From Candidatus Omnitrophota bacterium (GTDB taxonomy: Bacteria; Omnitrophota; Gorgyraeia; Gygaellales; Profunditerraquicolaceae): a DNA stretch of 64,000 nt. The notes beneath the pieces are model-generated. The model searched no databases. It saw only the letters and a program-made list of their open reading frames with translations, and was not told the DNA's origin. Positions within the stretch are counted from its first letter, which is position 1, and each line of letters opens with the position of its first letter. The stretch lies in the NCBI GenBank assembly GCA_016208765.1, contig JACQXK010000065.1, positions 64,962 through 128,961 on the forward strand. The letters run 5' to 3'. The position numbers were made by a program, and so were the translations under genes. Below, in pieces: positions 1-64,000 of the stretch.

Positions 1-1
1 T

Positions 2-1078
2 TTTTCATTCTTGGTTGTTACTGTTTTAAGCATCCTTGGTTCTGCCGTTGTTATGCGCAGCGCTTCTGAAAAAAAGATTTCCCAGGGTTATGCCGATTCC
101 GCACAGGCTTTTTGGATTGCTGAAGCAGGGCTTGCGCAGGCATATTATAATTGGTCAAATGGTATTTCTCAACCGCAAGGCGCGGTAAGCTATGGCGGTG
201 GAACTTATAGCATTGATGCTTCCAGTCTTGTCCAGACCAGAGTAACCGGTGTTTTTGGAGCAAGTTCCCGAATATTACAGGGTTCATTTGTATTTATTCC
301 ACGCCCATTTGATAATACGCTTTCTGCCGGAGGAAATTTAAGATTGTCCGGTTTACTTGCGCGCGTTGAGATTTATGATAAAACCAGGATTTCCGGGACA
401 TACTCAAGAAGTTTCGGGGCTTCAGGATGGTTTGAAGACAAACAGGAAAATGTTGATCAAAATCTTACTACCATTAAGATCCCGGATTACAGCGGTAATG
501 GCGTTTCTGACGAATTCTCAGATTTTGTTTTATTTGGAAGAAATGCGGCCCAGAGTTATCCTGAGGATCAGGTTGTATACATTCAGACTGATAATACTGT
601 AAATATTTTTCCTAATCAGGATTTGGTTGGAAAAAAGATCATTTACGTTGAAGGTACGCAAGCAGGTGCCGGAGATGTGAATATATTTTTTGATACTACC
701 TGGCACGCAGGAGAAGATCTGACGGTTATCTCAACCGGAGATATTACTTATGTGGAGCCGTTACAGTTCCAGGCGGATGCGCGCCTGAGCACAATTTCAT
801 GGGTGGACTATAATGAAGCCTCGGTTTTTAGGAGCGAACATGAAAGCATTATTTATACTCACGATGACGCTAATTTTGTGGATATTCTTGATTGGGGTTC
901 AACAACCGGAAGTGTGATCGCTAATGACGAAGTTTCTCTGAACGAGGTGCTTACTTATGAAAAGTACTATTATTCTGACAGGATTGCAAACGGGGATTTG
1001 TCTCCGGGTTTTAAATGGCTGTCTACAACTAATAACGGGACAAGAAAAATGATGGATTGGCAGGAGATCAGGGATTAA
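2..1078 (+). CDS. PilX-N-like pseudopilin / pilus-associated protein, 5' partial (frame open to the window start)
   Basis: Hydrophobic N-terminal segment followed by the AEAGLAQAYYNW motif typical of the PilX N-terminal domain. Lies upstream of pilMNOPQ. The ORF-track start at 11 is a TTG and the frame is open to base 2. Confidence 0.4.
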   Translation, partial: FSFLVVTVLSILGSAVVMRSASEKKISQGYADSAQAFWIAEAGLAQAYYNWSNGISQPQGAVSYGGGTYSIDASSLVQTRVTGVFGASSRILQGSFVFIPRPFDNTLSAGGNLRLSGLLARVEIYDKTRISGTYSRSFGASGWFEDKQENVDQNLTTIKIPDYSGNGVSDEFSDFVLFGRNAAQSYPEDQVVYIQTDNTVNIFPNQDLVGKKIIYVEGTQAGAGDVNIFFDTTWHAGEDLTVISTGDITYVEPLQFQADARLSTISWVDYNEASVFRSEHESIIYTHDDANFVDILDWGSTTGSVIANDEVSLNEVLTYEKYYYSDRIANGDLSPGFKWLSTTNNGTRKMMDWQEIRD

Positions 1079-1082
1079 CCTT

Positions 1083-1559
1083 ATGAAAAATAAGATTATT
1101 TTATTTAGCTTTGTCTTTTCAGTTTTGATTGTGATGGTATCAATTTTCATTATGAATAAAATTTATAAAAGCTCTACTTCGTTGTATCCGGAGAAATTGC
1201 CTTATGATAAAACTCCGGAGCAAGGCCTTCGCCGCCAATTGGTCCCTTCGCGGCCGGAGGATTATGGAATGGTGGAGTCCGGGAAGGATATGGCGCAGGA
1301 AGAATGGGATAGCCTAATATCCAAAAAGATCAAGAAGATTAAGCCGCAGATCAATGCTGTTGATTTGGATAAAATTAACGAGAAGATAAAAGAGTCCCCC
1401 CAGGTTACTAAAGACAAGATCAGGCAAATTGATGAAAGTATTGAAAAATGCAAATTAATTTTGAAAAATGACCCCGGGAACAAAGATGTCCGTGGTAAAT
1501 TAACAAGGTTAATGATGTTAAGAAGCATCGCAGAGAACCTGCCTGAGGCTGGAAAATGA
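1083..1559 (+). CDS. hypothetical membrane-anchored, Lys/Glu-rich coiled-coil protein
   Basis: Single N-terminal TM helix (ILFSFVFSVLIVMVSIFIM) followed by a low-complexity charged region. Its stop overlaps the pilM start. Confidence 0.5.
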   Translation: MKNKIILFSFVFSVLIVMVSIFIMNKIYKSSTSLYPEKLPYDKTPEQGLRRQLVPSRPEDYGMVESGKDMAQEEWDSLISKKIKKIKPQINAVDLDKINEKIKESPQVTKDKIRQIDESIEKCKLILKNDPGNKDVRGKLTRLMMLRSIAENLPEAGK

Positions 1560-2581
1560 TCGGTATCATCTCAAAATATACGAAAAGGTTTTCTCGGGAT
1601 CATTTTGTTGCCGGGCTTGATGTCGGAAGCGCCTCGGTAAAGGTTGTTAAATTAAAAGTTACCGGGCAGGGATCGGAGCTTTGCGGTTTTTTCATTGATA
1701 AATTTGAATCCAGCGCAGTTGATGCAATCAACAAGATTAAAGAGCGTTTAGGGCAGGTTGATAGGATAAATTTTTCTGTTGAAGGGCCTTCAACTATAAT
1801 CAGGTATGTTAATTTTCCGCTGATGAGCGCGGAAGAATTAAAGAAGGCATTGAAATTTGAGGCGCAAAAACACATTCCTTTTTCTTTGCAGGAAATTAAT
1901 TTGGACGGCTGCATTCTAAGCCAGGACCTGCCCGACAATAAAATGCTTGTGTTGCTTGCTGCCGCAAAAAAGGAACTTATTGAGCAGCGCCTGAAGTTCA
2001 TAAATGACGCTGGCCTTAAGCCGGGAGCTATTGATTTGGATTCTTTAGCGTTAGTTAATGCGTTTTGTTACAATTATCCGGTCAATGATGATGCCCAGCG
2101 TAAGACAACCGTGCTTCTTAACATAGGTTCTTCGTTTTCTAATCTCAATATTCTTGAGGGTGATTTGCCGCGATTTAGCAGGGACATCCACATTGCCAGC
2201 AATAACTTCAATCATCGCATCATGGAGATGTTCGGCGTAGATTTTAAGTCTGCTGAAAGCCTAAAAGTGGATATGCCGCAGGAAAAATCAGAACAGATCG
2301 TAGCAGCGTTTGATTCCGTGATGGCGAATCTGGCCACTGAGCTAAGGATATCATTTGATTATTATGAAAGCCAGACAAGTTCGGCGGTAGGCAGGATTTT
2401 TATCAGCGGAGGGGGAAGCATTTTCCCCGGCTTAAAAGAGTCTTTGGCAAATCTTCTTGGTATTGAGGTTGAATATTGGGATCCTTTTAACAAGATCGGC
2501 ATTGCCGCAAGTGTTGATGTGGAAAATTTAAAGAAGCATAAAAGCGAGTTAGCTGTTGCCGCAGGATTAGCGCTGCGTTAA
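1556..2581 (+). CDS. pilM: type IV pilus assembly ATPase-like protein PilM
   Basis: Actin-like fold signature GLDVGSASVKVVKL at the N-terminus, about 340 aa, followed by pilN and pilO. Confidence 0.85.
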   Translation: MIGIISKYTKRFSRDHFVAGLDVGSASVKVVKLKVTGQGSELCGFFIDKFESSAVDAINKIKERLGQVDRINFSVEGPSTIIRYVNFPLMSAEELKKALKFEAQKHIPFSLQEINLDGCILSQDLPDNKMLVLLAAAKKELIEQRLKFINDAGLKPGAIDLDSLALVNAFCYNYPVNDDAQRKTTVLLNIGSSFSNLNILEGDLPRFSRDIHIASNNFNHRIMEMFGVDFKSAESLKVDMPQEKSEQIVAAFDSVMANLATELRISFDYYESQTSSAVGRIFISGGGSIFPGLKESLANLLGIEVEYWDPFNKIGIAASVDVENLKKHKSELAVAAGLALR

Positions 2582-2585
2582 AAAA

Positions 2586-3161
2586 ATGATTGAGATAAAT
2601 TTATTACCGGAAGGCTTAAAAGTTAAAAAGGCCGGCCTTAAATCTGTATTTAGAAAAGAACACGCTGTATACATTGTTTTCTTGATTATCGGTTTATTGT
2701 TGTTGACGCACGTTTATCTGGCTTTTTTAGGCATAGCCAAGAGCATCCAATTAAGTGTACTTACCGGGAAATGGCAGAGCCTTGAGCCGCAAAGAAAAGA
2801 GTTTGAGAAATTTAACGAGCAGTTTGTTTTAAGCTCGCAGTCAAATGTTGTTATCGGGCAGCTTGTTCAGAAGCGCCTTTCCTGGGCAGCCAAATTAAAC
2901 AAACTTAGCCTTGATTTGCCAAAGGGCGTCTGGTTCAATGAAATTGTTCTTTCTCCTAAAGAATTGATCATTAACGGTTCGGTAATTTCCCTTGAGAAAG
3001 AAGAGATGAATTTAGTTAATAAATTTATTGAGAATTTAAAGAATGATCCGGGTTTTATCAATGATTTTACCGGCGTTGAGTTAGGCAATGTCGTAAGAAA
3101 ATCACTCGGAGGGTATGATATTTTTGATTTTACCATTACCGCAGGCCTTAAGGAAAAATGA
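2586..3161 (+). CDS. pilN: type IV pilus assembly protein PilN
   Basis: Starts MIEINLLPE, the canonical PilN start, with a single TM. Position between pilM and pilO. Confidence 0.7.
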   Translation: MIEINLLPEGLKVKKAGLKSVFRKEHAVYIVFLIIGLLLLTHVYLAFLGIAKSIQLSVLTGKWQSLEPQRKEFEKFNEQFVLSSQSNVVIGQLVQKRLSWAAKLNKLSLDLPKGVWFNEIVLSPKELIINGSVISLEKEEMNLVNKFIENLKNDPGFINDFTGVELGNVVRKSLGGYDIFDFTITAGLKEK

Positions 3162-3754
3162 AGGATCTATTGCAAAAAATTATAAATTTTAAGATTCCGC
3201 AGGATTTTGAGTTTGATAATAAGAAAAAGATCTTAGCGGTGATTATTTGTGTTGTTGTGTTATATCTTGATTTTGGCGTGGTTATGAAGGCGCAATTAAC
3301 CGGTTTAAGGAAAATCGGGCCTAAAATAACCAAATTAAAGTCAGAATTGGATCTTTTGAATAAGAATTTATTGAGGATGCAAGACATAAAAGCTTCTGAT
3401 CCTGAAGCTATTAAAAAAAGAGCCCAAAAAGCGATGCGCATGATCCCGGAAGGCCAGATTTCGCTCTTATTGCAAACTCTTTCTGAAAACGCCAACAAGA
3501 ATTTTCTTACTATTACTCATATTAAGCCGGCAAAAGAACCTCCTGTAAAAGGCGTGGTTGTCCCGCAGAACCTAACCTCATATTTAATCAATATTGATTT
3601 AAACGGTGATTATCACCATTTAGGGAAGTTTATCAACGCGTTGGAAAATGGAGATGTCTTTTTGATGGTGCAGAATTTACGAATTCAGCCTGATAGGAAA
3701 GATTTTCTCAAGCAAAAAATTAATCTGGTATTAAAGACTTATGTTACGAAATAA
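3158..3754 (+). CDS. pilO: type IV pilus assembly protein PilO
   Basis: N-terminal TM plus coiled coil, about 200 aa. ATGA overlap with pilN and synteny. Confidence 0.6.
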   Translation: MKDLLQKIINFKIPQDFEFDNKKKILAVIICVVVLYLDFGVVMKAQLTGLRKIGPKITKLKSELDLLNKNLLRMQDIKASDPEAIKKRAQKAMRMIPEGQISLLLQTLSENANKNFLTITHIKPAKEPPVKGVVVPQNLTSYLINIDLNGDYHHLGKFINALENGDVFLMVQNLRIQPDRKDFLKQKINLVLKTYVTK

Positions 3755-4139
3755 AATTTCATTTTACTTTTGTTTAAAAAGTTCTGTTATTTTTGTGATT
3801 ATATTCTTGCCGTTATTTTTGTTTGCGCAGCAGTTTGTTTATGATGCAAAAGAAAAACGAAATCCGTTTATACCTTTGGTTACTCCCGAGGGCAGGCTGC
3901 TGCAGTTGGATAAGGAAGAGAAGAAAGCGGATTTAGCGGTTGAAGGGATTATTTATGATAAAAACGGCCGTTCATTTGCTTTAGCCGGCGGAGCGGTGCT
4001 TGCCGTAGGGGATACTTTTGGGGATTATCAGGTTTTAAAAATTCTTGAAGATAAGGTTATTTTTATTAAAGAGGGGCAACCTTATGAAGTTTATATAAAT
4101 AAGGAGGAAACAAAAATTGAAGAAAACAAAAAGCCTTAA
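3741..4139 (+). CDS. PilP-like pilus assembly lipoprotein
   Basis: Signal/TM peptide followed by an RNPF motif (PilP has RDPF/RNPF), about 130 aa, immediately upstream of the secretin gene. Confidence 0.5.
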   Translation: MLRNKISFYFCLKSSVIFVIIFLPLFLFAQQFVYDAKEKRNPFIPLVTPEGRLLQLDKEEKKADLAVEGIIYDKNGRSFALAGGAVLAVGDTFGDYQVLKILEDKVIFIKEGQPYEVYINKEETKIEENKKP

Positions 4140-5796
4140 AGCATGTCTAATTTTGGTGTTTTATCTTGTTCAGGCATTCGGTATTTCAGATTTAGCTTTT
4201 ACACAGACCCAGCAGGATGCCCAGGCATTAAGCGCTCCTGAAAACGTAACCCTGGATTTTAAGGATGCGGATATCCAGAATGTTTTGAAAATTATTTCCT
4301 ATAAGTCGGGAATTAATATTGTTTCTACTCCTGACGTTATCGGAAATGTCACCATCAGGCTTATGGATGTGCCGTGGGAGACAGCGCTGGATGTTATCTT
4401 AAAGACCTATGGGTTTGGTTATCAAAGGCAGGAAAATGTTATTTTGGTTACAAAAATGGAGAATATTTCAAAGTTGCAATCAGAGGAAACTTTGCGCACT
4501 GAGATTGTTACGCTTAAGTTCCTGGACGCACAGGATGCGCAGAAGATATTGATTCCACTACTTTCACCACGAGGTAAAATTTCTGTTTTGTACGCTCGCG
4601 GCCAAAAAGGCTGGCAGTTTGGAACGTTTCAAATCGGCAAGGAAAAAGTAGGGGGTGAAGGGCAGCGCAAGGAATCAGGGGTAAAGACAGAGACTATTTC
4701 TATTGAAAAGAATGCTGCTGGTGGGTTTGTCTCCCAGAAAGCTGAGTTTGAACCGGATGTTAAATCAAAGGTTTTGGTTATTACTGATACTCCTGTGTAT
4801 TTAGATAGAATCAAAAATATTATCTTGCCTCAAGTTGATAAAAGGCCAAAGCAGGTGTTAATTGAGGCAAGGATTATGGAGGTAAGTAAGGATAAATTGA
4901 AAGATTTGGGTTTTGACTGGGGGTCAGGTACTTCAGGAGCTTCAGGTTATACAACTGCGCCAAGTGATATGGGGTTAAATGGAAAAAATAGTATGACTTT
5001 GGCCGGCCGTAATTTAGCATCAGAATTTACGCCGGGTAAATTTTCTCCGCTTGAGGGCACAACAGCGTTTCCAGGAACCTATCCTTATAAGGCAGGCCTT
5101 GAAATTTTATTTAAAAAGTTAACCGGAACCCAGTTTGAAGTTATTTTGCATGCGCTTGAAGAAGATGCGCGCACAAACACTTTGTCTGCTCCGCGGGTTT
5201 TAACCTTAGATAATCAAGAAGCTTCTATATTGGTGGGTTATCATACGCCTATTCTTAGTTCGCAAGTTACCGCCGGAACAACTACCGAAGGGCCTTCCCA
5301 GACCCAAACTCTTGATTATTATCAGGAGATCGGCATCAGGCTTAATGTTGTTCCGCAGATTAATGAAGACGGTTACATTAATATGATTATCCATCCAAGC
5401 ATTACTTCGTCTTCTTCGTCTATTACTGCGACTAACGTTGCTGGAACAGGCGCAACCGCGATTAAAACTACCATTGACTATCCGATTATTGATGTTCGCG
5501 AGGCCCAAACTCAGCTATTGATGAAAGATACCGACACAATTGTGCTGGGCGGATTGCTAAAGGATGTGAAGAGTACTGAAACAATCGGAATCCCTTTTTT
5601 AAGTAAAATCCCTTTTTTAGGTAAATTCTTTGATAGAGAAATTGTGGATAACGGTAAGGTTGACCTTTTGATATTTATTACCGCCCGCATATTAAAAGAT
5701 GAAGGGTTAAGTGATGCAGAAATTGCTTCTTTGAAGGATAATCTTGGTAAAGATCCGGAACCAGATGCAAAGAAAGAAGTAGCAAAGAATAAATAA
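4117..5796 (+). CDS. pilQ: type IV pilus secretin PilQ
   Basis: Secretin N-domain (VPWETALDVILKTYGFGY) and C-terminal secretin motif (GGLLKD...IPFLSKIPFLGKFF). TTG start preceded by a strong AAGGAGG SD. Confidence 0.85.
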   Translation: MKKTKSLKACLILVFYLVQAFGISDLAFTQTQQDAQALSAPENVTLDFKDADIQNVLKIISYKSGINIVSTPDVIGNVTIRLMDVPWETALDVILKTYGFGYQRQENVILVTKMENISKLQSEETLRTEIVTLKFLDAQDAQKILIPLLSPRGKISVLYARGQKGWQFGTFQIGKEKVGGEGQRKESGVKTETISIEKNAAGGFVSQKAEFEPDVKSKVLVITDTPVYLDRIKNIILPQVDKRPKQVLIEARIMEVSKDKLKDLGFDWGSGTSGASGYTTAPSDMGLNGKNSMTLAGRNLASEFTPGKFSPLEGTTAFPGTYPYKAGLEILFKKLTGTQFEVILHALEEDARTNTLSAPRVLTLDNQEASILVGYHTPILSSQVTAGTTTEGPSQTQTLDYYQEIGIRLNVVPQINEDGYINMIIHPSITSSSSSITATNVAGTGATAIKTTIDYPIIDVREAQTQLLMKDTDTIVLGGLLKDVKSTETIGIPFLSKIPFLGKFFDREIVDNGKVDLLIFITARILKDEGLSDAEIASLKDNLGKDPEPDAKKEVAKNK

Positions 5797-5798
5797 TC

Positions 5799-6104
5799 AT
5801 GCTTAAGATAAGTTTTATTTTCACGAAGAAAGGTAAGATGAAGTTTATTTCTCATCTTGACCTGATGCGTTTATTAACTCGTGCTATGCGTCGGGCGGAT
5901 TTACCGCTTAAAATGACTGAAGGGTTTAGCCCGCACCCTAAGTTAAGCTTGGCTCGCGCATTAAAATTAGGCCTTGAGAGCGAAAACGAAGAGGCAAGTA
6001 TTGTGTTAAATGGTTTTATAACTTTGGAAGATTTTAAAGAAAAATTACAAAGGCAATTGCCAGAAGGGATTGAAATTAAAGATGTCAAAAGAAATTTTAA
6101 TTAA
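5799..6104 (+). CDS. short DUF2344 (TIGR03936-like) protein
   Basis: About 100 aa with an HLDLMRLL...GFSPHPK pattern. Sits immediately upstream of the RNase G gene, as in the clostridial rSAM-DUF2344-rng-rplU-obg arrangement. Confidence 0.4.
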   Translation: MLKISFIFTKKGKMKFISHLDLMRLLTRAMRRADLPLKMTEGFSPHPKLSLARALKLGLESENEEASIVLNGFITLEDFKEKLQRQLPEGIEIKDVKRNFN

Positions 6105-7527
6105 TATTGAACCGCAGGAGAAAAGAGTAGCCATAGTCAACGATGGAAGGCTTGATGAGTTTCATATTGAGCGGCCGCAGGACAGGACCATTGTGGGAAA
6201 TATCTATAAAGGCAGGATTGATGCAGTATTGCCTTCAATTGGGGCTGCATTTGTAGATATTGGATTACCCAAAAAGGGTTTTCTTTATTTATCGGAAATT
6301 GAATCTGTTTTTGAACAGGCTGATACTGCACAACCAGGTAAAGGAAAGAAAGAAGTTAAAAAGGGACAGGAAGTTTTGGTGCAGGTAGTAAAAGAATCCT
6401 TTGGAACCAAAGGGCCAAGGCTTTCTACTGAAATCGGCATTGCAGGAAGATGCCTTGTTTTGATGCCGGAGGAAAAACAAGTCGGAGTGTCGCGCAGGAT
6501 TGAAGATGATGTTGAAAGGCGCAGGCTCAGGCAGATTTTGCATGAGGCAAAACTTCCTAAAGAGGTGGGTTTTATTGTGCGCACTGCTGCTGCCGGAAAA
6601 ACCAAGCAGGAGCTTGAGCGTGACGCGCAGTTTTTGTTTAAGTTATGGAAAAGGCTTGAGAAGGTTATTCAGCAAAAGAAGGCGCCTTCTTTAATTTATG
6701 AAGAATATGATTTGACTTTTCGGGCCATTCGTGATTCATTTACCGACGATGTTTCAAAATTGATCGTGGATTCAAAACCTGAATTTTACCGTATTCAGAG
6801 TTTTATGAAAACGTTTCTTAATTATTTAAGGAACAAAGTTGATTTTTATAAGGGAGACGATTTATTTGCTGAAAAAGACATTGAAAAGCAGATTAACCGG
6901 ATTTATGAAAGCACGGTTTACTTAAAGTCAAAAGCCTACCTTGTGATTGAACAGACCGAGGGATTGGTGGTAATTGATGTTAATAGCGGAGGATTTAAGA
7001 AAAAGCTCGGACAGGAAGAGACTGCTTTTAAGGTTAATTGCGAAGCTGCTGTTGAGGCGGCGCGCCAGCTGATCTTGCGTGACTTAGGAGGCATTATAGT
7101 TATTGATTTTATTGATATGGAAAGAGAAGGCCACCGCAGGGAAGTGTTGAATGTGTTAAAAAAGGCTTTAAGCACTGACCGTGCAAAATATGATATTTTG
7201 GGAATTTCCAAGTTTGGGGTCGTGGAAATGACCCGTGAGAGAATTCATAAGACCGTGCAGATGCTTTCTTACCAGCCTTGTCCTTATTGCCAGGGAAGAG
7301 GCAAGGTGAAATCTCCGGTTACAACAGCGATTTATGCTTTAAAAGAGTTAAAAAGATTTTTAAGGGGTAAATCGTTAAAACAGGTCAATCTTACGGTTGC
7401 CCCTGGTGTGGTTGAAGAGATATTGAAGAATAAAGAAAATCTCCGGCAGCTTGAACATCGGTTTAAGGTAGAAATTAATCTTATTTCCAGCCCTGCTAAC
7501 CATATAGAAGAGGTAAAAGTCTCCTAA
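6082..7527 (+). CDS. rng: ribonuclease G/E family endoribonuclease (RNase G-like, no long scaffold domain)
   Basis: S1 domain near the N-terminus (VGNIYKGRIDAVLPSIGAAFVDIG), DNase-I-like catalytic region, and CPYCQGRGKV Zn-link motif. The ORF-track start at 6070 is TTG. The ATG at 6082 gives MSKEILINIEP. Confidence 0.85.
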   Translation: MSKEILINIEPQEKRVAIVNDGRLDEFHIERPQDRTIVGNIYKGRIDAVLPSIGAAFVDIGLPKKGFLYLSEIESVFEQADTAQPGKGKKEVKKGQEVLVQVVKESFGTKGPRLSTEIGIAGRCLVLMPEEKQVGVSRRIEDDVERRRLRQILHEAKLPKEVGFIVRTAAAGKTKQELERDAQFLFKLWKRLEKVIQQKKAPSLIYEEYDLTFRAIRDSFTDDVSKLIVDSKPEFYRIQSFMKTFLNYLRNKVDFYKGDDLFAEKDIEKQINRIYESTVYLKSKAYLVIEQTEGLVVIDVNSGGFKKKLGQEETAFKVNCEAAVEAARQLILRDLGGIIVIDFIDMEREGHRREVLNVLKKALSTDRAKYDILGISKFGVVEMTRERIHKTVQMLSYQPCPYCQGRGKVKSPVTTAIYALKELKRFLRGKSLKQVNLTVAPGVVEEILKNKENLRQLEHRFKVEINLISSPANHIEEVKVS

Positions 7528-7557
7528 ATTTTAGTGGATTTTAGGGGATTTTTACGC

Positions 7558-7586
7558 TTGACCGATTAAACTAATCAATATATAAT
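7558..7586 (+). promoter_or_regulatory. sigma70-type promoter, TTGACC-17 bp-TATAAT, upstream of rplU
   Basis: Near-consensus -35 (7558-7563) and consensus -10 (7581-7586) with a 17-bp spacer. An AGGAGG SD at 7622-7627 precedes the rplU ATG. Confidence 0.6.
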
Positions 7587-7634
7587 ATTTCTTTACTTAA
7601 AACCGCCATTTAAGGCAATCAAGGAGGAAGTCAA

Positions 7635-7949
7635 ATGTATGCAGTTGTTGAAGTTGGAACTAAGCAGTATTTGGTAAATAAGGGTGATGTTGTTGAAGTG
7701 GAAAGGCAGATTATTGCGGCTGGTGAAGAAATGCTTTTAGATAAAGTGCTTCTGGCTGTTAGTGACGACAAGGTTGAGGTTGGGCAGCCGTATCTTAAAG
7801 GAGCAGTGGTTAAAGCTGAGGTTGTAGATGAAATTAAAGCTAAAAAGGTGATTTCTTTCAAATACCGCCGTCGTAAATCTTCACATTGGAAAAAAGGGCA
7901 CCGTCAAAAGCTGACCAGGATCAAGATAAAAGAAATTAAGCTTAGTTAA
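7635..7949 (+). CDS. rplU: 50S ribosomal protein L21
   Basis: MYAVVEVGTKQYLVNKGD... is a classic L21 N-terminus. 104 aa. Confidence 0.95.
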   Translation: MYAVVEVGTKQYLVNKGDVVEVERQIIAAGEEMLLDKVLLAVSDDKVEVGQPYLKGAVVKAEVVDEIKAKKVISFKYRRRKSSHWKKGHRQKLTRIKIKEIKLS

Positions 7950-7988
7950 TTGGTAAGTGGTTAATTAACCAATTGACTAATTAACGAA

Positions 7989-8942
7989 ATGTTCATTGAT
8001 CACGCTAAAATATATGTTAAAAGCGGGGATGGCGGTAGAGGTTGTCAGTGTTTTTACCGTGATAAATACACCCGTAAAGGAATTCCTGATGGTGGCGATG
8101 GCGGCAGGGGAGCTGACATTGTCGTCAGGGCGGACAGGAATTTATATACGCTTTTAGATTTTCAGTTTAACCGGCATTTTCGCGGAAAACACGGCGAGCA
8201 TGGTTCTGGAAAGAACAAAAGAGGCAAAGACGCAGAAACTGTTGTGATCAGGGTCCCTGTTGGCACAGTGATTATAGATGTTAAGAATTCCTGTGTGCTG
8301 CGGGATTTGTCCGAGGATGAGCAAGAGGTCATTGTCGCTTTTGGCGGCAAGGGCGGTTTAGGTAATCAGCACAAGAGAGATGCGGTCCCGGGAGATCCGG
8401 GCGAAGAAAAAGAGATCTTTCTTGACTTAAAGATGATTGCCGAAGTTGGGGTAGTGGGTTTTCCTAATGTCGGTAAATCTACTTTAATTTCTGTTATTTC
8501 CAATGCCCATCCAAAGATTGCCGCGTATCCGTTTACAACCAAGGCTCCGGTTTTAGGTTTGGTGCGCACAGATACAAAGAAATTTGTGATCGCGGATATT
8601 CCGGGCCTAATTGAAGGTTCCTCGTCAGGAAAAGGGCTTGGAGACCAGTTTTTAAGGCACGTTGAACGCACAAAGATATTAGTGCATTTAATTGACATGT
8701 CCGGTTTTGAAGGCAGAAATCCGATAGAGGACTATAAGGTTATAAATCAGGAATTAAAAAGTTACAGTAAAGAAGTTTTTAAAAAGTCGCAGATCCTTGT
8801 TGCCAATAAGATGGACTTAGAAGGAGCGCGGGAAAATCTTGCAAAATTTAAGAAGCAGATAAAGAAGAAAATTTATCCGATTTCAGCTTTAAATAAAGAT
8901 GGCCTGGAGGAATTAATTGAAGCAATTGCCAAAAGTTTATAA
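7989..8942 (+). CDS. obg: GTPase Obg (short form without long C-terminal domain)
   Basis: Obg-fold glycine-rich N-domain (GDGGRGCQCFYRDKY...GGDGGRGADIV) and G-domain motifs (GFPNVGKST, DIPGLIEG, NKMD). Confidence 0.95.
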   Translation: MFIDHAKIYVKSGDGGRGCQCFYRDKYTRKGIPDGGDGGRGADIVVRADRNLYTLLDFQFNRHFRGKHGEHGSGKNKRGKDAETVVIRVPVGTVIIDVKNSCVLRDLSEDEQEVIVAFGGKGGLGNQHKRDAVPGDPGEEKEIFLDLKMIAEVGVVGFPNVGKSTLISVISNAHPKIAAYPFTTKAPVLGLVRTDTKKFVIADIPGLIEGSSSGKGLGDQFLRHVERTKILVHLIDMSGFEGRNPIEDYKVINQELKSYSKEVFKKSQILVANKMDLEGARENLAKFKKQIKKKIYPISALNKDGLEELIEAIAKSL

Positions 8943-9987
8943 GAGGATAGTTATAAAGATAGGCTCCAGCTTGTTTTATTCAGACAAGAATAAGCTTGAT
9001 TGCAGCCTTTTGAGCTCTATTGCTGAGCAAATTTCTGAGCTGGTGAATAATGGCAGGGAAATTGTTATTGTTTCCTCGGGAGCAATTGCTTTGGGTATGT
9101 CGGTATTGCATCTGGACTCGCGCCCAAAAGACTTATCTATTTTGCAGGCAGCTGCTGCTATTGGCCAGCATGAATTGATGGATATCTATCGCAGGTTTCT
9201 TAAAGAAAATAATTTGAACTGTGCGCAGATCTTATTGACATGGGATGATTTTGATGACCGCCTGCGTTATTTAAATGCGAAGAATACTATTTTGTCACTT
9301 TTGAAGTTTAAAGCTATTCCGGTAATTAATGAGAATGATACAGTTTCAACTGACGAGATTAAGTTTGGAGATAATGATCGCCTTTCTGCAATGGTTGCGG
9401 CACTTGTGGGGGCGGATCTTTTAATTATTTTATCTGATGTGGACGGGCTCTTGGATAAAGATAGGAAATCCGTAATAAGTTTAGTTGAAAAGATCACTCC
9501 TCAGATCAAATCTCTTGCTTCACCTACGCAGAGAAAAACCAGCGTCGGAGGAATGATCGCAAAAATTGATGCCTGTCGCATTGGGGTTGACTCAGGGATC
9601 CCCTGCGTGATTGCAAACGGCAGAGAAAATAATATTATCAGCCTCTCGGTAAATAACCCTGGGGCCTGCGGCACCTTGTTTTTGCCAAAAAAAGATTATT
9701 TAGCCCAGAGATTGCGCTGGATCGCTTTTAGCGCCAAGCCAAAAGGCAGGATCATTGTTGACGATGGAGCAAAGAATGCCCTTCTAAATAAAAAAAGCCT
9801 TTTGTCTGTGGGCGTTGTTTCATTGCTGGGCGATTTTGAAACAGGGGATATTGTCAGCCTTGTTGATAAGCAGAATTTAGAATTTGCCCGCGGGCAATCC
9901 CGGATCTCAAGCATAGAATTGGAGCGGGTCAAGGGAAGCCGTTTTGACAAAGAAATTGTGCACAGGGATAATATCGTTATATTATGA
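8917..9987 (+). CDS. proB: glutamate 5-kinase with C-terminal PUA domain
   Basis: Amino-acid kinase motifs (IVIKIGSS, DRLSAMVAALVGADLLIILSDVDGL) and a C-terminal PUA-like region. TTG start. Confidence 0.9.
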   Translation: MKQLPKVYKRIVIKIGSSLFYSDKNKLDCSLLSSIAEQISELVNNGREIVIVSSGAIALGMSVLHLDSRPKDLSILQAAAAIGQHELMDIYRRFLKENNLNCAQILLTWDDFDDRLRYLNAKNTILSLLKFKAIPVINENDTVSTDEIKFGDNDRLSAMVAALVGADLLIILSDVDGLLDKDRKSVISLVEKITPQIKSLASPTQRKTSVGGMIAKIDACRIGVDSGIPCVIANGRENNIISLSVNNPGACGTLFLPKKDYLAQRLRWIAFSAKPKGRIIVDDGAKNALLNKKSLLSVGVVSLLGDFETGDIVSLVDKQNLEFARGQSRISSIELERVKGSRFDKEIVHRDNIVIL

Positions 9988-11246
9988 AAAATAACTTAAA
10001 ACAAAAGCTCATAAATATTGCCAAGCAGGCGCAGAAGGCAGCCCGGGCATTATCCGGTGTTTCTGAATCGGTTAAGAACGCCTGTTTATTGGATATGGCT
10101 TCAAGCCTGATGGAAAGAAGTGATTTTATTTTAGAGGCTAACAAGAAAGACGTGCGTAAAGCAAAAGCCGAAAAGCAAAAGAAAGCTTTTATTGACCGGC
10201 TCATTCTTGACGAGAAGCGTATCAAAGACATGTCTGATTCTCTGTCTGAGGTTGCAAAATTAAGCGACCCGGTAGGCGAGGTAATAAAAGCTTGGCGCAG
10301 GCCCAATGGCCTTTGGATACATAAAGTGCGGGTCCCGATAGGAGTAATTGCGATTATTTATGAGTCGCGTCCTAACGTAACCTCAGATTGCGTCGGGCTT
10401 ACTTTTAAATCGGGTAACAGCGTGATTCTGCGCGGAGGCAGTGAGTCTTTAAATTCAAATTTAGCTATTTTTGAAGTGCTTGAAGCAGTGTTGAAAAAGC
10501 ACGGCTTTGGCGAAGGGGTTATAAATATCGTTGATACAACTGACAGGCGCGCGATAGATGAGTTATTGAAGCTGCATGAATATATTGATGTAGTTATTCC
10601 GCGCGGGGGAGAAGGATTGATTAAGCGGGTAGTGGAATCGTCGCTTATTCCGGTGATCAAACACTATAAAGGTATTTGCCATGTTTATGTGGATGAATGG
10701 GCTGATTTAAATATGGCGCAGAATATCTGCTTTAATGCCAAGGTTCAGCGCCCCGGAGTATGTAATGCCATGGAGAGCATGCTTGTGAATCATGACGTGG
10801 CGGCAAGGTTTTTACCGGGGATGTTGAAGAAATTCAAGCAGGCAGGCGTTGAAATCCGCGGCTGCGAAATGACCCGCAAACTTGCAAAAGGCGTAAAAAA
10901 GGCAAGCAGCAAGGATTATGCAACTGAATATCTTGATTTGATCCTTTCTGTCAAAGTGGTTAAAGACATTCAGGAAGCCATTGATCATATTAATTGTTAT
11001 GGTTCGCGACATTCGGACAGCATTGTTACAGAGAACTATGAAAATGCGATGTTCTTTTTAAAGCAGGTTGATTCTGCCTGTGTTTATGTGAATGCTTCAA
11101 CGCGGTTTACCGACGGATATCAATTTGGATTAGGCGCTGAAATCGGGATCTCCACAGATAAACTGCATGCTCGTGGCCCGATGGCTCTTGAAGAACTGAC
11201 TACTTACAAATATATGGTGTTTGGTAACGGGCAAATAAGGGTATAA
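9984..11246 (+). CDS. proA: gamma-glutamyl phosphate reductase
   Basis: Aldehyde-dehydrogenase-family fold with ProA-specific motifs. 420 aa, follows proB with an ATGA overlap. Confidence 0.95.
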   Translation: MKNNLKQKLINIAKQAQKAARALSGVSESVKNACLLDMASSLMERSDFILEANKKDVRKAKAEKQKKAFIDRLILDEKRIKDMSDSLSEVAKLSDPVGEVIKAWRRPNGLWIHKVRVPIGVIAIIYESRPNVTSDCVGLTFKSGNSVILRGGSESLNSNLAIFEVLEAVLKKHGFGEGVINIVDTTDRRAIDELLKLHEYIDVVIPRGGEGLIKRVVESSLIPVIKHYKGICHVYVDEWADLNMAQNICFNAKVQRPGVCNAMESMLVNHDVAARFLPGMLKKFKQAGVEIRGCEMTRKLAKGVKKASSKDYATEYLDLILSVKVVKDIQEAIDHINCYGSRHSDSIVTENYENAMFFLKQVDSACVYVNASTRFTDGYQFGLGAEIGISTDKLHARGPMALEELTTYKYMVFGNGQIRV

Positions 11247-11247
11247 A

Positions 11248-11814
11248 ATGAAAATTGGTATTTTAGGCGGGACATTTAATCCGGTTCATATAGGGCATTT
11301 GATTTTAGCTGAAGAAGCCCGTGAGAAATTAGGGTTGGATAAAATTATTTTTGTTCCTGCGTTCCTGCCGCCGCATAAGGATGGCTCTGATGTGGCCCTT
11401 GCTAAACACAGGTTTAGTATGGTTAAGCTTGCGATTAAGGGCAATAAGTATTTTGTTGCCTCTGATATAGAAATAAAACGGGACGGGCGTTCATATACGA
11501 TTGATACAATTAAAGGATTTAAAAATAAATTTCCGCATGACGAGCTTTATTTTATTATTGGCTCAGATCTTTTAAAATATCTTGATGAGTGGAAAGACTT
11601 AAACGAAATCATAAAACTGGTTCGTTTCGTCGCAGCTACCCGCCCGGGATATCCTTTGGATAAGATCCCTTCTTACATTACCACTTTGCCGATAAGAGCA
11701 GTGGATGTATCGGCATTTGAGGTGCGTGAGTGTATCAGGGGGGATAAGTCGTTTCGTTATCTTGTGCCGGAAGCAGTGTTTGATTATATTAACAAACAAG
11801 GGCTTTACCAATGA
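11248..11814 (+). CDS. nadD: nicotinate-nucleotide adenylyltransferase
   Basis: GGTFNPVHIGHL (H/TxGH nucleotidyltransferase motif). 188 aa. Confidence 0.9.
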   Translation: MKIGILGGTFNPVHIGHLILAEEAREKLGLDKIIFVPAFLPPHKDGSDVALAKHRFSMVKLAIKGNKYFVASDIEIKRDGRSYTIDTIKGFKNKFPHDELYFIIGSDLLKYLDEWKDLNEIIKLVRFVAATRPGYPLDKIPSYITTLPIRAVDVSAFEVRECIRGDKSFRYLVPEAVFDYINKQGLYQ

Positions 11815-12455
11815 AAATAAAAGTTGCGCCTTCAATTTTGTCTGCTGATTTTAGCTGCCTGGCAGAAGAAGTTAAGAGGGTAGAGAATGCCGGTGCGGAT
11901 TTGATCCACGTGGATGTGATGGACGGTCATTTTGTTCCAAATATTACCATCGGCCCGCTTGTAGTCAGGGCGCTGCGTAAAATTACCGCGCTTCCTTTGG
12001 ATGTGCATCTTATGATTGAAAATCCTCAGAAGTACGTTGATAGGTTTATTGAAGCGGGAAGCAATATGATTACTATGCACATTGAGACCATTGATGTTGG
12101 GTCTTTTAAAAAACTGGCCGGGGATTTAAGAAATAGAAAAGTTTTAACAGGTGTTTCATTAAATCCTGATACCGGCCTTGAGAAAATTAAACCTGTGCTT
12201 GGTGATGTGGATTTTGTTCTGGTGATGTCTGTTTTTCCTGGGTTTGGAGGACAGGAATTTATCCAGGCCTCAGTTGAAAAGATTAAACAGCTTCGCGCGA
12301 TTTTTAAGGGAGATATATCTGTTGACGGAGGTATCAACGATAATACAGCAAAACAAGCAATTGCAGCAGGAGCAAATATTCTTGCCGCAGGTTCCTATAT
12401 TTTCGCAGCAAAAGACGTTAAACAAGCGATAGAAAGGATAAGGCATGGCAACTAA
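11811..12455 (+). CDS. rpe: ribulose-phosphate 3-epimerase
   Basis: PSILSADF...HVDVMDGHFVPN motif. 214 aa. Confidence 0.95.
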   Translation: MKIKVAPSILSADFSCLAEEVKRVENAGADLIHVDVMDGHFVPNITIGPLVVRALRKITALPLDVHLMIENPQKYVDRFIEAGSNMITMHIETIDVGSFKKLAGDLRNRKVLTGVSLNPDTGLEKIKPVLGDVDFVLVMSVFPGFGGQEFIQASVEKIKQLRAIFKGDISVDGGINDNTAKQAIAAGANILAAGSYIFAAKDVKQAIERIRHGN

Positions 12456-13827
12456 TAAAGAAATTTCATTCGGGACTGACGGCTGGAGAGGCATTATTGC
12501 CGATAACTATACTTTTAAAAACCTGAAAATTGTTTCTCAGGCAGTAGCTGACTATATGGGTAGCGGTAAGAAAATCGTAGTCGGATTTGATACTCGCTTT
12601 ATGTCGGGAATATTCGCCCAGATTGCGGCAAATGTGTTTAGTGCCAATGGAATGGAGGTTGTTCTTTCTGACCGCCCTACTCCGACGCCTACTTTAAGTT
12701 TTGCCGTAAAAACCAAGAAATTTGATTTAGGTATTATGATTACCGCATCGCATAATCCTGCTGAATATAATGGTTTTAAAATTAAAAATGCATCCGGAGG
12801 CGCTGCTGCAAAGGAAGTAACCAATGCGGTTGAGACCTTATTGGGAAAGAGCCCTGTAAAAGATGGGCCTTCTGAGCAAACACCAGTGAAAAAAGAAGAT
12901 TTAACCAAGGCATATGTGAAATTTATCCGTTCATACATTGACCTAAAGAAGATCAAGTCAAAAAAGTTTAAGGTGTTGGTGGATTCTATGTATGGTTCAG
13001 GAGACAGCTTTATTGCCGAAGTGCTCAAGGGGACGAATATAAAACTTGAGTTTATGCGTAACACTATTAACCCTTCATTTGACGGGAAGCGCCCGGAGCC
13101 GGTGGAGGATAATTTGAGTGTATTAAAAGAAAGAGTAAAAAAGGAGAAATTTGATTTAGGAATTGCCCTTGATGGAGATGCAGACAGGATTGCGGCAGTT
13201 GCTCCCGGAGGAGTTTTTATCCATCCGCAAAAAATACTGGGTTTACTCGCTTTGCATTTAAATCAGGACAGGGGTTGGAGCGGCGGGATCGTAAAGACGA
13301 TCTGCGGCACGACCATGATTGATAATATTGCAAGTTTCTTGAATGTAAAATTATATGAGACTCCTGTTGGTTTTAAATATATTTCCAATCTTATGGAAAC
13401 ACAAGATGTAGTCGCCGGTGGAGAGGAAGCAGGCGGCATGGGCGTAAAAGGGTATATTCCCGAGAGAGATGGCACAGTAGCGGGTTTATTGCTTTTAGAA
13501 ATGATGGTTTATCGCAACAAAGATATTTTAAAGATTTTAAATGAGACTGAAAAGAAATTTGGCAAATATTATTATGTGCGCGATGATCTGCATTTATCGC
13601 ACAGGGTTGAGCCAAAGAAAGAAAATTTACCTACTGAATTACTGGGGAAAAAAGTTATTGAAATTAAAGATTATGATGGAATTAAGCTGATTTGCGAAGA
13701 CCAGAGCTGGCTTATGTTCCGTGGTTCAGGGACAGAGCCGATCATGCGCTTGTATGCTGAAGCAAAAAGTTTAATTCAGGCAAAGAAACTTTTAGCGCTT
13801 GGCAGGGAAATTATCCTTAAGGAATGA
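12445..13827 (+). CDS. phosphomannomutase/phosphoglucomutase family protein
   Basis: Active-site TASHNPAEYNGFK phosphoserine loop with a four-domain length of 460 aa. TASHNP favours PMM/PGM over GlmM. Confidence 0.85.
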   Translation: MATNKEISFGTDGWRGIIADNYTFKNLKIVSQAVADYMGSGKKIVVGFDTRFMSGIFAQIAANVFSANGMEVVLSDRPTPTPTLSFAVKTKKFDLGIMITASHNPAEYNGFKIKNASGGAAAKEVTNAVETLLGKSPVKDGPSEQTPVKKEDLTKAYVKFIRSYIDLKKIKSKKFKVLVDSMYGSGDSFIAEVLKGTNIKLEFMRNTINPSFDGKRPEPVEDNLSVLKERVKKEKFDLGIALDGDADRIAAVAPGGVFIHPQKILGLLALHLNQDRGWSGGIVKTICGTTMIDNIASFLNVKLYETPVGFKYISNLMETQDVVAGGEEAGGMGVKGYIPERDGTVAGLLLLEMMVYRNKDILKILNETEKKFGKYYYVRDDLHLSHRVEPKKENLPTELLGKKVIEIKDYDGIKLICEDQSWLMFRGSGTEPIMRLYAEAKSLIQAKKLLALGREIILKE

Positions 13828-14432
13828 TTTATAGTATTTCAAAATTTATTTTTTTTGTTCTTTGTAAATTATTTTTTGGGGTGACGGCAGAAGGCGTAGA
13901 GCATATCCCCAAGAAAAGCGGTTTTATTTTGGCAAGTAACCATGTCAGTTATCTTGACCCGGCGTTAGTTGGTATATTTTGTTCAAAACGCCTGAGTTTC
14001 ATGGCACGGGAAAGCCTTTTTGAAAATCCGGTTTTAGGATGGTGGTGTTCTGCTGTCGGGGTCATCCCAATAAAAAGAAATACTGCGGACTTAAGCGCTT
14101 TAAAAGAGGCAATGCGCCGCCTTAAAAACGGTGAAGGCATAGTTTTGTTTCCTGAGGGGACACGTCAGCATAATGGGGGATCTTTTGGCAAGCCTCTTGC
14201 AGGAGTAGGATTTTTGGCAGAGAAGCTTGGTTCTCCGGTTGTTCCGGTTTATGTTCAGGGATCTGAAAATGCCGCGCCGAAAGGGACAAAATTATTCCGG
14301 ATTACTAAAATTAGTGTTTATTATGGCAAGCCTTTTTATGTTAAAGAAGGTATGGAACATCAACAAGCGGCAGATTTGATTATGGGTGAAATTAAACAAC
14401 TTGCTGCTTTGCATCAACAGAAGGTACAATAA
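13824..14432 (+). CDS. plsC: 1-acyl-sn-glycerol-3-phosphate acyltransferase
   Basis: NHVSYLDP (HX4D) and FPEGTR motifs. Confidence 0.85.
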   Translation: MIYSISKFIFFVLCKLFFGVTAEGVEHIPKKSGFILASNHVSYLDPALVGIFCSKRLSFMARESLFENPVLGWWCSAVGVIPIKRNTADLSALKEAMRRLKNGEGIVLFPEGTRQHNGGSFGKPLAGVGFLAEKLGSPVVPVYVQGSENAAPKGTKLFRITKISVYYGKPFYVKEGMEHQQAADLIMGEIKQLAALHQQKVQ

Positions 14433-14474
14433 AATTCCTAATGAAGGGGGGTTTTAAACAAGTTCAGTGTTGGG

Positions 14475-14524
14475 AAAAATAAAAATTAAAAATAAAATAA
14501 AATAAAATAAAAATAAAGGAGAGT
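14475..14524 (+). promoter_or_regulatory. A-rich (AAAAT)n leader and SD of rpsA
   Basis: Tract aaaataaaaattaaaaataaaataaaataaaataaaaataaaggagag directly before the rpsA ATG. S1 is known to autoregulate through A/U-rich leaders. Confidence 0.35.
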
Positions 14525-14531
14525 TATTAAA

Positions 14532-16073
14532 ATGGCAACTGTAAAGAGTGAATTAGAGGAGTTGTATAATCAAAGTATTAAGCTAATAAAAGAGGGCCAG
14601 GTGGTAACTGGCAAGATCGTTTCTATAAGGCCAAAAGAGGTTTTGGTTGATGTCGGGTTTAAATCAGAAGGCGTTGTCCCGATCACCGAGTTTACACAAG
14701 GCGATTTGGAAGTCGGTAAGGAAGTAGAATTCTTGATTGATTCTATTGAAAACGATGCCGGGATGATCGTGTTATCCCGTGAAAAGGCTGTGCGTATGCA
14801 GGGTTGGGACAAGATTGTAAAATTGTCTCAAGAAGGCGAACTGGTTGAGGGAAGGCCTGTAAAGAAGGTAAAGGGCGGGTTCCTTGTAGAGGTAATGGGA
14901 ATTGAAGGATTCTTACCGTCTTCACTTTCTGCATTTAAGGGAGTGTCTGAAAGAGACATTCTTTTTAAATATTTTAAGTTTAAGATCGTAAAGATCAATA
15001 ACTTAAGAAGAAGCCTTATTGTCAGCCGTCGCGAAGCAGTGCAAAAAGAAAAAGAAGTAGCTAAGGACAAGATTTGGCAGGATCTAAAGATTGGCCAGAA
15101 TTATCCCGGCACTGTTAAAGCAATTACTGATTTCGGAGCTTTTATTGATTTGGGCGGAGTGGACGGGCTATTGCATATTACTGATATGTCGTGGTCAAAG
15201 ATTGCTCATCCATCTGAGATTGTGGCAATTGGAGATAAGATTGAAGTAATGGTGTTGAACTTGGATAAAGAATCAGGAAAGGTTTCTCTGGGGCTCAAGC
15301 AAAGGCTTCCTGATCCCTGGCAGGATATTGCAAACAAGTTTAATGTGGGATTGAAGATCAAGGGTAAGGTTGTAAATATTTTGCCTTACGGAGTTTTTGT
15401 GGAATTGGAAAAGGGGATTGAAGGCTTGATCCATGTTTCTGAGATTTCCTGGACCAAGAGAGTGAATAATCCGGGCGAAATGTTTGCTATCGGAGACATG
15501 GTAGAAACGCAGGTTTTAAGTATTGATAAAGATGGCCGCAGGATTTCACTTAGCTTAAAGCAGCTTGAATCAAATCCGTGGATTGATGCGGAATCAAAGT
15601 ATCCGGTGGGCACAAAAATAAGCGGTAAGGTCAGAGGTTTTACTGAATATGGCGCTTTTGTGGAATTAGACAGCAACCTTGAAGGGATGATCCACGTTTC
15701 CGATCTTTCATGGACAAAGCGTGTGCCGCATCCTCAGAATGTTTTGAAAAAAGGGCAAAAGGTTGATGTGGTTGTGCTTTCTGTTGATTCTCAGAATCGC
15801 AGGATTGCTCTTGGCCTTAAACAGCTGCAGCCTAATCCATGGGTTGAAATCGCTGCAAAATACCCGCTGGATACAGTTTTAGAGGCTGAGGTTGTAAGTG
15901 TTACTGAGTTTGGTGTGTTTGTCAAGATTGAAGACGAACTTGAAGGCTTGATTTATGCCAGCGAGATTGACAAAGATGCCGCGGCAAAGTTGAATGCCGG
16001 GGAGACAATTAAGGTCAAGGTAATTAAGGTTGATGTGGAACAGGCAAAAATCGGCCTGACCTCAAAAATATAA
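14532..16073 (+). CDS. rpsA: 30S ribosomal protein S1
   Basis: Multiple tandem S1 domains (repeated G..V.G.V..I..FGAFV..). 513 aa. Confidence 0.95.
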   Translation: MATVKSELEELYNQSIKLIKEGQVVTGKIVSIRPKEVLVDVGFKSEGVVPITEFTQGDLEVGKEVEFLIDSIENDAGMIVLSREKAVRMQGWDKIVKLSQEGELVEGRPVKKVKGGFLVEVMGIEGFLPSSLSAFKGVSERDILFKYFKFKIVKINNLRRSLIVSRREAVQKEKEVAKDKIWQDLKIGQNYPGTVKAITDFGAFIDLGGVDGLLHITDMSWSKIAHPSEIVAIGDKIEVMVLNLDKESGKVSLGLKQRLPDPWQDIANKFNVGLKIKGKVVNILPYGVFVELEKGIEGLIHVSEISWTKRVNNPGEMFAIGDMVETQVLSIDKDGRRISLSLKQLESNPWIDAESKYPVGTKISGKVRGFTEYGAFVELDSNLEGMIHVSDLSWTKRVPHPQNVLKKGQKVDVVVLSVDSQNRRIALGLKQLQPNPWVEIAAKYPLDTVLEAEVVSVTEFGVFVKIEDELEGLIYASEIDKDAAAKLNAGETIKVKVIKVDVEQAKIGLTSKI

Positions 16074-16089
16074 AAGGTAATTGAGTTAT

Positions 16090-17256
16090 ATGGATATTGA
16101 AAAACAATTAGAGATAATTAAGCGCGGGGCTGCGGGAATAATTTCTGAAGCTGAATTAAGAAAGAAGTTAGAGCTAAGCCTAAAATCAAATAAGCCGCTT
16201 GTGATTAAGGCTGGATTTGATCCGACAGCCCCGGATATCCATTTGGGGCATACCGTGCTTCTGAGGAAGCTGCGGCAGTTCCAGGATTTAGGCCATCAGG
16301 TAGTTTTTTTAATTGGTGATTTTACAGCCCGGATAGGGGATCCTACCGGAAGAAACGAGAAAAGAAAACAGTTGAATAAAGAGGATGTTCTAAAAAACTC
16401 CGAGACTTATAAAAAGCAGGTTTCTAAAATCCTTGATTTGTCAAAACTTAAAATAGTATTTAACAGCGAATGGTTTGAACAGATGTCGGTTTTGGATATT
16501 CTTCACTTAACGACCCACGCCACTGTTTCTCAGATTCTTGCAAGAGAAGATTTCAGGAATCGCATGGCAAAGAATGAGGATATTTCGGTAACTGAATTTA
16601 TGTACCCTTTATTGCAGGGTTATGATTCGGTCAAACTTTCAGCTGATATTGAGCTTGGAGGCACTGACCAGATTTTTAATCTTCTAATGGGTCGCGACAT
16701 CCAGAAAGACCTAATGCTTGAGCAGCAGGTAGTCATTACTATGCCGCTATTAGAGGGCACAGACGGCGTGCAGAAGATGAGCAAATCCTTTGGTAATTAT
16801 ATCGGCATCAATGAGGCGCCTGGTGAGATGTTTGGTAAGATCATGTCCATTTCCGACGAGTTGATGCATAAATATTATACGCTTCTTACTGATGAAGACT
16901 TGGCAGATATTAAAGCCATGCACCCTAAAGAGGCAAAGTTAAAACTTGCTCAAATGATCGTTGCTCAGTATCATGGTGTGGATGCCGGAGTAAAGGCAAA
17001 GGAGGGATTTGAGCAGGTCTTTAGCCAAAAAGAACTGCCTCAGGATATGCCTGCGTATCAACTTAAAGAAAAGCAAAATGTATTGGATGTTATCATTGAA
17101 AATCATTTGGTTTCTTCTAAGAATGAAGCAAGGCGCCTGATTGCGCAGGGAGGGGTTTATTTAGACGGAGAGCGCATTGATAAAGAAGATGTTGTTTTAG
17201 ATAAGCCGGGAGTGCTTAAGGTAGGGAAAAGGCGGTTTCTGAAACTGGAAATTTAA
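16090..17256 (+). CDS. tyrS: tyrosine--tRNA ligase
   Basis: HLGH and KMSKS class I motifs with a C-terminal S4 domain. The ATG at 16090 aligns with TyrS N-termini. The track start at 16081 is TTG. Confidence 0.95.
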   Translation: MDIEKQLEIIKRGAAGIISEAELRKKLELSLKSNKPLVIKAGFDPTAPDIHLGHTVLLRKLRQFQDLGHQVVFLIGDFTARIGDPTGRNEKRKQLNKEDVLKNSETYKKQVSKILDLSKLKIVFNSEWFEQMSVLDILHLTTHATVSQILAREDFRNRMAKNEDISVTEFMYPLLQGYDSVKLSADIELGGTDQIFNLLMGRDIQKDLMLEQQVVITMPLLEGTDGVQKMSKSFGNYIGINEAPGEMFGKIMSISDELMHKYYTLLTDEDLADIKAMHPKEAKLKLAQMIVAQYHGVDAGVKAKEGFEQVFSQKELPQDMPAYQLKEKQNVLDVIIENHLVSSKNEARRLIAQGGVYLDGERIDKEDVVLDKPGVLKVGKRRFLKLEI

Positions 17257-17262
17257 TTGCGC

Positions 17263-18270
17263 ATGAGAACAAATACTGGTTACTCAGTGGATGAGTTTAA
17301 CCGCCTGATTATTAGGCGCAAAAATAAAAAGTTAGTTGCCGACGGAAGGTTTTCCTTGGATAAAAATAACCGGCTTTCTTACTGGCTTAATGAACCTGAA
17401 TCGTGGATTAAAGAAAACAGCCTTTCAAGAAAGGTTTCCTTTAAAGGCTTCTGGCAGCTTGATTCAAATCACGATTTGGTTTTAAACTTATCAAAGTCTG
17501 CGCAGACAAAAGCTGGTTATCTTGTTCTTAAGGGTAATATTATCTCTGCGCAAAATAATATCTTAGCTTTTGAAATAGCAAGTTTGGATAAACGCGGCAA
17601 TTCACATATACAGATTTTACAGTTAGGCGGTTATTGGCAGCAGGATGCTTTTAACCGCCTTTGTTTTGTGCTTTCTAAGAAACTTTCTCCTGATATATTG
17701 GTTTTTGAAGGTGCCTGGGAATTGGATAAAAACCAACAGATAGTTTACTCATACCAAAAAACTCAGCTTAAGAGAAAAACAAAAGTAGTACACACGCTTT
17801 CTTTCTCGGGATACTGGCAAATTACTCAAAAAAATAGGCTCGTTTATATTTTATCCAGAAATTCCAATTCACAGTTTACTTTTTGCGTTCAACTGGATTC
17901 TCCTAATATTTATCCGCAGGACGGTTTGATCAAATACCGTTTAGGCATAGGTATAAAAGGCAGCAAGCTTTATAAAGATAGAAGTATTATTCTTTACGGC
18001 AGTTGGAAATTTAGCCGAGCGCTGGGTTTGATTTTTGAGATAGATTATGGCCCCGGTAAAAACAGGGCAATTGATTTTGGAATTGAAGCTACTTTAACCA
18101 AAAAAGATAAAGTTGTTTGCATGTTAAAGAATAAAAAAGGGGAGCGTTTGGGGATTAGCATAACTCTTACGCATAAACTTCTTAGAAGTAATGATGCTCA
18201 GGCGTTTATAAGGTTAAAGTGTTTAGAAGAGGAGTCAGGGATAGAGGCAGGAGTTGAGGTGCCTTTTTAA
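17263..18270 (+). CDS. hypothetical protein with about six internal approx 48-aa repeats (G-aromatic-W...N.L.F.L)
   Basis: Repeated segments FKGFWQLDSNHDLVLNL, GGYWQQDAFNRLCFVL, EGAWELDKNQQIVYSY, SGYWQITQKNRLVYIL and YGSWKFSRALGLIFEI. No recognisable enzyme motif. Confidence 0.5.
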   Translation: MRTNTGYSVDEFNRLIIRRKNKKLVADGRFSLDKNNRLSYWLNEPESWIKENSLSRKVSFKGFWQLDSNHDLVLNLSKSAQTKAGYLVLKGNIISAQNNILAFEIASLDKRGNSHIQILQLGGYWQQDAFNRLCFVLSKKLSPDILVFEGAWELDKNQQIVYSYQKTQLKRKTKVVHTLSFSGYWQITQKNRLVYILSRNSNSQFTFCVQLDSPNIYPQDGLIKYRLGIGIKGSKLYKDRSIILYGSWKFSRALGLIFEIDYGPGKNRAIDFGIEATLTKKDKVVCMLKNKKGERLGISITLTHKLLRSNDAQAFIRLKCLEEESGIEAGVEVPF

Positions 18271-18282
18271 AGGAGACATGAA

Positions 18283-19152
18283 ATGAAAGGGATAATTTTA
18301 GCAGGTGGAAAAGCTACGCGGTTATATCCGATCACCAAGGGTGTTTGTAAACAATTGCTGCCGGTGTATGATAAGCCGATGATTTATTATCCGCTTTCTG
18401 TGTTGATGTTAGCCGGGATAACAGAGATATTAGTGATTTCAACTCCAAAAGATTTGCCGCGTTTTCAGGATCTGTTAGGCGACGGAAGCGAATTGGGCCT
18501 TAAAATATCTTATGCCGGACAGCCAAAACCTGCAGGAATAGCCCAAAGTTTTATTATTGCAGAAGAATTTATCGGCAAGGACAAGGTTTGTTTAATTTTA
18601 GGGGATAATATCTTTTTCGGGCATAACCTGACTCAATTACTTAGCGAAGCTGCAGCGCTAAAGGATGGTGCCTGTATTTTTGGTTACTATGTTAAAGACC
18701 CTCAGCGTTACGGGGTGGTTGAGTTTGACAAAAAGTGCAGGGTAATTTCTATTGAAGAAAAGCCAAAGAAACCCAAATCCAAGTGGGCAGTATCCGGGCT
18801 TTATTTTTACGATAACAAAGTTGTTGATATAGCAAAGAAGGTTAAGCCTTCAGCAAGAGGAGAATTGGAAATTACTTCGGTAAATAACGCCTATATTAAA
18901 ATGGGTAAATTAAAGGCAAAGTTTCTCGGCCGAGGGCATGCCTGGCTTGATACGGGAACATATGATTCTTTGATTGATGCCTCAACATTTATCAAAACTA
19001 TTGAGGAGAGGCAGGGGCTAAAGGTGGGCTGTGTTGAAGAGATCGCATATCGTTCTGGATACATTAATAAAAATAAATTACTCAAGCTTGCACAGAAGAT
19101 CCCTACATCTTACGGTGAATATCTAAAAAGGCTGATACAAGATGAAATCTAA
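18283..19152 (+). CDS. rfbA: glucose-1-phosphate thymidylyltransferase
   Basis: [18 protein letters not shown]...[16 protein letters not shown] is the RmlA signature. Confidence 0.9.
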
Positions 19153-19960
19153 TATTTTGATTTTAGGTAAAGGTTATATCGGAGATAAACTGCGCTCAGT
19201 TTTAAATTGTAATATTTCAGGAGCAAAGATTGGCTCATTTAAAGAAGCTGAAAAAGAAATCTTGAAATATAAGCCAAAGGTAATTATTAATTGTATCGGC
19301 CACATCGGAAAAAATGTTGACTACTGCGAGCTGGATAAGGATAAGACTTTGTTTTCTAATGCTTTTTTGCCGGTTATCTTAGCCGAGGTTGCTTTAAGAA
19401 ACCGTATGAAGCTTGTGCACATTTCAAGCGGATGCATTTATAATTATGAATATGGGGTTACAAAGCCAATTACAGAGAATAAAGTTCCTGATTTTTTTAA
19501 TTTATTTTATTCAAGGAGCAAGATTTATTCTGAAAGAGCTTTGCTGCCGCTTGCGGATCGGTATAATATTCTAATTGCTAGAATCCGTATCCCCCTTGAT
19601 AATGTGAGCCATCCTAAAAATATTCTTAATAAGCTTATAAATTACAAAACGGTTATTGATATACCCAATTCTGTAACTTATATTCCTGATTTCGTAAAAG
19701 CTGTCCGGTATTTAATTAAGATTGATGCGAGAGGAGTGTATAATATTGTCAATAAGGGTACTTTGAGGTATCCTAAACTACTTGATGAATATCGCAAATA
19801 CTGCCCTGATTTTAAATATAAATTAATTAGTTACAAGAAAATGGGTTTAGTGCGCACAAACCTGATTTTATCTTCAGCGAAATTAGAGAACACAGGTTTT
19901 AAAGTAAGAAACATAGATGAGGTAATTCCAGAATGCGTAGAAAATTTCGTAAAATTTTAG
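19142..19960 (+). CDS. rfbD: dTDP-4-dehydrorhamnose reductase-like (RmlD family) protein
   Basis: RmlD substrate-binding-domain pattern ([11 protein letters not shown]...NVDYCE...HISSGCIY...YSRSK). Lies between rmlA and rmlB. Confidence 0.6.
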
Positions 19961-20922
19961 TTACCGGCGGTGCTGGGTTTATTGGCAGCGCTTTTGTGCG
20001 GCTTGCGGTTAAGAAGGGCATTCTGCCTGTAATTGTTGATAAGCTTACTTATGCGGGGGATTTAGCGCGTTTAAAAGAAGTTGAATGTAAATACAAATTT
20101 TACAAGGTTGATATTTGTGATAAGCCTCGCCTTGAAGCAGTGTTTGCTAAAGAAAAACCGGATGCTGTTATTCATTTTGCTGCAGAGAGCCATGTTGATA
20201 GAAGCATAAAGGATGCCTCTCCTTTTATTGAGGCAAATATTCGCGGCACACAAATTCTTCTGGATACTGCACTTAAAAATAAAATAAAGAAATTTGTGCA
20301 TATTTCCACAGACGAGGTTTATGGAGACATAGAAAAGGGGAAATTTTCAGAGGAATCTCCGTTAAAACCAAATAGCCCTTATGCGGCCTCAAAGGCTGCT
20401 GCGGATTTGTTGGTAAAGTCGTATGTGAGGACATTTAAATTTCCGGCGCTAATTATCAGGGCAAGCAATAATTATGGGCCATGGCAATATCCGGAGAAGT
20501 TTATCCCGCGGGCAATCTTGACTGTCCTAAAGAACAAGAAGATTCCTGTTTATGGAAAAGGGTTAAACGTTAGGGAGTGGCTTTATGTAGAAGATTGCGC
20601 GCTTGGTATCTGGCAGGTTTTAAAAAGAGGAAAAATCGGAGAGGTTTATAATTTGGGGAGTGGCTACGAAGAAAAGAATATTCAAATAGCAAAAAAGGTT
20701 TTAAGTATTATGCAAAAGTGTTGGGTTGGAATTGAATTTGTTAAGGATAGGCCAGGACATGATATTAGGTATAGCTTGAGTGTTCAGAAAATCTTAAAGC
20801 AGGCCGGATGGCGTGCGCAGACTAATTTAGATGCCGGTTTAAATAAAACTGTTAATTGGTGCATTAAAAACAAGCAGTGGTTGTTTGGTAAATGGGAAGA
20901 GATTAATAAGCTCTACAAATAA
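19933..20922 (+). CDS. rfbB: dTDP-glucose 4,6-dehydratase
   Basis: Extended SDR with TGGAGFIGS and YAASKAAADLLV (YxxxK). 329 aa. Confidence 0.85.
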   Translation: MRRKFRKILVTGGAGFIGSAFVRLAVKKGILPVIVDKLTYAGDLARLKEVECKYKFYKVDICDKPRLEAVFAKEKPDAVIHFAAESHVDRSIKDASPFIEANIRGTQILLDTALKNKIKKFVHISTDEVYGDIEKGKFSEESPLKPNSPYAASKAAADLLVKSYVRTFKFPALIIRASNNYGPWQYPEKFIPRAILTVLKNKKIPVYGKGLNVREWLYVEDCALGIWQVLKRGKIGEVYNLGSGYEEKNIQIAKKVLSIMQKCWVGIEFVKDRPGHDIRYSLSVQKILKQAGWRAQTNLDAGLNKTVNWCIKNKQWLFGKWEEINKLYK

Positions 20923-21981
20923 ATGTCTGTAGTTATTGTTACTGGTTCCTGTGGTTTAGTTGGCTCTGAAGCGGTGAGCTTTTTTTGTGAAAAGAAATTT
21001 GATGTTGTGGGCATTGATAATAACATGCGCCGTAGTTTTTTTGGCCCTGATGGTGATGTGAGTTGGAACAAAAAACGTTTAAATAAACTTTACAAAAATT
21101 ATAAGCACAATGCACTTGACATTCGTAATGCCGAAGGCGTAAATAAATTATTTAAGAAATATTCAGGCGAAGCTGTATTAATTATTCATGCTGCGGCACA
21201 ACCTTCGCATGACTGGGCAGCAAAGTCTCCACAGGTTGATTTTGGGGTTAATGCCAATGGCACGCTTAATTTGCTGGAGGCATTTAGAAAGCATTGCCCG
21301 CAGGCGGTTTTTATTTTTACCTCAACCAACAAAGTTTATGGTGACCGCCCAAATTCACTGCCGCTGGTTGAGTTAAAGACAAGGTTTGAATTACCTCCTA
21401 AGCATGAATATTATGAAGGTATAAATGAATCAATGAGTATTGATAATTGCCTGCATAGTTTATTTGGGGCATCAAAAGTAGCTGCGGATGTTTTAACTCA
21501 GGAATACGGAAGGTATTTTGGTTTTAAGACAGGAGTTTTCCGGGGAGGCTGCCTGACAGGGCCTGCGCATTCAGGTACTATGCTGCACGGATTTTTATCA
21601 TATCTGGTGCGTTGCTGCATTACCGGAAAGAATTATTCAGTTTACGGCTATAAAGGAAAGCAGGTCAGGGATAATATCCATTCGCAGGATTTGATCAATG
21701 CTTTTTATCAATTTTTTAAGGCACCTCGTTCAGGAGAAGTGTACAATATCGGAGGAAGCCGTTTTGCAAATGTTTCCGTCTTGGAAGCAATTGAAATTTC
21801 TGAAAGAATCTGCAAAAAGAAAATGAATTACGAATATGTTGATAAAAATAGAATTGGTGACCATATCTGGTGGATAAGCGATGTCTTTAAATTTAAGTCG
21901 CATTACCCTGATTGGGATTATAAATATAATGTTGAGGATACAATAAGAGAAATTTTTGAGATGCAGAAGGGGGTAGTGTGA
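20923..21981 (+). CDS. NAD-dependent sugar-nucleotide epimerase, CDP-paratose/tyvelose 2-epimerase-like
   Basis: TGSCGLVGS Rossmann motif. [29 protein letters not shown] closely resembles the tyvelose-epimerase core. YGASKVAAD (YxxxK). Confidence 0.65.
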
Positions 21982-23048
21982 AATATAAATTTATTTTAAT
22001 TACCGGCGGAGCTGGTTTTATCGGCAGTAACCTTGCAATTTCCTTTAAGCGTAAATACCCAAAAGTAAAAGTCCTTGTTTTAGATAATCTAAAACGTAGA
22101 GGCAGCGAACTTAATATTATCCGCTTGAAAGAAAGCGGAGTTTCTTTTTTGCATGCAGATATCAGGAATCCTGAGGATTTGGTTTTTGAGTGCCCTCCGG
22201 GATTACTGATTGAATGTTCAGCAGAGCCATCAGTAATGGCTGGAGTAGGAGATAACCCGCTGTATGTGGTTAATACAAATCTCACAGGAACAGTTAATTG
22301 TCTGGAGTTAGCCAGAAAAAGAAAGCTGGATGTGATATTTCTTTCAACAAGCAGAGTTTATCCTTATGGAGCTATTAATGAGATTAAGGCCCGTGAATCG
22401 GCGATAAGATTTGAATGGAGCTCCGGGCAGAAGATAAATGGCTGGTCAGTTGATGGGATTAATGAATCATTTACACTTGGAGGAGCAAAAACCTTGTATG
22501 GAGCAACAAAGCTTTGCTCAGAAATTTTATTACAGGAATATATTCAGAATTATGGTATTAAGGGCGTGGTTAATCGTTGCGGAGTTGTTGCAGGGCCATG
22601 GCAGTTTGGAAAAGTAGATCAGGGAATTTTCACTTTTTTAATGCTTGCGCACTTTTATAAAAAGCAAATAAAATATATTGGTTTTGGCGGGAAAGGCAAA
22701 CAGGTAAGGGATATTTTGCATGTTGATGACCTTCTTAGATTAATAGACCTGGAAGCTGGTAACATGAGCAAGGTTAACGCAGAGGTTTATAATATTGGCG
22801 GAGGTAACAACAGCAATCTCTCTTTAATTGAAACAGTAAGATTATGCGAAAAGATTACTGGAAGCAAAATGGAAATTAAGGGTGATTCTAATACTCGTCC
22901 AGGAGACATAAAGATTTATATTTCAGATAGCAAGAAAGTAGCCCATGATTTGGGATGGCAGCCGCAAGAAAGCCCCGGGGAGATTCTAGAAGATATTTTT
23001 AGTTGGATCAAGGAGAATGATTCTTTAGTTAAGGAGAGTTTGATATGA
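21978..23048 (+). CDS. second CDP-paratose 2-epimerase-like SDR (tandem paralog)
   Basis: [11 protein letters not shown] and [14 protein letters not shown]...YNIGGG, the same family as the preceding gene. GTG start overlapping the upstream stop. Confidence 0.6.
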
Positions 23049-23311
23049 CCTCGGTCTGGCCATTAATCGGTGGGACTGCTGCTACCTTAACTATGTTTGG
23101 TTTTGTGCCCCAGATTCTCAAAGTGCTTAAACATAAATCAGCAAAAGATGTCAGCGTGATTACAATCTTACAGTTTCTTGTGGGCGTTTCTTTTTGGATG
23201 GTTTATGGCCTGTATTTGCAGGATTATATTATTATTGTGGCAAACGCAGTTACTTTATTAACTTTGGTTGTTTTGTTATTTTTGTATTTTTCCTATGGGA
23301 GGGAGCAATGA
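23045..23311 (+). CDS. SemiSWEET (PQ-loop, 3-TM) sugar transporter
   Basis: 88 aa with three TM helices and a PQ motif in TM1 (FVPQILKVLKHKSAKDVS). Strong resemblance to characterised bacterial SemiSWEETs. Confidence 0.65.
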   Translation: MTSVWPLIGGTAATLTMFGFVPQILKVLKHKSAKDVSVITILQFLVGVSFWMVYGLYLQDYIIIVANAVTLLTLVVLLFLYFSYGREQ

Positions 23312-24294
23312 AGAAAAGGAAGGCATTAATTACCGGTATTGACGGGCAAGACGGGTCATATTTATCTGAGCTATTGTTAGAAAAAGGTTACGGAGTTTAT
23401 GGGATCGTAAGGAGGGTTGCCCTTGAGGATCCTGAACATCATTTGTGGAGAATCAGGCATTTATTAAATAAAATTAATATTTATTCCGGTTCACTTGAAA
23501 GTTATCCGAGCATTTTTAAGGTCGTAGAGAAAGTAAAACCGGATGAGTGTTATCATCTGGCAGCGCAAAGTTTTGTCAGTTATTCTTTTGAGGATGAGTT
23601 CTCAACCATTAATACAAATATAAACGGTACACATTTTGTACTCTCGGCAATAAAAGAACGGGCGCCTAAATGTAAGTTTTATTTTGCAGCTTCAAGTGAA
23701 ATGTTCGGCCATGCCAAAGAAGTGCCGCAGAATGAATTTACACCGTTTCATCCGCGCTCGCCTTATGGGATTTCAAAGGTAGCTGGTTTTGATTTAACCC
23801 GTAACTACCGCGAAGCGTATAATTTATTCGCCTGTAATGGTATTTTGTTTAATCATGAATCTCCTCGCCGTGGTTTTGAGTTTGTTACTAGAAAGATTAC
23901 AAATACAGTCGCCGAGATAAAACTTGGGCTTTCCAAGGAATTGAAACTTGGTAACCTTGAGGCAAAACGCGACTGGGGATTTTCAGGGGATTATGTTTTG
24001 GCAATGTGGCTGATGCTACAGCAGGATAAACCGGATGATTATGTAATTGGCACCGGAGAGACTCATACTGTAAAAAAATTTGTGGAGCTGGCATTTGGCT
24101 ACGCTGGGCTTGATTGGAAGAAGTACGTGAAGAAGGATGAATTATTGTTCCGCCCGGCTGAGGTCAATGTGTTGCAAGGCGACTATAGCAAAGCAAAGAA
24201 AATCCTCGGCTGGAAACCCACGGTGAAATTTGAAGATTTGGTAAAGATGATGGTGGATGCTGATTTGGAGAGGCTGAAGAATAGGGTTTGTTAA
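23308..24294 (+). CDS. gmd: GDP-mannose 4,6-dehydratase
   Basis: MKKRKALITGIDGQDGSYLSELLLEKGY is the canonical Gmd N-terminus. The ATG at 23308 overlaps the SemiSWEET stop (ATGA). The ORF-track start at 23194 is rejected. Confidence 0.9.
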   Translation: MKKRKALITGIDGQDGSYLSELLLEKGYGVYGIVRRVALEDPEHHLWRIRHLLNKINIYSGSLESYPSIFKVVEKVKPDECYHLAAQSFVSYSFEDEFSTINTNINGTHFVLSAIKERAPKCKFYFAASSEMFGHAKEVPQNEFTPFHPRSPYGISKVAGFDLTRNYREAYNLFACNGILFNHESPRRGFEFVTRKITNTVAEIKLGLSKELKLGNLEAKRDWGFSGDYVLAMWLMLQQDKPDDYVIGTGETHTVKKFVELAFGYAGLDWKKYVKKDELLFRPAEVNVLQGDYSKAKKILGWKPTVKFEDLVKMMVDADLERLKNRVC

Positions 24295-24327
24295 AAATAT
24301 TAGTTGTGAGTTTAATGGCGTTAATCT

Positions 24328-24948
24328 ATGGAATATGTTAAAAGAATAAATTTTGAGGAAGAAAAAGATTTCCTAAACAGGATAGGCGATCCTAAGGGGA
24401 AAGTCATATTATCTATTGGAAATGGCAATATGGCGCCTTTCTTTGAAAATGTAATTATCTCTGATATTACTTTTGACAAAATGCTTAAGACATCCGGAAA
24501 CAAAAAAATTATAGACGCTCATAATATTGACTTCCCGGATAGTTCAATAGATGTGATTTATGGCTGGCAGGTTATTCATCATCTAAATATTGATTTATTT
24601 TTCCCTGAGCTTAAGAGAGTGCTTAAATCTGGCGGCAAGGCCGTATTTATTGACAACGCCTATTCTCCCAACTGGAGAATCATAAGAAAAATATTTCCAA
24701 AACACCCGGATGACCCCAGGGAAGATTTAAAGGAAGAATTTTTAGCATCTAAGGCAGAGCAATACGGATTATCTAATTTTTATTCTAGACGATATAACCT
24801 TTTTGCATACTTATTTCATAAATTCATGCGAAATATTCTGGGTATTAGTTTTACATTCTCATTTCTGGTTAAACTAGACAAGTTCCTAAGCAGGTATTCA
24901 ATTATAAGAAATAACCTGAGAAATATGGTTTGGAGCGTTGAAAAGTAA
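24328..24948 (+). CDS. class I SAM-dependent methyltransferase
   Basis: Methyltransf_11-like core (DVIYGWQVIHHL...LKRVLKSGGKAVF). Confidence 0.55.
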   Translation: MEYVKRINFEEEKDFLNRIGDPKGKVILSIGNGNMAPFFENVIISDITFDKMLKTSGNKKIIDAHNIDFPDSSIDVIYGWQVIHHLNIDLFFPELKRVLKSGGKAVFIDNAYSPNWRIIRKIFPKHPDDPREDLKEEFLASKAEQYGLSNFYSRRYNLFAYLFHKFMRNILGISFTFSFLVKLDKFLSRYSIIRNNLRNMVWSVEK

Positions 24949-26295
24949 ATGGTTATTACTCCCCTGGTTATCATCTATATAATTCTTGCTTTAATTGTTA
25001 TTGCTCGTCCACTTGCAATAATTTATTTGTTAGCTGTCGTATCGCCATTTTATGAATACTTCACTGAACTTTTTTATAAAATCCATATTTATAGTTTTTC
25101 TTTTACATTAAAACCCTTTCTTTTTCTAACATTATTGTTGATTTTATGTTCAATGAAAAGAATATTTTCCGGACAAAGGAAGGTTTTTGATGATCTTGCT
25201 CTTACGCATAAGTTTATTTTTTTAAGTTTTTCTGTTTTTTGTTTGTTTTCTGCTTTTTTTGCTTTTATTCAAAAAAGCCAGTATTTAACGGAAATAAATT
25301 TGTTTTTAAATATAAGTTTAATCTTCTTCCTGCCGATTTTTTACTGGAAAAAAACAATAAGATTGAATTATATTCTTAATATTCTAACTGTAATTGTTTT
25401 TTGCATTGCAGCTTATAGTCTTTTTTATTTTCTTCTACCGAATCCAGTGTATTTTAAGATGAGTAAACATCCTGGGTTTTGTACCTTTTTACTGTTAACG
25501 ATCCCCTTTGTTATATTAAATTATTTCTTTGCCAAGAATAGAATGATGGGATATTTTGCTTTGGCAGCAAGTTTATGTTCTTTTGTAGCCATTATTTTCT
25601 CGCTTACAAGAAGCGGTTATGTGGCACTATTGATTACATTGCCTTTTTTTATTTATTATTTATTTAGTTTCTCAAAAGCAAGCAGGGATATATCTAGAAA
25701 AATATTTATTTTTACTTCAAGTTTGTTTTTATGTGCTGTTATTGCTGTTTCTTTTTCTTCGCGAGTGAGGGGCGCTATGTTGTTGTCAAGATCTGTTTTG
25801 GTGGCCTCAGATAATAATATCTATAAAGATCCCCAAACAGCCCAAATAAAAAATTATTTTTTAAGGAATATGTATCTGGTATTGGCCCATGAGCGCACTA
25901 TTGTTTGGAGAAAATCACTTGAGTTGGTTAGGGCTTCGCCATTTAAAGGGCACGGATTAAATTACCACGTGGTCCCGGGTTTGATGGGCGCGCATAACAA
26001 CTTTATAGCCGTTCTAGTCGCATCAGGGATAGCTGGGTTTGTTTTTTTTATTTTTGGTTCTATGCTTCTTCTTGTTTTGCTATTAAAAAAGATAAAATCC
26101 AATTTAAATTGGGTCAAAAAGTCTTTCTTTTTGGCAGTTTTGATTAGTCTCGTTTCGCTTTTTGTTCAAGGGCTGGTCCAAACTATAATAAACGAATATA
26201 TAATTTGGTTTGTAATTTCGTTGTCCTTTTTAAATCAGCAATATTTGGTTCTGGATAACAAAGAAAACTTAATTTTAGAGAAGGAAGGCGCTTAG
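24949..26295 (+). CDS. O-antigen ligase/polymerase-like membrane protein (Wzy_C domain)
   Basis: About 12 TM helices. The SLTRSGYVALLIT loop and HNNF motif are characteristic of the O-antigen ligase family. Confidence 0.6.
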   Translation: MVITPLVIIYIILALIVIARPLAIIYLLAVVSPFYEYFTELFYKIHIYSFSFTLKPFLFLTLLLILCSMKRIFSGQRKVFDDLALTHKFIFLSFSVFCLFSAFFAFIQKSQYLTEINLFLNISLIFFLPIFYWKKTIRLNYILNILTVIVFCIAAYSLFYFLLPNPVYFKMSKHPGFCTFLLLTIPFVILNYFFAKNRMMGYFALAASLCSFVAIIFSLTRSGYVALLITLPFFIYYLFSFSKASRDISRKIFIFTSSLFLCAVIAVSFSSRVRGAMLLSRSVLVASDNNIYKDPQTAQIKNYFLRNMYLVLAHERTIVWRKSLELVRASPFKGHGLNYHVVPGLMGAHNNFIAVLVASGIAGFVFFIFGSMLLLVLLLKKIKSNLNWVKKSFFLAVLISLVSLFVQGLVQTIINEYIIWFVISLSFLNQQYLVLDNKENLILEKEGA

Positions 26296-26298
26296 AAG

Positions 26299-26991
26299 AT
26301 GGTTTCAGTAATTCTGCCAACTTATAATGAATCGGAAATTATCTTAGATTTAATTAATTCATTATTAAAGATTATAAAAGAGCCATTAGAAGTTTTAGTC
26401 ATAGATGATAATTCTCCTGATTTAACTTGGGGGATTGTAGAAAAATCGCATATTTCTAATGTGAGAGTTATAAGAAGAATGAATGAAAGAGGTTTGGCTA
26501 CGGCTATTGACAGAGGAATTAAGGAGTCAAAGGGTGATATTGTCGGCTGGATGGACGCAGATATGAGCATGCCTCCAAGCGTGATACCTGGGATGCTTTC
26601 TGCGTTAAGGGATGCAGATATTGCAATTGGGTCGCGTTATGTTCCTGGTGGTAAAGATGCGCGTGGGTTTTTCAGGGCGCTAACTAGCAAGATTATCAAT
26701 TGGTTTGCCGGGTTATTGCTGGGTTTTGACATAAGGGATTATGACAGTGGGTTTATTGTTCTTAAGAAATCAGTGTTTAGCAAGGTTAATTTTCCAAGCC
26801 ATGGATATGGAGATTATTTTATTGAGTTTATTTATAAATGCAAGAAAGCAGGTTTTAAGGTTAAAGAAATTCCTTATATTTTTACAGACAGAAAGCTGGG
26901 TAAGTCTAAGACACAGGCTTCTTTGTTGGGCTTCTTCAAACTTGGCTCTGGCTATATAAAAAGGATTATTGCAATAAGGTTTTCTAAGTAA
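26299..26991 (+). CDS. GT2 polyprenyl-phosphate sugar synthase (dolichol-phosphate mannosyltransferase-like)
   Basis: VSVILPTYNE...VIDDNSPD GT-A motifs. 230 aa soluble form. Confidence 0.75.
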   Translation: MVSVILPTYNESEIILDLINSLLKIIKEPLEVLVIDDNSPDLTWGIVEKSHISNVRVIRRMNERGLATAIDRGIKESKGDIVGWMDADMSMPPSVIPGMLSALRDADIAIGSRYVPGGKDARGFFRALTSKIINWFAGLLLGFDIRDYDSGFIVLKKSVFSKVNFPSHGYGDYFIEFIYKCKKAGFKVKEIPYIFTDRKLGKSKTQASLLGFFKLGSGYIKRIIAIRFSK

Positions 26992-27012
26992 TTTCTCAGA
27001 AAGGAATTTGTT

Positions 27013-27432
27013 ATGGCAGAATTTATTAAATCAAAGAAGGGAACGTTGATTGCTGTTATTTTGCCTCGTAAACTGGAAACCAAAGGAGTTACCTTTTTTA
27101 CTCCTCCTGATTTCTCTCAACAGGTTGGTTTATTGTGCCATAAAAAAGGAGCCGAGGTAAAACCGCACGTGCATAAAATAGTGCACCGTAAAGTTGCAAT
27201 TACTCAGGAAGTTCTGCACGTTAAAAAAGGAAAAATTGCCGTATACTTGTACGATGAAAACAGAACACTTGTTGCGACTAGGATACTAAAGAGCGGAGAC
27301 ACAATATTATTGGCAAATGCCGGGCATGGGATCAGGGTTTTGGAGGATAGCCTGATGCTTGAGGTTAAGCAGGGCCCGTATGCCGGGGTTGACGATAAGG
27401 AATATATTGAAAAAAGAAAGAAGCATAAATGA
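27013..27432 (+). CDS. small cupin-fold protein (WbuC- or FdtA/WxcM-like), possible sugar ketoisomerase
   Basis: 139 aa, beta-rich with a His cluster (HVHKIVHRK...H). Sits next to a DegT-family aminotransferase. Confidence 0.35.
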   Translation: MAEFIKSKKGTLIAVILPRKLETKGVTFFTPPDFSQQVGLLCHKKGAEVKPHVHKIVHRKVAITQEVLHVKKGKIAVYLYDENRTLVATRILKSGDTILLANAGHGIRVLEDSLMLEVKQGPYAGVDDKEYIEKRKKHK

Positions 27433-28544
27433 TACCTGTTAATCAGCCGTATCTTGGTAAAGAAGAATTAAAGAATGTTATTCAGTGTGTAAAAAGCGGA
27501 TGGATTTCCTCAAAAGGTCAATTCATTAAGCGTTTTGAAGAAGAGTTTGCTGAATATTGTGGAATGAAATACGGGATTTCTGTAACTAGCGGTACAACCG
27601 CGCTTCATCTTGCACTTTTATCTTTGGGGATTAAAGAAGGCGATGAGGTAATTTTGCCAACATTTACTATGGTTGCCTCGGCTTATGCGGTGTTATATAC
27701 AGGAGCGAGGCCTGTTTTTGTTGATAGTGAAGAGCGAACCTGGAATATGGATTGCGCGAAGATTGAAGAAGCAATCACTAAGCGTACAAAAGCAATTATG
27801 CCGGTACATATTTATGGGCATCCGGTTGATATGGATTCGGTGATGAGGCTGGCAAAGAAATATAAGCTTTATGTTGTTGAGGATGCTGCTGAGGCACATG
27901 GCTCGGAATATAAGGGCAGAAAATGCGGAAGCTTTGGTGATTTTGGTTGTTTTAGTTTTTATGCCAATAAGATTATTACAACTGGTGAAGGTGGGATGGT
28001 GGTCACCAATAATAAAAAACTTGCCGAGAGGGCAGAATTGCTAAAAGATCTTTCACATTCACCGGGAAAGCGTTTTTTGCATACTGATCTTGGGTATAAT
28101 TATAGAATGACAAATATGCAAGCAGCAGTTGGGTTGGGCCAATTGCACAAGATTAAATCTTTTATTAGCAAAAAGCGCCAAATGGCAAGCCAGTATTCTG
28201 AAGAATTAAAAGTAGTACCTGGATTGCGCTTTCCGTTTGAGGAGGATTGGGCAAAAAGCGTTTATTGGATGTATTCAATCTTAATAGAAGATAGTTTTGG
28301 CTTAACAAGAGATGAGTCCCGGGATAAATTGCATTCTCAAGGTATTGAAACGCGAACTTTTTTTGTTCCTATGCACCAGCAGCCGGTAATTCGTAAACTT
28401 TGCCCGGAAGCTAATAGAAAGAAATACCCTGTTGCTGATTATATTGCACAAAAAGGGCTTTATTTACCGTCGGGTTTGGCTATAACAAAAGGCGAGATTC
28501 ATAGAGTTTGTAATGTTATCAAAAAGATAAAGAAGAGCATTTAA
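27429..28544 (+). CDS. DegT/DnrJ/EryC1/StrS family PLP-dependent sugar aminotransferase
   Basis: AEAHGSEY...FSFYANKIITTGEGGMVVTN, with the PLP lysine in NK. Confidence 0.85.
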   Translation: MIPVNQPYLGKEELKNVIQCVKSGWISSKGQFIKRFEEEFAEYCGMKYGISVTSGTTALHLALLSLGIKEGDEVILPTFTMVASAYAVLYTGARPVFVDSEERTWNMDCAKIEEAITKRTKAIMPVHIYGHPVDMDSVMRLAKKYKLYVVEDAAEAHGSEYKGRKCGSFGDFGCFSFYANKIITTGEGGMVVTNNKKLAERAELLKDLSHSPGKRFLHTDLGYNYRMTNMQAAVGLGQLHKIKSFISKKRQMASQYSEELKVVPGLRFPFEEDWAKSVYWMYSILIEDSFGLTRDESRDKLHSQGIETRTFFVPMHQQPVIRKLCPEANRKKYPVADYIAQKGLYLPSGLAITKGEIHRVCNVIKKIKKSI

Positions 28545-28548
28545 AATT

Positions 28549-29967
28549 ATGTTATTTAATGATTATAAAAAAAGTTTTATTGTAGCGCACCTTTGTTTTT
28601 TATTGTCCTTGTGCGCGGTATATTTTATTCCTACCATTGCTTCATTGATTGGCGATAGTGTTCTGCCTCCGATGAATAAGCACCTGCGTTTTTATATTAT
28701 ATTTATTTTTAGCCTTGTGTTTATTTTTTATCTTTTAGATTTGTATTATTGTAACAAGATTAGGTTATTTGAATCAGGTAAAAGTATTTTGTCAGGTTAT
28801 TTCTGGGTTAGCACTGTTTCTGTAATGGTTTTTTTGTGTTCTTCTTATGCGTTACTATCTAGCGATTTATTTGAATATTCTTTACGCGCAAGAATGCTTA
28901 GTTTGTATAATTTAAATCCCTACTTGAGTGTTCCGGTAAAGATAAAACACGATTTTTTCTATCCTATGTTATTCTGGAAGAATACTCCAGAATGTTACGG
29001 CCCATTATGGGTTAATATCGGACAATTGCATTCAATTTTCTTTAAAAACAACATGTTCTTAACTTCTTTTATGCATAAATCCATACTTTTAATTTTCCTT
29101 GGGTTAAGCTCGTTCTCTTTTTATAAACTTGCTTCTCAGTTAAGAATCAAGAATTGCATATTATTGACTGTTGCTTTTTTCATGAATCCTTTGGTAATTA
29201 TTGCTACTATTATTGATGGGCACAATGAGATCGCTATGACGTTTTTTATTTTATTGGCGAGCCTGGCACTTCTACGTTCACGTTATGTTTTGGCTCTATT
29301 TTTATTAACACTGGCAATACAGGTTAAGTTTGTTTATGTTTTAATTGTGCCGTTGTTTATATTATATATTTTCAGAGATACATCTAAAAAGATGCTGTTG
29401 CGTTTTCTTGATATTATTACTGGGGCAGTGTTTTCACTAATTGTCGTTGTTCTTTTATGGTTGCCATTTGGCAAACAAAGCCTCCTTGCTATTATTGAGT
29501 ATTATAAGAACCTGAGTTTAAATTTTTGGTTTGATTCCATTCCTTTTGCTGTTTATTTTCTTTTAGATAAAATGGGGGTTGTTATTGATAAATATAACAT
29601 TGCGACATTGTTTTCTATTGTTTTTGTTTTAATTTATGTTTATCTGTTGGCAAACTTTGTAAGAAGAATTAAGCAGGACCAAAAGATATTTTTTACTACA
29701 GTCAGCCTCATTTTGCTCGCTTTGTTTATTACTAACTCAACTCCTTTTCAGGCGTGGTATTTGCTTTGGGTAATTCCTTTTATTTTGCTTAGCGGCACAA
29801 AAACAAGGTTTTTGCTGGTTTTTCTTTTGTCGTATTTCTTTATTCTTACCTTCTGGAAGAGGATGTCTGTTTTGTTTTTGCCTATGGTTATTTCTTACAT
29901 ATTAGTACAAATTTATTCAACTAAATTTGTAAAAATCAAAGGTTTTTTATATTCACTTGAGGAATAA
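28549..29967 (+). CDS. polytopic membrane protein, putative GT-C-fold (DUF2029-like) glycosyltransferase
   Basis: More than 10 TM helices, no soluble domain. Lies between an aminotransferase and a GT2. Confidence 0.35.
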   Translation: MLFNDYKKSFIVAHLCFLLSLCAVYFIPTIASLIGDSVLPPMNKHLRFYIIFIFSLVFIFYLLDLYYCNKIRLFESGKSILSGYFWVSTVSVMVFLCSSYALLSSDLFEYSLRARMLSLYNLNPYLSVPVKIKHDFFYPMLFWKNTPECYGPLWVNIGQLHSIFFKNNMFLTSFMHKSILLIFLGLSSFSFYKLASQLRIKNCILLTVAFFMNPLVIIATIIDGHNEIAMTFFILLASLALLRSRYVLALFLLTLAIQVKFVYVLIVPLFILYIFRDTSKKMLLRFLDIITGAVFSLIVVVLLWLPFGKQSLLAIIEYYKNLSLNFWFDSIPFAVYFLLDKMGVVIDKYNIATLFSIVFVLIYVYLLANFVRRIKQDQKIFFTTVSLILLALFITNSTPFQAWYLLWVIPFILLSGTKTRFLLVFLLSYFFILTFWKRMSVLFLPMVISYILVQIYSTKFVKIKGFLYSLEE

Positions 29968-29970
29968 GAT

Positions 29971-30687
29971 ATGTATTTGTCCATAATTATACCGGCTTAT
30001 AACGAAGAAAAAAGATTAGCTGTAACCCTTGATAAAATACGCGGATATTTAGAAAATAAGAATTTTGATTTTGAAGTTATTGTAGTTGATGATGGCAGTA
30101 AAGATAGAACAGTTGCGGTTTCAGTAAAAAGTCTTTTGTTTAAGGAAGGAAATCTGAAAGTTTTAAGAAATGCAGAAAATAGAGGAAAAGGTTTTTCTGT
30201 GAGGCAGGGAATTTTAAATAGTAAGGGTGAATTTGTTTTATTTAGCGATGCTGACCTTTCTACCCCTATTCAAGAGCTGGATAAGCTATATGAATATATA
30301 AAAAGCGGCTTTGATTTTGTTATTGGTTCGCGCAGCTTAGGAGATTCAGATGTTCAGGTGCGTCAGCCGTGGGTTAGAGAGCGGATGGGAAAGGTTTTTA
30401 ATTATTTTGTAAAACTGTTGCTTGTTTCAGGTTTTAGTGATACCCAGTGTGGCTTTAAGCTCTTAAGACGAGAAGTTGCTTATAAAATTGCGTCTTTGTC
30501 AAAGATCGATGGATTTTGTTTTGATGTTGAAATGCTTTATTTGGCGAGAAAACTTAATTATAAAGTAAAAGAGGTTGGGGTGATCTGGTTAAATTCTGTT
30601 CAGAGCAAGGTTAGGGTTTTGGGGAGTTCCTTTGATATGTTCAAGGATCTTTTACGCATTAAGGCTATGCATAAATGCATTTCATAA
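29971..30687 (+). CDS. GT2 polyprenyl-phosphate glycosyltransferase (DPM/DPG synthase-like)
   Basis: LSIIIPAYNEE...VIVVDDGSKD, DADLSTP (DxD). Confidence 0.75.
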   Translation: MYLSIIIPAYNEEKRLAVTLDKIRGYLENKNFDFEVIVVDDGSKDRTVAVSVKSLLFKEGNLKVLRNAENRGKGFSVRQGILNSKGEFVLFSDADLSTPIQELDKLYEYIKSGFDFVIGSRSLGDSDVQVRQPWVRERMGKVFNYFVKLLLVSGFSDTQCGFKLLRREVAYKIASLSKIDGFCFDVEMLYLARKLNYKVKEVGVIWLNSVQSKVRVLGSSFDMFKDLLRIKAMHKCIS

Positions 30688-32366
30688 AGAAATACCTTTC
30701 TTTTATTTTGGTTGTCTTTGTTGGTTTAATTCTAAGAGCTTGGGGGATCAATTTTGGCCTGCCTTTTCAGTTTCATCAGGATGAGCCGATAGTTGTTAAT
30801 CATGCGCTTGGTTATGGAACTGGAGACTTAAATCCGCATTTCTTTATTATTCCGCCATTTTCGTCTTACCTGGTTTTTCTGGGTTATGTAATTTACTTTT
30901 TAATTGGGAAATTATTCGGAACTTTTGGTTCAGCTCAGGACTTTGCAATGCAGTTTTTCGCTGATCCTACCTGGTTTTACTTAATCGCAAGAATAATCTT
31001 AGGATTAATCCCCGGAGTTGTAAATATAGCTTTAGTTTATCTTTTATACAGAAAGCTATTTGGAGAAAGAGGTTCTTTATATTCAGCTTGTGTGGCCAGC
31101 TTTTCATTTTTAATGGTAACTAACAGCCATTATGCTTATGCTGATAATTTGCTGGTTAGTTTTATTTTATTATCATATATTTACCTTGTAAGAATAACTG
31201 TAAGGCCGGACATAATAAATTATATTTTTGCCGGGTTATTTATCGGGTTGGGCATAGGTACAAAATATAATGCTGGAATTTTGTTAGTGAGCCTTTTTGT
31301 TGCGCACTGGATAGGATTTCAGTCTCAGGAGAATAAAAATTGGTTTAATTATCGTATTTTTACAGCTTTAGGTATTATTGCAGCGACCTTTATTGTTATT
31401 AATCCATTCTCAGCCTTAGACTGGCAGCTTTTCTTGTTTACACTTACAAATAAGATGCGCAGCGGATATGTCGGCTGGGCGCATCATATTTTCTATTCGC
31501 TTAAAGAGGGGATTGGCCTATTATTGGTTTTAGCAGGTTTTATTGGTTTTATCTCTATGTTTTTTAAAGAAAGAAGAAAGGCGGTTTTATTTCTTTCTTT
31601 TCCTTTGATTTTTTATGTTCACCTGGCGATAAAAAGCCAGCCTTATTCAAGATACGCATTGGCACTTGTACCTTTTTTTGCTATTTCTTGTGGATTTTTA
31701 TTTTTTAATGTTATTCTACCGAATACAAAAAACAGGTTTTTAAAATTTATTTTTATGGCAATAGCCTTAAGCGCTCTTTTTCTTACCTTAGTAAAAACAA
31801 TTAAATCCGATTTACTTTTTGCAGGTAAGGACACAAGAGAGATTGCAGCCAATTGGATTGAAGATAATATTCCTGTGTCTTCAAAGATTGCCATGGATCA
31901 TACTTCATTTTCTCCCCCGATTAAACAAAGCCTGGGGCAGATAAAAGAAAAATATGCTTATATAAAGAAGAACCAAATGGCAGAATTAAAAGGAAAAAGG
32001 CTTAATTTATTAATTCAGGCTTTAGTAAATAAGAAAACTTATAATATTTATTTCTTAGCTCAAAAAGACACTGAATTGGAATTTCTTTCTATGTATCCAG
32101 CTGTAGAATTTGATTTGGGGAAGTTACAAAATGAAAATATTGAGTATGTGGTGGTGCATTATAATGTTTTTTATCCTGAGAAGGATGATTTTATTAAGCG
32201 CTTAAAGGAAAATTCAACCTTGGTTGCCCAATTTAGCCCGTATTTTGATAATAAAATCAGGTATGCCTATGATCAAATTGATATTACATGTTTACCAGTT
32301 GAGAGCAAAGAGGTTTATTCAAGAAGGTTTAGCGGGCCAAGTTTAGAGATTTACAGACTTAAATAA
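30675..32366 (+). CDS. GT-C glycosyltransferase, GT39/GT83 (PMT/ArnT)-like
   Basis: N-terminal polytopic domain with a loop-1 DE motif (HQDEPIVV) and a C-terminal soluble domain. Confidence 0.55.
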   Translation: MHFIKKYLSFILVVFVGLILRAWGINFGLPFQFHQDEPIVVNHALGYGTGDLNPHFFIIPPFSSYLVFLGYVIYFLIGKLFGTFGSAQDFAMQFFADPTWFYLIARIILGLIPGVVNIALVYLLYRKLFGERGSLYSACVASFSFLMVTNSHYAYADNLLVSFILLSYIYLVRITVRPDIINYIFAGLFIGLGIGTKYNAGILLVSLFVAHWIGFQSQENKNWFNYRIFTALGIIAATFIVINPFSALDWQLFLFTLTNKMRSGYVGWAHHIFYSLKEGIGLLLVLAGFIGFISMFFKERRKAVLFLSFPLIFYVHLAIKSQPYSRYALALVPFFAISCGFLFFNVILPNTKNRFLKFIFMAIALSALFLTLVKTIKSDLLFAGKDTREIAANWIEDNIPVSSKIAMDHTSFSPPIKQSLGQIKEKYAYIKKNQMAELKGKRLNLLIQALVNKKTYNIYFLAQKDTELEFLSMYPAVEFDLGKLQNENIEYVVVHYNVFYPEKDDFIKRLKENSTLVAQFSPYFDNKIRYAYDQIDITCLPVESKEVYSRRFSGPSLEIYRLK

Positions 32367-32367
32367 T

Positions 32368-34602
32368 ATGGATAAGAGAAAAGACCTTGGTTATATCGGA
32401 TTGTTTGTAGTAATTGTTATTTTTGTTTTTTGGGATGTAGTTATTTTAAAATCCGCTTTTCTTAAAGGTGATTATGCCCAGCAATTTTTCCCCTGGTATA
32501 AGATTTACTCAGATAGTATAAAATCGTTCCATCTTCCTTTGTGGACAAATTATGTCCAGTGTGGGTTTCCTTTATTTGCCGAAGGGCAAATCGGCTCATT
32601 ATATCCTTTTAATTTGCTTTTTTTCTTTTTTCTTCCTTTTAAGGCTGCTTACAATTATTCATTTCTATTTCATTTTGTCCTTGCCGGAGTATTCACGTAT
32701 TTATTTTCAAGAAAATTAAAGGCGGCACCTTCGGGAGCTTTTTTGGCAGCCATACTATTTTGTTTTGGCAGTGTTTATGCCGGTTGTTTTGTAAATACAT
32801 CCAGCTTAAAATCTTTGGCGTATTTTCCGTTAGTCCTGCTTTTGTTTGAAACCTATTTAGAAAAAAGAAAAATCGGCTTTCTATTTTTAATTGGCGTAAT
32901 CGTTGGTTTGCAATTTCTATGCGGGGCAATGCAAATGACTGTTTACGCCCTGTTTTTTTACACAGTTTACTTTATGTATCGCAGCATTATAGAGAAAAGG
33001 CGCCTTATTGTTTGTTTTAAAGAGATAGCATTAATATCAGCTATTTCGTTTATGATTTCTTTGCCGCAATTATATTTTACCTCTGAATTGGCCAGTTATT
33101 CAAACCGTCAGGTTGCAAATCTTGGTTTTAGCCTTTGGAATTCGTTTAACCCATTATCTATGATCGGTGTTTTTCTGCCTTATTTAGGAGGCGTATTTAC
33201 AAAAGGTAATCTTATCTATGTTGGAGTTATTGGTTTTTTCTTTGTTTTTCTTGGAGGTTGGGTTTTTAAAAAAGAAAAAACAACCAGGGCTCTAATTTTG
33301 ATGTTTGTTTTTGCTCTGTTTTTGTCTTTAGGAAAGTTCAATCCAGTTTATGTTTTGTTAATAAAGATTTTTAAGTTTTATTATTTTCGCGCTCCGTCCA
33401 GGTTTGTGTATTTTGTAGTTTTTTCGTTAAGCATTTTAAGCGGGTTAGGTTTTTCTTATTTTAGCCGTGCCAGGCAAGCAATTCCAAAGATCATTTACAA
33501 GATATTTTTTGTCCTTGTGGCGCTATCGCTTGGTTTGGTTCTTACAGTAAAGGCTGTTTTTTATTTCTGGGGCAAGGAAATGCTTTTCTTCCTGAAAGGG
33601 TATGTAAGTAAGCATGTTTTTGGCCAAGTTTATCACCGCTATGATTTAGAAACTTACTTAAACAAAACGGAGTCTTTTTATAATGAAATGCTGGCAAGAT
33701 TTTCTTTTAGTAATCCCGTTGTTATTTTTTCAATAGTTATTTTAGTTTTATCAGCAGCCTTAATCTATTTTCTTAATTCAAAAAGAACGAAGCTGGTAAG
33801 ATCGTTATGTTTTCTTTTAATTTTTATTGAATTGTTTTTCTTTAGCTATATTTCAAGCGCAATCCGGGGAAATCTGGCAAACTTTAAAGATATCTCTCCC
33901 AAGGAAGTTAGTGTGATTTCTTTATTAAGAGATGATAAAGAAATCTCTAGAATTTTACCTTTTGGTGAGTTTAGTTCTTTACCTTCTTGGGCAATGCCAA
34001 GCTTAAACGCATATTACAAAATTGAGAGCGTGGGTTTTTATTCGCCACTTTTAAACCGCGATTATTATCTGGTTGCACAGGATCTTGGGATTGTTGATGA
34101 TTCACTTGGTATTGTCCCTGTTAAAAAAGAGAAGCTATTTGAGAAAATTGACTTAGTAAGAGATTTAAATGTTAAGTATATTATTTCTGACATGGGGTTA
34201 GAAAATTCTAACTTAGAGTTTTTAACGAAAGAAAATGGGAGCTTTCTTTATCGTTTAACTGGTTATAAAAAGCGTTTTGAGTTTATTCCTTCTTGCGGCG
34301 GCTCTAAGGCAGAAATTGAGGTTAAGATGTATGTCCCTGGGGAGTTAAGCCTCATGGTTAGAAGTGAAAGCAGTGGTATTTTTATATTTAGAGAGAAATA
34401 TTATCCGGGGTGGCAAGCTACGATTGATGGAAAAGTTGTTGAAATTAAGAGGTTCAATGATATTTTTCAGTCAATAAAGGTGCCAGCGGGAGAGCAAAAA
34501 ATTGATTTTAGATTTCAGCCCGTTAATCTTAACTTGTTTATGCTGGTATCAGGGCTGGTTTTTATATTTTGTCTCTGGTTTGGTTTAAGGCGGTGTAAAT
34601 AA
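32368..34602 (+). CDS. YfhO-family GT-C membrane glycosyltransferase
   Basis: 744 aa with YfhO N-terminal signature (GDYAQQFFPWYKIY...PLWTNYVQCGFPL) and a large C-terminal extracytoplasmic domain. Confidence 0.7.
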   Translation: MDKRKDLGYIGLFVVIVIFVFWDVVILKSAFLKGDYAQQFFPWYKIYSDSIKSFHLPLWTNYVQCGFPLFAEGQIGSLYPFNLLFFFFLPFKAAYNYSFLFHFVLAGVFTYLFSRKLKAAPSGAFLAAILFCFGSVYAGCFVNTSSLKSLAYFPLVLLLFETYLEKRKIGFLFLIGVIVGLQFLCGAMQMTVYALFFYTVYFMYRSIIEKRRLIVCFKEIALISAISFMISLPQLYFTSELASYSNRQVANLGFSLWNSFNPLSMIGVFLPYLGGVFTKGNLIYVGVIGFFFVFLGGWVFKKEKTTRALILMFVFALFLSLGKFNPVYVLLIKIFKFYYFRAPSRFVYFVVFSLSILSGLGFSYFSRARQAIPKIIYKIFFVLVALSLGLVLTVKAVFYFWGKEMLFFLKGYVSKHVFGQVYHRYDLETYLNKTESFYNEMLARFSFSNPVVIFSIVILVLSAALIYFLNSKRTKLVRSLCFLLIFIELFFFSYISSAIRGNLANFKDISPKEVSVISLLRDDKEISRILPFGEFSSLPSWAMPSLNAYYKIESVGFYSPLLNRDYYLVAQDLGIVDDSLGIVPVKKEKLFEKIDLVRDLNVKYIISDMGLENSNLEFLTKENGSFLYRLTGYKKRFEFIPSCGGSKAEIEVKMYVPGELSLMVRSESSGIFIFREKYYPGWQATIDGKVVEIKRFNDIFQSIKVPAGEQKIDFRFQPVNLNLFMLVSGLVFIFCLWFGLRRCK

Positions 34603-36255
34603 ATGAAGAAAACTTCTGTTAATCTATTGGCTTTTTTTCTTTTGGTGATTTTTGCGCTTTTGGCGTTTACAAGTATTTGGCCGGATAGAAAGTCACCGAC
34701 TTGCGATGAATTGGCGCACCATATCCCTACGGGATATATTTTGTTAACCAAGCATGATTACAAAATGGATACTTCGCATCCTCCTTTATCGCGTTACATC
34801 GTGGCTTTACCTTTGAAAGTTTTTATGCATTTAAGCGTTCCTAACGATTCTAAAGAATGGAGAAGGGCAGATCGTTCGGAGTTTGGGAAGGATTTCTTCT
34901 ACAAATACAATAACCAGCCTCAAAGAATTATATTTTATAGCAGGCTTGCAATAATTCTTGTCGGGCTGTTTTGCGGTTTGATTTTATTTTACTGGACAAA
35001 GAGGGCTTATTCTCCAGAAACGGCTTTATTTGCTTTATTTTTCTATTCTTTTTGCCCGAATATCTTGGCGAATACTGCGCTTGCAACCACCGATATGGTG
35101 GCTACCTGTTTTATTTTACTTTCAGCAGCTTGTTTCTGGTTTTATTTAAGAAATAACTCGCTGCGTAATATTATATTTGCCGGAATTTCTTTAGGCTTGG
35201 CTCAGCTTTCCAAGTATACGTCGGTTTTACTTTATCCAATTTTTATTTTAGTTTTTCTATTCGGATTTAAAGAGTTTGATAAAAACAAGAGAAAGGTGAT
35301 TTTCTGGCAAATTTTGTCAATTTTTGCTATTTCTATAATTGTGCTTTGGGCAGGATATGGTTTTGATTTTGAGCCTATACTTAAGAATGCAATGAGACAA
35401 AATGAGAAATTAGCAATTATACAGAATATTGTTTTAAAATTGTTTCCAACTGCCAGTACAGGGTTACTTCAAAGATTTGATTACTTTTTGTTAAATGTGC
35501 CAGTCCCCTTAGGGACGCATATCTTGGGGGTTTTAGGAATATTGCGCCATGGCTATGAAGGACATGGGACATTTTTCTTAGGTAAGTGGTCAGCACAAGG
35601 GAATCCTTTGTATTTTTTTGTAGCGTTTTTAATAAAAACACCTATACCGGCAATAGTTTTTCTTTTTGCGGGAATCATTGTTTGTTTTAAGGAAAAGATA
35701 AAGTTGGCTGAGAAAATTATTTTAACTACCATCTTAGTGTTGTTTACTGCTGCTTCTATGAATAAGCTGCAATTGGGGCTTAGGTATATTCTGCCAATTT
35801 ACCCTTTTTGTTTTATTTTAGCAGCAAGAAGCATTATTCTGTGGAAGAAGGTGTTTTTTAGATTATTTATGGTTATTTTGATGTTTTGGTATATTTTAGC
35901 TAATTTTTTTAGCTGGCCGAATTATTTGAGTTATTTTAACGAGTTTATCGATGGGCCAAAGAATGGGTATAAATATCTCAGAGATTCTAATATTGACTGG
36001 GGGCAGGATTTGCCCGAATTAGCAAAGTATATCAAAGATCATAAGATTAAAGAAATCAAGCTTATCTATTTCGGTACAGCAGATCCATCTTCTTATGGGA
36101 TAAGATATGCAAATTTTGAACCTCAGGATTATTTGTTTCCCAGGAAAGCAGTCTATGCTATTAGCGTGCACAAGCTGGAATCTGCTACATGGGCCTCTTC
36201 ATTAACCCCTACCGCAAGAATCGGTTATTCAATTTACGTCTACGACTTACGTTAA
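34603..36255 (+). CDS. GT-C glycosyltransferase, ArnT/PMT (GT39/83)-like
   Basis: PTCDELAHHIP loop motif (DE...H) after TM1. About 13 TM helices. Confidence 0.6.
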   Translation: MKKTSVNLLAFFLLVIFALLAFTSIWPDRKSPTCDELAHHIPTGYILLTKHDYKMDTSHPPLSRYIVALPLKVFMHLSVPNDSKEWRRADRSEFGKDFFYKYNNQPQRIIFYSRLAIILVGLFCGLILFYWTKRAYSPETALFALFFYSFCPNILANTALATTDMVATCFILLSAACFWFYLRNNSLRNIIFAGISLGLAQLSKYTSVLLYPIFILVFLFGFKEFDKNKRKVIFWQILSIFAISIIVLWAGYGFDFEPILKNAMRQNEKLAIIQNIVLKLFPTASTGLLQRFDYFLLNVPVPLGTHILGVLGILRHGYEGHGTFFLGKWSAQGNPLYFFVAFLIKTPIPAIVFLFAGIIVCFKEKIKLAEKIILTTILVLFTAASMNKLQLGLRYILPIYPFCFILAARSIILWKKVFFRLFMVILMFWYILANFFSWPNYLSYFNEFIDGPKNGYKYLRDSNIDWGQDLPELAKYIKDHKIKEIKLIYFGTADPSSYGIRYANFEPQDYLFPRKAVYAISVHKLESATWASSLTPTARIGYSIYVYDLR

Positions 36256-36270
36256 TTTAAACAGGTTAGT

Positions 36271-36300
36271 TAGTGACTATTAGTGACTATTAGTGACTAT
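36271..36300 (+). repeat. 3 x 10-bp perfect tandem repeat (TAGTGACTAT)
   Basis: Directly visible: tagtgactat repeated three times head to tail, preceded by a partial tagt. Located just upstream of the -35 element. Confidence 0.85.
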
Positions 36301-36312
36301 TAAGAATAGTTG

Positions 36313-36340
36313 TTGACTTCATAGGTAAATGTGTTATACT
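36313..36340 (+). promoter_or_regulatory. sigma70-type promoter with extended -10 (TTGACT-16 bp-TGnTATACT)
   Basis: TTGACT at 36313-36318, TG at 36332-36333, TATACT at 36335-36340. 45 bp upstream of the first radical SAM gene. Confidence 0.55.
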
Positions 36341-36384
36341 TTACCTAAATTGAATAAATTGCTTACCTTAGAGTTCATCAAAAA

Positions 36385-37692
36385 ATGAAAATAAAGCTTA
36401 TAAACCTACCTCAGCCAAATTCACTTGATGACAAACTTGACCCGCCTTTGGGCCTGATGTATATCAAGTCTTTTCTAAAAAAACACAATATTGATTCTGA
36501 TATTGTAGATTTGCCTTTTGTAGACAGAGATGATTGGAAGGATAAAATAGGGGATGCTGATTTATATGGCATGACTGTTTATTCTGCCTCATTATATTTG
36601 GCAAAAGAAGTAGCTAAAATAGCCAAAGAAAATAATCCAAAAGCTAAAATTATCGTTGGTGGGCCGCACCCTACAACATTGCAGGAGCAAACTCTTGAAG
36701 ATGAACCTAATTTTGACATTGTTGTCATGCAAGAGGGTGAAAAAACAATGCTTGAAATTGCCGAGGGAAGAAGCCTCAGCGCGATTGATGGTATTGTTTA
36801 CCGGCATTCACGGCAAATCTATAAGAATACCAATAGAGGCTTGATCTCAGATTTAGATATTATTCCTTTTCCCGATAGAGAATTGCTTGCTCAAAATAAA
36901 TATACCAGAAAAGTTTTAGGTAATTTTGCAACATCTTTGATTACCAGCCGCGGGTGCGTTTTTAATTGTAGTTTTTGCTGTAAAGATGTGTTTGGCTCTA
37001 AGGTGCGGTTTAGGTCCATAAATAGCGTAATTGAAGAAGTAAAACAGGTTATAGAGCGTTTCGGAATCAGGCATTTCTTATTTTATGACGATACCTTTGT
37101 TTTAAAGCGAGATAGATTATATTCTCTTTGCGAAAAGCTTTCTAAGTTGGATATTATTTTTCGCTGTAATGGCAATGCGAGGCATAATACTTTTGAAGAT
37201 TATCAGATGTTGTATGAGGCTGGATGCAGAGAAATTGCATTTGGGATTGAAACAGGTTCGCAGAGAATCCTGAATATAATTAATAAAGGGGTTACTGTTG
37301 AGCAGAACAGAAAGGCAATTATTGATGCAAGAAGGGCAGGATTATTGGTAAAAGCATATTTAATGATTGGAAATCCCGGTGAGACAAAAGAAAGCGTGCA
37401 GGAAACGATTAAATTTGTTAAAGAAACCGATCCTGATCAGTTTACGCTTTTTACATTTGTGCCTCTTCCTGGTTCTGATATCTGGAAGAATCCTGAAAAA
37501 TACAAAATCAAGATTATTAACAGGGATTTCAAGGAATATTTTAATATTGCCGGAGATAATGAGGGCGGGGCGGTTATTGAAACTGAGGAATTAGGCTCTG
37601 ATGATATTAGAAAATTAAGGGAAGAACTTTTGGGTTTTCTTAAATTAAAGGGCCAGCGTGGCCGCTTACAGGATTATTACACTAAACTATGA
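36385..37692 (+). CDS. B12-binding domain radical SAM enzyme (class B rSAM, likely methyltransferase)
   Basis: N-terminal B12-binding Rossmann (GGPHPT) and CxxxCxxC (CVFNCSFCC). Confidence 0.85.
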   Translation: MKIKLINLPQPNSLDDKLDPPLGLMYIKSFLKKHNIDSDIVDLPFVDRDDWKDKIGDADLYGMTVYSASLYLAKEVAKIAKENNPKAKIIVGGPHPTTLQEQTLEDEPNFDIVVMQEGEKTMLEIAEGRSLSAIDGIVYRHSRQIYKNTNRGLISDLDIIPFPDRELLAQNKYTRKVLGNFATSLITSRGCVFNCSFCCKDVFGSKVRFRSINSVIEEVKQVIERFGIRHFLFYDDTFVLKRDRLYSLCEKLSKLDIIFRCNGNARHNTFEDYQMLYEAGCREIAFGIETGSQRILNIINKGVTVEQNRKAIIDARRAGLLVKAYLMIGNPGETKESVQETIKFVKETDPDQFTLFTFVPLPGSDIWKNPEKYKIKIINRDFKEYFNIAGDNEGGAVIETEELGSDDIRKLREELLGFLKLKGQRGRLQDYYTKL

Positions 37693-37952
37693 GTAAAAAA
37701 GAGGAGCAGGATATGGAGATTAAAGCTAATGAGGTTTATACCACCCAGGAAGCACAGAGATTGTTAAAAGTCAGCCCAAGCACAACCATGCGTTTGATTA
37801 AAAAAGGTATTATCCGGACGGCAAAAGTCGGCAAGCAATATCGGATTATGGGAAAAGAACTTCTGCGGATACTTTCTCCAGAATTAGAAGACAAAGTAGG
37901 CAAGATTTACAATAAGGGTAGATCATGGCTACATGAGAGTGCAGATGAATAA
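37689..37952 (+). CDS. excisionase-family helix-turn-helix DNA-binding protein
   Basis: YTTQEAQRLLKVSPSTTMRLIKKGIIRTAKVGKQYRI matches the HTH_17/excisionase DNA-binding domain. 87 aa, overlapping both neighbours. Confidence 0.7.
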   Translation: MSKKEEQDMEIKANEVYTTQEAQRLLKVSPSTTMRLIKKGIIRTAKVGKQYRIMGKELLRILSPELEDKVGKIYNKGRSWLHESADE

Positions 37953-39006
37953 TAATCTTAATCCTGCAATGGCGCAAGAAATTAAAATAGGGAACAGAAA
38001 GATAGGCAATGCCCATAGGCCTTTAGTAATTGCAGAAATAGGCATTAATCATGAAGGCCGGATAGAAAAAGCTTATGAAATGATTGATGATGCTCATCGG
38101 GTGGGTTGTGAGTGTGTCAAATTTCAATGCCATGTAGTTGAAGATGAAATGATCCCTAATGAAGTAATTCCTGGAAATGCTACGGAGAGCATATGGGCGA
38201 TGATGAAAAGATGCCAGCTTGCTGAGCAGCAAGAAGCCTTGCTGAAGCAGTATACAGAATCAAAAGGCATGCTGTTTCTTTCTACTCCGTTTTCCAGGGC
38301 AGCAGCTGATAGACTTGAAAATATGGGTGTTTTAGCCTATAAAATAGGGTCAGGTGAATGTAATAACTATCCTCTTATTGAGCATATTGCTGGATTTAGA
38401 AAACCGGTTATTTTGAGTACTGGGATGAATGACATTGTTTCTATTAAAAAAGCCGTTTCTATTATTGAAAGCTACGGGATACCATATGCGCTTCTTCATT
38501 GTACTTCTATTTACCCAACACCTTATGAAAAAGTAAGGCTCGGTGCTTTAGGTGAAATCAAAAATAAATTTCCAAATGCAGTGGTAGGCTTAAGCGATCA
38601 TTCCATAGGAAACTATACAAGTTTTGCTGCAGTTGCATTAGGGGCAAGTATAATTGAAAAACATTTCACGTCTAATAAAGCTTGGCCCGGTTCAGACATA
38701 TCTTTATCAATTGATCCTGAAGAGTTGAAGGAATTAATTGTTGGCTCAGAAGCTATTTATCAGGCAGGAGGTGCATCTAAGACTATTCTCAGCGAGGAGC
38801 AAAAAACCATAGATTTTGCTTATGCTTGTGTTGTTTCTATAAAAGATATTAAGGCTGGTGATTTCTTATCGGCAGAAAATATTTGGGTTAAAAGGCCGGG
38901 GACAGGGGAAATAAAAGCAGAAAATTTTAAAAGTATATTAGGAAAAAAGGTTAAAACTGAAATTAAAGCTAATTCTCAGATAAAATGGAGTGATATTGGT
39001 GGATAA
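37933..39006 (+). CDS. neuB: N-acylneuraminate (nonulosonic acid) synthase, NeuB family
   Basis: IGNRKIGNAHRPLVIAEIGINHEG...CECVKFQ and a C-terminal SAF/antifreeze-like domain. Confidence 0.9.
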   Translation: MRVQMNNNLNPAMAQEIKIGNRKIGNAHRPLVIAEIGINHEGRIEKAYEMIDDAHRVGCECVKFQCHVVEDEMIPNEVIPGNATESIWAMMKRCQLAEQQEALLKQYTESKGMLFLSTPFSRAAADRLENMGVLAYKIGSGECNNYPLIEHIAGFRKPVILSTGMNDIVSIKKAVSIIESYGIPYALLHCTSIYPTPYEKVRLGALGEIKNKFPNAVVGLSDHSIGNYTSFAAVALGASIIEKHFTSNKAWPGSDISLSIDPEELKELIVGSEAIYQAGGASKTILSEEQKTIDFAYACVVSIKDIKAGDFLSAENIWVKRPGTGEIKAENFKSILGKKVKTEIKANSQIKWSDIGG

Positions 39007-40123
39007 AAAGAAAATAGTATTTTTAACTGGTACGCGTGCTGATTTTGGAAAACAAAAATCCCTGATTGAGATTACATCTAAATCAAAGAATTTTGAAACC
39101 CATATTTTTATAACAGGTATGCATATGTTAACTAAATATGGGGCGACGTCTTTTGAGGTTGAGAGCTGCGGTTTTAAGAATACTTACCAATTTATTAATC
39201 AAACTCATCATGACAGCATGGATTGTATCCTTGCTAAGACCATTGAGGGGTTCTCCCATTATGTGCAAGAAATTAAGCCTGATTTGATTGTTGTCCATGG
39301 AGATAGGGTTGAGGCTTTAGCTGGAGCAATAGTCGGTTCGCTTAATAATATCTTAGTGGCACATTTAGAAGGAGGCGAGCTTTCCGGGACAGTGGATGAG
39401 CTAATCAGGCATGCAGTAAGCAAGCTTTCTCATGTCCATTTAGTGGCCAATCATCAGGCTGAAAAAAGGCTTATTCAGATGGGAGAACACAAAGATTCAA
39501 TATTTATTATTGGTTCTCCTGATATTGATATAATGGAGTCGGATAAATTAAAATCATTGAGTTTTGTAAAAAAACGTTATGGTATTAAATTTAACAAGTA
39601 TGCGATTTTAATATTTCATCCGGTCACTACCGAGATTGCTAGTGTTTCTTGCCAGGCAAATAATATAACTGATGCAGTAATTGATTCAGGGTCTAATTTT
39701 GTTGTTATTTACCCTAATAATGATTTTGGGTCTGATTTAATCCTCAATGTTTATAAAAAGCTTGATGGTAATGCGAGGATAAAAGTTTTTTCTTCAATAC
39801 GTTTTGAATATTTTATTATTTTACTAAAAAACGCACAATTTATCTTAGGAAATTCAAGCTCAGGTATTAGAGAGGCGCCATATTTTGGTATTCCAACTAT
39901 CAACATAGGAAGCAGGCAGAATTCGCGGGCTTTAAGCAAAGAGATTATTCATTGCGGTTATTCTAAAAGTGAAATAATAACAGCTATTGATTTAGCTAAA
40001 AATATTAAAGTTAATAAAACTATGCATTTTGGCTCAGGCAAGAGCGATAAGTTTTTTATTAAGTTATTAAATTCTGGCAAGCTTTGGAGAATAGCCAAGC
40101 AGAAGCTGTTCTGTGATTTATAG
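38990..40123 (+). CDS. neuC: UDP-N-acetylglucosamine 2-epimerase (hydrolysing), NeuC/LegG family
   Basis: VFLTGTRADFGK...HGDRVEALAGAIVGSL...AHLEGGE Epimerase_2 motifs. GTG/TTG start. Confidence 0.85.
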   Translation: MILVDKKKIVFLTGTRADFGKQKSLIEITSKSKNFETHIFITGMHMLTKYGATSFEVESCGFKNTYQFINQTHHDSMDCILAKTIEGFSHYVQEIKPDLIVVHGDRVEALAGAIVGSLNNILVAHLEGGELSGTVDELIRHAVSKLSHVHLVANHQAEKRLIQMGEHKDSIFIIGSPDIDIMESDKLKSLSFVKKRYGIKFNKYAILIFHPVTTEIASVSCQANNITDAVIDSGSNFVVIYPNNDFGSDLILNVYKKLDGNARIKVFSSIRFEYFIILLKNAQFILGNSSSGIREAPYFGIPTINIGSRQNSRALSKEIIHCGYSKSEIITAIDLAKNIKVNKTMHFGSGKSDKFFIKLLNSGKLWRIAKQKLFCDL

Positions 40124-40144
40124 AAATTCGGAACAATTTTTATT

Positions 40145-41584
40145 ATGACAAACAAAATACGGATAATACCAAGATTAGATATTAAGGGCCCGAATGTAGT
40201 TAAAGGAATTCAGCTGGAAGGATTAAGGGTCGTTGGGAATCCTTCTGAGTTAGCCCGTAAATATTATAATGAGGGCGCGGATGAGTTGATATACATAGAT
40301 ATTGTAGCCAGCCTTTATGACCGAAATAACTTGGCACATATTGTAGAAGAGACTACGAAAAACGGTGTTTTTATTCCAATTACTGTTGGTGGTGGGTTAA
40401 GAAGCTTGAGCGATATAGGAAAGATGCTCAGGTCTGGGGCAGATAAAGTAGCTATTAATACGGCGGCGGTGAAAAATCCAAATTTAATCAAGGAAGCGGC
40501 TATGGCCTTTGGTTCATCTACGATTGTGCTTTCGGTTGAAGCGAAAAAAATTAGTGAAGGTAACTGGGAAGTTTATATTGAAAATGGAAGGCAAAAAACT
40601 CAATTAGACGTTATAGAATGGATAAAGCAAGGAATTGAATTGGGCGCAGGGGAAATTTTAATTACTTCTGTAGATAAAGATGGGACAAAGAGTGGCTATG
40701 ATATGGATTTAATTAATGCAGTTGCTTTAATTTCCAAGGTTCCTGTGGTAGTTTCAGGCGGCGCGGGTTCTTTGGAGGACGTGAGCCAATGTATGCTAAA
40801 TAAGAATATTAATGGAATTTCTTTGGCTACCTTGCTTCACTACGGGGAGTTGAATATTAATGATATTAAGTCTGTACTTAAGCAAAGGTTTAACAATAGG
40901 GTTCGTCACGAAATTAAAAAAGAGAATTATGTTTTGGATAAAAGAATTGATGTTGAGGTTTCAATAATTGATTATAACTTAAGTAATTTGCATAGCGTGA
41001 GGAATGCATTTAGGCAAATAGGCGCGGAAGCAAAATTTATTAATAATCCAGAAGATGTTTTGAATGCTAAGTGTTTAGTTTTACCGGGTGTTGGAACTTT
41101 TGAAGAAGGAATGAAGAATTTAACAACTAAAGGACTGGATGATGCTATAAGAAAATACGTTAGAATGGGAAAACCTTTATTGGGAATTTGTCTGGGAATG
41201 GAGCTGTTGTTGACGAAAAGTTATGAATTCGGCGAACATGATGGGTTGGGCATAATTGAGGGAGAAGTCCTTCCTTTTAGAAAAGAAGATTTTTCCTGCG
41301 AAGATTACAAGATTCCTCATGTTGGGTGGAATACAATTTCTATGGATACAAATTGCAAGGGGTCAATTTTTGATTTAGGTTTAAACAATATTGATGCATA
41401 TTTTGTGCACTCTCTCTATGTAAAGCCGGATAATTTGAGCGATGTTTACGGGTCAACGGATTATTTTGGCAAGAAATTTGCTTCTGTGATACAAAGAGGG
41501 AATATTTTTGGTTGTCAGTTTCATCCGGAGAAAAGCGGGAATATCGGTTTAAAAATTCTAGGAAACTTTTGTAAAAAAGGATAG
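40145..41584 (+). CDS. HisF-like cyclase fused to HisH-like glutamine amidotransferase (order F then H)
   Basis: N-terminal (beta/alpha)8 HisF motifs (IIPRLDIKG, ITVGGGLRS, SVDKDGTKSGYD). C-terminal class I GATase with catalytic Cys (GICLGMELL) and His (CQFHPEKSG). Confidence 0.8.
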   Translation: MTNKIRIIPRLDIKGPNVVKGIQLEGLRVVGNPSELARKYYNEGADELIYIDIVASLYDRNNLAHIVEETTKNGVFIPITVGGGLRSLSDIGKMLRSGADKVAINTAAVKNPNLIKEAAMAFGSSTIVLSVEAKKISEGNWEVYIENGRQKTQLDVIEWIKQGIELGAGEILITSVDKDGTKSGYDMDLINAVALISKVPVVVSGGAGSLEDVSQCMLNKNINGISLATLLHYGELNINDIKSVLKQRFNNRVRHEIKKENYVLDKRIDVEVSIIDYNLSNLHSVRNAFRQIGAEAKFINNPEDVLNAKCLVLPGVGTFEEGMKNLTTKGLDDAIRKYVRMGKPLLGICLGMELLLTKSYEFGEHDGLGIIEGEVLPFRKEDFSCEDYKIPHVGWNTISMDTNCKGSIFDLGLNNIDAYFVHSLYVKPDNLSDVYGSTDYFGKKFASVIQRGNIFGCQFHPEKSGNIGLKILGNFCKKG

Positions 41585-41598
41585 AAACGGAGAAAACA

Positions 41599-42822
41599 AT
41601 GGATGTAAAGATTAAAAAAGTAGACCTTGGTTTACCTGAAAAAGTTTTATTTTGCAAGAAATGCGTAATTTCTAATCAAAGGCCAAGTTCAACAATTGAG
41701 TTTAAAAATCGCCCTGGGGATGTAAAAAAAACAATCAATTTTGGCACGGACCAAGTCTGTGATGCTTGCAGATTTGCAGAATATAAAAATACAAAGATTG
41801 ATTGGATGGCCCGGGAGAATGAATTAAAGAAGTTGTGTGATAAATTTCGTAGAAATGATGGATATTGGGATTGTATTGTACCAAGTAGTGGAGGCAAGGA
41901 TAGCGCATTTACGGCGCATAAGTTGAAATACAAGTATGGCATGAATCCTTTGACTGTTACCTGGGCTCCGCATGAATATACGGATATAGGCAGAAGAAAC
42001 CTTCAGAGTTTTATTAATTCTGGTTTTGACAATATTTTAGTGACGCCTAATGGTAAAGTTCATAAATATTTAACAAAATTAGCTTTTTTGAATCTTTGCC
42101 ATCCGTTCCAGCCTTTTATTCTCGGGCAGAGATTTATAGGGCCTAAAGTTGCAATTGAAAAGAATATTCCTCTTATTTTCTACGGAGAAAACCAGGCGGA
42201 GTATGGCAATGACATAAAAGAAAATGAAGACCCGAGAATGAGTATGAATTTTTTCTTTTCTGAGAGGGATTATGACAAGATATTTCTGGGAGGTGTGTCT
42301 GCAAGCGAGCTTATAATGAAACATGGTTTAACTAAGAATGATATAGAAATGTATTTACCTCCAGCCAAGGATGAGATTTTATCAAAGAAAGTTTCAGTAT
42401 ATTACTTAGGGTATTACATTAAATGGGATCCTCAGGAGTGTTTTTATTATGCAGCGCAAAATACCGGTTTCCAAACTAATACAGAGAGAACCGAGGGTAC
42501 TTATTCAAAATACAGCAGCATTGATGATAAAATTGATTATATTCATTATTTTACAACTTTGATAAAATTCGGTATCGGCAGGGCTACCTATGATGCTGCT
42601 CAAGAGATAAGAAACGGGAAAATTTCGCGGGAAGAAGGCGTTGCGCTGGTGAAGAAGTATGATACAGAGTTTCCTAAAAAGTTTTTTCAGGACTGTTTAA
42701 GGTATATGGATATTACTGAAGAGCAATTTTGGGATACTGTTAATAAGTTCCGGTCGCAGCATTTATGGGAAGAAGTTGACGGAAAGTTTATTTTAAAACA
42801 GCAGGTTTCTAATAACATTTAA
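41599..42822 (+). CDS. N-acetyl sugar amidotransferase (WbuX/PseA family, PP-loop ATPase)
   Basis: PP-loop SGGKDS, N-terminal Cys pairs (CKKCVIS, CDAC), 407 aa. Adjacent to the HisFH-like protein, as in WbuXYZ systems. Confidence 0.75.
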   Translation: MDVKIKKVDLGLPEKVLFCKKCVISNQRPSSTIEFKNRPGDVKKTINFGTDQVCDACRFAEYKNTKIDWMARENELKKLCDKFRRNDGYWDCIVPSSGGKDSAFTAHKLKYKYGMNPLTVTWAPHEYTDIGRRNLQSFINSGFDNILVTPNGKVHKYLTKLAFLNLCHPFQPFILGQRFIGPKVAIEKNIPLIFYGENQAEYGNDIKENEDPRMSMNFFFSERDYDKIFLGGVSASELIMKHGLTKNDIEMYLPPAKDEILSKKVSVYYLGYYIKWDPQECFYYAAQNTGFQTNTERTEGTYSKYSSIDDKIDYIHYFTTLIKFGIGRATYDAAQEIRNGKISREEGVALVKKYDTEFPKKFFQDCLRYMDITEEQFWDTVNKFRSQHLWEEVDGKFILKQQVSNNI

Positions 42823-42833
42823 GTTTATTAATA

Positions 42834-43547
42834 ATGTATAAAAATAAAAAAATTCTAGCAGTTATTACGGCCCGGGGCGGGAGCAAGGGTATTCTTGGTA
42901 AGAATATAAAACCTTTATCAGGGAAGCCGCTTATTTACTGGACCCTGAGTGAAGCAAGAAAGAGTAAATATATTGATAAGATTATTGTTAGCACTGATGA
43001 TCCTGGTATCGCTGATATTTCAAGAAAACATGGAGCGGAAGTGCCTTTTTTGAGGCCCAAAAAACTTGCTCAGGATAAATCCAGCTCTATGGATGTTTTA
43101 TTTCATGCAATTGACTGGTTAAAGCAGAGAGGGTTGGTTTTTGATATTGTAGTGCTTTTGCAACCAACGTCTCCATTAAGGACCAAAACAGATATTGATG
43201 AGGCCTTAATGGCATTATTTAAAAGAAATGCTATGGCAATTGTATCTGTGGCAGAGGCATTTTATCCTCCGTTGTGGACAAACACTTTGCCTTCGGATGG
43301 AAATATGAAAAATTTCTTGCCAAAAGGGTTTGTTAATAAGAACCGTCAAAGCCTTCCAAAATATTACCAATTTAACGGAGCAATATATTTAGGGCTTATT
43401 GAATACATTAAGAAAAAGAGGTCTTTTTTAGGAGAAAGTACATATGCATATCTTATGCCAAAGGAGAGGTCAGTTGATATTGATGATACTATTGATTTTT
43501 TAATGGCAGAGATATTGTTAAAGAAGCAGAAAGATATTAGAAAATGA
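42834..43547 (+). CDS. neuA: acylneuraminate (nonulosonate) cytidylyltransferase, NeuA-like
   Basis: ILAVITARGGSKGILGKNI...GKPLIYWT...IVSTDD is the CMP-NeuAc synthetase signature. Confidence 0.8.
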   Translation: MYKNKKILAVITARGGSKGILGKNIKPLSGKPLIYWTLSEARKSKYIDKIIVSTDDPGIADISRKHGAEVPFLRPKKLAQDKSSSMDVLFHAIDWLKQRGLVFDIVVLLQPTSPLRTKTDIDEALMALFKRNAMAIVSVAEAFYPPLWTNTLPSDGNMKNFLPKGFVNKNRQSLPKYYQFNGAIYLGLIEYIKKKRSFLGESTYAYLMPKERSVDIDDTIDFLMAEILLKKQKDIRK

Positions 43548-45427
43548 GTAAAAAATTAATTTTTGTTGATAATATTGAGTTCATTAAAGACAATTCTTGC
43601 AGAATAGCTGAGATAATAAGAAATGAAAAAGCCTTAGTGTTGCCTTTATCGGATTTAGTCTTTTTGTATATGAAAAACAAGGGATTCAATTGTATTGATT
43701 TCCATGATTTTGAATATAAGGGCCTGTATGAAAATGTTTATTCTGTGGCAAGGGAATGGGGGACAGGTTGGTATAAACCAAGAAATAAAGACTTTTCTGA
43801 GGTAGATTCAGTTTCCCTGGGGACAATGATAGATTGGTTTATGATATATTTCTTTACTCATTTCTTGAGGATGCATCTTTTTTTAGGTGAGGTTATTAAG
43901 AACCTTAAGCCTAACGAAATAATATTCATTACAGCAAAAGAAGTGGATTATATGGAAGCGCCGTTAAAATTACGAAATGTTGACTGTAATTTATTGCAGC
44001 ATATGGTTAAAAGTATTGCAGGAACATTAAATCTTCACCTGTCTACCAAATTAATAAAGCTTACATCTCAAGAAAAATCTCAAAAACGCAAATTTAATTT
44101 TATCCGTCCAGTTTTTTACTATTTTAATGTTGTTTTATCAAGGTTGTTTAGTCTCTGCAACTTTATCTTACGTAAAAACAGAAAAATTATCTTTTACGAA
44201 GGTTTCCGGCACTTTTTTCCAGTAATGGCATCTAGTTTATTAAGAAATTTGGAGATAATCCATTTAGAAAAGGTAATTGGCTTATCTTTAATGCAGAAGT
44301 TGTATTCAAGAGGAATTAGAATAGATGTTTTAAATAAGAAAAATAGTCTCAATAAAATAAAAAAGCCTTGTTTTGATTTAATTAAAATTAAGGCAGAGCT
44401 TTCCGGTTATTTTATTTACAAGGGACAGGATTTTTTGGATTCTGTCTGGCCGAGGATTGAATATTTATTTAGATTTTTCCTGCCTGATTATGTTTATCCG
44501 GATTTGATAAACATAACGAAGTATATGCGGGCAAGCAATGCTAGTTGCTTAATCGTAGAAAATGATTCTACTTATGATGAGAAAATGCTTGTTATTGTTG
44601 CGAAAAAGTTTGGAGTTTATACGGTTGTAATACAAAATGGTGCGACTTGGATAGGTGAAGCTTTTAAAAGTAGAGAAATCTCTATTCATGATTTTTACCC
44701 TTTGATTGCAGATAAGTTTTTGGCTTATGGAGAATTGAATAAGAGTTGGTATAAAAATATGAATGTTGACCCAGAAAAAATTGTTGTTACTGGGGCTGCA
44801 AGGTTTGACGAGTATTATAAAACAAGAAATTCGTTTAAAATCTTAAAAAGAAAGAGCAATGCTGTCCTTGTCCTGTTAAATGATGTGACAGACCAGGACG
44901 TGGTAGTTTCAGAATATGATGTTACGGCCAAAATGTTTTATAAACATATAAATGAATTTATAAAAATAGCAAAAAATAGCCCAGACGTTAAATTTATTAT
45001 AAGGCCGCATCATAATGAGGGGTTCTGGAGAAGTATTTTTGAAGAAGAGATGCAAGGCTTGAATAATTTAGAAATTTCTCGTAAGGATACTTTGGTTCGG
45101 ATATTGCCTTTGGTGAATATAGTGGTTGGATATTATTCTACTGCTTTACTTGAAGCTTTAATCTTCAGGAAAATCGTTGTTAGTTTAGATACAGGAGAGT
45201 TTCTTAATCCATTTAAGCTATGGGATTATGATTTGTCAAAAAGGGTGGAGAACTTTACAGAATTAGAGGCGCAGATAAAGATTTATCTTTTTGATGAGCC
45301 GGAGCAAAGATTATTTATCAAGAAAATTGATGATAACTTGCGTTTGTTTAATTTTAATGATGACGGGAAAGCAGCAGAACGAATTGCGGGTTATTTAGGC
45401 AAAACTTTAATTAATAATTATGCATAG
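43544..45427 (+). CDS. hypothetical large protein, possible GT-B glycosyltransferase (TagF/KpsS/sialyltransferase-like)
   Basis: 627 aa. C-terminal region carries RPHHNEGFW followed about 40 aa later by a VVGYYSTALLEAL block, the layout of HP-motif GT-B enzymes. Confidence 0.3.
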   Translation: MSKKLIFVDNIEFIKDNSCRIAEIIRNEKALVLPLSDLVFLYMKNKGFNCIDFHDFEYKGLYENVYSVAREWGTGWYKPRNKDFSEVDSVSLGTMIDWFMIYFFTHFLRMHLFLGEVIKNLKPNEIIFITAKEVDYMEAPLKLRNVDCNLLQHMVKSIAGTLNLHLSTKLIKLTSQEKSQKRKFNFIRPVFYYFNVVLSRLFSLCNFILRKNRKIIFYEGFRHFFPVMASSLLRNLEIIHLEKVIGLSLMQKLYSRGIRIDVLNKKNSLNKIKKPCFDLIKIKAELSGYFIYKGQDFLDSVWPRIEYLFRFFLPDYVYPDLINITKYMRASNASCLIVENDSTYDEKMLVIVAKKFGVYTVVIQNGATWIGEAFKSREISIHDFYPLIADKFLAYGELNKSWYKNMNVDPEKIVVTGAARFDEYYKTRNSFKILKRKSNAVLVLLNDVTDQDVVVSEYDVTAKMFYKHINEFIKIAKNSPDVKFIIRPHHNEGFWRSIFEEEMQGLNNLEISRKDTLVRILPLVNIVVGYYSTALLEALIFRKIVVSLDTGEFLNPFKLWDYDLSKRVENFTELEAQIKIYLFDEPEQRLFIKKIDDNLRLFNFNDDGKAAERIAGYLGKTLINNYA

Positions 45428-46898
45428 AAAAAAACAAATTATAAAAGATACCTTTAAGTTGACTTTTGCGCGTTATTGCTCTCAGGGCATAGGGTTTTTT
45501 ACTTCTATTGCCATGCGCCGCTTTTTGGGGCCATTTTATATCGGCATCTGGAGCCTTTTAAAAATTACTATGGATTATAGCACGTATTTGTTGTTAGGGG
45601 TGAATGAGGGTTTAGGTTATAAGATTCCTGCATTGATGGGGCAGAATAAATCGGAAGAGGAAGAACGCATAAAAGACGCAGGATTTAGTTTTGTGTTTAT
45701 TATTTCCCTGGTTACTTCAATAATATTGCTTATTTCTGCATTTGTTCTGAGGAAAAATTACCCAATTGAGGTAATTATTGGGATTATTGTTTTATCTTTA
45801 TATATTTTGCTTGATAGAATATGCGGTTTTTATATGCTTCTTTTAAGGGCTAGGAAAAATTTTTCCATGTTGAGTAAGGCAATTATTTTTGATGCAGCTA
45901 CAAATCTAATTTTAATATTTCTTTTTGTGAGAAATTTTAAGATCTATGGCCTCTACATTGCAGTTATGGTTTTGTCGGTTTTAAATACCGTTTTTATCCA
46001 TGTTCAGGCAAAATACAAGGTTAATTTTGTATTAAATTTTAAAGGATTGGGCAATATTTTGAAGGTCGGATTTCCAATTACTGCCATGGGTTTTTTGGAT
46101 TGGATATTAGCTAGTGCCGACAGGATCATGATCGCTAAGATGATAGGCGTCACTTATGTTGGTTTTTATAGCGTTTCAATAATGACTAAGAGCTACATAA
46201 GCCAACTATCTAGTTTTGGGACTGTCATATACCCGCATCTTATTGAAGATTTTAGTAAAAAAGAAAACATCAATGATATTAAGAAGTATGCCATTGTCCC
46301 TCCTAAAGTTAATGCTTATACGTTACCTTTACTTTTAGGAATAATCTTTTTTTCTGCCCCTGTATTAATAAAATTAGTTTTACCTAAATTTTCTCCAGGT
46401 ATCCTGGCTATACAGATTTTATTGATTGATATGTTTTTCCGGGCTTGTTATCCGCAGGCAATTCATTTTATCGTGGCTTTAAAGAAGCAGGCTAGGATTC
46501 TTCCGATCATGGGGGTAGCAATAATTCTTAGCGTGGTTGGCAACTATTTAATGATTAAGAAAGGTTATGGGATTTATGGTGTTGCTGCTACAACTTCAAC
46601 GGTTTCATTCTTTAGCTTTGTAGCAATTCAGACGTATGCTCTAAAGCATTTTGCGCGGCCAAAGGAGATTGTGTTATTTTTTGTGGAAATCCTGGCTCCT
46701 TTTGTTTACACAATGATTTTTGTGCTGTTATTAAATAAAATAATCCAAATCCAAAATCTTTACGTTGGCACTTTAATTAAGATTTCAATATTATTTATTA
46801 TTTCACTGCCATTGTTATTTTATATAAACAAAAAGACCCAGGTATTAAACCTTGTGGTTGGAATAATTAAGGATAAGATTAAGCTTAAGTCAAAATGA
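45420..46898 (+). CDS. polysaccharide/oligosaccharide flippase (Wzx/MOP superfamily)-like
   Basis: 492 aa with about 12-14 TM helices and no soluble domains. Located in a glycan cluster. Confidence 0.55.
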   Translation: MHRKKQIIKDTFKLTFARYCSQGIGFFTSIAMRRFLGPFYIGIWSLLKITMDYSTYLLLGVNEGLGYKIPALMGQNKSEEEERIKDAGFSFVFIISLVTSIILLISAFVLRKNYPIEVIIGIIVLSLYILLDRICGFYMLLLRARKNFSMLSKAIIFDAATNLILIFLFVRNFKIYGLYIAVMVLSVLNTVFIHVQAKYKVNFVLNFKGLGNILKVGFPITAMGFLDWILASADRIMIAKMIGVTYVGFYSVSIMTKSYISQLSSFGTVIYPHLIEDFSKKENINDIKKYAIVPPKVNAYTLPLLLGIIFFSAPVLIKLVLPKFSPGILAIQILLIDMFFRACYPQAIHFIVALKKQARILPIMGVAIILSVVGNYLMIKKGYGIYGVAATTSTVSFFSFVAIQTYALKHFARPKEIVLFFVEILAPFVYTMIFVLLLNKIIQIQNLYVGTLIKISILFIISLPLLFYINKKTQVLNLVVGIIKDKIKLKSK

Positions 46899-48202
46899 AT
46901 CTAAATAAAGAAGAAATTATAAATAATAGCTTTGAGATTGTTTTTTGGTCCCATGGCCACAACGATGCGGAGCGATTCCTGCCGTTAATGGTCAATTTGA
47001 ATAAAAAGGGAGTGAGAACTTTGCTTTTTTTTCAGAATTTTGATTTTAGGGACGGGTTATCATTTACGAATCAGAAGATAGTTGATAGGTTTGGGTTAAA
47101 TGTTCTGGATTATTCTTATTTTCTAAAGACTAAATTGTATTTGTTGTTAGTGACTGTTTTTGTCCGGTTATTTAAGAAAATAATTAAAATAAAGTTTTTT
47201 TATAATAAATGCAATGGGCTTCGTTCAAAATTGCTAAAACTCAGTATTACAGAGGATTTTATCAGAAATGTAATTATGAAGTTCCACCCGAAAATAAGTT
47301 TTTTTGATAACATATCTTTACTTAAAAATACTGGTTATCCTTACGGCAGTTATTTTATTAAGAAGAATTCTGTTGAATTTGGGATCAAATGTTTTTCTAT
47401 TTGTCACGGAGGTACTGTCCATGTGCCTAAAATGTTGGAAAGCGAGCCAGTTTTTATTGATTTTGATAAAATGTATGAACCAAATTCTTACGAAGAACAG
47501 TGGGATAATTCCTTGCTGGTTTCTAAAGAAAAAAAAGCGGTGGCATTTGGCGACCCAAGATTTGATCAGAATTGGAAGGGCGTGTTGAAAGAAACATGTC
47601 AAAATTCACTCAGTTTTGAGATTGAAAAGGAAAATAATAACTATAAACTAAAGCTTTTATATTTATCTCCGAACCTCGAGCAATTTAATGAAGAAGACTT
47701 GAAATATAAAAATCTTTCTGATGTTGTTAGAATAGCTAAGGATACTGGAAATTCACTGTTGTTGATAAAACCTCACCCTCGTTATAGACAAGAAGAAAAA
47801 ATAAAAAAGTTGATGAAAAGAATTAATTTTAAAGATTACCATATTCTTGAAGACGAACCTTTGGTTTGTTATTTGGATTTCATTGACTTTATAATTACTA
47901 CTGGGACCTCTGCCCTACATGATGCTTTGCCAGAGAATTATGGTAAAATAATAATTTATGATACCTTTGGAGAAGGCATGGGCCTGAGAAATATTTTCAA
48001 AGAAAGTTTCATTAATTTTGATTCTTTTGAGAAAATGCGAGATTTTTTTAAAAAAAGAAACTATCTCATTGAATCCAATGTTGAAAACGCTCAGAAGGCA
48101 GAAGAATTTAGCAGAAGATGGGTTGCTGCAGGAGGAGAATTAAATACTGTAATAGAGCGAATTTCTGATGATTTATGTAAAGAGTTGGGGAAAATAAGCT
48201 AA
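46895..48202 (+). CDS. hypothetical protein, possible HP-motif GT-B glycosyltransferase (KpsS/TagF/polysialyltransferase-like)
   Basis: IKPHPRYRQEE followed by ITTGTSALHDAL, resembling the HP motif and acceptor-side block of CMP-ulosonic-acid transferases. Confidence 0.3.
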   Translation: MNLNKEEIINNSFEIVFWSHGHNDAERFLPLMVNLNKKGVRTLLFFQNFDFRDGLSFTNQKIVDRFGLNVLDYSYFLKTKLYLLLVTVFVRLFKKIIKIKFFYNKCNGLRSKLLKLSITEDFIRNVIMKFHPKISFFDNISLLKNTGYPYGSYFIKKNSVEFGIKCFSICHGGTVHVPKMLESEPVFIDFDKMYEPNSYEEQWDNSLLVSKEKKAVAFGDPRFDQNWKGVLKETCQNSLSFEIEKENNNYKLKLLYLSPNLEQFNEEDLKYKNLSDVVRIAKDTGNSLLLIKPHPRYRQEEKIKKLMKRINFKDYHILEDEPLVCYLDFIDFIITTGTSALHDALPENYGKIIIYDTFGEGMGLRNIFKESFINFDSFEKMRDFFKKRNYLIESNVENAQKAEEFSRRWVAAGGELNTVIERISDDLCKELGKIS

Positions 48203-48213
48203 AAGGAGAACTG

Positions 48214-48972
48214 ATGAATTTGAAAGAAAAGCTAAAGAATGGGCAAGTAAGTATTGGTTCTTGGTTAACTATTGGAGATGCTTCAGTAGCAGAAATAATG
48301 TCAAAATCTGGTTTTGACTGGTTGGCAGTGGATATGGAGCATTCAGCGATTACGCTTAAAGAGGCGCAAGATTTAATACGGATAATTGAATTGTGTGGAG
48401 TGGTTCCATTAGTGCGAGTTGGAGAAAATAACCCTAATTTGATAAAAAGAGTTATGGATGCCGGTGCGCATGGCGTAATTGTCCCAATGGTGAATAGCAA
48501 AGATGATGCTATCAAGGCGTTCAATTCTACAAAATACCCGCCTTTAGGAAAAAGGGGTGTAGGTCTGGCAAGAGCACAAAATTACGGTTTGGGTTTTGAG
48601 CGTTATAAGAAATGGGTAAATAAAGGCAGTATTGTAATTGTTCAAATTGAGCATATAGAAGCAGTAGAAAATCTGGAAGAGATATTTTCCGTTGATGGAC
48701 TTGATGGTTTTATAATCGGGCCATATGATCTTTCAGCTTCTTTGGGCACTCCGGGAGATTTTAAGAACAGTAAATTTGTCAGGGCAATTAATAGAATAAA
48801 AGAAGTTGCTAAAAAATATGAAATACCTGCTGGCTTGCACGTAATTGATCCAAGCGCTGTAAAATTAAATCATTCCATAAAGGAAGGTTATAAATTCATT
48901 GGGTTTAGTTTGGATGCGTTATTGTTAGGAACAAAATGTAAGCAGGAAATGGAAGCAATTAATTATAAATGA
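48214..48972 (+). CDS. HpcH/HpaI family class II (pyruvate) aldolase
   Basis: Strong family pattern GSWLTIG...GFDWLAVDMEHS...VRV...GVIVPMV...YPPLGKRGVG...VQIEH...DGFIIGPYDLSAS. Confidence 0.85.
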   Translation: MNLKEKLKNGQVSIGSWLTIGDASVAEIMSKSGFDWLAVDMEHSAITLKEAQDLIRIIELCGVVPLVRVGENNPNLIKRVMDAGAHGVIVPMVNSKDDAIKAFNSTKYPPLGKRGVGLARAQNYGLGFERYKKWVNKGSIVIVQIEHIEAVENLEEIFSVDGLDGFIIGPYDLSASLGTPGDFKNSKFVRAINRIKEVAKKYEIPAGLHVIDPSAVKLNHSIKEGYKFIGFSLDALLLGTKCKQEMEAINYK

Positions 48973-49460
48973 AATTATTAAAAGCAGTAACAAAATCATT
49001 TCTTAATTCACTAAGGCCGCTTGTTGAGCAAGCAGCAAGATTTTATGGGATTGAGGTTAGGAGGAGTTTTGTTGTGTATGGGCAAAATAATCTAGTTTTC
49101 GAAGAGGAGCAATCTTGTCTGGAAAGATTTGTACCGAAATCAACGTATTTCAACGTCAGGTCAGGAAATATTCATGTAGGCAAGAATACCATGTTTGGGG
49201 AGAATGTTATGGTTATTACTGGAAAACACATGGATGTTGCCGAGTCAGGAGAGAAAGGGTTGCCTCTTTACAGTGTTCCTACAGAAGGAAGGGACATTTC
49301 TATTGGAGAGAGTTGCTTTATAGGTAGTGGAGCAATTATTTTAGGTAAGGTTAATATTGGAGATTTTTCTGTTATTGGCGCAGGGGCAGTTGTTACAAAA
49401 GATGTGCCTGAACGCGTTTTTGTTGCCGGTACTCCGGCTAAGATCATAAAAAAATTATAG
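48969..49460 (+). CDS. hexapeptide-repeat (LbH) acetyltransferase
   Basis: C-terminal left-handed beta-helix repeats (IGESCFIGSGAIILGKVNIGDFSVIGAGAVV). Confidence 0.75.
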   Translation: MKLLKAVTKSFLNSLRPLVEQAARFYGIEVRRSFVVYGQNNLVFEEEQSCLERFVPKSTYFNVRSGNIHVGKNTMFGENVMVITGKHMDVAESGEKGLPLYSVPTEGRDISIGESCFIGSGAIILGKVNIGDFSVIGAGAVVTKDVPERVFVAGTPAKIIKKL

Positions 49461-49465
49461 AAAAT

Positions 49466-50986
49466 ATGGAAAACAAAGAATTTAAGGTTTTGTTGATTTA
49501 TCCTGCGCTTTTTATGCAAACTGGGTTGCCTTTAGGGGTATCCTCTTTGGTGGCGACGTTAAAGAAGAGGGGTATTGACTGTAAAGTATTTGATACAGTC
49601 TTCTATCAGGATTCCGGAGAGGTTGATGAAAACATTGAAAGGGCGGTAACATTGCATTCGGTAAAAGCGGTAGATTATAATTCAGTAGGAATGCTGCCCA
49701 ATAGCAGTTCTATGGAGGAAGATCTATCCCGAATTATGGCTGAATATAAACCGGATTTAGTCGGTTTAAGCGCCATAGAATGTATTTTTGAACGAGGGAT
49801 CAAATTAACTCGTTTGGCAAAGAAAATTAGCAACGTTCCAGTGATTGCCGGAGGAGTTTTTGCGACGCTTGCTCCAGATATTGTTATCCAGGAAAATTCA
49901 ATTGATTTTGTTTGCGTTGGAGAGGGGGAAGAGGTATTGGCGGACCTGTGCGAGCGTATAAAAAATAAGGAGAGTTATTTAGATGTAAGGGGTTTGTGGA
50001 TTAAAGATAGCGGGAAGATTCTTAAGAATAAGGCAATGCCATTGCAAACGCTTGATTCGGTTATTGAACCGGATTTCTTTGAATTTAACCCCAAGCTTTT
50101 TTACCGGCCTATGCAGGGGAATCTTTTTAAGACAATCCCAGTAGAATTTGCCCGTGGTTGCCCTTATCAGTGCACATATTGCGCAGAACCATCTTTGAGC
50201 AGGTTCTACAAAGCTTCTGGAGAGACGGGTTATTTTAGGACCAAGTCAATGAAAAGAGTTATTTCTGAAATTAAGAAAGGAATGGAGCTATATAAGCCAG
50301 AATTTTTCTATTTTGCTACCGAGACTTTTCTAGCGATGAGCGATGAAGCATTTGACGAATTTTATAATGGATATAAAAAAATTAAGCTTCCATTCTGGAT
50401 TCAAACCCGCATAGAGACTATTACTGATGAGCGGATTCAAAAGCTTAAAGAAGTGGGGCTCTTTTGGTTGACCATAGGAATAGAGCACGGTAATGAGGAT
50501 TTCCGGAAAAAATACCTGAAGCGGAATATGAAGAATGAAAGGATCTTTGAAGTAATGAAGATTCTTGATAGATGTGGCCAAGGAGTATCGTTAAATAGCA
50601 TTATTGGGTTTCCTTTTGAGACACGCGAGCTTATATTTGATACAATAATGCTTAATCGTAAACTATCCCAGATTAATAATCGTGTCAGATGTAATATTTC
50701 AATATTTACTCCTTTTAGAGGGTGTGAATTATATGATCTCTGTGTGTCTAACGGTCTTTTTGAGCCTGTCAAATACACGAACCATACAAATGTGAGTAAA
50801 GGAAGCCTGCTTAAATCAAAATTGCTCACGAATCAAGAGCTTAATGGGCTATTCAGGACATTTAATCTTTATGTGTATTTACCGGAAGAATATTTTGAGA
50901 GAATTAGATTAGCTCAGCAACCAACCGATGAAGGCAATAAAGAGTTTTTGTTTTTAAGTAGCAAGCTTAAAGAGTATATGTATTAA
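49466..50986 (+). CDS. B12-binding domain radical SAM enzyme
   Basis: B12-binding N-domain (KVLLIYPALF...) and CPYQCTYC (CxxxCxxC). Confidence 0.85.
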   Translation: MENKEFKVLLIYPALFMQTGLPLGVSSLVATLKKRGIDCKVFDTVFYQDSGEVDENIERAVTLHSVKAVDYNSVGMLPNSSSMEEDLSRIMAEYKPDLVGLSAIECIFERGIKLTRLAKKISNVPVIAGGVFATLAPDIVIQENSIDFVCVGEGEEVLADLCERIKNKESYLDVRGLWIKDSGKILKNKAMPLQTLDSVIEPDFFEFNPKLFYRPMQGNLFKTIPVEFARGCPYQCTYCAEPSLSRFYKASGETGYFRTKSMKRVISEIKKGMELYKPEFFYFATETFLAMSDEAFDEFYNGYKKIKLPFWIQTRIETITDERIQKLKEVGLFWLTIGIEHGNEDFRKKYLKRNMKNERIFEVMKILDRCGQGVSLNSIIGFPFETRELIFDTIMLNRKLSQINNRVRCNISIFTPFRGCELYDLCVSNGLFEPVKYTNHTNVSKGSLLKSKLLTNQELNGLFRTFNLYVYLPEEYFERIRLAQQPTDEGNKEFLFLSSKLKEYMY

Positions 50987-50998
50987 AGGATTCTGCAA

Positions 50999-52648
50999 AT
51001 GAAAATAAAACAAAAAAATGAGCTTAGAATTTTAATGGTTTATCCTAATTTAGCTATGATGTTAGTTCCCTCAATAGCTATCGGATTATTCACAAAAATT
51101 CTAAAAAGAGAAGGATATGCGTTGGATTTATTTGACACCACGCATTATGTTTCTGATGAGAATTCAAGCCCGCAAAATCGCGTCAAATATCTTCAGGCGC
51201 GCAATTTTAAGGAGAAAGAAGACTTAGGAGTAAAAATTAAGACCGATTTACTCGGTGACTTTAGAAAAAAAGTTTTAGAATTTCAGCCGGACTTACTGCT
51301 TATGTCTGTTGTAGAAGATGCTTTTTTGCAAGCAGTTAAAATGTTGGAGGTTATTCAAGATTTACAGATACCACATTTAATGGGTGGCGTATTTCCTACG
51401 GCTTCAGCCCAGCGTTGCATGGATTTCTCTGTTATAAGAGCAGTTGGCTTAGGAGAAGGGGAAAATACGGTTGTGGAATTTGCAGAGGCAATCCGGCTTA
51501 ACAAAAGCCTTGAGGATGTTTCTGGAATATGGTTTAAGGATAGCCAGGGCAATATTCACAAAAATCATCAAGCGCCACTTGTGAATTTAGATATGTGTCG
51601 TCCTGATTTTAGCCTTTTTGAAGAGGCCAGATTTTTCCGTCCGATGGGAGGAAGAATATTTAAAACTATCCCTGTTGAAACATATAGAGGTTGTCCTTAC
51701 GCATGTTCTTATTGTAATTCTCCTATGCAGAAGAATTTCGCTTCAAAATACGGATTGGGAAATTTTTTGCGGCGTAAAAGTATGCAAGCGCTTCATTCAG
51801 AAATTTCCGAGCTTAAAGAAATATTTAGCCCGGAATTTTTCTATTTTATTGATGATAGTTTTCTTGCGCGCCCCCAGGAAGAGATAAACGAATTCTGTGA
51901 AATGTACAGTAAATTTAAATTGCCGTTTTGGTTTAATACACGTCCGGAGAATTGTACTCTTGAAAACATGCAGCAAGTTAAGGATGCTGGGTGCTATAGG
52001 ATTTCATTCGGGATAGAGTGTGGAAATGAAGAATTTCGTAAGAAGATTCTAAACCGTAATGTCAGTAATGCCTACCTGATTGATAAATTCAAACTTATTG
52101 CTGAAAGCGGTATTTCTTTTAGCATTAATCTTATTATCGGTTTTCCTGGGGAGACCCGCGCTTTAGTTATGGACACAGTTGAATTTGTTCGTTCTATTTA
52201 TGGATATGACACATTGACTGTTAGCATGTTTACTCCTTATCATGGTACTGTGTTAAGGGATGTAGCTATAAAAAATGGTTGGCTTGATAATGGTTCTATT
52301 ACTAAACACACAACAGCGCAATCTATGCTTAATATGTCTGCGCCATATTTAAGTGTTGATGAATTAGACGGTTTAATGCGCGTGCTTCCTTTATACTGTT
52401 ATTTTCCAAAAGATGAGTGGAAAAATATCTTTCCTGCTGAAAAAAATGATGAAGAGGGTAACAGAGTTCTTGGATATTATGGAGACATTTATAAAGAAAA
52501 ATTCTTAAAGTTTACCCAAGAAGAAATGAAAGATTTCGTTGTGGATGGTGCAGCTGGATGCAGGGTTAACCCAAAGGATGCTTTTCGGATTAGTCCTTCT
52601 AGGCTGAGTTTAAATGAAATAGAGATGCTAACTTTGAAAGGAATATAA
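50999..52648 (+). CDS. B12-binding domain radical SAM enzyme (paralog of the preceding gene)
   Basis: Same architecture, CPYACSYC. Clear paralogy to 49466-50986. Confidence 0.85.
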   Translation: MKIKQKNELRILMVYPNLAMMLVPSIAIGLFTKILKREGYALDLFDTTHYVSDENSSPQNRVKYLQARNFKEKEDLGVKIKTDLLGDFRKKVLEFQPDLLLMSVVEDAFLQAVKMLEVIQDLQIPHLMGGVFPTASAQRCMDFSVIRAVGLGEGENTVVEFAEAIRLNKSLEDVSGIWFKDSQGNIHKNHQAPLVNLDMCRPDFSLFEEARFFRPMGGRIFKTIPVETYRGCPYACSYCNSPMQKNFASKYGLGNFLRRKSMQALHSEISELKEIFSPEFFYFIDDSFLARPQEEINEFCEMYSKFKLPFWFNTRPENCTLENMQQVKDAGCYRISFGIECGNEEFRKKILNRNVSNAYLIDKFKLIAESGISFSINLIIGFPGETRALVMDTVEFVRSIYGYDTLTVSMFTPYHGTVLRDVAIKNGWLDNGSITKHTTAQSMLNMSAPYLSVDELDGLMRVLPLYCYFPKDEWKNIFPAEKNDEEGNRVLGYYGDIYKEKFLKFTQEEMKDFVVDGAAGCRVNPKDAFRISPSRLSLNEIEMLTLKGI

Positions 52649-52649
52649 A

Positions 52650-53423
52650 ATGATTATTGGGATTATACCTGCGCGTATGTCCTCCAGCCGCTTCCCTGGA
52701 AAACCTTTGGCAAAAATACTCGGGATTCCCATGGTAGGACATGTGTATTTTAGAAGTAAAATGTGTAAAGCTCTTGACGAAGTTTATGTGGCTACTTGTG
52801 ATAAAGAAATATACGATTATATTTCTTCGGTAGGAGGCAAGGCAGTTATGACCTCGGATAAGCATCAAAGAGCTTCAGATAGAGCCGCTGAAGCAATGTT
52901 AAAAATTGAATTAGATACAGGAAAAAAGACTCAAATTGCAGTAATGATCCAGGGAGATGAGCCAATGCTTGTTCCTGAAATGATAACGAACGCGCTTAAG
53001 CCATTTTCAGAAAATAGCACGATTCAGGTTGTTAATCTCATGGCCGCCCTTTCTTCAAAAGAAGAGTGGAATGATCCTCACGAAATAAAAGTTGTTTGTG
53101 ATTTATCCGGTTTTGCTCTTTATTTTTCAAGAGAGCCGATACCGTCTTGTAAAAAGGACGGAATTAAAATAACGGCGTATAAACAGGTATGCATCATACC
53201 TTTTAAAAGAGATTTCTTGATTAAATTTAATGAACTCAAATCTACTCCTCTTGAACAGGTTGAGTCAGTTGATATGCTTAGGTTGCTGGAACATGGATAT
53301 AAAGTTAAGATGGTTTTCTCCGGGTTAAATACTTATAGTGTTGATACCTCTGATGATTTGAAGAAAGTAGAAAAACTAATTGAAAATGACGAGTTACTCA
53401 AGGCATATTTAAAATACAGATAA
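52650..53423 (+). CDS. CMP-ulosonic acid synthetase, KdsB-like cytidylyltransferase
   Basis: IIGIIPARMSSSRFPGKPL...GIPMVGHV is the KdsB/CMP-Kdo-synthetase N-terminal signature. 257 aa. Confidence 0.75.
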   Translation: MIIGIIPARMSSSRFPGKPLAKILGIPMVGHVYFRSKMCKALDEVYVATCDKEIYDYISSVGGKAVMTSDKHQRASDRAAEAMLKIELDTGKKTQIAVMIQGDEPMLVPEMITNALKPFSENSTIQVVNLMAALSSKEEWNDPHEIKVVCDLSGFALYFSREPIPSCKKDGIKITAYKQVCIIPFKRDFLIKFNELKSTPLEQVESVDMLRLLEHGYKVKMVFSGLNTYSVDTSDDLKKVEKLIENDELLKAYLKYR

Positions 53424-53436
53424 AGAGATAAAATTT

Positions 53437-54441
53437 ATGAAAGAAGAAGATATCAGAAAAAGGAAAGTTTTTAACAAGTATTTAAGTTTAGTGGCCGAGG
53501 ATGTAAAAAGCTATTTTATTCCTCAGGATTTTGCCAGGATTAATTGTCCGGCCTGCGGTAGTAGAAAATATGATTTTGAATTTAAGAAAATAGAGTTTGC
53601 GTATACATCTTGCAGGAATTGCGCTACGCTTTTTCTTAACCCGCGCCCGCCATTTGATATTTTGAAGAAGTTTTATTCACTTTCTCCGTCCACAAGTTTT
53701 TGGGTAAAAAAGTTTTTTGAGCCTGTTGCCCAGATAAGAAGAGAAAAGATCTTTAGGCCTCGAGCTGTGGCTATAAGCAAATTAATCAAAAAGAAGAAAT
53801 TATTAATTGCGGACATAGGAGCTGGTTTTGGTTTGTTTCTTGATGAACTTAAGAAAATAATGCCAGAAAATGAATATATTGCTATTGAGCCATCAACGGA
53901 AATGGCAGGCATTTGCGCCAGTAAAGGATTGGGGACAGAATGCTGTTGTCTTGAAGAGATGCAGGGCAGGGATGGTAGTTTTGATTTGTTGACTTCTTTT
54001 GAATTAGCGGAGCATTTATATGACCCGCAAGTATTCTTTGAGAAAGTTTATAGTTTGCTTAAGCCCGGAGGAATATTTTTGCTGACAACCTTGAATGGCA
54101 AAGGGTTTGATATACAATTGCTTTGGGAATCTTCAAAAAGTATTTCGCCTCCGCATCACTTAAACTTTTTTAACTTAGTTTCTATCCAGCTTTTGTTGCG
54201 TAAATTAGGATTTGAAATTATCAATATCTCTACTCCTGGAAAGTTAGATTGGGATATTGTAGAAGGAATGATTAAAAATGAAGGTGCTGAGGTTGGTAGG
54301 TTTTGGCATGATTTGGCCTATAATTCTAATGAGAAGATGAAACAGGAGTTTCAGGCATGGATTTCAGGGAATCAACTTAGTTCCCATATGCAAATAATTG
54401 TAAGAAGGCCTTTAATTAAAACCCGGAGACATAAGATATGA
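53437..54441 (+). CDS. class I SAM-dependent methyltransferase with N-terminal Cys4 zinc ribbon
   Basis: CPACGS...CRNCAT zinc ribbon, then DIGAGFGLFL (motif I) and LKPGGIFLLTT. Confidence 0.7.
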   Translation: MKEEDIRKRKVFNKYLSLVAEDVKSYFIPQDFARINCPACGSRKYDFEFKKIEFAYTSCRNCATLFLNPRPPFDILKKFYSLSPSTSFWVKKFFEPVAQIRREKIFRPRAVAISKLIKKKKLLIADIGAGFGLFLDELKKIMPENEYIAIEPSTEMAGICASKGLGTECCCLEEMQGRDGSFDLLTSFELAEHLYDPQVFFEKVYSLLKPGGIFLLTTLNGKGFDIQLLWESSKSISPPHHLNFFNLVSIQLLLRKLGFEIINISTPGKLDWDIVEGMIKNEGAEVGRFWHDLAYNSNEKMKQEFQAWISGNQLSSHMQIIVRRPLIKTRRHKI

Positions 54442-55367
54442 AAGTATTGATTACCACAGGCTCGTTCGCAGGATTTGATAAAAGACCCTTGGATATGTTA
54501 ACTGATAATGGGTATGAGGTGATAATGAATCCTTTTAAGCGCAAAATTACTAAAGACGAAGCATTGAAATTATATCAAGGTATTGATGGAGTTATAGCCG
54601 GTACAGAATTTATTGATAGCAAGGTTATGGGTTCTGCAGTAAATCTTAAGGTAATTTCCCGTTGTGGCGCAGGGTTAGATAATGTAGATTTAAGTTACGC
54701 AAAAGATAAAGGGATTAAGGTATTTAATACTCCGGATGCTGCAACTGATCCTGTAGCTGAATTAACACTTGGTTTAATTTTGTCTCTTTTGCGGCAGATA
54801 CCTTTTTCTGATCGCAGCCTACGTTTAGGGGTATGGGAAAAACAAATGGGCCGTTTGCTTGCTAAAAAGATAGTCGGTATTATTGGTTTTGGGCGCATTG
54901 GAAGAAGATTAGCAGAATTACTTAAGGGTTTTGGAGTAAAAATTGTTTATAACGACCCTTTTATGCAAAGTTTAGATAAAGAATATGCTACTTTTGAAGC
55001 CTTAAGCCTGACTGAGCTTTTAAAAAACTCTGACATTGTAACTTTACATTTGTCTTATTCAAAGGCTAATTCAAGTTTAATCGGTGAAAAAGAACTCGCG
55101 TTAATGAAAGAGACAGCTTTTTTGCTAAACATTTCTCGCGGAGGAATAATTGACGAAGAAGCTCTTTATGCTGCTTTGAAAACTAAGAAAATTTCTGGCG
55201 CTGCTTTGGATGTTTTTGAAAATGAACCTTATAACGGAAAGCTCAAAGAATTGGACAATGTTATTTTAACTCCACATGTCGGTTCATATGCTTTAGAGGC
55301 ACGTATTGAAATGGAGATAGCAGCAGCAAAGAATCTTATCTTAGGTTTAGAGGGAAAAGCGCTTTAA
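54438..55367 (+). CDS. D-isomer-specific 2-hydroxyacid dehydrogenase (phosphoglycerate dehydrogenase-like)
   Basis: GIIGFGRIGRRLAELL NAD-binding motif and catalytic-domain layout. Confidence 0.85.
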   Translation: MKVLITTGSFAGFDKRPLDMLTDNGYEVIMNPFKRKITKDEALKLYQGIDGVIAGTEFIDSKVMGSAVNLKVISRCGAGLDNVDLSYAKDKGIKVFNTPDAATDPVAELTLGLILSLLRQIPFSDRSLRLGVWEKQMGRLLAKKIVGIIGFGRIGRRLAELLKGFGVKIVYNDPFMQSLDKEYATFEALSLTELLKNSDIVTLHLSYSKANSSLIGEKELALMKETAFLLNISRGGIIDEEALYAALKTKKISGAALDVFENEPYNGKLKELDNVILTPHVGSYALEARIEMEIAAAKNLILGLEGKAL

Positions 55368-55368
55368 T

Positions 55369-56037
55369 ATGAAAGTAAAATATTTGTCTTATATCTTTGA
55401 TAAAAGTAACCCAATTTATAGAAATACTTGCGCTAGCCTTTTGATTAGGGCAAAAAAGTCAATTTCAAAAGGAGATTCTTGCAACGTGTTTAGATTCTCA
55501 ATGGAGAGCCATTGGGGCACTCACGTTGATGCTCCGGCGCATTTCTTTAATAAAGCAAAGAAAATTGCTGATTATAAGCCTGATTTTTGGTTATTTAAAA
55601 AACCTTGTGTGATTAATTTGCCGGTTTCAAGTGAAGAAGTGATAGAATTAAAGGATATTAAATCAAAGGTGAATAATGAACATGATTTGGTATTAATTCA
55701 GACTGGTTTTAGTAAATTTAGAGGCAGTAGAACTTATAGTTTTAATAACCCGGTAGTTGATCCTGAGGTTGGGCTTTGGCTGAGAACAAATAGGCCAAAG
55801 GTAAGGGCGGTTGGTTTTGATTTTATCTCAATTGGTTCTCGGCAAAAAAAAGAGATGGCCAAAATTGCCCACCGCGCGTTTTTAAATCCTAAGTCAAAAG
55901 GCAAGCCAATTTTAATAATAGAGGATATGGATCTTAGAGGAAACCTTTTGGGTTTAAAAGAAGTTTGGTTGGCGCCATTATTAGTTAAGGGAATTGATAG
56001 CGCCCCTTGTGTGGCGCTTGGAATATTAAGAGGATAA
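55369..56037 (+). CDS. cyclase-family (kynurenine formamidase-like) metal hydrolase
   Basis: HWGTHVDAPAHFF, the HxGTHxDxPxH motif of the putative cyclase family. Confidence 0.6.
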   Translation: MKVKYLSYIFDKSNPIYRNTCASLLIRAKKSISKGDSCNVFRFSMESHWGTHVDAPAHFFNKAKKIADYKPDFWLFKKPCVINLPVSSEEVIELKDIKSKVNNEHDLVLIQTGFSKFRGSRTYSFNNPVVDPEVGLWLRTNRPKVRAVGFDFISIGSRQKKEMAKIAHRAFLNPKSKGKPILIIEDMDLRGNLLGLKEVWLAPLLVKGIDSAPCVALGILRG

Positions 56038-56053
56038 TTACAAGGAGCTGGAA

Positions 56054-56962
56054 ATGGAAAAAGCTGTAGTTTTTGGAGGTTCAGGTTTTATCGGTAGTCA
56101 CGTTGCTGATAATCTTGCTGATAGGGGCTATAAGGTTAGTGTTTTTGATAAGCAAAAAAGCCCGTATTTATCCGGAGCTAAAGAGTTTGTTCAGGGGGAT
56201 ATTTTAAATAAGAAAGAAGTGGAGAAAACAGTAAAGGGCAGTGACATAATATACAACTTTGCAGGTGAGGCAGATATTGATAATGCATTAGTCAGCCCGT
56301 TAGATACAATCACTACAAATATAATCGGTAATACAAATATATTGGAAGCTTGCCGTAAACACTCGGTTAAGCGATTTGTTTTTGCCAGCACAGTATACGT
56401 GTACAGCAATTCCGGGTCATTTTACCGTTCAAGTAAGCAAGCTTGTGAATTAATAATTGAGGATTATCATAAACATTATGGATTTGATTTTACAATTTTA
56501 AGATACGGCACGCTTTATGGGCCGCGTGCAGACAGGCGCAACTGGCTGTATTCTGCGTTAAAAGACGCGATAGAAAAGAAATGTATCACAAGAAAGGGTG
56601 ATGGCGAGGAGATCCGCGAGTATGTTCATGTATATGATGCCGCTAATCTTAGCGTAGAAATATTAAAAGAAAAATATAAGAATCAATATGTGATGATTAC
56701 AGGTAACCAGCAGATACGAATAAAAGATTTGATGAAGATGGTCCAGGAAATTTTAGGCAAATCAGTCAAATTAAAGTTTATGAAATCAGATCAAGAGCAG
56801 CATTATGAGATAACGCCTTATAATTTTAGCCCTAAACTGGCAAAGAAGATAGTCGGAGACCATTATATAGACTTGGGGCAGGGAGTCCTTGATCTGATTA
56901 ATTTATTGTATGTAAATTTAAATCATAAAGGAGAGCGTGATATTAAAAAAAGTAATCTATGA
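56054..56962 (+). CDS. NAD-dependent epimerase/dehydratase (extended SDR)
   Basis: FGGSGFIGSHV Rossmann motif and YRSSK (YxxxK). Confidence 0.75.
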   Translation: MEKAVVFGGSGFIGSHVADNLADRGYKVSVFDKQKSPYLSGAKEFVQGDILNKKEVEKTVKGSDIIYNFAGEADIDNALVSPLDTITTNIIGNTNILEACRKHSVKRFVFASTVYVYSNSGSFYRSSKQACELIIEDYHKHYGFDFTILRYGTLYGPRADRRNWLYSALKDAIEKKCITRKGDGEEIREYVHVYDAANLSVEILKEKYKNQYVMITGNQQIRIKDLMKMVQEILGKSVKLKFMKSDQEQHYEITPYNFSPKLAKKIVGDHYIDLGQGVLDLINLLYVNLNHKGERDIKKSNL

Positions 56963-57597
56963 GAGACCTAAGCTTTTTAAAAGTAATTATTTTTGATTTT
57001 GACGGAGTTATTGCCGAGTCTTTGGATGTAAAGACTAAAGCTTTCAGGCAGCTTTTTAAAGATTATCCGGAAAAAGTTGATGCTATCGCAGAATTTCATC
57101 TTGAAAATGGAGGAATGTCAAGATTTGACAAATTCAGGTATATCTATAAGATTATTTTAAAAGAGGAGTTAGATAACGAAACTTTTTTAAGGCTCTGCCA
57201 GGATTTTAAAATGCTGGTAGTTGATGAAGTGGTTAATTCTGTGCTGGTTAAGGGGGTAAAGGAGTTTTTGGAGTTCTATAAAAAAGAGCTACCTATGTTC
57301 GTTGTCTCTGCAACACCGCAAGATGAAATAATTGAAATAGTAAAAAGAAAGAATCTTTTGGATTATTTTCATGGCATATATGGTTCTCCGGAAAAAAAGG
57401 AAAATTTAATCAGGCGCATTCTTAGCAATGGGTATCTTGCAAAACAAACACTTTTTATAGGCGATTCCAAGAACGATTATCAAGCAGCAGAGGAAACCGG
57501 AGTTTTGTTTGCGGCAAGGATTAGTAACGATAAATCTGAATGGTTAAGAAACGCAAACGCTATTTTTACTTTTAAAGGATTTGATGAGCTTAGTTAA
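56959..57597 (+). CDS. HAD-superfamily phosphatase
   Basis: IIFDFDGVIAES (DxDG motif I) and GDSKNDYQAA (motif IV). Confidence 0.8.
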   Translation: MRDLSFLKVIIFDFDGVIAESLDVKTKAFRQLFKDYPEKVDAIAEFHLENGGMSRFDKFRYIYKIILKEELDNETFLRLCQDFKMLVVDEVVNSVLVKGVKEFLEFYKKELPMFVVSATPQDEIIEIVKRKNLLDYFHGIYGSPEKKENLIRRILSNGYLAKQTLFIGDSKNDYQAAEETGVLFAARISNDKSEWLRNANAIFTFKGFDELS

Positions 57598-58384
57598 GAA
57601 CGATTCTTTAGAAACTATCAACCAGACGACCAAAGAAGCTTGGGTTGAGAATTGGCGAAGCATAGAAATTGAAAAAATATTAGAGATTTTTAATTATCCC
57701 AGAGTTAAAAAGATTATGGATATCATTATGCCATATCTTTTTAAAGAGGGCATTTGCCTTGAGGCGGGATGCGGGCTTGGCCCGTATCTTATTAAAATAA
57801 GCTCTCTGGGCTACAATATGGTTGGAATAGATTACCAAGTAGAATGTTTAAGAAAAATTAAGGAATTCCAGGATAAGCAAAAGGTGTTAACTGCGGATGT
57901 CCGTAGGACTCCCTTTCAGGACAATATTTTTAATACTTATCTATCTTTTGGAGTAATTGAACATTTTCCAGAAGGCCCTGTCGAGGCGTTAAAAGAGGCT
58001 TATAGAGTACTTAGGCCTAATGGCAAATTGCTTGTTTTTGTACCGTATTATAATATCCTAAAGCGATTAAAAGCGCCTTGGGAATTTTTAAAGTCAAATA
58101 AACTCTTGCGGGGCTTATTTGGTAAAAAGGAGAAAATGATTTATTATCAGCGGTATTTTAAAGCCAAAGAACTTGAGGATGAAATGAAAAAGGCTAATTT
58201 TGTTATTGATAAAACTATTCCCGTTGATCACATTTTTAGTTTAGTGGAATTCAGCAGTATTTTCCGTGATAGACACACCTACGACGGAGAGAATAAACTG
58301 GCTGTTTATTTAGGAAACTTTCTGGAGAAATTTTTTCCTTGGATGAGTGCTGGTTCGCTTCTTTTTGTCTGTCATAAAAGTTAA
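57584..58384 (+). CDS. class I SAM-dependent methyltransferase
   Basis: LEAGCGLGPYL (motif I) and LRPNGKLLVFVP. The ATG at 57584 is preferred over the TTG at 57581. Confidence 0.7.
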   Translation: MSLVKNDSLETINQTTKEAWVENWRSIEIEKILEIFNYPRVKKIMDIIMPYLFKEGICLEAGCGLGPYLIKISSLGYNMVGIDYQVECLRKIKEFQDKQKVLTADVRRTPFQDNIFNTYLSFGVIEHFPEGPVEALKEAYRVLRPNGKLLVFVPYYNILKRLKAPWEFLKSNKLLRGLFGKKEKMIYYQRYFKAKELEDEMKKANFVIDKTIPVDHIFSLVEFSSIFRDRHTYDGENKLAVYLGNFLEKFFPWMSAGSLLFVCHKS

Positions 58385-58405
58385 CCCAAAAATGAAGGAG
58401 GGTTC

Positions 58406-59356
58406 ATGAAATTAATTATACAAATTCCTTGTTACAATGAAGAAGGCTCGTTGCCGGTGGTAATTAGGGCTTTGCCCCGGAAGATAGAAGGTGTTGACAA
58501 GATTGAGATTTTAGTAATAAATGATGGCAGTGCCGATAATACTTCTAATGTGGCCAAAGGCCTTGGCGTTGAACATATCTTGGAGCTTCCTTATCATCGC
58601 GGTTTAGCTGAAACTTTTCGCGCAGGCCTTGAAGAGTCTTTGCGGTTAGGGGCTGATATTATTGTAAATACAGACGGAGATAATCAGTATCAGGCAGAAG
58701 ATATCTCTAAATTGGTTGAGCCGATTTTAAAGAAAAGGGCGGAAATTGTGATTGGGTGCAGGGATATATTTACAATTAAACATTTTTCGATTACAAAGAA
58801 AATCCTTCAGAATTTCGGAAGTTATATTGTTAGAAAATTCTCAAATACAAGCATTCCGGATACGACATCTGGCTTTCGCGCTTATTCAAGGGATGCTGCT
58901 TTAAGGATGAATGTGTTTTCTCGTTATACTTACACGCTTGAAACGATCATTCAGGCAGGCAGGAAAGAAATTCCTATTGCGTGCGTTAGTGTCAGGACAA
59001 ATGAAAAAATACGCGAATCAAGGCTGATTAAAAGCATTCCCTCATATATCAAAAGATCAATAGCAACAATTTTAAGGATTTATCTTATGTATGAGCCGAT
59101 GAGTTTTTTCGTCCGTCTCGGGTCTTTGTTTTTACTCGGAGCTTCTATGCTGGGAGTACGTTATTTATATTTCTTTGCTTTTGGGTCAAAACACGGCGGA
59201 CATATCCAGTCTCTCATTTTAGCTATAATTTTTTCTGTTTTAGGGATACAGCTTATTTTTATCGGTTTTTTAGCAGATATAATTGCTGCAAACAGAAAAC
59301 TTTCAGAAGAAATCTTATATAGGCAGAGAAAAGAGCACCTAAAACCTGTAAAATAG
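58406..59356 (+). CDS. membrane-anchored GT2 polyprenyl-phosphate glycosyltransferase (GtrB/ArnC-like)
   Basis: QIPCYNEE...VINDGSADNT GT-A core plus two C-terminal TM helices, the GtrB/ArnC architecture. Strong AAGGAGG SD. Confidence 0.8.
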   Translation: MKLIIQIPCYNEEGSLPVVIRALPRKIEGVDKIEILVINDGSADNTSNVAKGLGVEHILELPYHRGLAETFRAGLEESLRLGADIIVNTDGDNQYQAEDISKLVEPILKKRAEIVIGCRDIFTIKHFSITKKILQNFGSYIVRKFSNTSIPDTTSGFRAYSRDAALRMNVFSRYTYTLETIIQAGRKEIPIACVSVRTNEKIRESRLIKSIPSYIKRSIATILRIYLMYEPMSFFVRLGSLFLLGASMLGVRYLYFFAFGSKHGGHIQSLILAIIFSVLGIQLIFIGFLADIIAANRKLSEEILYRQRKEHLKPVK

Positions 59357-59380
59357 CAGATTTTGTTTTATATTATTCTT

Positions 59381-60481
59381 ATGAAAATACTCTATATAAC
59401 AAGGAAATTTTTTCCCTCAACAGGGGGAATGCAAACTCAAAGCGTAGAATTTTATCGATGTATTAAATCTCAAAATCAAGTAATGCTTATTGCTTGGGGC
59501 CATTCTCAGGTTTTTCTGCCTTTTTTTATTGTTTTTGCTTTTTTAAAGGCCTGCTTTTTATTAATTCAGAAAAAGGCTGACGTGATACAATTGGGCGATT
59601 TGGTGCTTTCTCCCGTAGGGGTATTGTTGAATAGGATATTTCATATTCCTGTTTTAAGTATTTCACATGGCAGGGATTCTGCCTTTGGAAATAAGCTATA
59701 TGATAAATTCGTGCTTAGTTCGGCTAAGAAACTGGATAGGATTATTTGCGTTAGTTCTAACATGAAAACAAGGCTAAAAGCAAGGGGAATAAATGAAGAG
59801 AAATTAACAGTTATTCCTAATGGGATTAACGCTGATAGCTTTAAGGATAAAATTGTTGATAGGCAGGAAGCACTGAATATCCTGCAAAATGAATTTGCTC
59901 TGCAACTAGAAGGTAAGAAAATAATATTTTCAATCTGCCGTCTGGTTCCTAAAAAGGGAATTAAAGAATTTATTGATAAGGTTTTTGTTGAAATAATCAC
60001 CAAGTGCCAGAATTCTGTTTTTCTTATTGCCGGTTGCGGCCCGGAAATGCCTTTGATTGCTGAATCCATTAAGAAAAATCATTGGGAGAACAAAATATTC
60101 TTATTAGGACAGATTGCATACAACTCTTTGGCATTCCATGCTTTATTTATGGCCGGAGATGTCTTTGTTATGCCTAATAGGCAAGTTAGCGGTGATGCAG
60201 AAGGATTTGGTATTGCTATCCTGGAAGCTTCTATGCATGGTAGGCCGGTGGTAGCTTTTGATGTGGATGGGATCTCTGAGGCAGTGATTGATGGCAAAAA
60301 CGGTATTTTGATAAAGGCTAATGACAATAGCTCTTTTGCAGAGAGCGTTTTTTTATTTTTATCGGATGAAAAGAAGAATAGGGATTTCGGGCAGATGGCA
60401 AGAAAATACACAGAAGAACATTTTAACTGGAATAGCATTGTTAAGCGTTATATGGAGCAGTATAAGATCTCAGTATCTTAG
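59381..60481 (+). CDS. GT4 family (group 1) glycosyltransferase
   Basis: EX7E region GDAEGFGIAILEASMHGRPVVAFDVDGISE. ATG at 59381 (MKILYITRKFFPSTGG). The track start at 59363 is TTG. Confidence 0.8.
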   Translation: MKILYITRKFFPSTGGMQTQSVEFYRCIKSQNQVMLIAWGHSQVFLPFFIVFAFLKACFLLIQKKADVIQLGDLVLSPVGVLLNRIFHIPVLSISHGRDSAFGNKLYDKFVLSSAKKLDRIICVSSNMKTRLKARGINEEKLTVIPNGINADSFKDKIVDRQEALNILQNEFALQLEGKKIIFSICRLVPKKGIKEFIDKVFVEIITKCQNSVFLIAGCGPEMPLIAESIKKNHWENKIFLLGQIAYNSLAFHALFMAGDVFVMPNRQVSGDAEGFGIAILEASMHGRPVVAFDVDGISEAVIDGKNGILIKANDNSSFAESVFLFLSDEKKNRDFGQMARKYTEEHFNWNSIVKRYMEQYKISVS

Positions 60482-60499
60482 GGCTGTAGTTGTGAAAAG

Positions 60500-61639
60500 A
60501 TGAATATTTTTTCAATAACCATGACTTTAGTAAGCCCTCCTTATGATGATGGGCCAAAGAATTTGGTTTTTGGGATTGCTAAAAGATTAAAGAAGCATAA
60601 TTTTTTCTTTGTTTCCTTTTTGTTTAAAAAGTTTAAAGTTGAAGATAACATTAAGTTTATAGGTAGCCCTTTTCAAAATAGCCCTAGCCTGAGAATGTCT
60701 GTTATGCAGCAGGTTTACATATTTTTTGTTATCCTCTTAAACCTGAGAAGAATTGAAGTTTTTCAATTTTTCTTTACTCCTAAAGAGTATTTTGCGCGTT
60801 TCTTTAAAATTATGCTTGAAAAAGCAAATAAACGTTCTGTTCAGGTAATTTCTTCAACACATTCTCTTTACGCAGGAACGAATAAAACAAATATTAAAGA
60901 TTTGTTTTTCTCTGATTCTGTAATTGCGCTTTCAGATTTCTCAAAACAAAGGTTAGAGAGCGATGGAGTTGGCAATGTCGTTAGGATTTATCCAGGGGTA
61001 GATTTGGATAGATTTGATAAAAGAAGAATAAAGAATGATTTTTTTGTGAAAGATAGGATTCCTGGTGTAAAATACATAATTTACCCTGGTGCTTATAGGG
61101 TTTTAAATTTATCGTATTCTTTTAAGGATTTGGTTAGTATTATTCTTGAAGTTAAGAAGGTTTTCGGAAATGTAAAGTTTGTGCTTGCCTGTAAGGTCAG
61201 GGAAAAGAAAGATTCTTTCCTTGAAAAAGAGTTTAAAGAGACCGCAAGGCAGTTTGGGGTAGATAAGGAAATTCATTATTTAAACATTGTTGATGATATG
61301 CCGGCTTTATTAAATAGTTGTGATATGGTAATTTTGCCTTCTTACAAGCATTTGTTTGGGATATTGGAGCTCCCTTTGGTTTTATTAGAGGCTTCGGCAC
61401 TTGAAAAGCCTGTTATTTATACAGCAGCTTCTCCTTTAGATGAGCTGAGGGATGCAGGGATCGGTGTTGGGCTTAAAGACAGCTCCTGCCAGTCATACGC
61501 AAATACTATAATTGATTTATTAAAAGATAAAAACAAAAGTGATAACATTGGATTTACTTCAAAATCTGCGATAATTAAGAATTTTAACCTTGAAAAAATG
61601 TCAGCAGAATTTGATGCTGTTTATAATTCTTTGCGATAA
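60500..61639 (+). CDS. GT-B (GT4-like) glycosyltransferase
   Basis: C-terminal ILPSY...LELPLVLLEASALEKPVIY block typical of GT4-like donor-binding domains. N-terminal domain is divergent. Confidence 0.6.
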   Translation: MNIFSITMTLVSPPYDDGPKNLVFGIAKRLKKHNFFFVSFLFKKFKVEDNIKFIGSPFQNSPSLRMSVMQQVYIFFVILLNLRRIEVFQFFFTPKEYFARFFKIMLEKANKRSVQVISSTHSLYAGTNKTNIKDLFFSDSVIALSDFSKQRLESDGVGNVVRIYPGVDLDRFDKRRIKNDFFVKDRIPGVKYIIYPGAYRVLNLSYSFKDLVSIILEVKKVFGNVKFVLACKVREKKDSFLEKEFKETARQFGVDKEIHYLNIVDDMPALLNSCDMVILPSYKHLFGILELPLVLLEASALEKPVIYTAASPLDELRDAGIGVGLKDSSCQSYANTIIDLLKDKNKSDNIGFTSKSAIIKNFNLEKMSAEFDAVYNSLR

Positions 61640-63136
61640 ATGAATAATTTAGTTAGAACTGTGGTTCATAAAAACAATAAAATACCCGAAGGCATAATGT
61701 CTGCCTTAAGCCGGATGGCACAGGTTTCTGGCGTAAAAAATCCTATAGTCGCACTTCCTGACCTTCATTTTAAGGGCTCATATCATACTCCCACTGGAGT
61801 AGTGGTTTTGACAAAGAATACAATTGTGCCGAAGTTTGTTAATCCAAACTGTGGAATGACTTTTATTGTAACCCCATTTTTTGAAAAAGACTTCAATAAT
61901 GAAAAAATAGATTTAATTTTTTCTTATTTAAGAAAACATATTTCTGTTTCCGCCTGGAGTGATCCTGTAATCTGTGTTGAAGATTTAAAAGATATTGTTA
62001 AAAACGGTGCTTCCTGGGCTATCTCGCGGCAGGGCCTTGATAAAAATGATCTTAATAATTTTGAAAATAAAGGATCGTTATTTTTAGATGAAGAAATTTC
62101 CTCAGAAGAGATATTATCTTTTATTCCTGATCCTTGTCAAAAAGCCGGTCTTCGTTCCATGGGGGTTCTGGGGTTTGGGAACCATTTTATAGAGATGCAG
62201 AAAGCAGAAGAAATTCTTCATAATGATATCGCAGAGAAGTTTGGAATCAAAAAAGGGCAGATTTGTTTTATGATGCACGGTGATTCCAGGGAATTTGGCC
62301 GTTCAATCTTTGATTTTTATTCAAAAAAAGCTAAAAAGTTTTTTGGTTTGCAGCAGGTTTATAAGAAAATTCATTTTTCACTTCTTGCTTCTAAATATAT
62401 CCCTGTTTGGTCAAAGAAGGCTTTGCGTGGTATTAATTATCACGGCAATCGTTTGAAATCTTTGCTATACTGGAAATTTCCGTTTTTAAACAAAATTGAA
62501 GCTGCAGAGTTTTCTTTTATCCTAGCTGATTCTTTGGAAGGCCGGGCCTATAGAATAAGCACTTATGCAGCATTGAATTATGCCTATGCAAACCGGACAT
62601 ATATGGCAGGCATAATCAGAGACGCTTTAAGAAATGCTTTTGATAGAAGTGATGCCCAAATTAAAATATTGTTTGACGGAAGCCACGATAGCCTGCAGCA
62701 GGAATTGGTTGATGGGGTTAAATATTGGGTGCATAGGAATGGGGCCAGCCGTGCTTACCCGCCTAAATCTTATCCGGATCATGGTATTTTTAGCAAAACC
62801 GGTCAGCCAGTTTTGCTCCCCAGTTGCTTAGGTAATTTTTCATTTTTATGTGCAGCGAATATCGGTTGTGCGCAAACTTATTATTCTTCAAGTCATGGCA
62901 CAGGCAGGTTGGTTGACAGGGGAGAAGCGCGTTATACATTTAAAGATGAAGACGTGTTAAGGGAAGTTGCTTCCAGTGGCATGAAAGTTTACGATTATGG
63001 CAAAGGCTGTGTTTCTGAGGAATCGCCGCGGGCATTCAAGAATGTTAATGATGTTCTTGAGGCGATAGAGGAAAACAATATTGCAGCCAGCGTTGTAAAG
63101 TTAAAGCCCGTAGCGGTTTTGAAAGGGTGGATATGA
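61640..63136 (+). CDS. RtcB-family (RNA 3'-phosphate ligase-like) protein, divergent
   Basis: RtcB motifs: ALPDLHFKG, VNPNCGM (Cys ligand), GFGNHFIEMQ (NHF), SSSHGTGR (HGxGR). 498 aa. Confidence 0.7.
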   Translation: MNNLVRTVVHKNNKIPEGIMSALSRMAQVSGVKNPIVALPDLHFKGSYHTPTGVVVLTKNTIVPKFVNPNCGMTFIVTPFFEKDFNNEKIDLIFSYLRKHISVSAWSDPVICVEDLKDIVKNGASWAISRQGLDKNDLNNFENKGSLFLDEEISSEEILSFIPDPCQKAGLRSMGVLGFGNHFIEMQKAEEILHNDIAEKFGIKKGQICFMMHGDSREFGRSIFDFYSKKAKKFFGLQQVYKKIHFSLLASKYIPVWSKKALRGINYHGNRLKSLLYWKFPFLNKIEAAEFSFILADSLEGRAYRISTYAALNYAYANRTYMAGIIRDALRNAFDRSDAQIKILFDGSHDSLQQELVDGVKYWVHRNGASRAYPPKSYPDHGIFSKTGQPVLLPSCLGNFSFLCAANIGCAQTYYSSSHGTGRLVDRGEARYTFKDEDVLREVASSGMKVYDYGKGCVSEESPRAFKNVNDVLEAIEENNIAASVVKLKPVAVLKGWI

Positions 63137-63756
63137 TTATTGTTTTTTCTGGTATTGACGGCTCGGGAAAAACAACTTACGCTGACAGGGTATTAAGCTA
63201 TCTGAAAAGCCAAAAAATAAATTTTAAATATCACCATATTGTAAAGGACTCGTTTTATAATTTTATTCTACATAATGTAATAGGAAGAATATCAAGTTCT
63301 AGCCAACGTTCTATTGAACAGGGTTTAAGAAAACCTGAAAAAAAACTAAAGCATCTTATTTTAAGAAGTATAAAGAAAATATTATTATTAACTAACCTTT
63401 TGTGTTTTAATATAATGTTTTGGAGGTGCCGTAGTTCAATAAAAAGAAATATAATCTGTGACCGTTATTTTTTTGACGATATCGTACAGCTTGAATATTT
63501 AAATCTGGCATCAAGAAGCTTCATTTCTTTTTACAAAAACTTGATTATTGAGCCAGATATAATTTTTTATTTTAAAATAGACCCAACAGTCGCTTTCAAA
63601 AGAAAGATGGAATACGAAATAGGTTATTATTTAGAAAAATGCAAAATTTATGATGATTGGGCCAAGCGTCTTCCAAATGTAACTGAAATTAGTGAAAACG
63701 CTATTGAAGAAAATACAAAAATAATTCAAGAAAGATTAAGGCGGTTAATTAAATGA
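63133..63756 (+). CDS. thymidylate-kinase-like P-loop nucleoside/nucleotide kinase
   Basis: MIIVFSGIDGSGKTTYA matches the Tmk-type GxDGxGKTT Walker A. ATGA overlap with the RtcB-like gene. Confidence 0.55.
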   Translation: MIIVFSGIDGSGKTTYADRVLSYLKSQKINFKYHHIVKDSFYNFILHNVIGRISSSSQRSIEQGLRKPEKKLKHLILRSIKKILLLTNLLCFNIMFWRCRSSIKRNIICDRYFFDDIVQLEYLNLASRSFISFYKNLIIEPDIIFYFKIDPTVAFKRKMEYEIGYYLEKCKIYDDWAKRLPNVTEISENAIEENTKIIQERLRRLIK

Positions 63757-64000
63757 AGAATATCCCTAAGGTATTGTTGGTACAACCATCATCTCGGTCA
63801 AAGACTCCTCGGCCTCCGTTAGGCTTAATGTATTTATCTTCTTTTCTGACAAAAAACGAGATAGACAATGAAATTATTGATATTAAAGGAAAAGAGGATA
63901 TTTCTGTTATTCAAGAGAGAATCTTAAATAAAATTAAGTCTATCAGTTCTGATATTATCGGAATTACTTGCCTCGTAACAGAGATTGAAGTAGTTGAGGA
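63753..64000 (+). CDS. B12-binding domain radical SAM enzyme, 3' partial (runs off the window)
   Basis: N-terminus KVLLVQPSS...PPLGLMYLSSFL parallels the N-termini of the rSAM genes at 36385 and 49466. CxxxCxxC motif not yet reached. Confidence 0.6.
   Translation, partial: MKNIPKVLLVQPSSRSKTPRPPLGLMYLSSFLTKNEIDNEIIDIKGKEDISVIQERILNKIKSISSDIIGITCLVTEIEVVE

Follow-up and report, generated by a model that had tools for sequence, protein, structure and literature searches.

The window, by which we mean the whole 64-kb stretch of DNA analyzed, ends with a run of genes on the + strand in which an RtcB-family protein and a kinase stand among genes for glycan synthesis. The run starts with a GT2 glycosyltransferase of the polyprenyl-phosphate-sugar synthase type (58406..59356; Pfam Glycos_transf_2, E = 2e-21), which has a hydrophobic C terminus and most resembles AglJ, PpgS, and ArnC in NCBIfam, each under its cutoff. 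Two GT4 glycosyltransferases follow. The distal one (59363..60481; Pfam Glycos_transf_1 and Glyco_transf_4) is listed with a TTG start, and an in-frame ATG ~18 nt further on (MKILYI...) is another possible start. The proximal one (60500..61639; Pfam Glycos_transf_1) lies directly 5' of the RtcB-like gene, its TAA stop (61637-61639) abutting the ATG at 61640 without a gap (junction, 61637-61642).

The RtcB-family protein (61640..63136; 498 amino acids; Pfam RtcB, PF01139) is followed by a P-loop kinase of the thymidylate kinase fold (63133..63756; 207 amino acids; Pfam Thymidylate_kin). The two genes share an ATGA overlap, with the kinase ATG at 63133 running into the RtcB-like TGA at 63134-63136, and this kinase start agrees with the homologues, all of which open with MII.FSG. 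A second ATGA overlap joins the kinase stop to the ATG at 63753 of a B12-binding radical SAM gene, of which only the 5' end (63753..64000) falls inside the window. Contig L089, which matches the window at 100% identity along 1289 nt, carries the full B12-binding radical SAM gene (492 amino acids) and, after it, an LPG_synthase_TM (flippase-like) gene. The first-pass annotation had described translational coupling of an RtcB homolog to the kinase, GT4s upstream, and a B12-binding radical SAM gene downstream; the coordinates, the Pfam matches, and the identical contig bear out this layout.

Elsewhere in the window, RmlA and RmlB genes are located at 18283-20922, and two CMP-sugar synthetases are also present. 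A defense system was considered and rejected, with PADLOC giving nothing beyond a weak P-loop match. The same check for rtcA and rtcR that had been proposed for the genome was made, for this genome, within the window only: its scanned parts, which leave out the ORFs at 20923-28544, showed neither rtcA nor rtcR and no archease, tRNA, or Rfam RNA, and an RNA element was rejected in the absence of Rfam or tRNA matches.

Residues kept and lost in the RtcB-like protein

The product of 61640..63136 matches PF01139 from end to end (profile positions 2-426 of 426; E = 5e-80, 270 bits) and aligns to the RtcB structures of Thermus, human, and Pyrococcus with E values of ~1e-46 to 1e-48. Its AlphaFold model (pLDDT, 90.7) resembles human and Pyrococcus RtcB in Foldseek (TM 0.75, E 1e-34). 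Scores against the NCBIfam RtcB equivalogs fall far under the cutoffs (NF007153, 132.7 bits versus 407; TIGR03073, 107.9 versus 271.8). Relatives at 31 to 62% identity form 57 clusters from Omnitrophota, other bacteria, and archaea, after which there is a gap down to ~28 to 30% for canonical RtcB. Judged by these alignments, the protein is a member of a separate clade, distinct from canonical RtcB.

Residue conservation was counted over 53 clade members and compared with 43 canonical sequences, the roles of metal ligands and guanine contacts being taken from published work (PMC9745838). Cys71, G-N181-H182-F183, and H419-G-T-G-R423 are all present. The GMP nucleophile, His404 in Pyrococcus, corresponds to His419 of the HGxGR motif and is His in 53/53 members. 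The M1 ligands Cys98, His234, and His329 correspond to Cys71, His213, and His349, and the guanine contacts Glu206 and Lys480 to Glu185 and Lys495, all invariant in the clade; the equivalents of Asn202 (here Asn181) and of R408 and R412 are invariant or nearly so. Loss of the catalytic His or Cys would have refuted the earlier reading of this locus, and alignment finds both retained. The same reading called the protein a divergent but motif-complete RtcB, which is correct for the Cys ligand, NHF, and HGxGR but too strong for the M2 site. Of the M2 ligands Asp95, Cys98, and His203, the last two are matched by Cys71 and His182, and the position of Pyrococcus Asp95, three residues before the Cys, is Asn68. 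Across the clade this position is Asn in 47/53 members and S, A, F, or V in the others, within a loop shorter by two residues.

Asp95 coordinates the metal to which the beta and gamma phosphates of GTP are bound (PMC9745838), and its clade-wide replacement could mean that the RtcB-like protein is catalytically impaired and has been kept for a structural or regulatory purpose, one example being a scaffold for the kinase and the GT4 that senses GTP. Such a role seems highly improbable to us. None of the other catalytic residues varies across a divergence of 31 to 62% identity, indicative of selection on catalysis, and two conserved acidic residues have appeared next to metal histidines (Gly to Asp215 in 51/53 members and Asn to Asp350 in 50/53), which could re-form the metal site. 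Furthermore, the functional analogue proposed for the sister cassettes described below is an enzyme, a nucleotidyltransferase. The Asp-to-Asn change could also simply weaken GTP binding at M2 and need not signal a new substrate.

The residues that contact the 5'-OH polynucleotide strand in RtcB are Arg190, Gln194, Arg238, His242, and Asn202 (PMC8051266). The equivalent of Arg190 is Ala169, and Arg occurs at this position in 0/53 clade members (V, I, M, A, or other) versus 37/43 canonical sequences. Gln194 is replaced by Ser173 (Ser in 49/53), and His242 by Gln or Arg in the clade; the equivalent of Arg238, Arg217, remains Arg in 47/53. Besides a Gly-to-Lys45 change in the RtcB-like protein itself, the clade has a conserved helical insertion of ~45 residues at about residues 225-295, and its proteins are more basic, with a median net charge of +9 versus -1 for canonical RtcB. 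The canonical HxGYG has become HxK plus a two-residue insertion, and HRKGA has become HRNGA. Taken more widely, the "HxK" RtcB proteins are a heterogeneous group.

Is this nevertheless an ordinary RNA or DNA 3'-phosphate ligase for repair or tRNA splicing, riding in a glycan operon? Its place there might secure co-expression when the envelope is stressed, and the kinase would then be one for polynucleotides or nucleotides. The full-length, high-scoring RtcB match and the intact His nucleophile, M1 site, guanine contacts, Asn202, and, mostly, Arg238 all agree with such a ligase, and the RtcB substrates known to date are all nucleic acids (PMC10630183). The net positive charge of the clade proteins would also suit nucleic-acid binding. 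RNA or DNA activity is not excludable, because the guanylylation residues are present except for Asp95 and Arg238 is kept in 47/53 members. Against this stand the missing M2 Asp, the missing strand contacts Arg190 and Gln194, and the absence of RNA-repair and translation partners: neither the scanned parts of the window nor the 12 clade neighborhoods contain RtcA, RtcR, archease, PrfH, or Ro/Y RNA. The remaining evidence on this question comes from gene neighborhoods.

The partner kinase

The kinase passes the Pfam Thymidylate_kin profile (PF02223; 42.9 bits, cutoff 27) and fails the dTMP kinase equivalog TIGR00041 (42.4 bits, cutoff 83.25). Its motifs, the P loop G7-x-D-G-x-G-K13-T-T (GIDGSGKTT), D110-R111-Y112 (DRYFxD), and the lid residue R157, are invariant or near-invariant in 25 family members, and the DRY Arg and the lid align to R90 of Aquifex Tmk and its lid. 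All its nearest matches in sequence and fold are thymidylate kinases (TM 0.6-0.73). Residues 33-100, where Tmk has its dTMP-binding segment, align to no Tmk in profile-PDB searches, and the Tmk element "DRFvlSTiaYQ" (S-T-x-x-Y-Q) is replaced by "DRYFYD(D/E)IVQ," in which D-(D/E)-I-V-Q is invariant in the family. In Tmk, dTMP binding is assigned to residues of the central segment and of the S-T-x-x-Y-Q element. The central region of the kinase holds a long helix of 30 residues (71-100), which was considered as a membrane anchor; its hydrophobic-moment values are unremarkable.

The kinase could alternatively be a true NMP kinase that recycles the GMP, CMP, UMP, or dTMP set free when phosphotransfer steps take place in the cluster or feeds the dTDP-sugar branch of RmlA, with the substrate of its partner phosphorylated by other means. 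The retained P loop, DRY Arg, and lid Arg and the closeness to thymidylate kinases are in keeping with this, as are RmlA/RmlB (18283-20922) and the two CMP-sugar synthetases. NMP is released by RtcB sealing and by NDP-head-group transfer alike, so recycling would fit either type of partner. We nevertheless consider a nucleotide substrate unlikely, since residues 33-100 cannot be aligned to Tmk, the S-T-x-x-Y-Q element has given way to an invariant D-(D/E)-I-V-Q, and the TIGR00041 cutoff is missed. In addition, where the kinase is replaced at one RtcB locus, the replacement is an APH-fold small-molecule kinase and not an NMP kinase. We know of no glycan operons of which dedicated NMP kinases are a feature, and this counts against the alternative as well.

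Gene neighborhoods and the NTP_transf_5 exchange

A kinase of the window's family lies directly downstream of the clade RtcB in 11/12 dereplicated core-clade loci, and glycan genes (glycosyltransferase, flippase, or GT-C) are found within five genes in 11/12 dereplicated clade loci. One RtcB locus without the Tmk-fold kinase has an APH-fold (choline-kinase-like) kinase instead. The loci include archaeal contigs, one with L37e and LSM genes (L004) and one beside an archaeal ribosomal operon (L005), and synteny is kept across bacteria and archaea at 37 to 62% identity. Full-length orthologues of the proximal GT4 (37 to 44% identity) are located directly 5' of RtcB in all core loci with GT4-bearing upstream sequence. 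The distal GT4 has orthologues at 33 to 50% identity with matched position in clade loci, and the slot of the GT2, with which the conserved cassette begins, is matched in L001, L003, L086, L093, L094, L098, L099, and L100.

Canonical RtcB served as a negative control. A contig scan with the clade alignment was swamped via the universal LGxGNHF pattern, which supplied few clade loci and ~76 canonical ones (L010-L085); none of the canonical loci has the kinase, and glycan neighbors are essentially absent. An intermediate-distance relative at 31% identity (L007) is found beside a two-component system and HlyD, with no glycan genes. A clade without conserved glycan association, together with a canonical rtcBA-rtcR arrangement nearby in relatives, would have refuted the first-pass reading. 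The association is instead conserved in Omnitrophota, other bacteria, and archaea and is absent at canonical loci.

The kinase family is broader than its partnership with RtcB. Among 57 dereplicated kinase-family loci, 9 have an adjacent RtcB and 22 an adjacent NTP_transf_5, and both occur together in 0. When NTP_transf_5 candidates were tested against Pfam PF14907, 7/10 passed the cutoff. One locus (L100) has the gene order of the window with NTP_transf_5 occupying the RtcB slot, and the GT4s that flank NTP_transf_5-kinase pairs are the next-best full-length matches to the proximal GT4 (25 to 29%, E 1e-31 to 1e-46). By this similarity, the flanking GT4 is orthologous in the RtcB-type and NTP_transf_5-type cassettes, and the proximal GT4 at 60500..61639 is placed as a core member of a GT4-[RtcB or NTP_transf_5]-kinase cassette. 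The pairs with NTP_transf_5 are like the window in kinase family, orthologous GT4, LPG_synthase_TM neighbors, and slot; NTP_transf_5 itself, whose function is unknown too, lacks the RtcB fold and belongs to the nucleotidyltransferases of the Pol-beta type. The exchange of RtcB and NTP_transf_5 is a mutually exclusive non-orthologous displacement. A putative NTP_transf_5-kinase fusion in soil loci is weakly supported, falling below the Pfam cutoff and giving no match to a small custom profile. In a phosphonate cluster, GCF 540, a thymidylate-kinase-annotated gene and PF14907 flank PEP mutase (PMC8942020); membership of that gene in the kinase family was not compared.

These neighborhoods weigh heavily on the RNA or DNA ligase alternative. 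Hitch-hiking leaves unexplained the synteny between bacteria and archaea at 37 to 62% identity, the coupling to a GT4 and a kinase, and the exclusive replacement by NTP_transf_5 in an orthologous cassette, and the neighbors in question are absent at canonical RtcB loci. An ordinary nucleic-acid ligase is, in our judgment, quite unlikely. The first-pass annotation had left two options, an RNA-repair module captured into the operon or folds re-used for non-nucleic-acid phosphoester chemistry. The former is disfavored by the conserved glycan association, by the lack of a repair partner in the scanned parts of the window, and by the loss of Arg190 and Gln194. Conserved glycan and kinase synteny with His and Cys retained favors the latter, which is further supported, on comparative grounds only, by the NTP_transf_5 replacement and the lost strand contacts.

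Proposed role and comparison with known systems

The cassette order is polyprenyl-phosphate GT2, GT4, (B12-binding radical SAM), GT4, RtcB-like protein, Tmk-fold kinase, (B12-binding radical SAM), LPG_synthase_TM, and GT-C. Family membership, residue retention and loss, gene coupling, synteny across two domains, and exclusive replacement by a nucleotidyltransferase are direct observations. Comparative genomics and sequence alone, with no activity measured, further suggest that the phosphate activated by the RtcB-like enzyme is one carried by a sugar or lipid and that the enzyme does not act in RNA repair. We think it probable, though far from certain, that the RtcB-like protein and the kinase stand at the center of a conserved cassette for glycan decoration, in which a phosphomonoester made by the kinase would be activated with GMP.

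How would such a pathway proceed? The Tmk-fold kinase would use ATP to place a phosphomonoester on a non-nucleotide substrate X, which may be a small alcohol, a sugar head group, or the hydroxyl of a lipid-linked glycan. GTP would guanylylate His419 of the RtcB-like enzyme via the retained Cys71/His213/His349 metal site, and the enzyme would then pass GMP to the phosphate of X, giving X-pp-G (GDP-X) by the same chemistry as in RNA-3'pp5'G formation. Attack of a glycan hydroxyl on the activated phosphate would yield a phosphodiester-linked decoration; the RtcB-like enzyme may carry out this step too, much as RtcB does when it seals RNA, or GDP-X may be the donor for the co-conserved GT4. The flippase-like and GT-C proteins would flip the product and transfer it outside the membrane. 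All of these chemical steps are inferred, as is the identity of X, which is unknown.

The accepted view of RtcB is of an enzyme devoted to joining nucleic-acid ends, with roles in the splicing of tRNA and of XBP1/HAC1 and in the repair of RNA. It is possible, and we propose it only tentatively, that the clade is the first RtcB-family enzyme on a non-nucleic-acid substrate: a His-GMP/GTP ligase joining a phosphomonoester made by the kinase to the hydroxyl of a polyprenyl-phosphate-linked glycan, so that the phosphodiester is formed by the RNA-sealing mechanism and not by the usual NDP-sugar, CDP-alcohol, or phosphotransferase routes, with NTP_transf_5 as its functional analogue. If the proposed role is true, His-GMP phosphate-activation chemistry would extend to carbohydrates or lipids, and a first functional handle would exist for the Tmk-fold "glycan kinase" and for NTP_transf_5 (PF14907), both of them unannotated families. 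Omnitrophota, DPANN-like archaea, and further uncultured lineages would then have an unrecognized route to decorations that are GDP-activated or of the phosphodiester kind. The clade cautions that not every PF01139 match deserves annotation as a tRNA-splicing ligase. Literature searches on RtcB with glycans and on Tmk-like kinases with glycosyltransferases, together with one Omnitrophota genome paper, yielded no prior description.

Canonical RtcB (Pyrococcus horikoshii, human RTCB, and E. coli; PF01139) is like the clade in fold (TM 0.75) at ~25 to 30% identity, and the two have in common His-GMP, the Cys/His/His M1 site, GNHF, the guanine Glu and Lys, and HGxGR. The clade differs in the replaced M2 Asp with its loop two residues shorter, the lost Arg190 and Gln194, the ~45-residue helical insertion, and a context of glycan assembly and a Tmk-fold kinase, whereas canonical RtcB is associated with RtcA/RtcR, archease, PrfH, or Ro. 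On the 3'-phosphates or 5'-phosphates of DNA, some RtcB paralogues can go no further than capping, and in DNA capping by Myxococcus xanthus RtcB3 and E. coli RtcB, GMP is transferred to a terminal phosphate to leave a stable pp-G (PMC10630183). The step proposed here is the same, with a phosphate outside nucleic acids. Capping by these enzymes differs in having nucleic-acid ends as acceptors and no glycan context; no sequence comparison with them was made.

In the lasso-peptide cluster of pseudomycoidin, the kinase PsmK phosphorylates a hydroxyl and PsmN, an "uncharacterized NTP transferase," is needed for a hexose on the phosphate, with a phosphatase-resistant product (PMC6993621). That system differs in its peptide substrate and the HPr-kinase fold of its kinase, and the relation of PsmN to PF14907 was not compared. 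Tmk (PF02223, TIGR00041) shares with the kinase studied here the GxDGxGKTT P loop, DR(Y/F), the lid Arg, and the fold (TM 0.6-0.73); the kinase is unlike Tmk in its unalignable central region with a 30-residue helix, its score under the equivalog cutoff, and its occurrence in glycan cassettes.

A parallel in logic exists with pathways of the Kennedy or Lic type, in which a small-molecule kinase is followed by a nucleotidyltransferase that makes NDP-X and by transfer of P-X to form a phosphodiester, all encoded inside glycan clusters. Examples are the choline kinase LicA, the cytidylyltransferase LicC, and the transferase LicD, as well as TarD/TagF and, for phosphonates, PntC. By analogy, drawn from gene context and not from homology, the cassette would share this logic, and one relative has an APH-fold (LicA-like) kinase. 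Both enzyme folds differ entirely from those of the Lic type, and GTP acting via a covalent His-GMP would serve here. The arrangement itself, a kinase adjoining an NMP-transferring enzyme in a glycan cluster with the transferase exchangeable, is seen in the kinase-family loci (9 with RtcB and 22 with NTP_transf_5 of 57).

The RtcB-like/kinase gene pair and its glycan cluster

The RtcB-like gene (61640-63136, +; 498 aa) and the thymidylate kinase (Tmk)-like gene after it (63133-63756, +; 207 aa counted from ATG) are real and ordinary-looking, and they are part of a previously undescribed, well-conserved glycan cassette. The Pfam RtcB match spans the whole profile (E = 5e-80, 270 bits), and the protein aligns to the Thermus, human, and Pyrococcus RtcB structures with E values of 1e-46 to 1e-48 at ~25-30% identity. 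Modelling with AlphaFold from 28 clade sequences gave a high-confidence structure (pLDDT 90.7, pTM 0.92) that superposes on human and Pyrococcus RtcB with TM 0.75 and E 1e-34. NCBI files proteins identical to both products under "Candidatus Omnitrophica bacterium." The stop codon of the upstream GT4 gene (TAA, 61637-61639) is directly followed by the RtcB ATG at 61640, the RtcB TGA (63134-63136) shares bases with the kinase ATG (63133-63135), and the kinase TGA (63754-63756) shares bases with the ATG of the next gene (63753-63755), giving a second ATGA overlap (63753-63756). Judging from the abutment at 61637-61642 and both overlaps, the GT4, RtcB-like, kinase, and radical SAM (rSAM) genes are four consecutive genes with predicted translational coupling. 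A contig matching the window at 100% over 1289 nt (L089) carries a gene for a 492-aa B12-binding radical SAM protein after the kinase, followed by an LPG_synthase_TM (flippase-like) gene. The two ORFs, their ATGA coupling, and the GT4 and B12-rSAM flanks described in the first-pass annotation are all borne out by these ORF calls, profile matches, and junctions.

The first 18 kb of the window hold housekeeping genes (PilMNOQ, RNase G, Obg, ProB/ProA, Rpe, phosphoglucomutase, PlsC-like, ribosomal protein S1, and TyrRS). From ~18.3 kb to the window end, all on the + strand, the ORFs scanned with Pfam (those at 20923-28544 excepted) either belong to glycan assembly or match no family. This region encodes RmlA and RmlB-like proteins (Pfam), a Wzx flippase, methyltransferases, PMT_2 and YfhO GT-C proteins, at least four B12-binding radical SAM proteins (36385-37692, 49466-50986, 50999-52648, and 63753-64000+), and a nonulosonic-acid set. 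The latter comprises a module at 37933-43547 (NeuB, UDP-GlcNAc 2-epimerase, an amidotransferase-like HisF-HisH fusion of 479 aa, a 407-aa ORF without Pfam match, and a CMP-sugar synthetase) and a second CMP-sugar synthetase (52650-53423), whose position downstream of an HpcH aldolase (48214-48972) suggests a second 2-keto-3-deoxy acid sugar. For the cluster ORFs at 28549-29967, 41599-42822, 43544-45427, and 46895-48202 (472, 407, 627, and 435 aa), Pfam gave nothing at E <= 1e-4. The window showed no rtcA, rtcR, archease, tRNA, or Rfam RNA, the ORFs at 20923-28544 being unscanned. The B12-radical-SAM genes also occur in the same cassette of relatives; their resemblances to NCBIfam families, among them BchE, HpnJ, and P-methyltransferase, fall well short of the cut-offs, and sugar C- or P-methylation can be raised only as a question. 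Of the 58 window ORFs with 150 aa or more, 57 are on the + strand; every 2-kb bin shows positive GC skew, and G+C, ~0.40 across the housekeeping genes, drops to ~0.32-0.36 in the glycan region.

Retained and remodelled active sites

A search of 5.8 billion proteins yielded 57 clusters at 31-62% identity to the window RtcB, the majority unnamed or labelled Omnitrophota; below them, identity falls to ~28-30%, and the matches are canonical RtcBs, e.g., from Fervidobacterium. We compared 53 members of this core clade with 43 canonical sequences, taking residue roles from work on canonical RtcB (PMC9745838, PMC8051266). Invariant or nearly so are the His-GMP nucleophile His419 (Pyrococcus His404) in its HGxGR context, the ligands of the first metal, M1 (Cys71, His213, and His349), His182 and Asn181 of GNHF, the guanine-specific Glu185 and Lys495, and the equivalents of R408 and R412. 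The description of the protein as motif-complete is correct for these residues but fails at the second metal, M2, whose ligand Asp95 is replaced by Asn in 47 of 53 members and by S, A, F, or V in the others, where the loop is shortened by two residues across the clade. In place of HxGYG the clade has HxK, with an invariant Lys45 and a two-residue insertion, HRKGA becomes HRNGA, Gly236 is replaced by Asp215 (51/53), and Asn330 is replaced by Asp350 (50/53). Arg190, which contacts the 5'-OH strand in canonical RtcB (PMC8051266), is Arg in 37 of 43 canonical sequences and in none of the 53 clade members, where V, I, M, or A prevails; Gln194 is Ser in 49/53 and His242 is Gln or Arg. Segment 224-298 has 74 residues, versus 30 in canonical RtcBs, and carries conserved motifs (DFYSKKAKKL.GLQQ.YK..HY and N..LNR.KS..Y.K); this clade-specific helical insertion (residues ~225-295), modelled at a lower pLDDT of 58-78, could provide a surface for docking to the kinase, the GT4, or the membrane.

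As far as the alignment can tell, strong selection acts on the half of the active site that handles the nucleotide, and the polynucleotide-binding residues and one metal site are remodelled. Loss of the M2 Asp would fit a catalytically dead scaffold, but all other catalytic residues are invariant, and we regard this explanation as highly improbable. Since the M2 Asp and the strand contacts, features that define function, were tested and not met, we file the protein as an RtcB superfamily member and not as an RNA ligase; its activity itself is only inferred.

The kinase family has an invariant P-loop (GxDGxGKTT), DRYFxD, and lid arginine. Its profile scores strongly in the PDB only against thymidylate kinases (Aquifex Tmk, E = 5e-20), and the window ORF passes Pfam Thymidylate_kin (42.9 bits). 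The expected dTMP-binding residues of Tmk were not recovered: the protein aligns with Tmk only over residues 1-32 and 101-204, residues 33-100, the region where Tmk binds dTMP, cannot be aligned, an invariant Asp115-(D/E)-I-V-Q stands where Tmk has S-T-x-x-Y-Q after DRY, and the dTMP-kinase equivalog is missed (42 bits versus a cut-off of 83). Residues 71-100 form a 30-residue helix in the model (pLDDT 87.6), whose agreement with Tmk structures is only moderate (TM 0.6-0.73, rmsd 4-5 A). From the kept motifs, the unalignable and replaced segments, and the moderate fold match, we infer, without activity data, a probably active kinase of Tmk fold with a different acceptor site.

Conservation of the cassette and its NTP_transf_5 counterpart

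Annotated contigs were retrieved for RtcB homologues at 56, 54, 54, 48, 40, 37, 34, and 32% identity. The Omnitrophota-type order is GT2, GT4, B12-rSAM, GT4, RtcB, Tmk-like, LPG_synthase_TM, PMT-like GT-C, and GT2, with formyltransferase/deacetylase or carbamoyltransferase genes beyond. Two contigs are archaeal, one near L37e and LSM genes and the other beside a ribosomal operon of archaeal type, from a MAG with the label Methanosarcinales; their orders are GT4-GT4-RtcB-Tmk-like or NTP_transferase-UDP-glucose dehydrogenase-RtcB-Tmk-like, and in both a convergent Wzx flippase and more glycan genes follow the pair. In the latter archaeal MAG (CAYMBN010000005.1; L005:11681-14655), a Capsule_synth (KpsC/KpsS-like) and two Phosphodiest (PF01663) genes adjoin the pair; outside this setting, such enzymes are associated with linkers of lipid-anchored capsules and with phosphodiester chemistry. 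No Tmk-like gene accompanies the two most divergent members, which still lie among Wzx, GT4, PMT_2, and B12-rSAM genes. At one of these loci (P0055), an APH-fold kinase gene lies three genes upstream of RtcB, indicating a putative swap of kinase fold with RtcB retained; this locus also holds a Kdo-transferase/methyltransferase fusion, two rSAM-SPASM proteins, and three B12-rSAM genes.

For a uniform tally, ORFs were called in all retrieved loci and labelled with profiles built from annotated examples. The kinase is immediately downstream of RtcB in 11 of 12 dereplicated core-clade loci, and 11 of 12 have at least one glycan-labelled gene within five genes of RtcB, so the glycan association reported by the first-pass annotation is conserved. 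The kinase is absent from all of ~76 canonical RtcB loci that a genome scan supplied as a negative control, and a glycan-labelled neighbour occurs in just one or two of them. HxK relatives at 28-31% identity are flanked by LPG_synthase_TM and GT-C genes (L008) or by GT2 and GT9 heptosyltransferase genes (L009). The exception among these intermediates is an HxK RtcB at 31% identity in the MAG "bacterium Bin_13" (JAJVHT010000088.1; L007:9917-11320), whose neighbours, a histidine kinase/response regulator pair on one side and an HlyD-family gene on the other, make no glycan context. Lys for Gly in HxGYG marks a large, varied RtcB group (P0127-P0189) that accounts for 64 of the 150 best representatives at 50% identity in an exhaustive profile search and is heterogeneous at the Asp position, several members keeping an Asp three residues before Cys. 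Hence, our claims are limited to the core clade, one part of a group whose overall biology is unexplored. Defence-system matching gave no support for a role in defence.

A 31%-identical kinase homologue occurs in the order GT2, GT4, GT4, NTP_transf_5, kinase, and LPG_synthase_TM. Scanning metagenomes with a kinase-specific pattern gave 80 loci, and dereplication left 57 kinase loci: RtcB is adjacent in 9, an NTP_transf_5-like gene in 22, and both in 0. The Pfam PF14907 cut-off was passed by 7 of 10 tested NTP_transf_5 candidates. One locus (L100) repeats the window order exactly, with NTP_transf_5 in the place of RtcB (GT2, unknown, B12-rSAM, GT4, NTP_transf_5, kinase, and LPG_synthase_TM), and the best full-length matches outside the clade to the GT4 directly upstream of RtcB are GT4s flanking NTP_transf_5-kinase pairs. 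By gene order and homology alone, this is non-orthologous displacement within one cassette, and the simplest interpretation is that the RtcB-like protein stands in for the nucleotidyltransferase. It is quite unlikely that an RNA ligase is merely hitch-hiking here: the nearly intact catalytic residues would suit one, but the cross-domain synteny, the displacement, and the lost strand contacts would be left unexplained. Recycling of NMP by the kinase is consistent with the Tmk fold, and the RtcB-like and NTP_transf_5 partners would both release NMP; however, the acceptor region is not conserved and an APH-fold kinase replaces the Tmk-like one at one locus, and we consider this unlikely too. Soil metagenomes encode fusion-like proteins of ~508 aa (L139:1234-2760, with similar ORFs in L134, L156, L161, and L172) whose N-terminal part is NTP_transf_5-like, containing a GDIDLLV motif and scoring 27 bits against a cut-off of 31.2, and whose C-terminal part is a P-loop kinase related to the window family. 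If real, they would be a Rosetta-stone link between the two activities.

Proposed chemistry and related systems

RtcB forms an enzyme-His-GMP intermediate and transfers GMP onto a terminal phosphate, and a hydroxyl then attacks with release of GMP. For the nucleotidyltransferase stand-in proposed here, the kinase, as obligate partner, would most likely make a phosphomonoester of a compound X, which the RtcB-like enzyme would turn into X-pp-G (GDP-X). Either the same enzyme would join the activated phosphate to a glycan hydroxyl as a phosphodiester, or GDP-X would be the donor for the co-conserved GT4. All of this chemistry is inference, and the substrate is unknown. The clade keeps the equivalents of Asn202 and, mostly, Arg238, two residues that canonical RtcB uses for sealing (PMC8051266), and this leans our reading slightly toward a real ligation step. 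Full-text literature searches found no paper tying RtcB to glycan biosynthesis, in line with the earlier remark that no carbohydrate role is described, and no description of the kinase family; a 2023 review lists only RNA and DNA as RtcB substrates (PMC10630183). The cassette GT2 resembles the polyprenyl-phosphate sugar synthases AglJ, PpgS, and ArnC, which, with the flippase-like and GT-C genes, suggests that the acceptor may be a lipid-linked sugar, later flipped and transferred outside the membrane.

Lic/Kennedy-type pathways, with a kinase, a nucleotidyltransferase, and a transferase, are a precedent for the same logic. In PsmK/PsmN, a kinase and an "uncharacterized NTP transferase" likewise jointly place a hexose on phosphate (PMC6993621), and in a phosphonate cluster, a gene annotated as thymidylate kinase and a PF14907 gene flank PEP mutase (PMC8942020). 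For the RtcB side, a precedent is provided by RtcB paralogues that halt at phosphate capping, performing the GMP-transfer step without sealing (PMC10630183).
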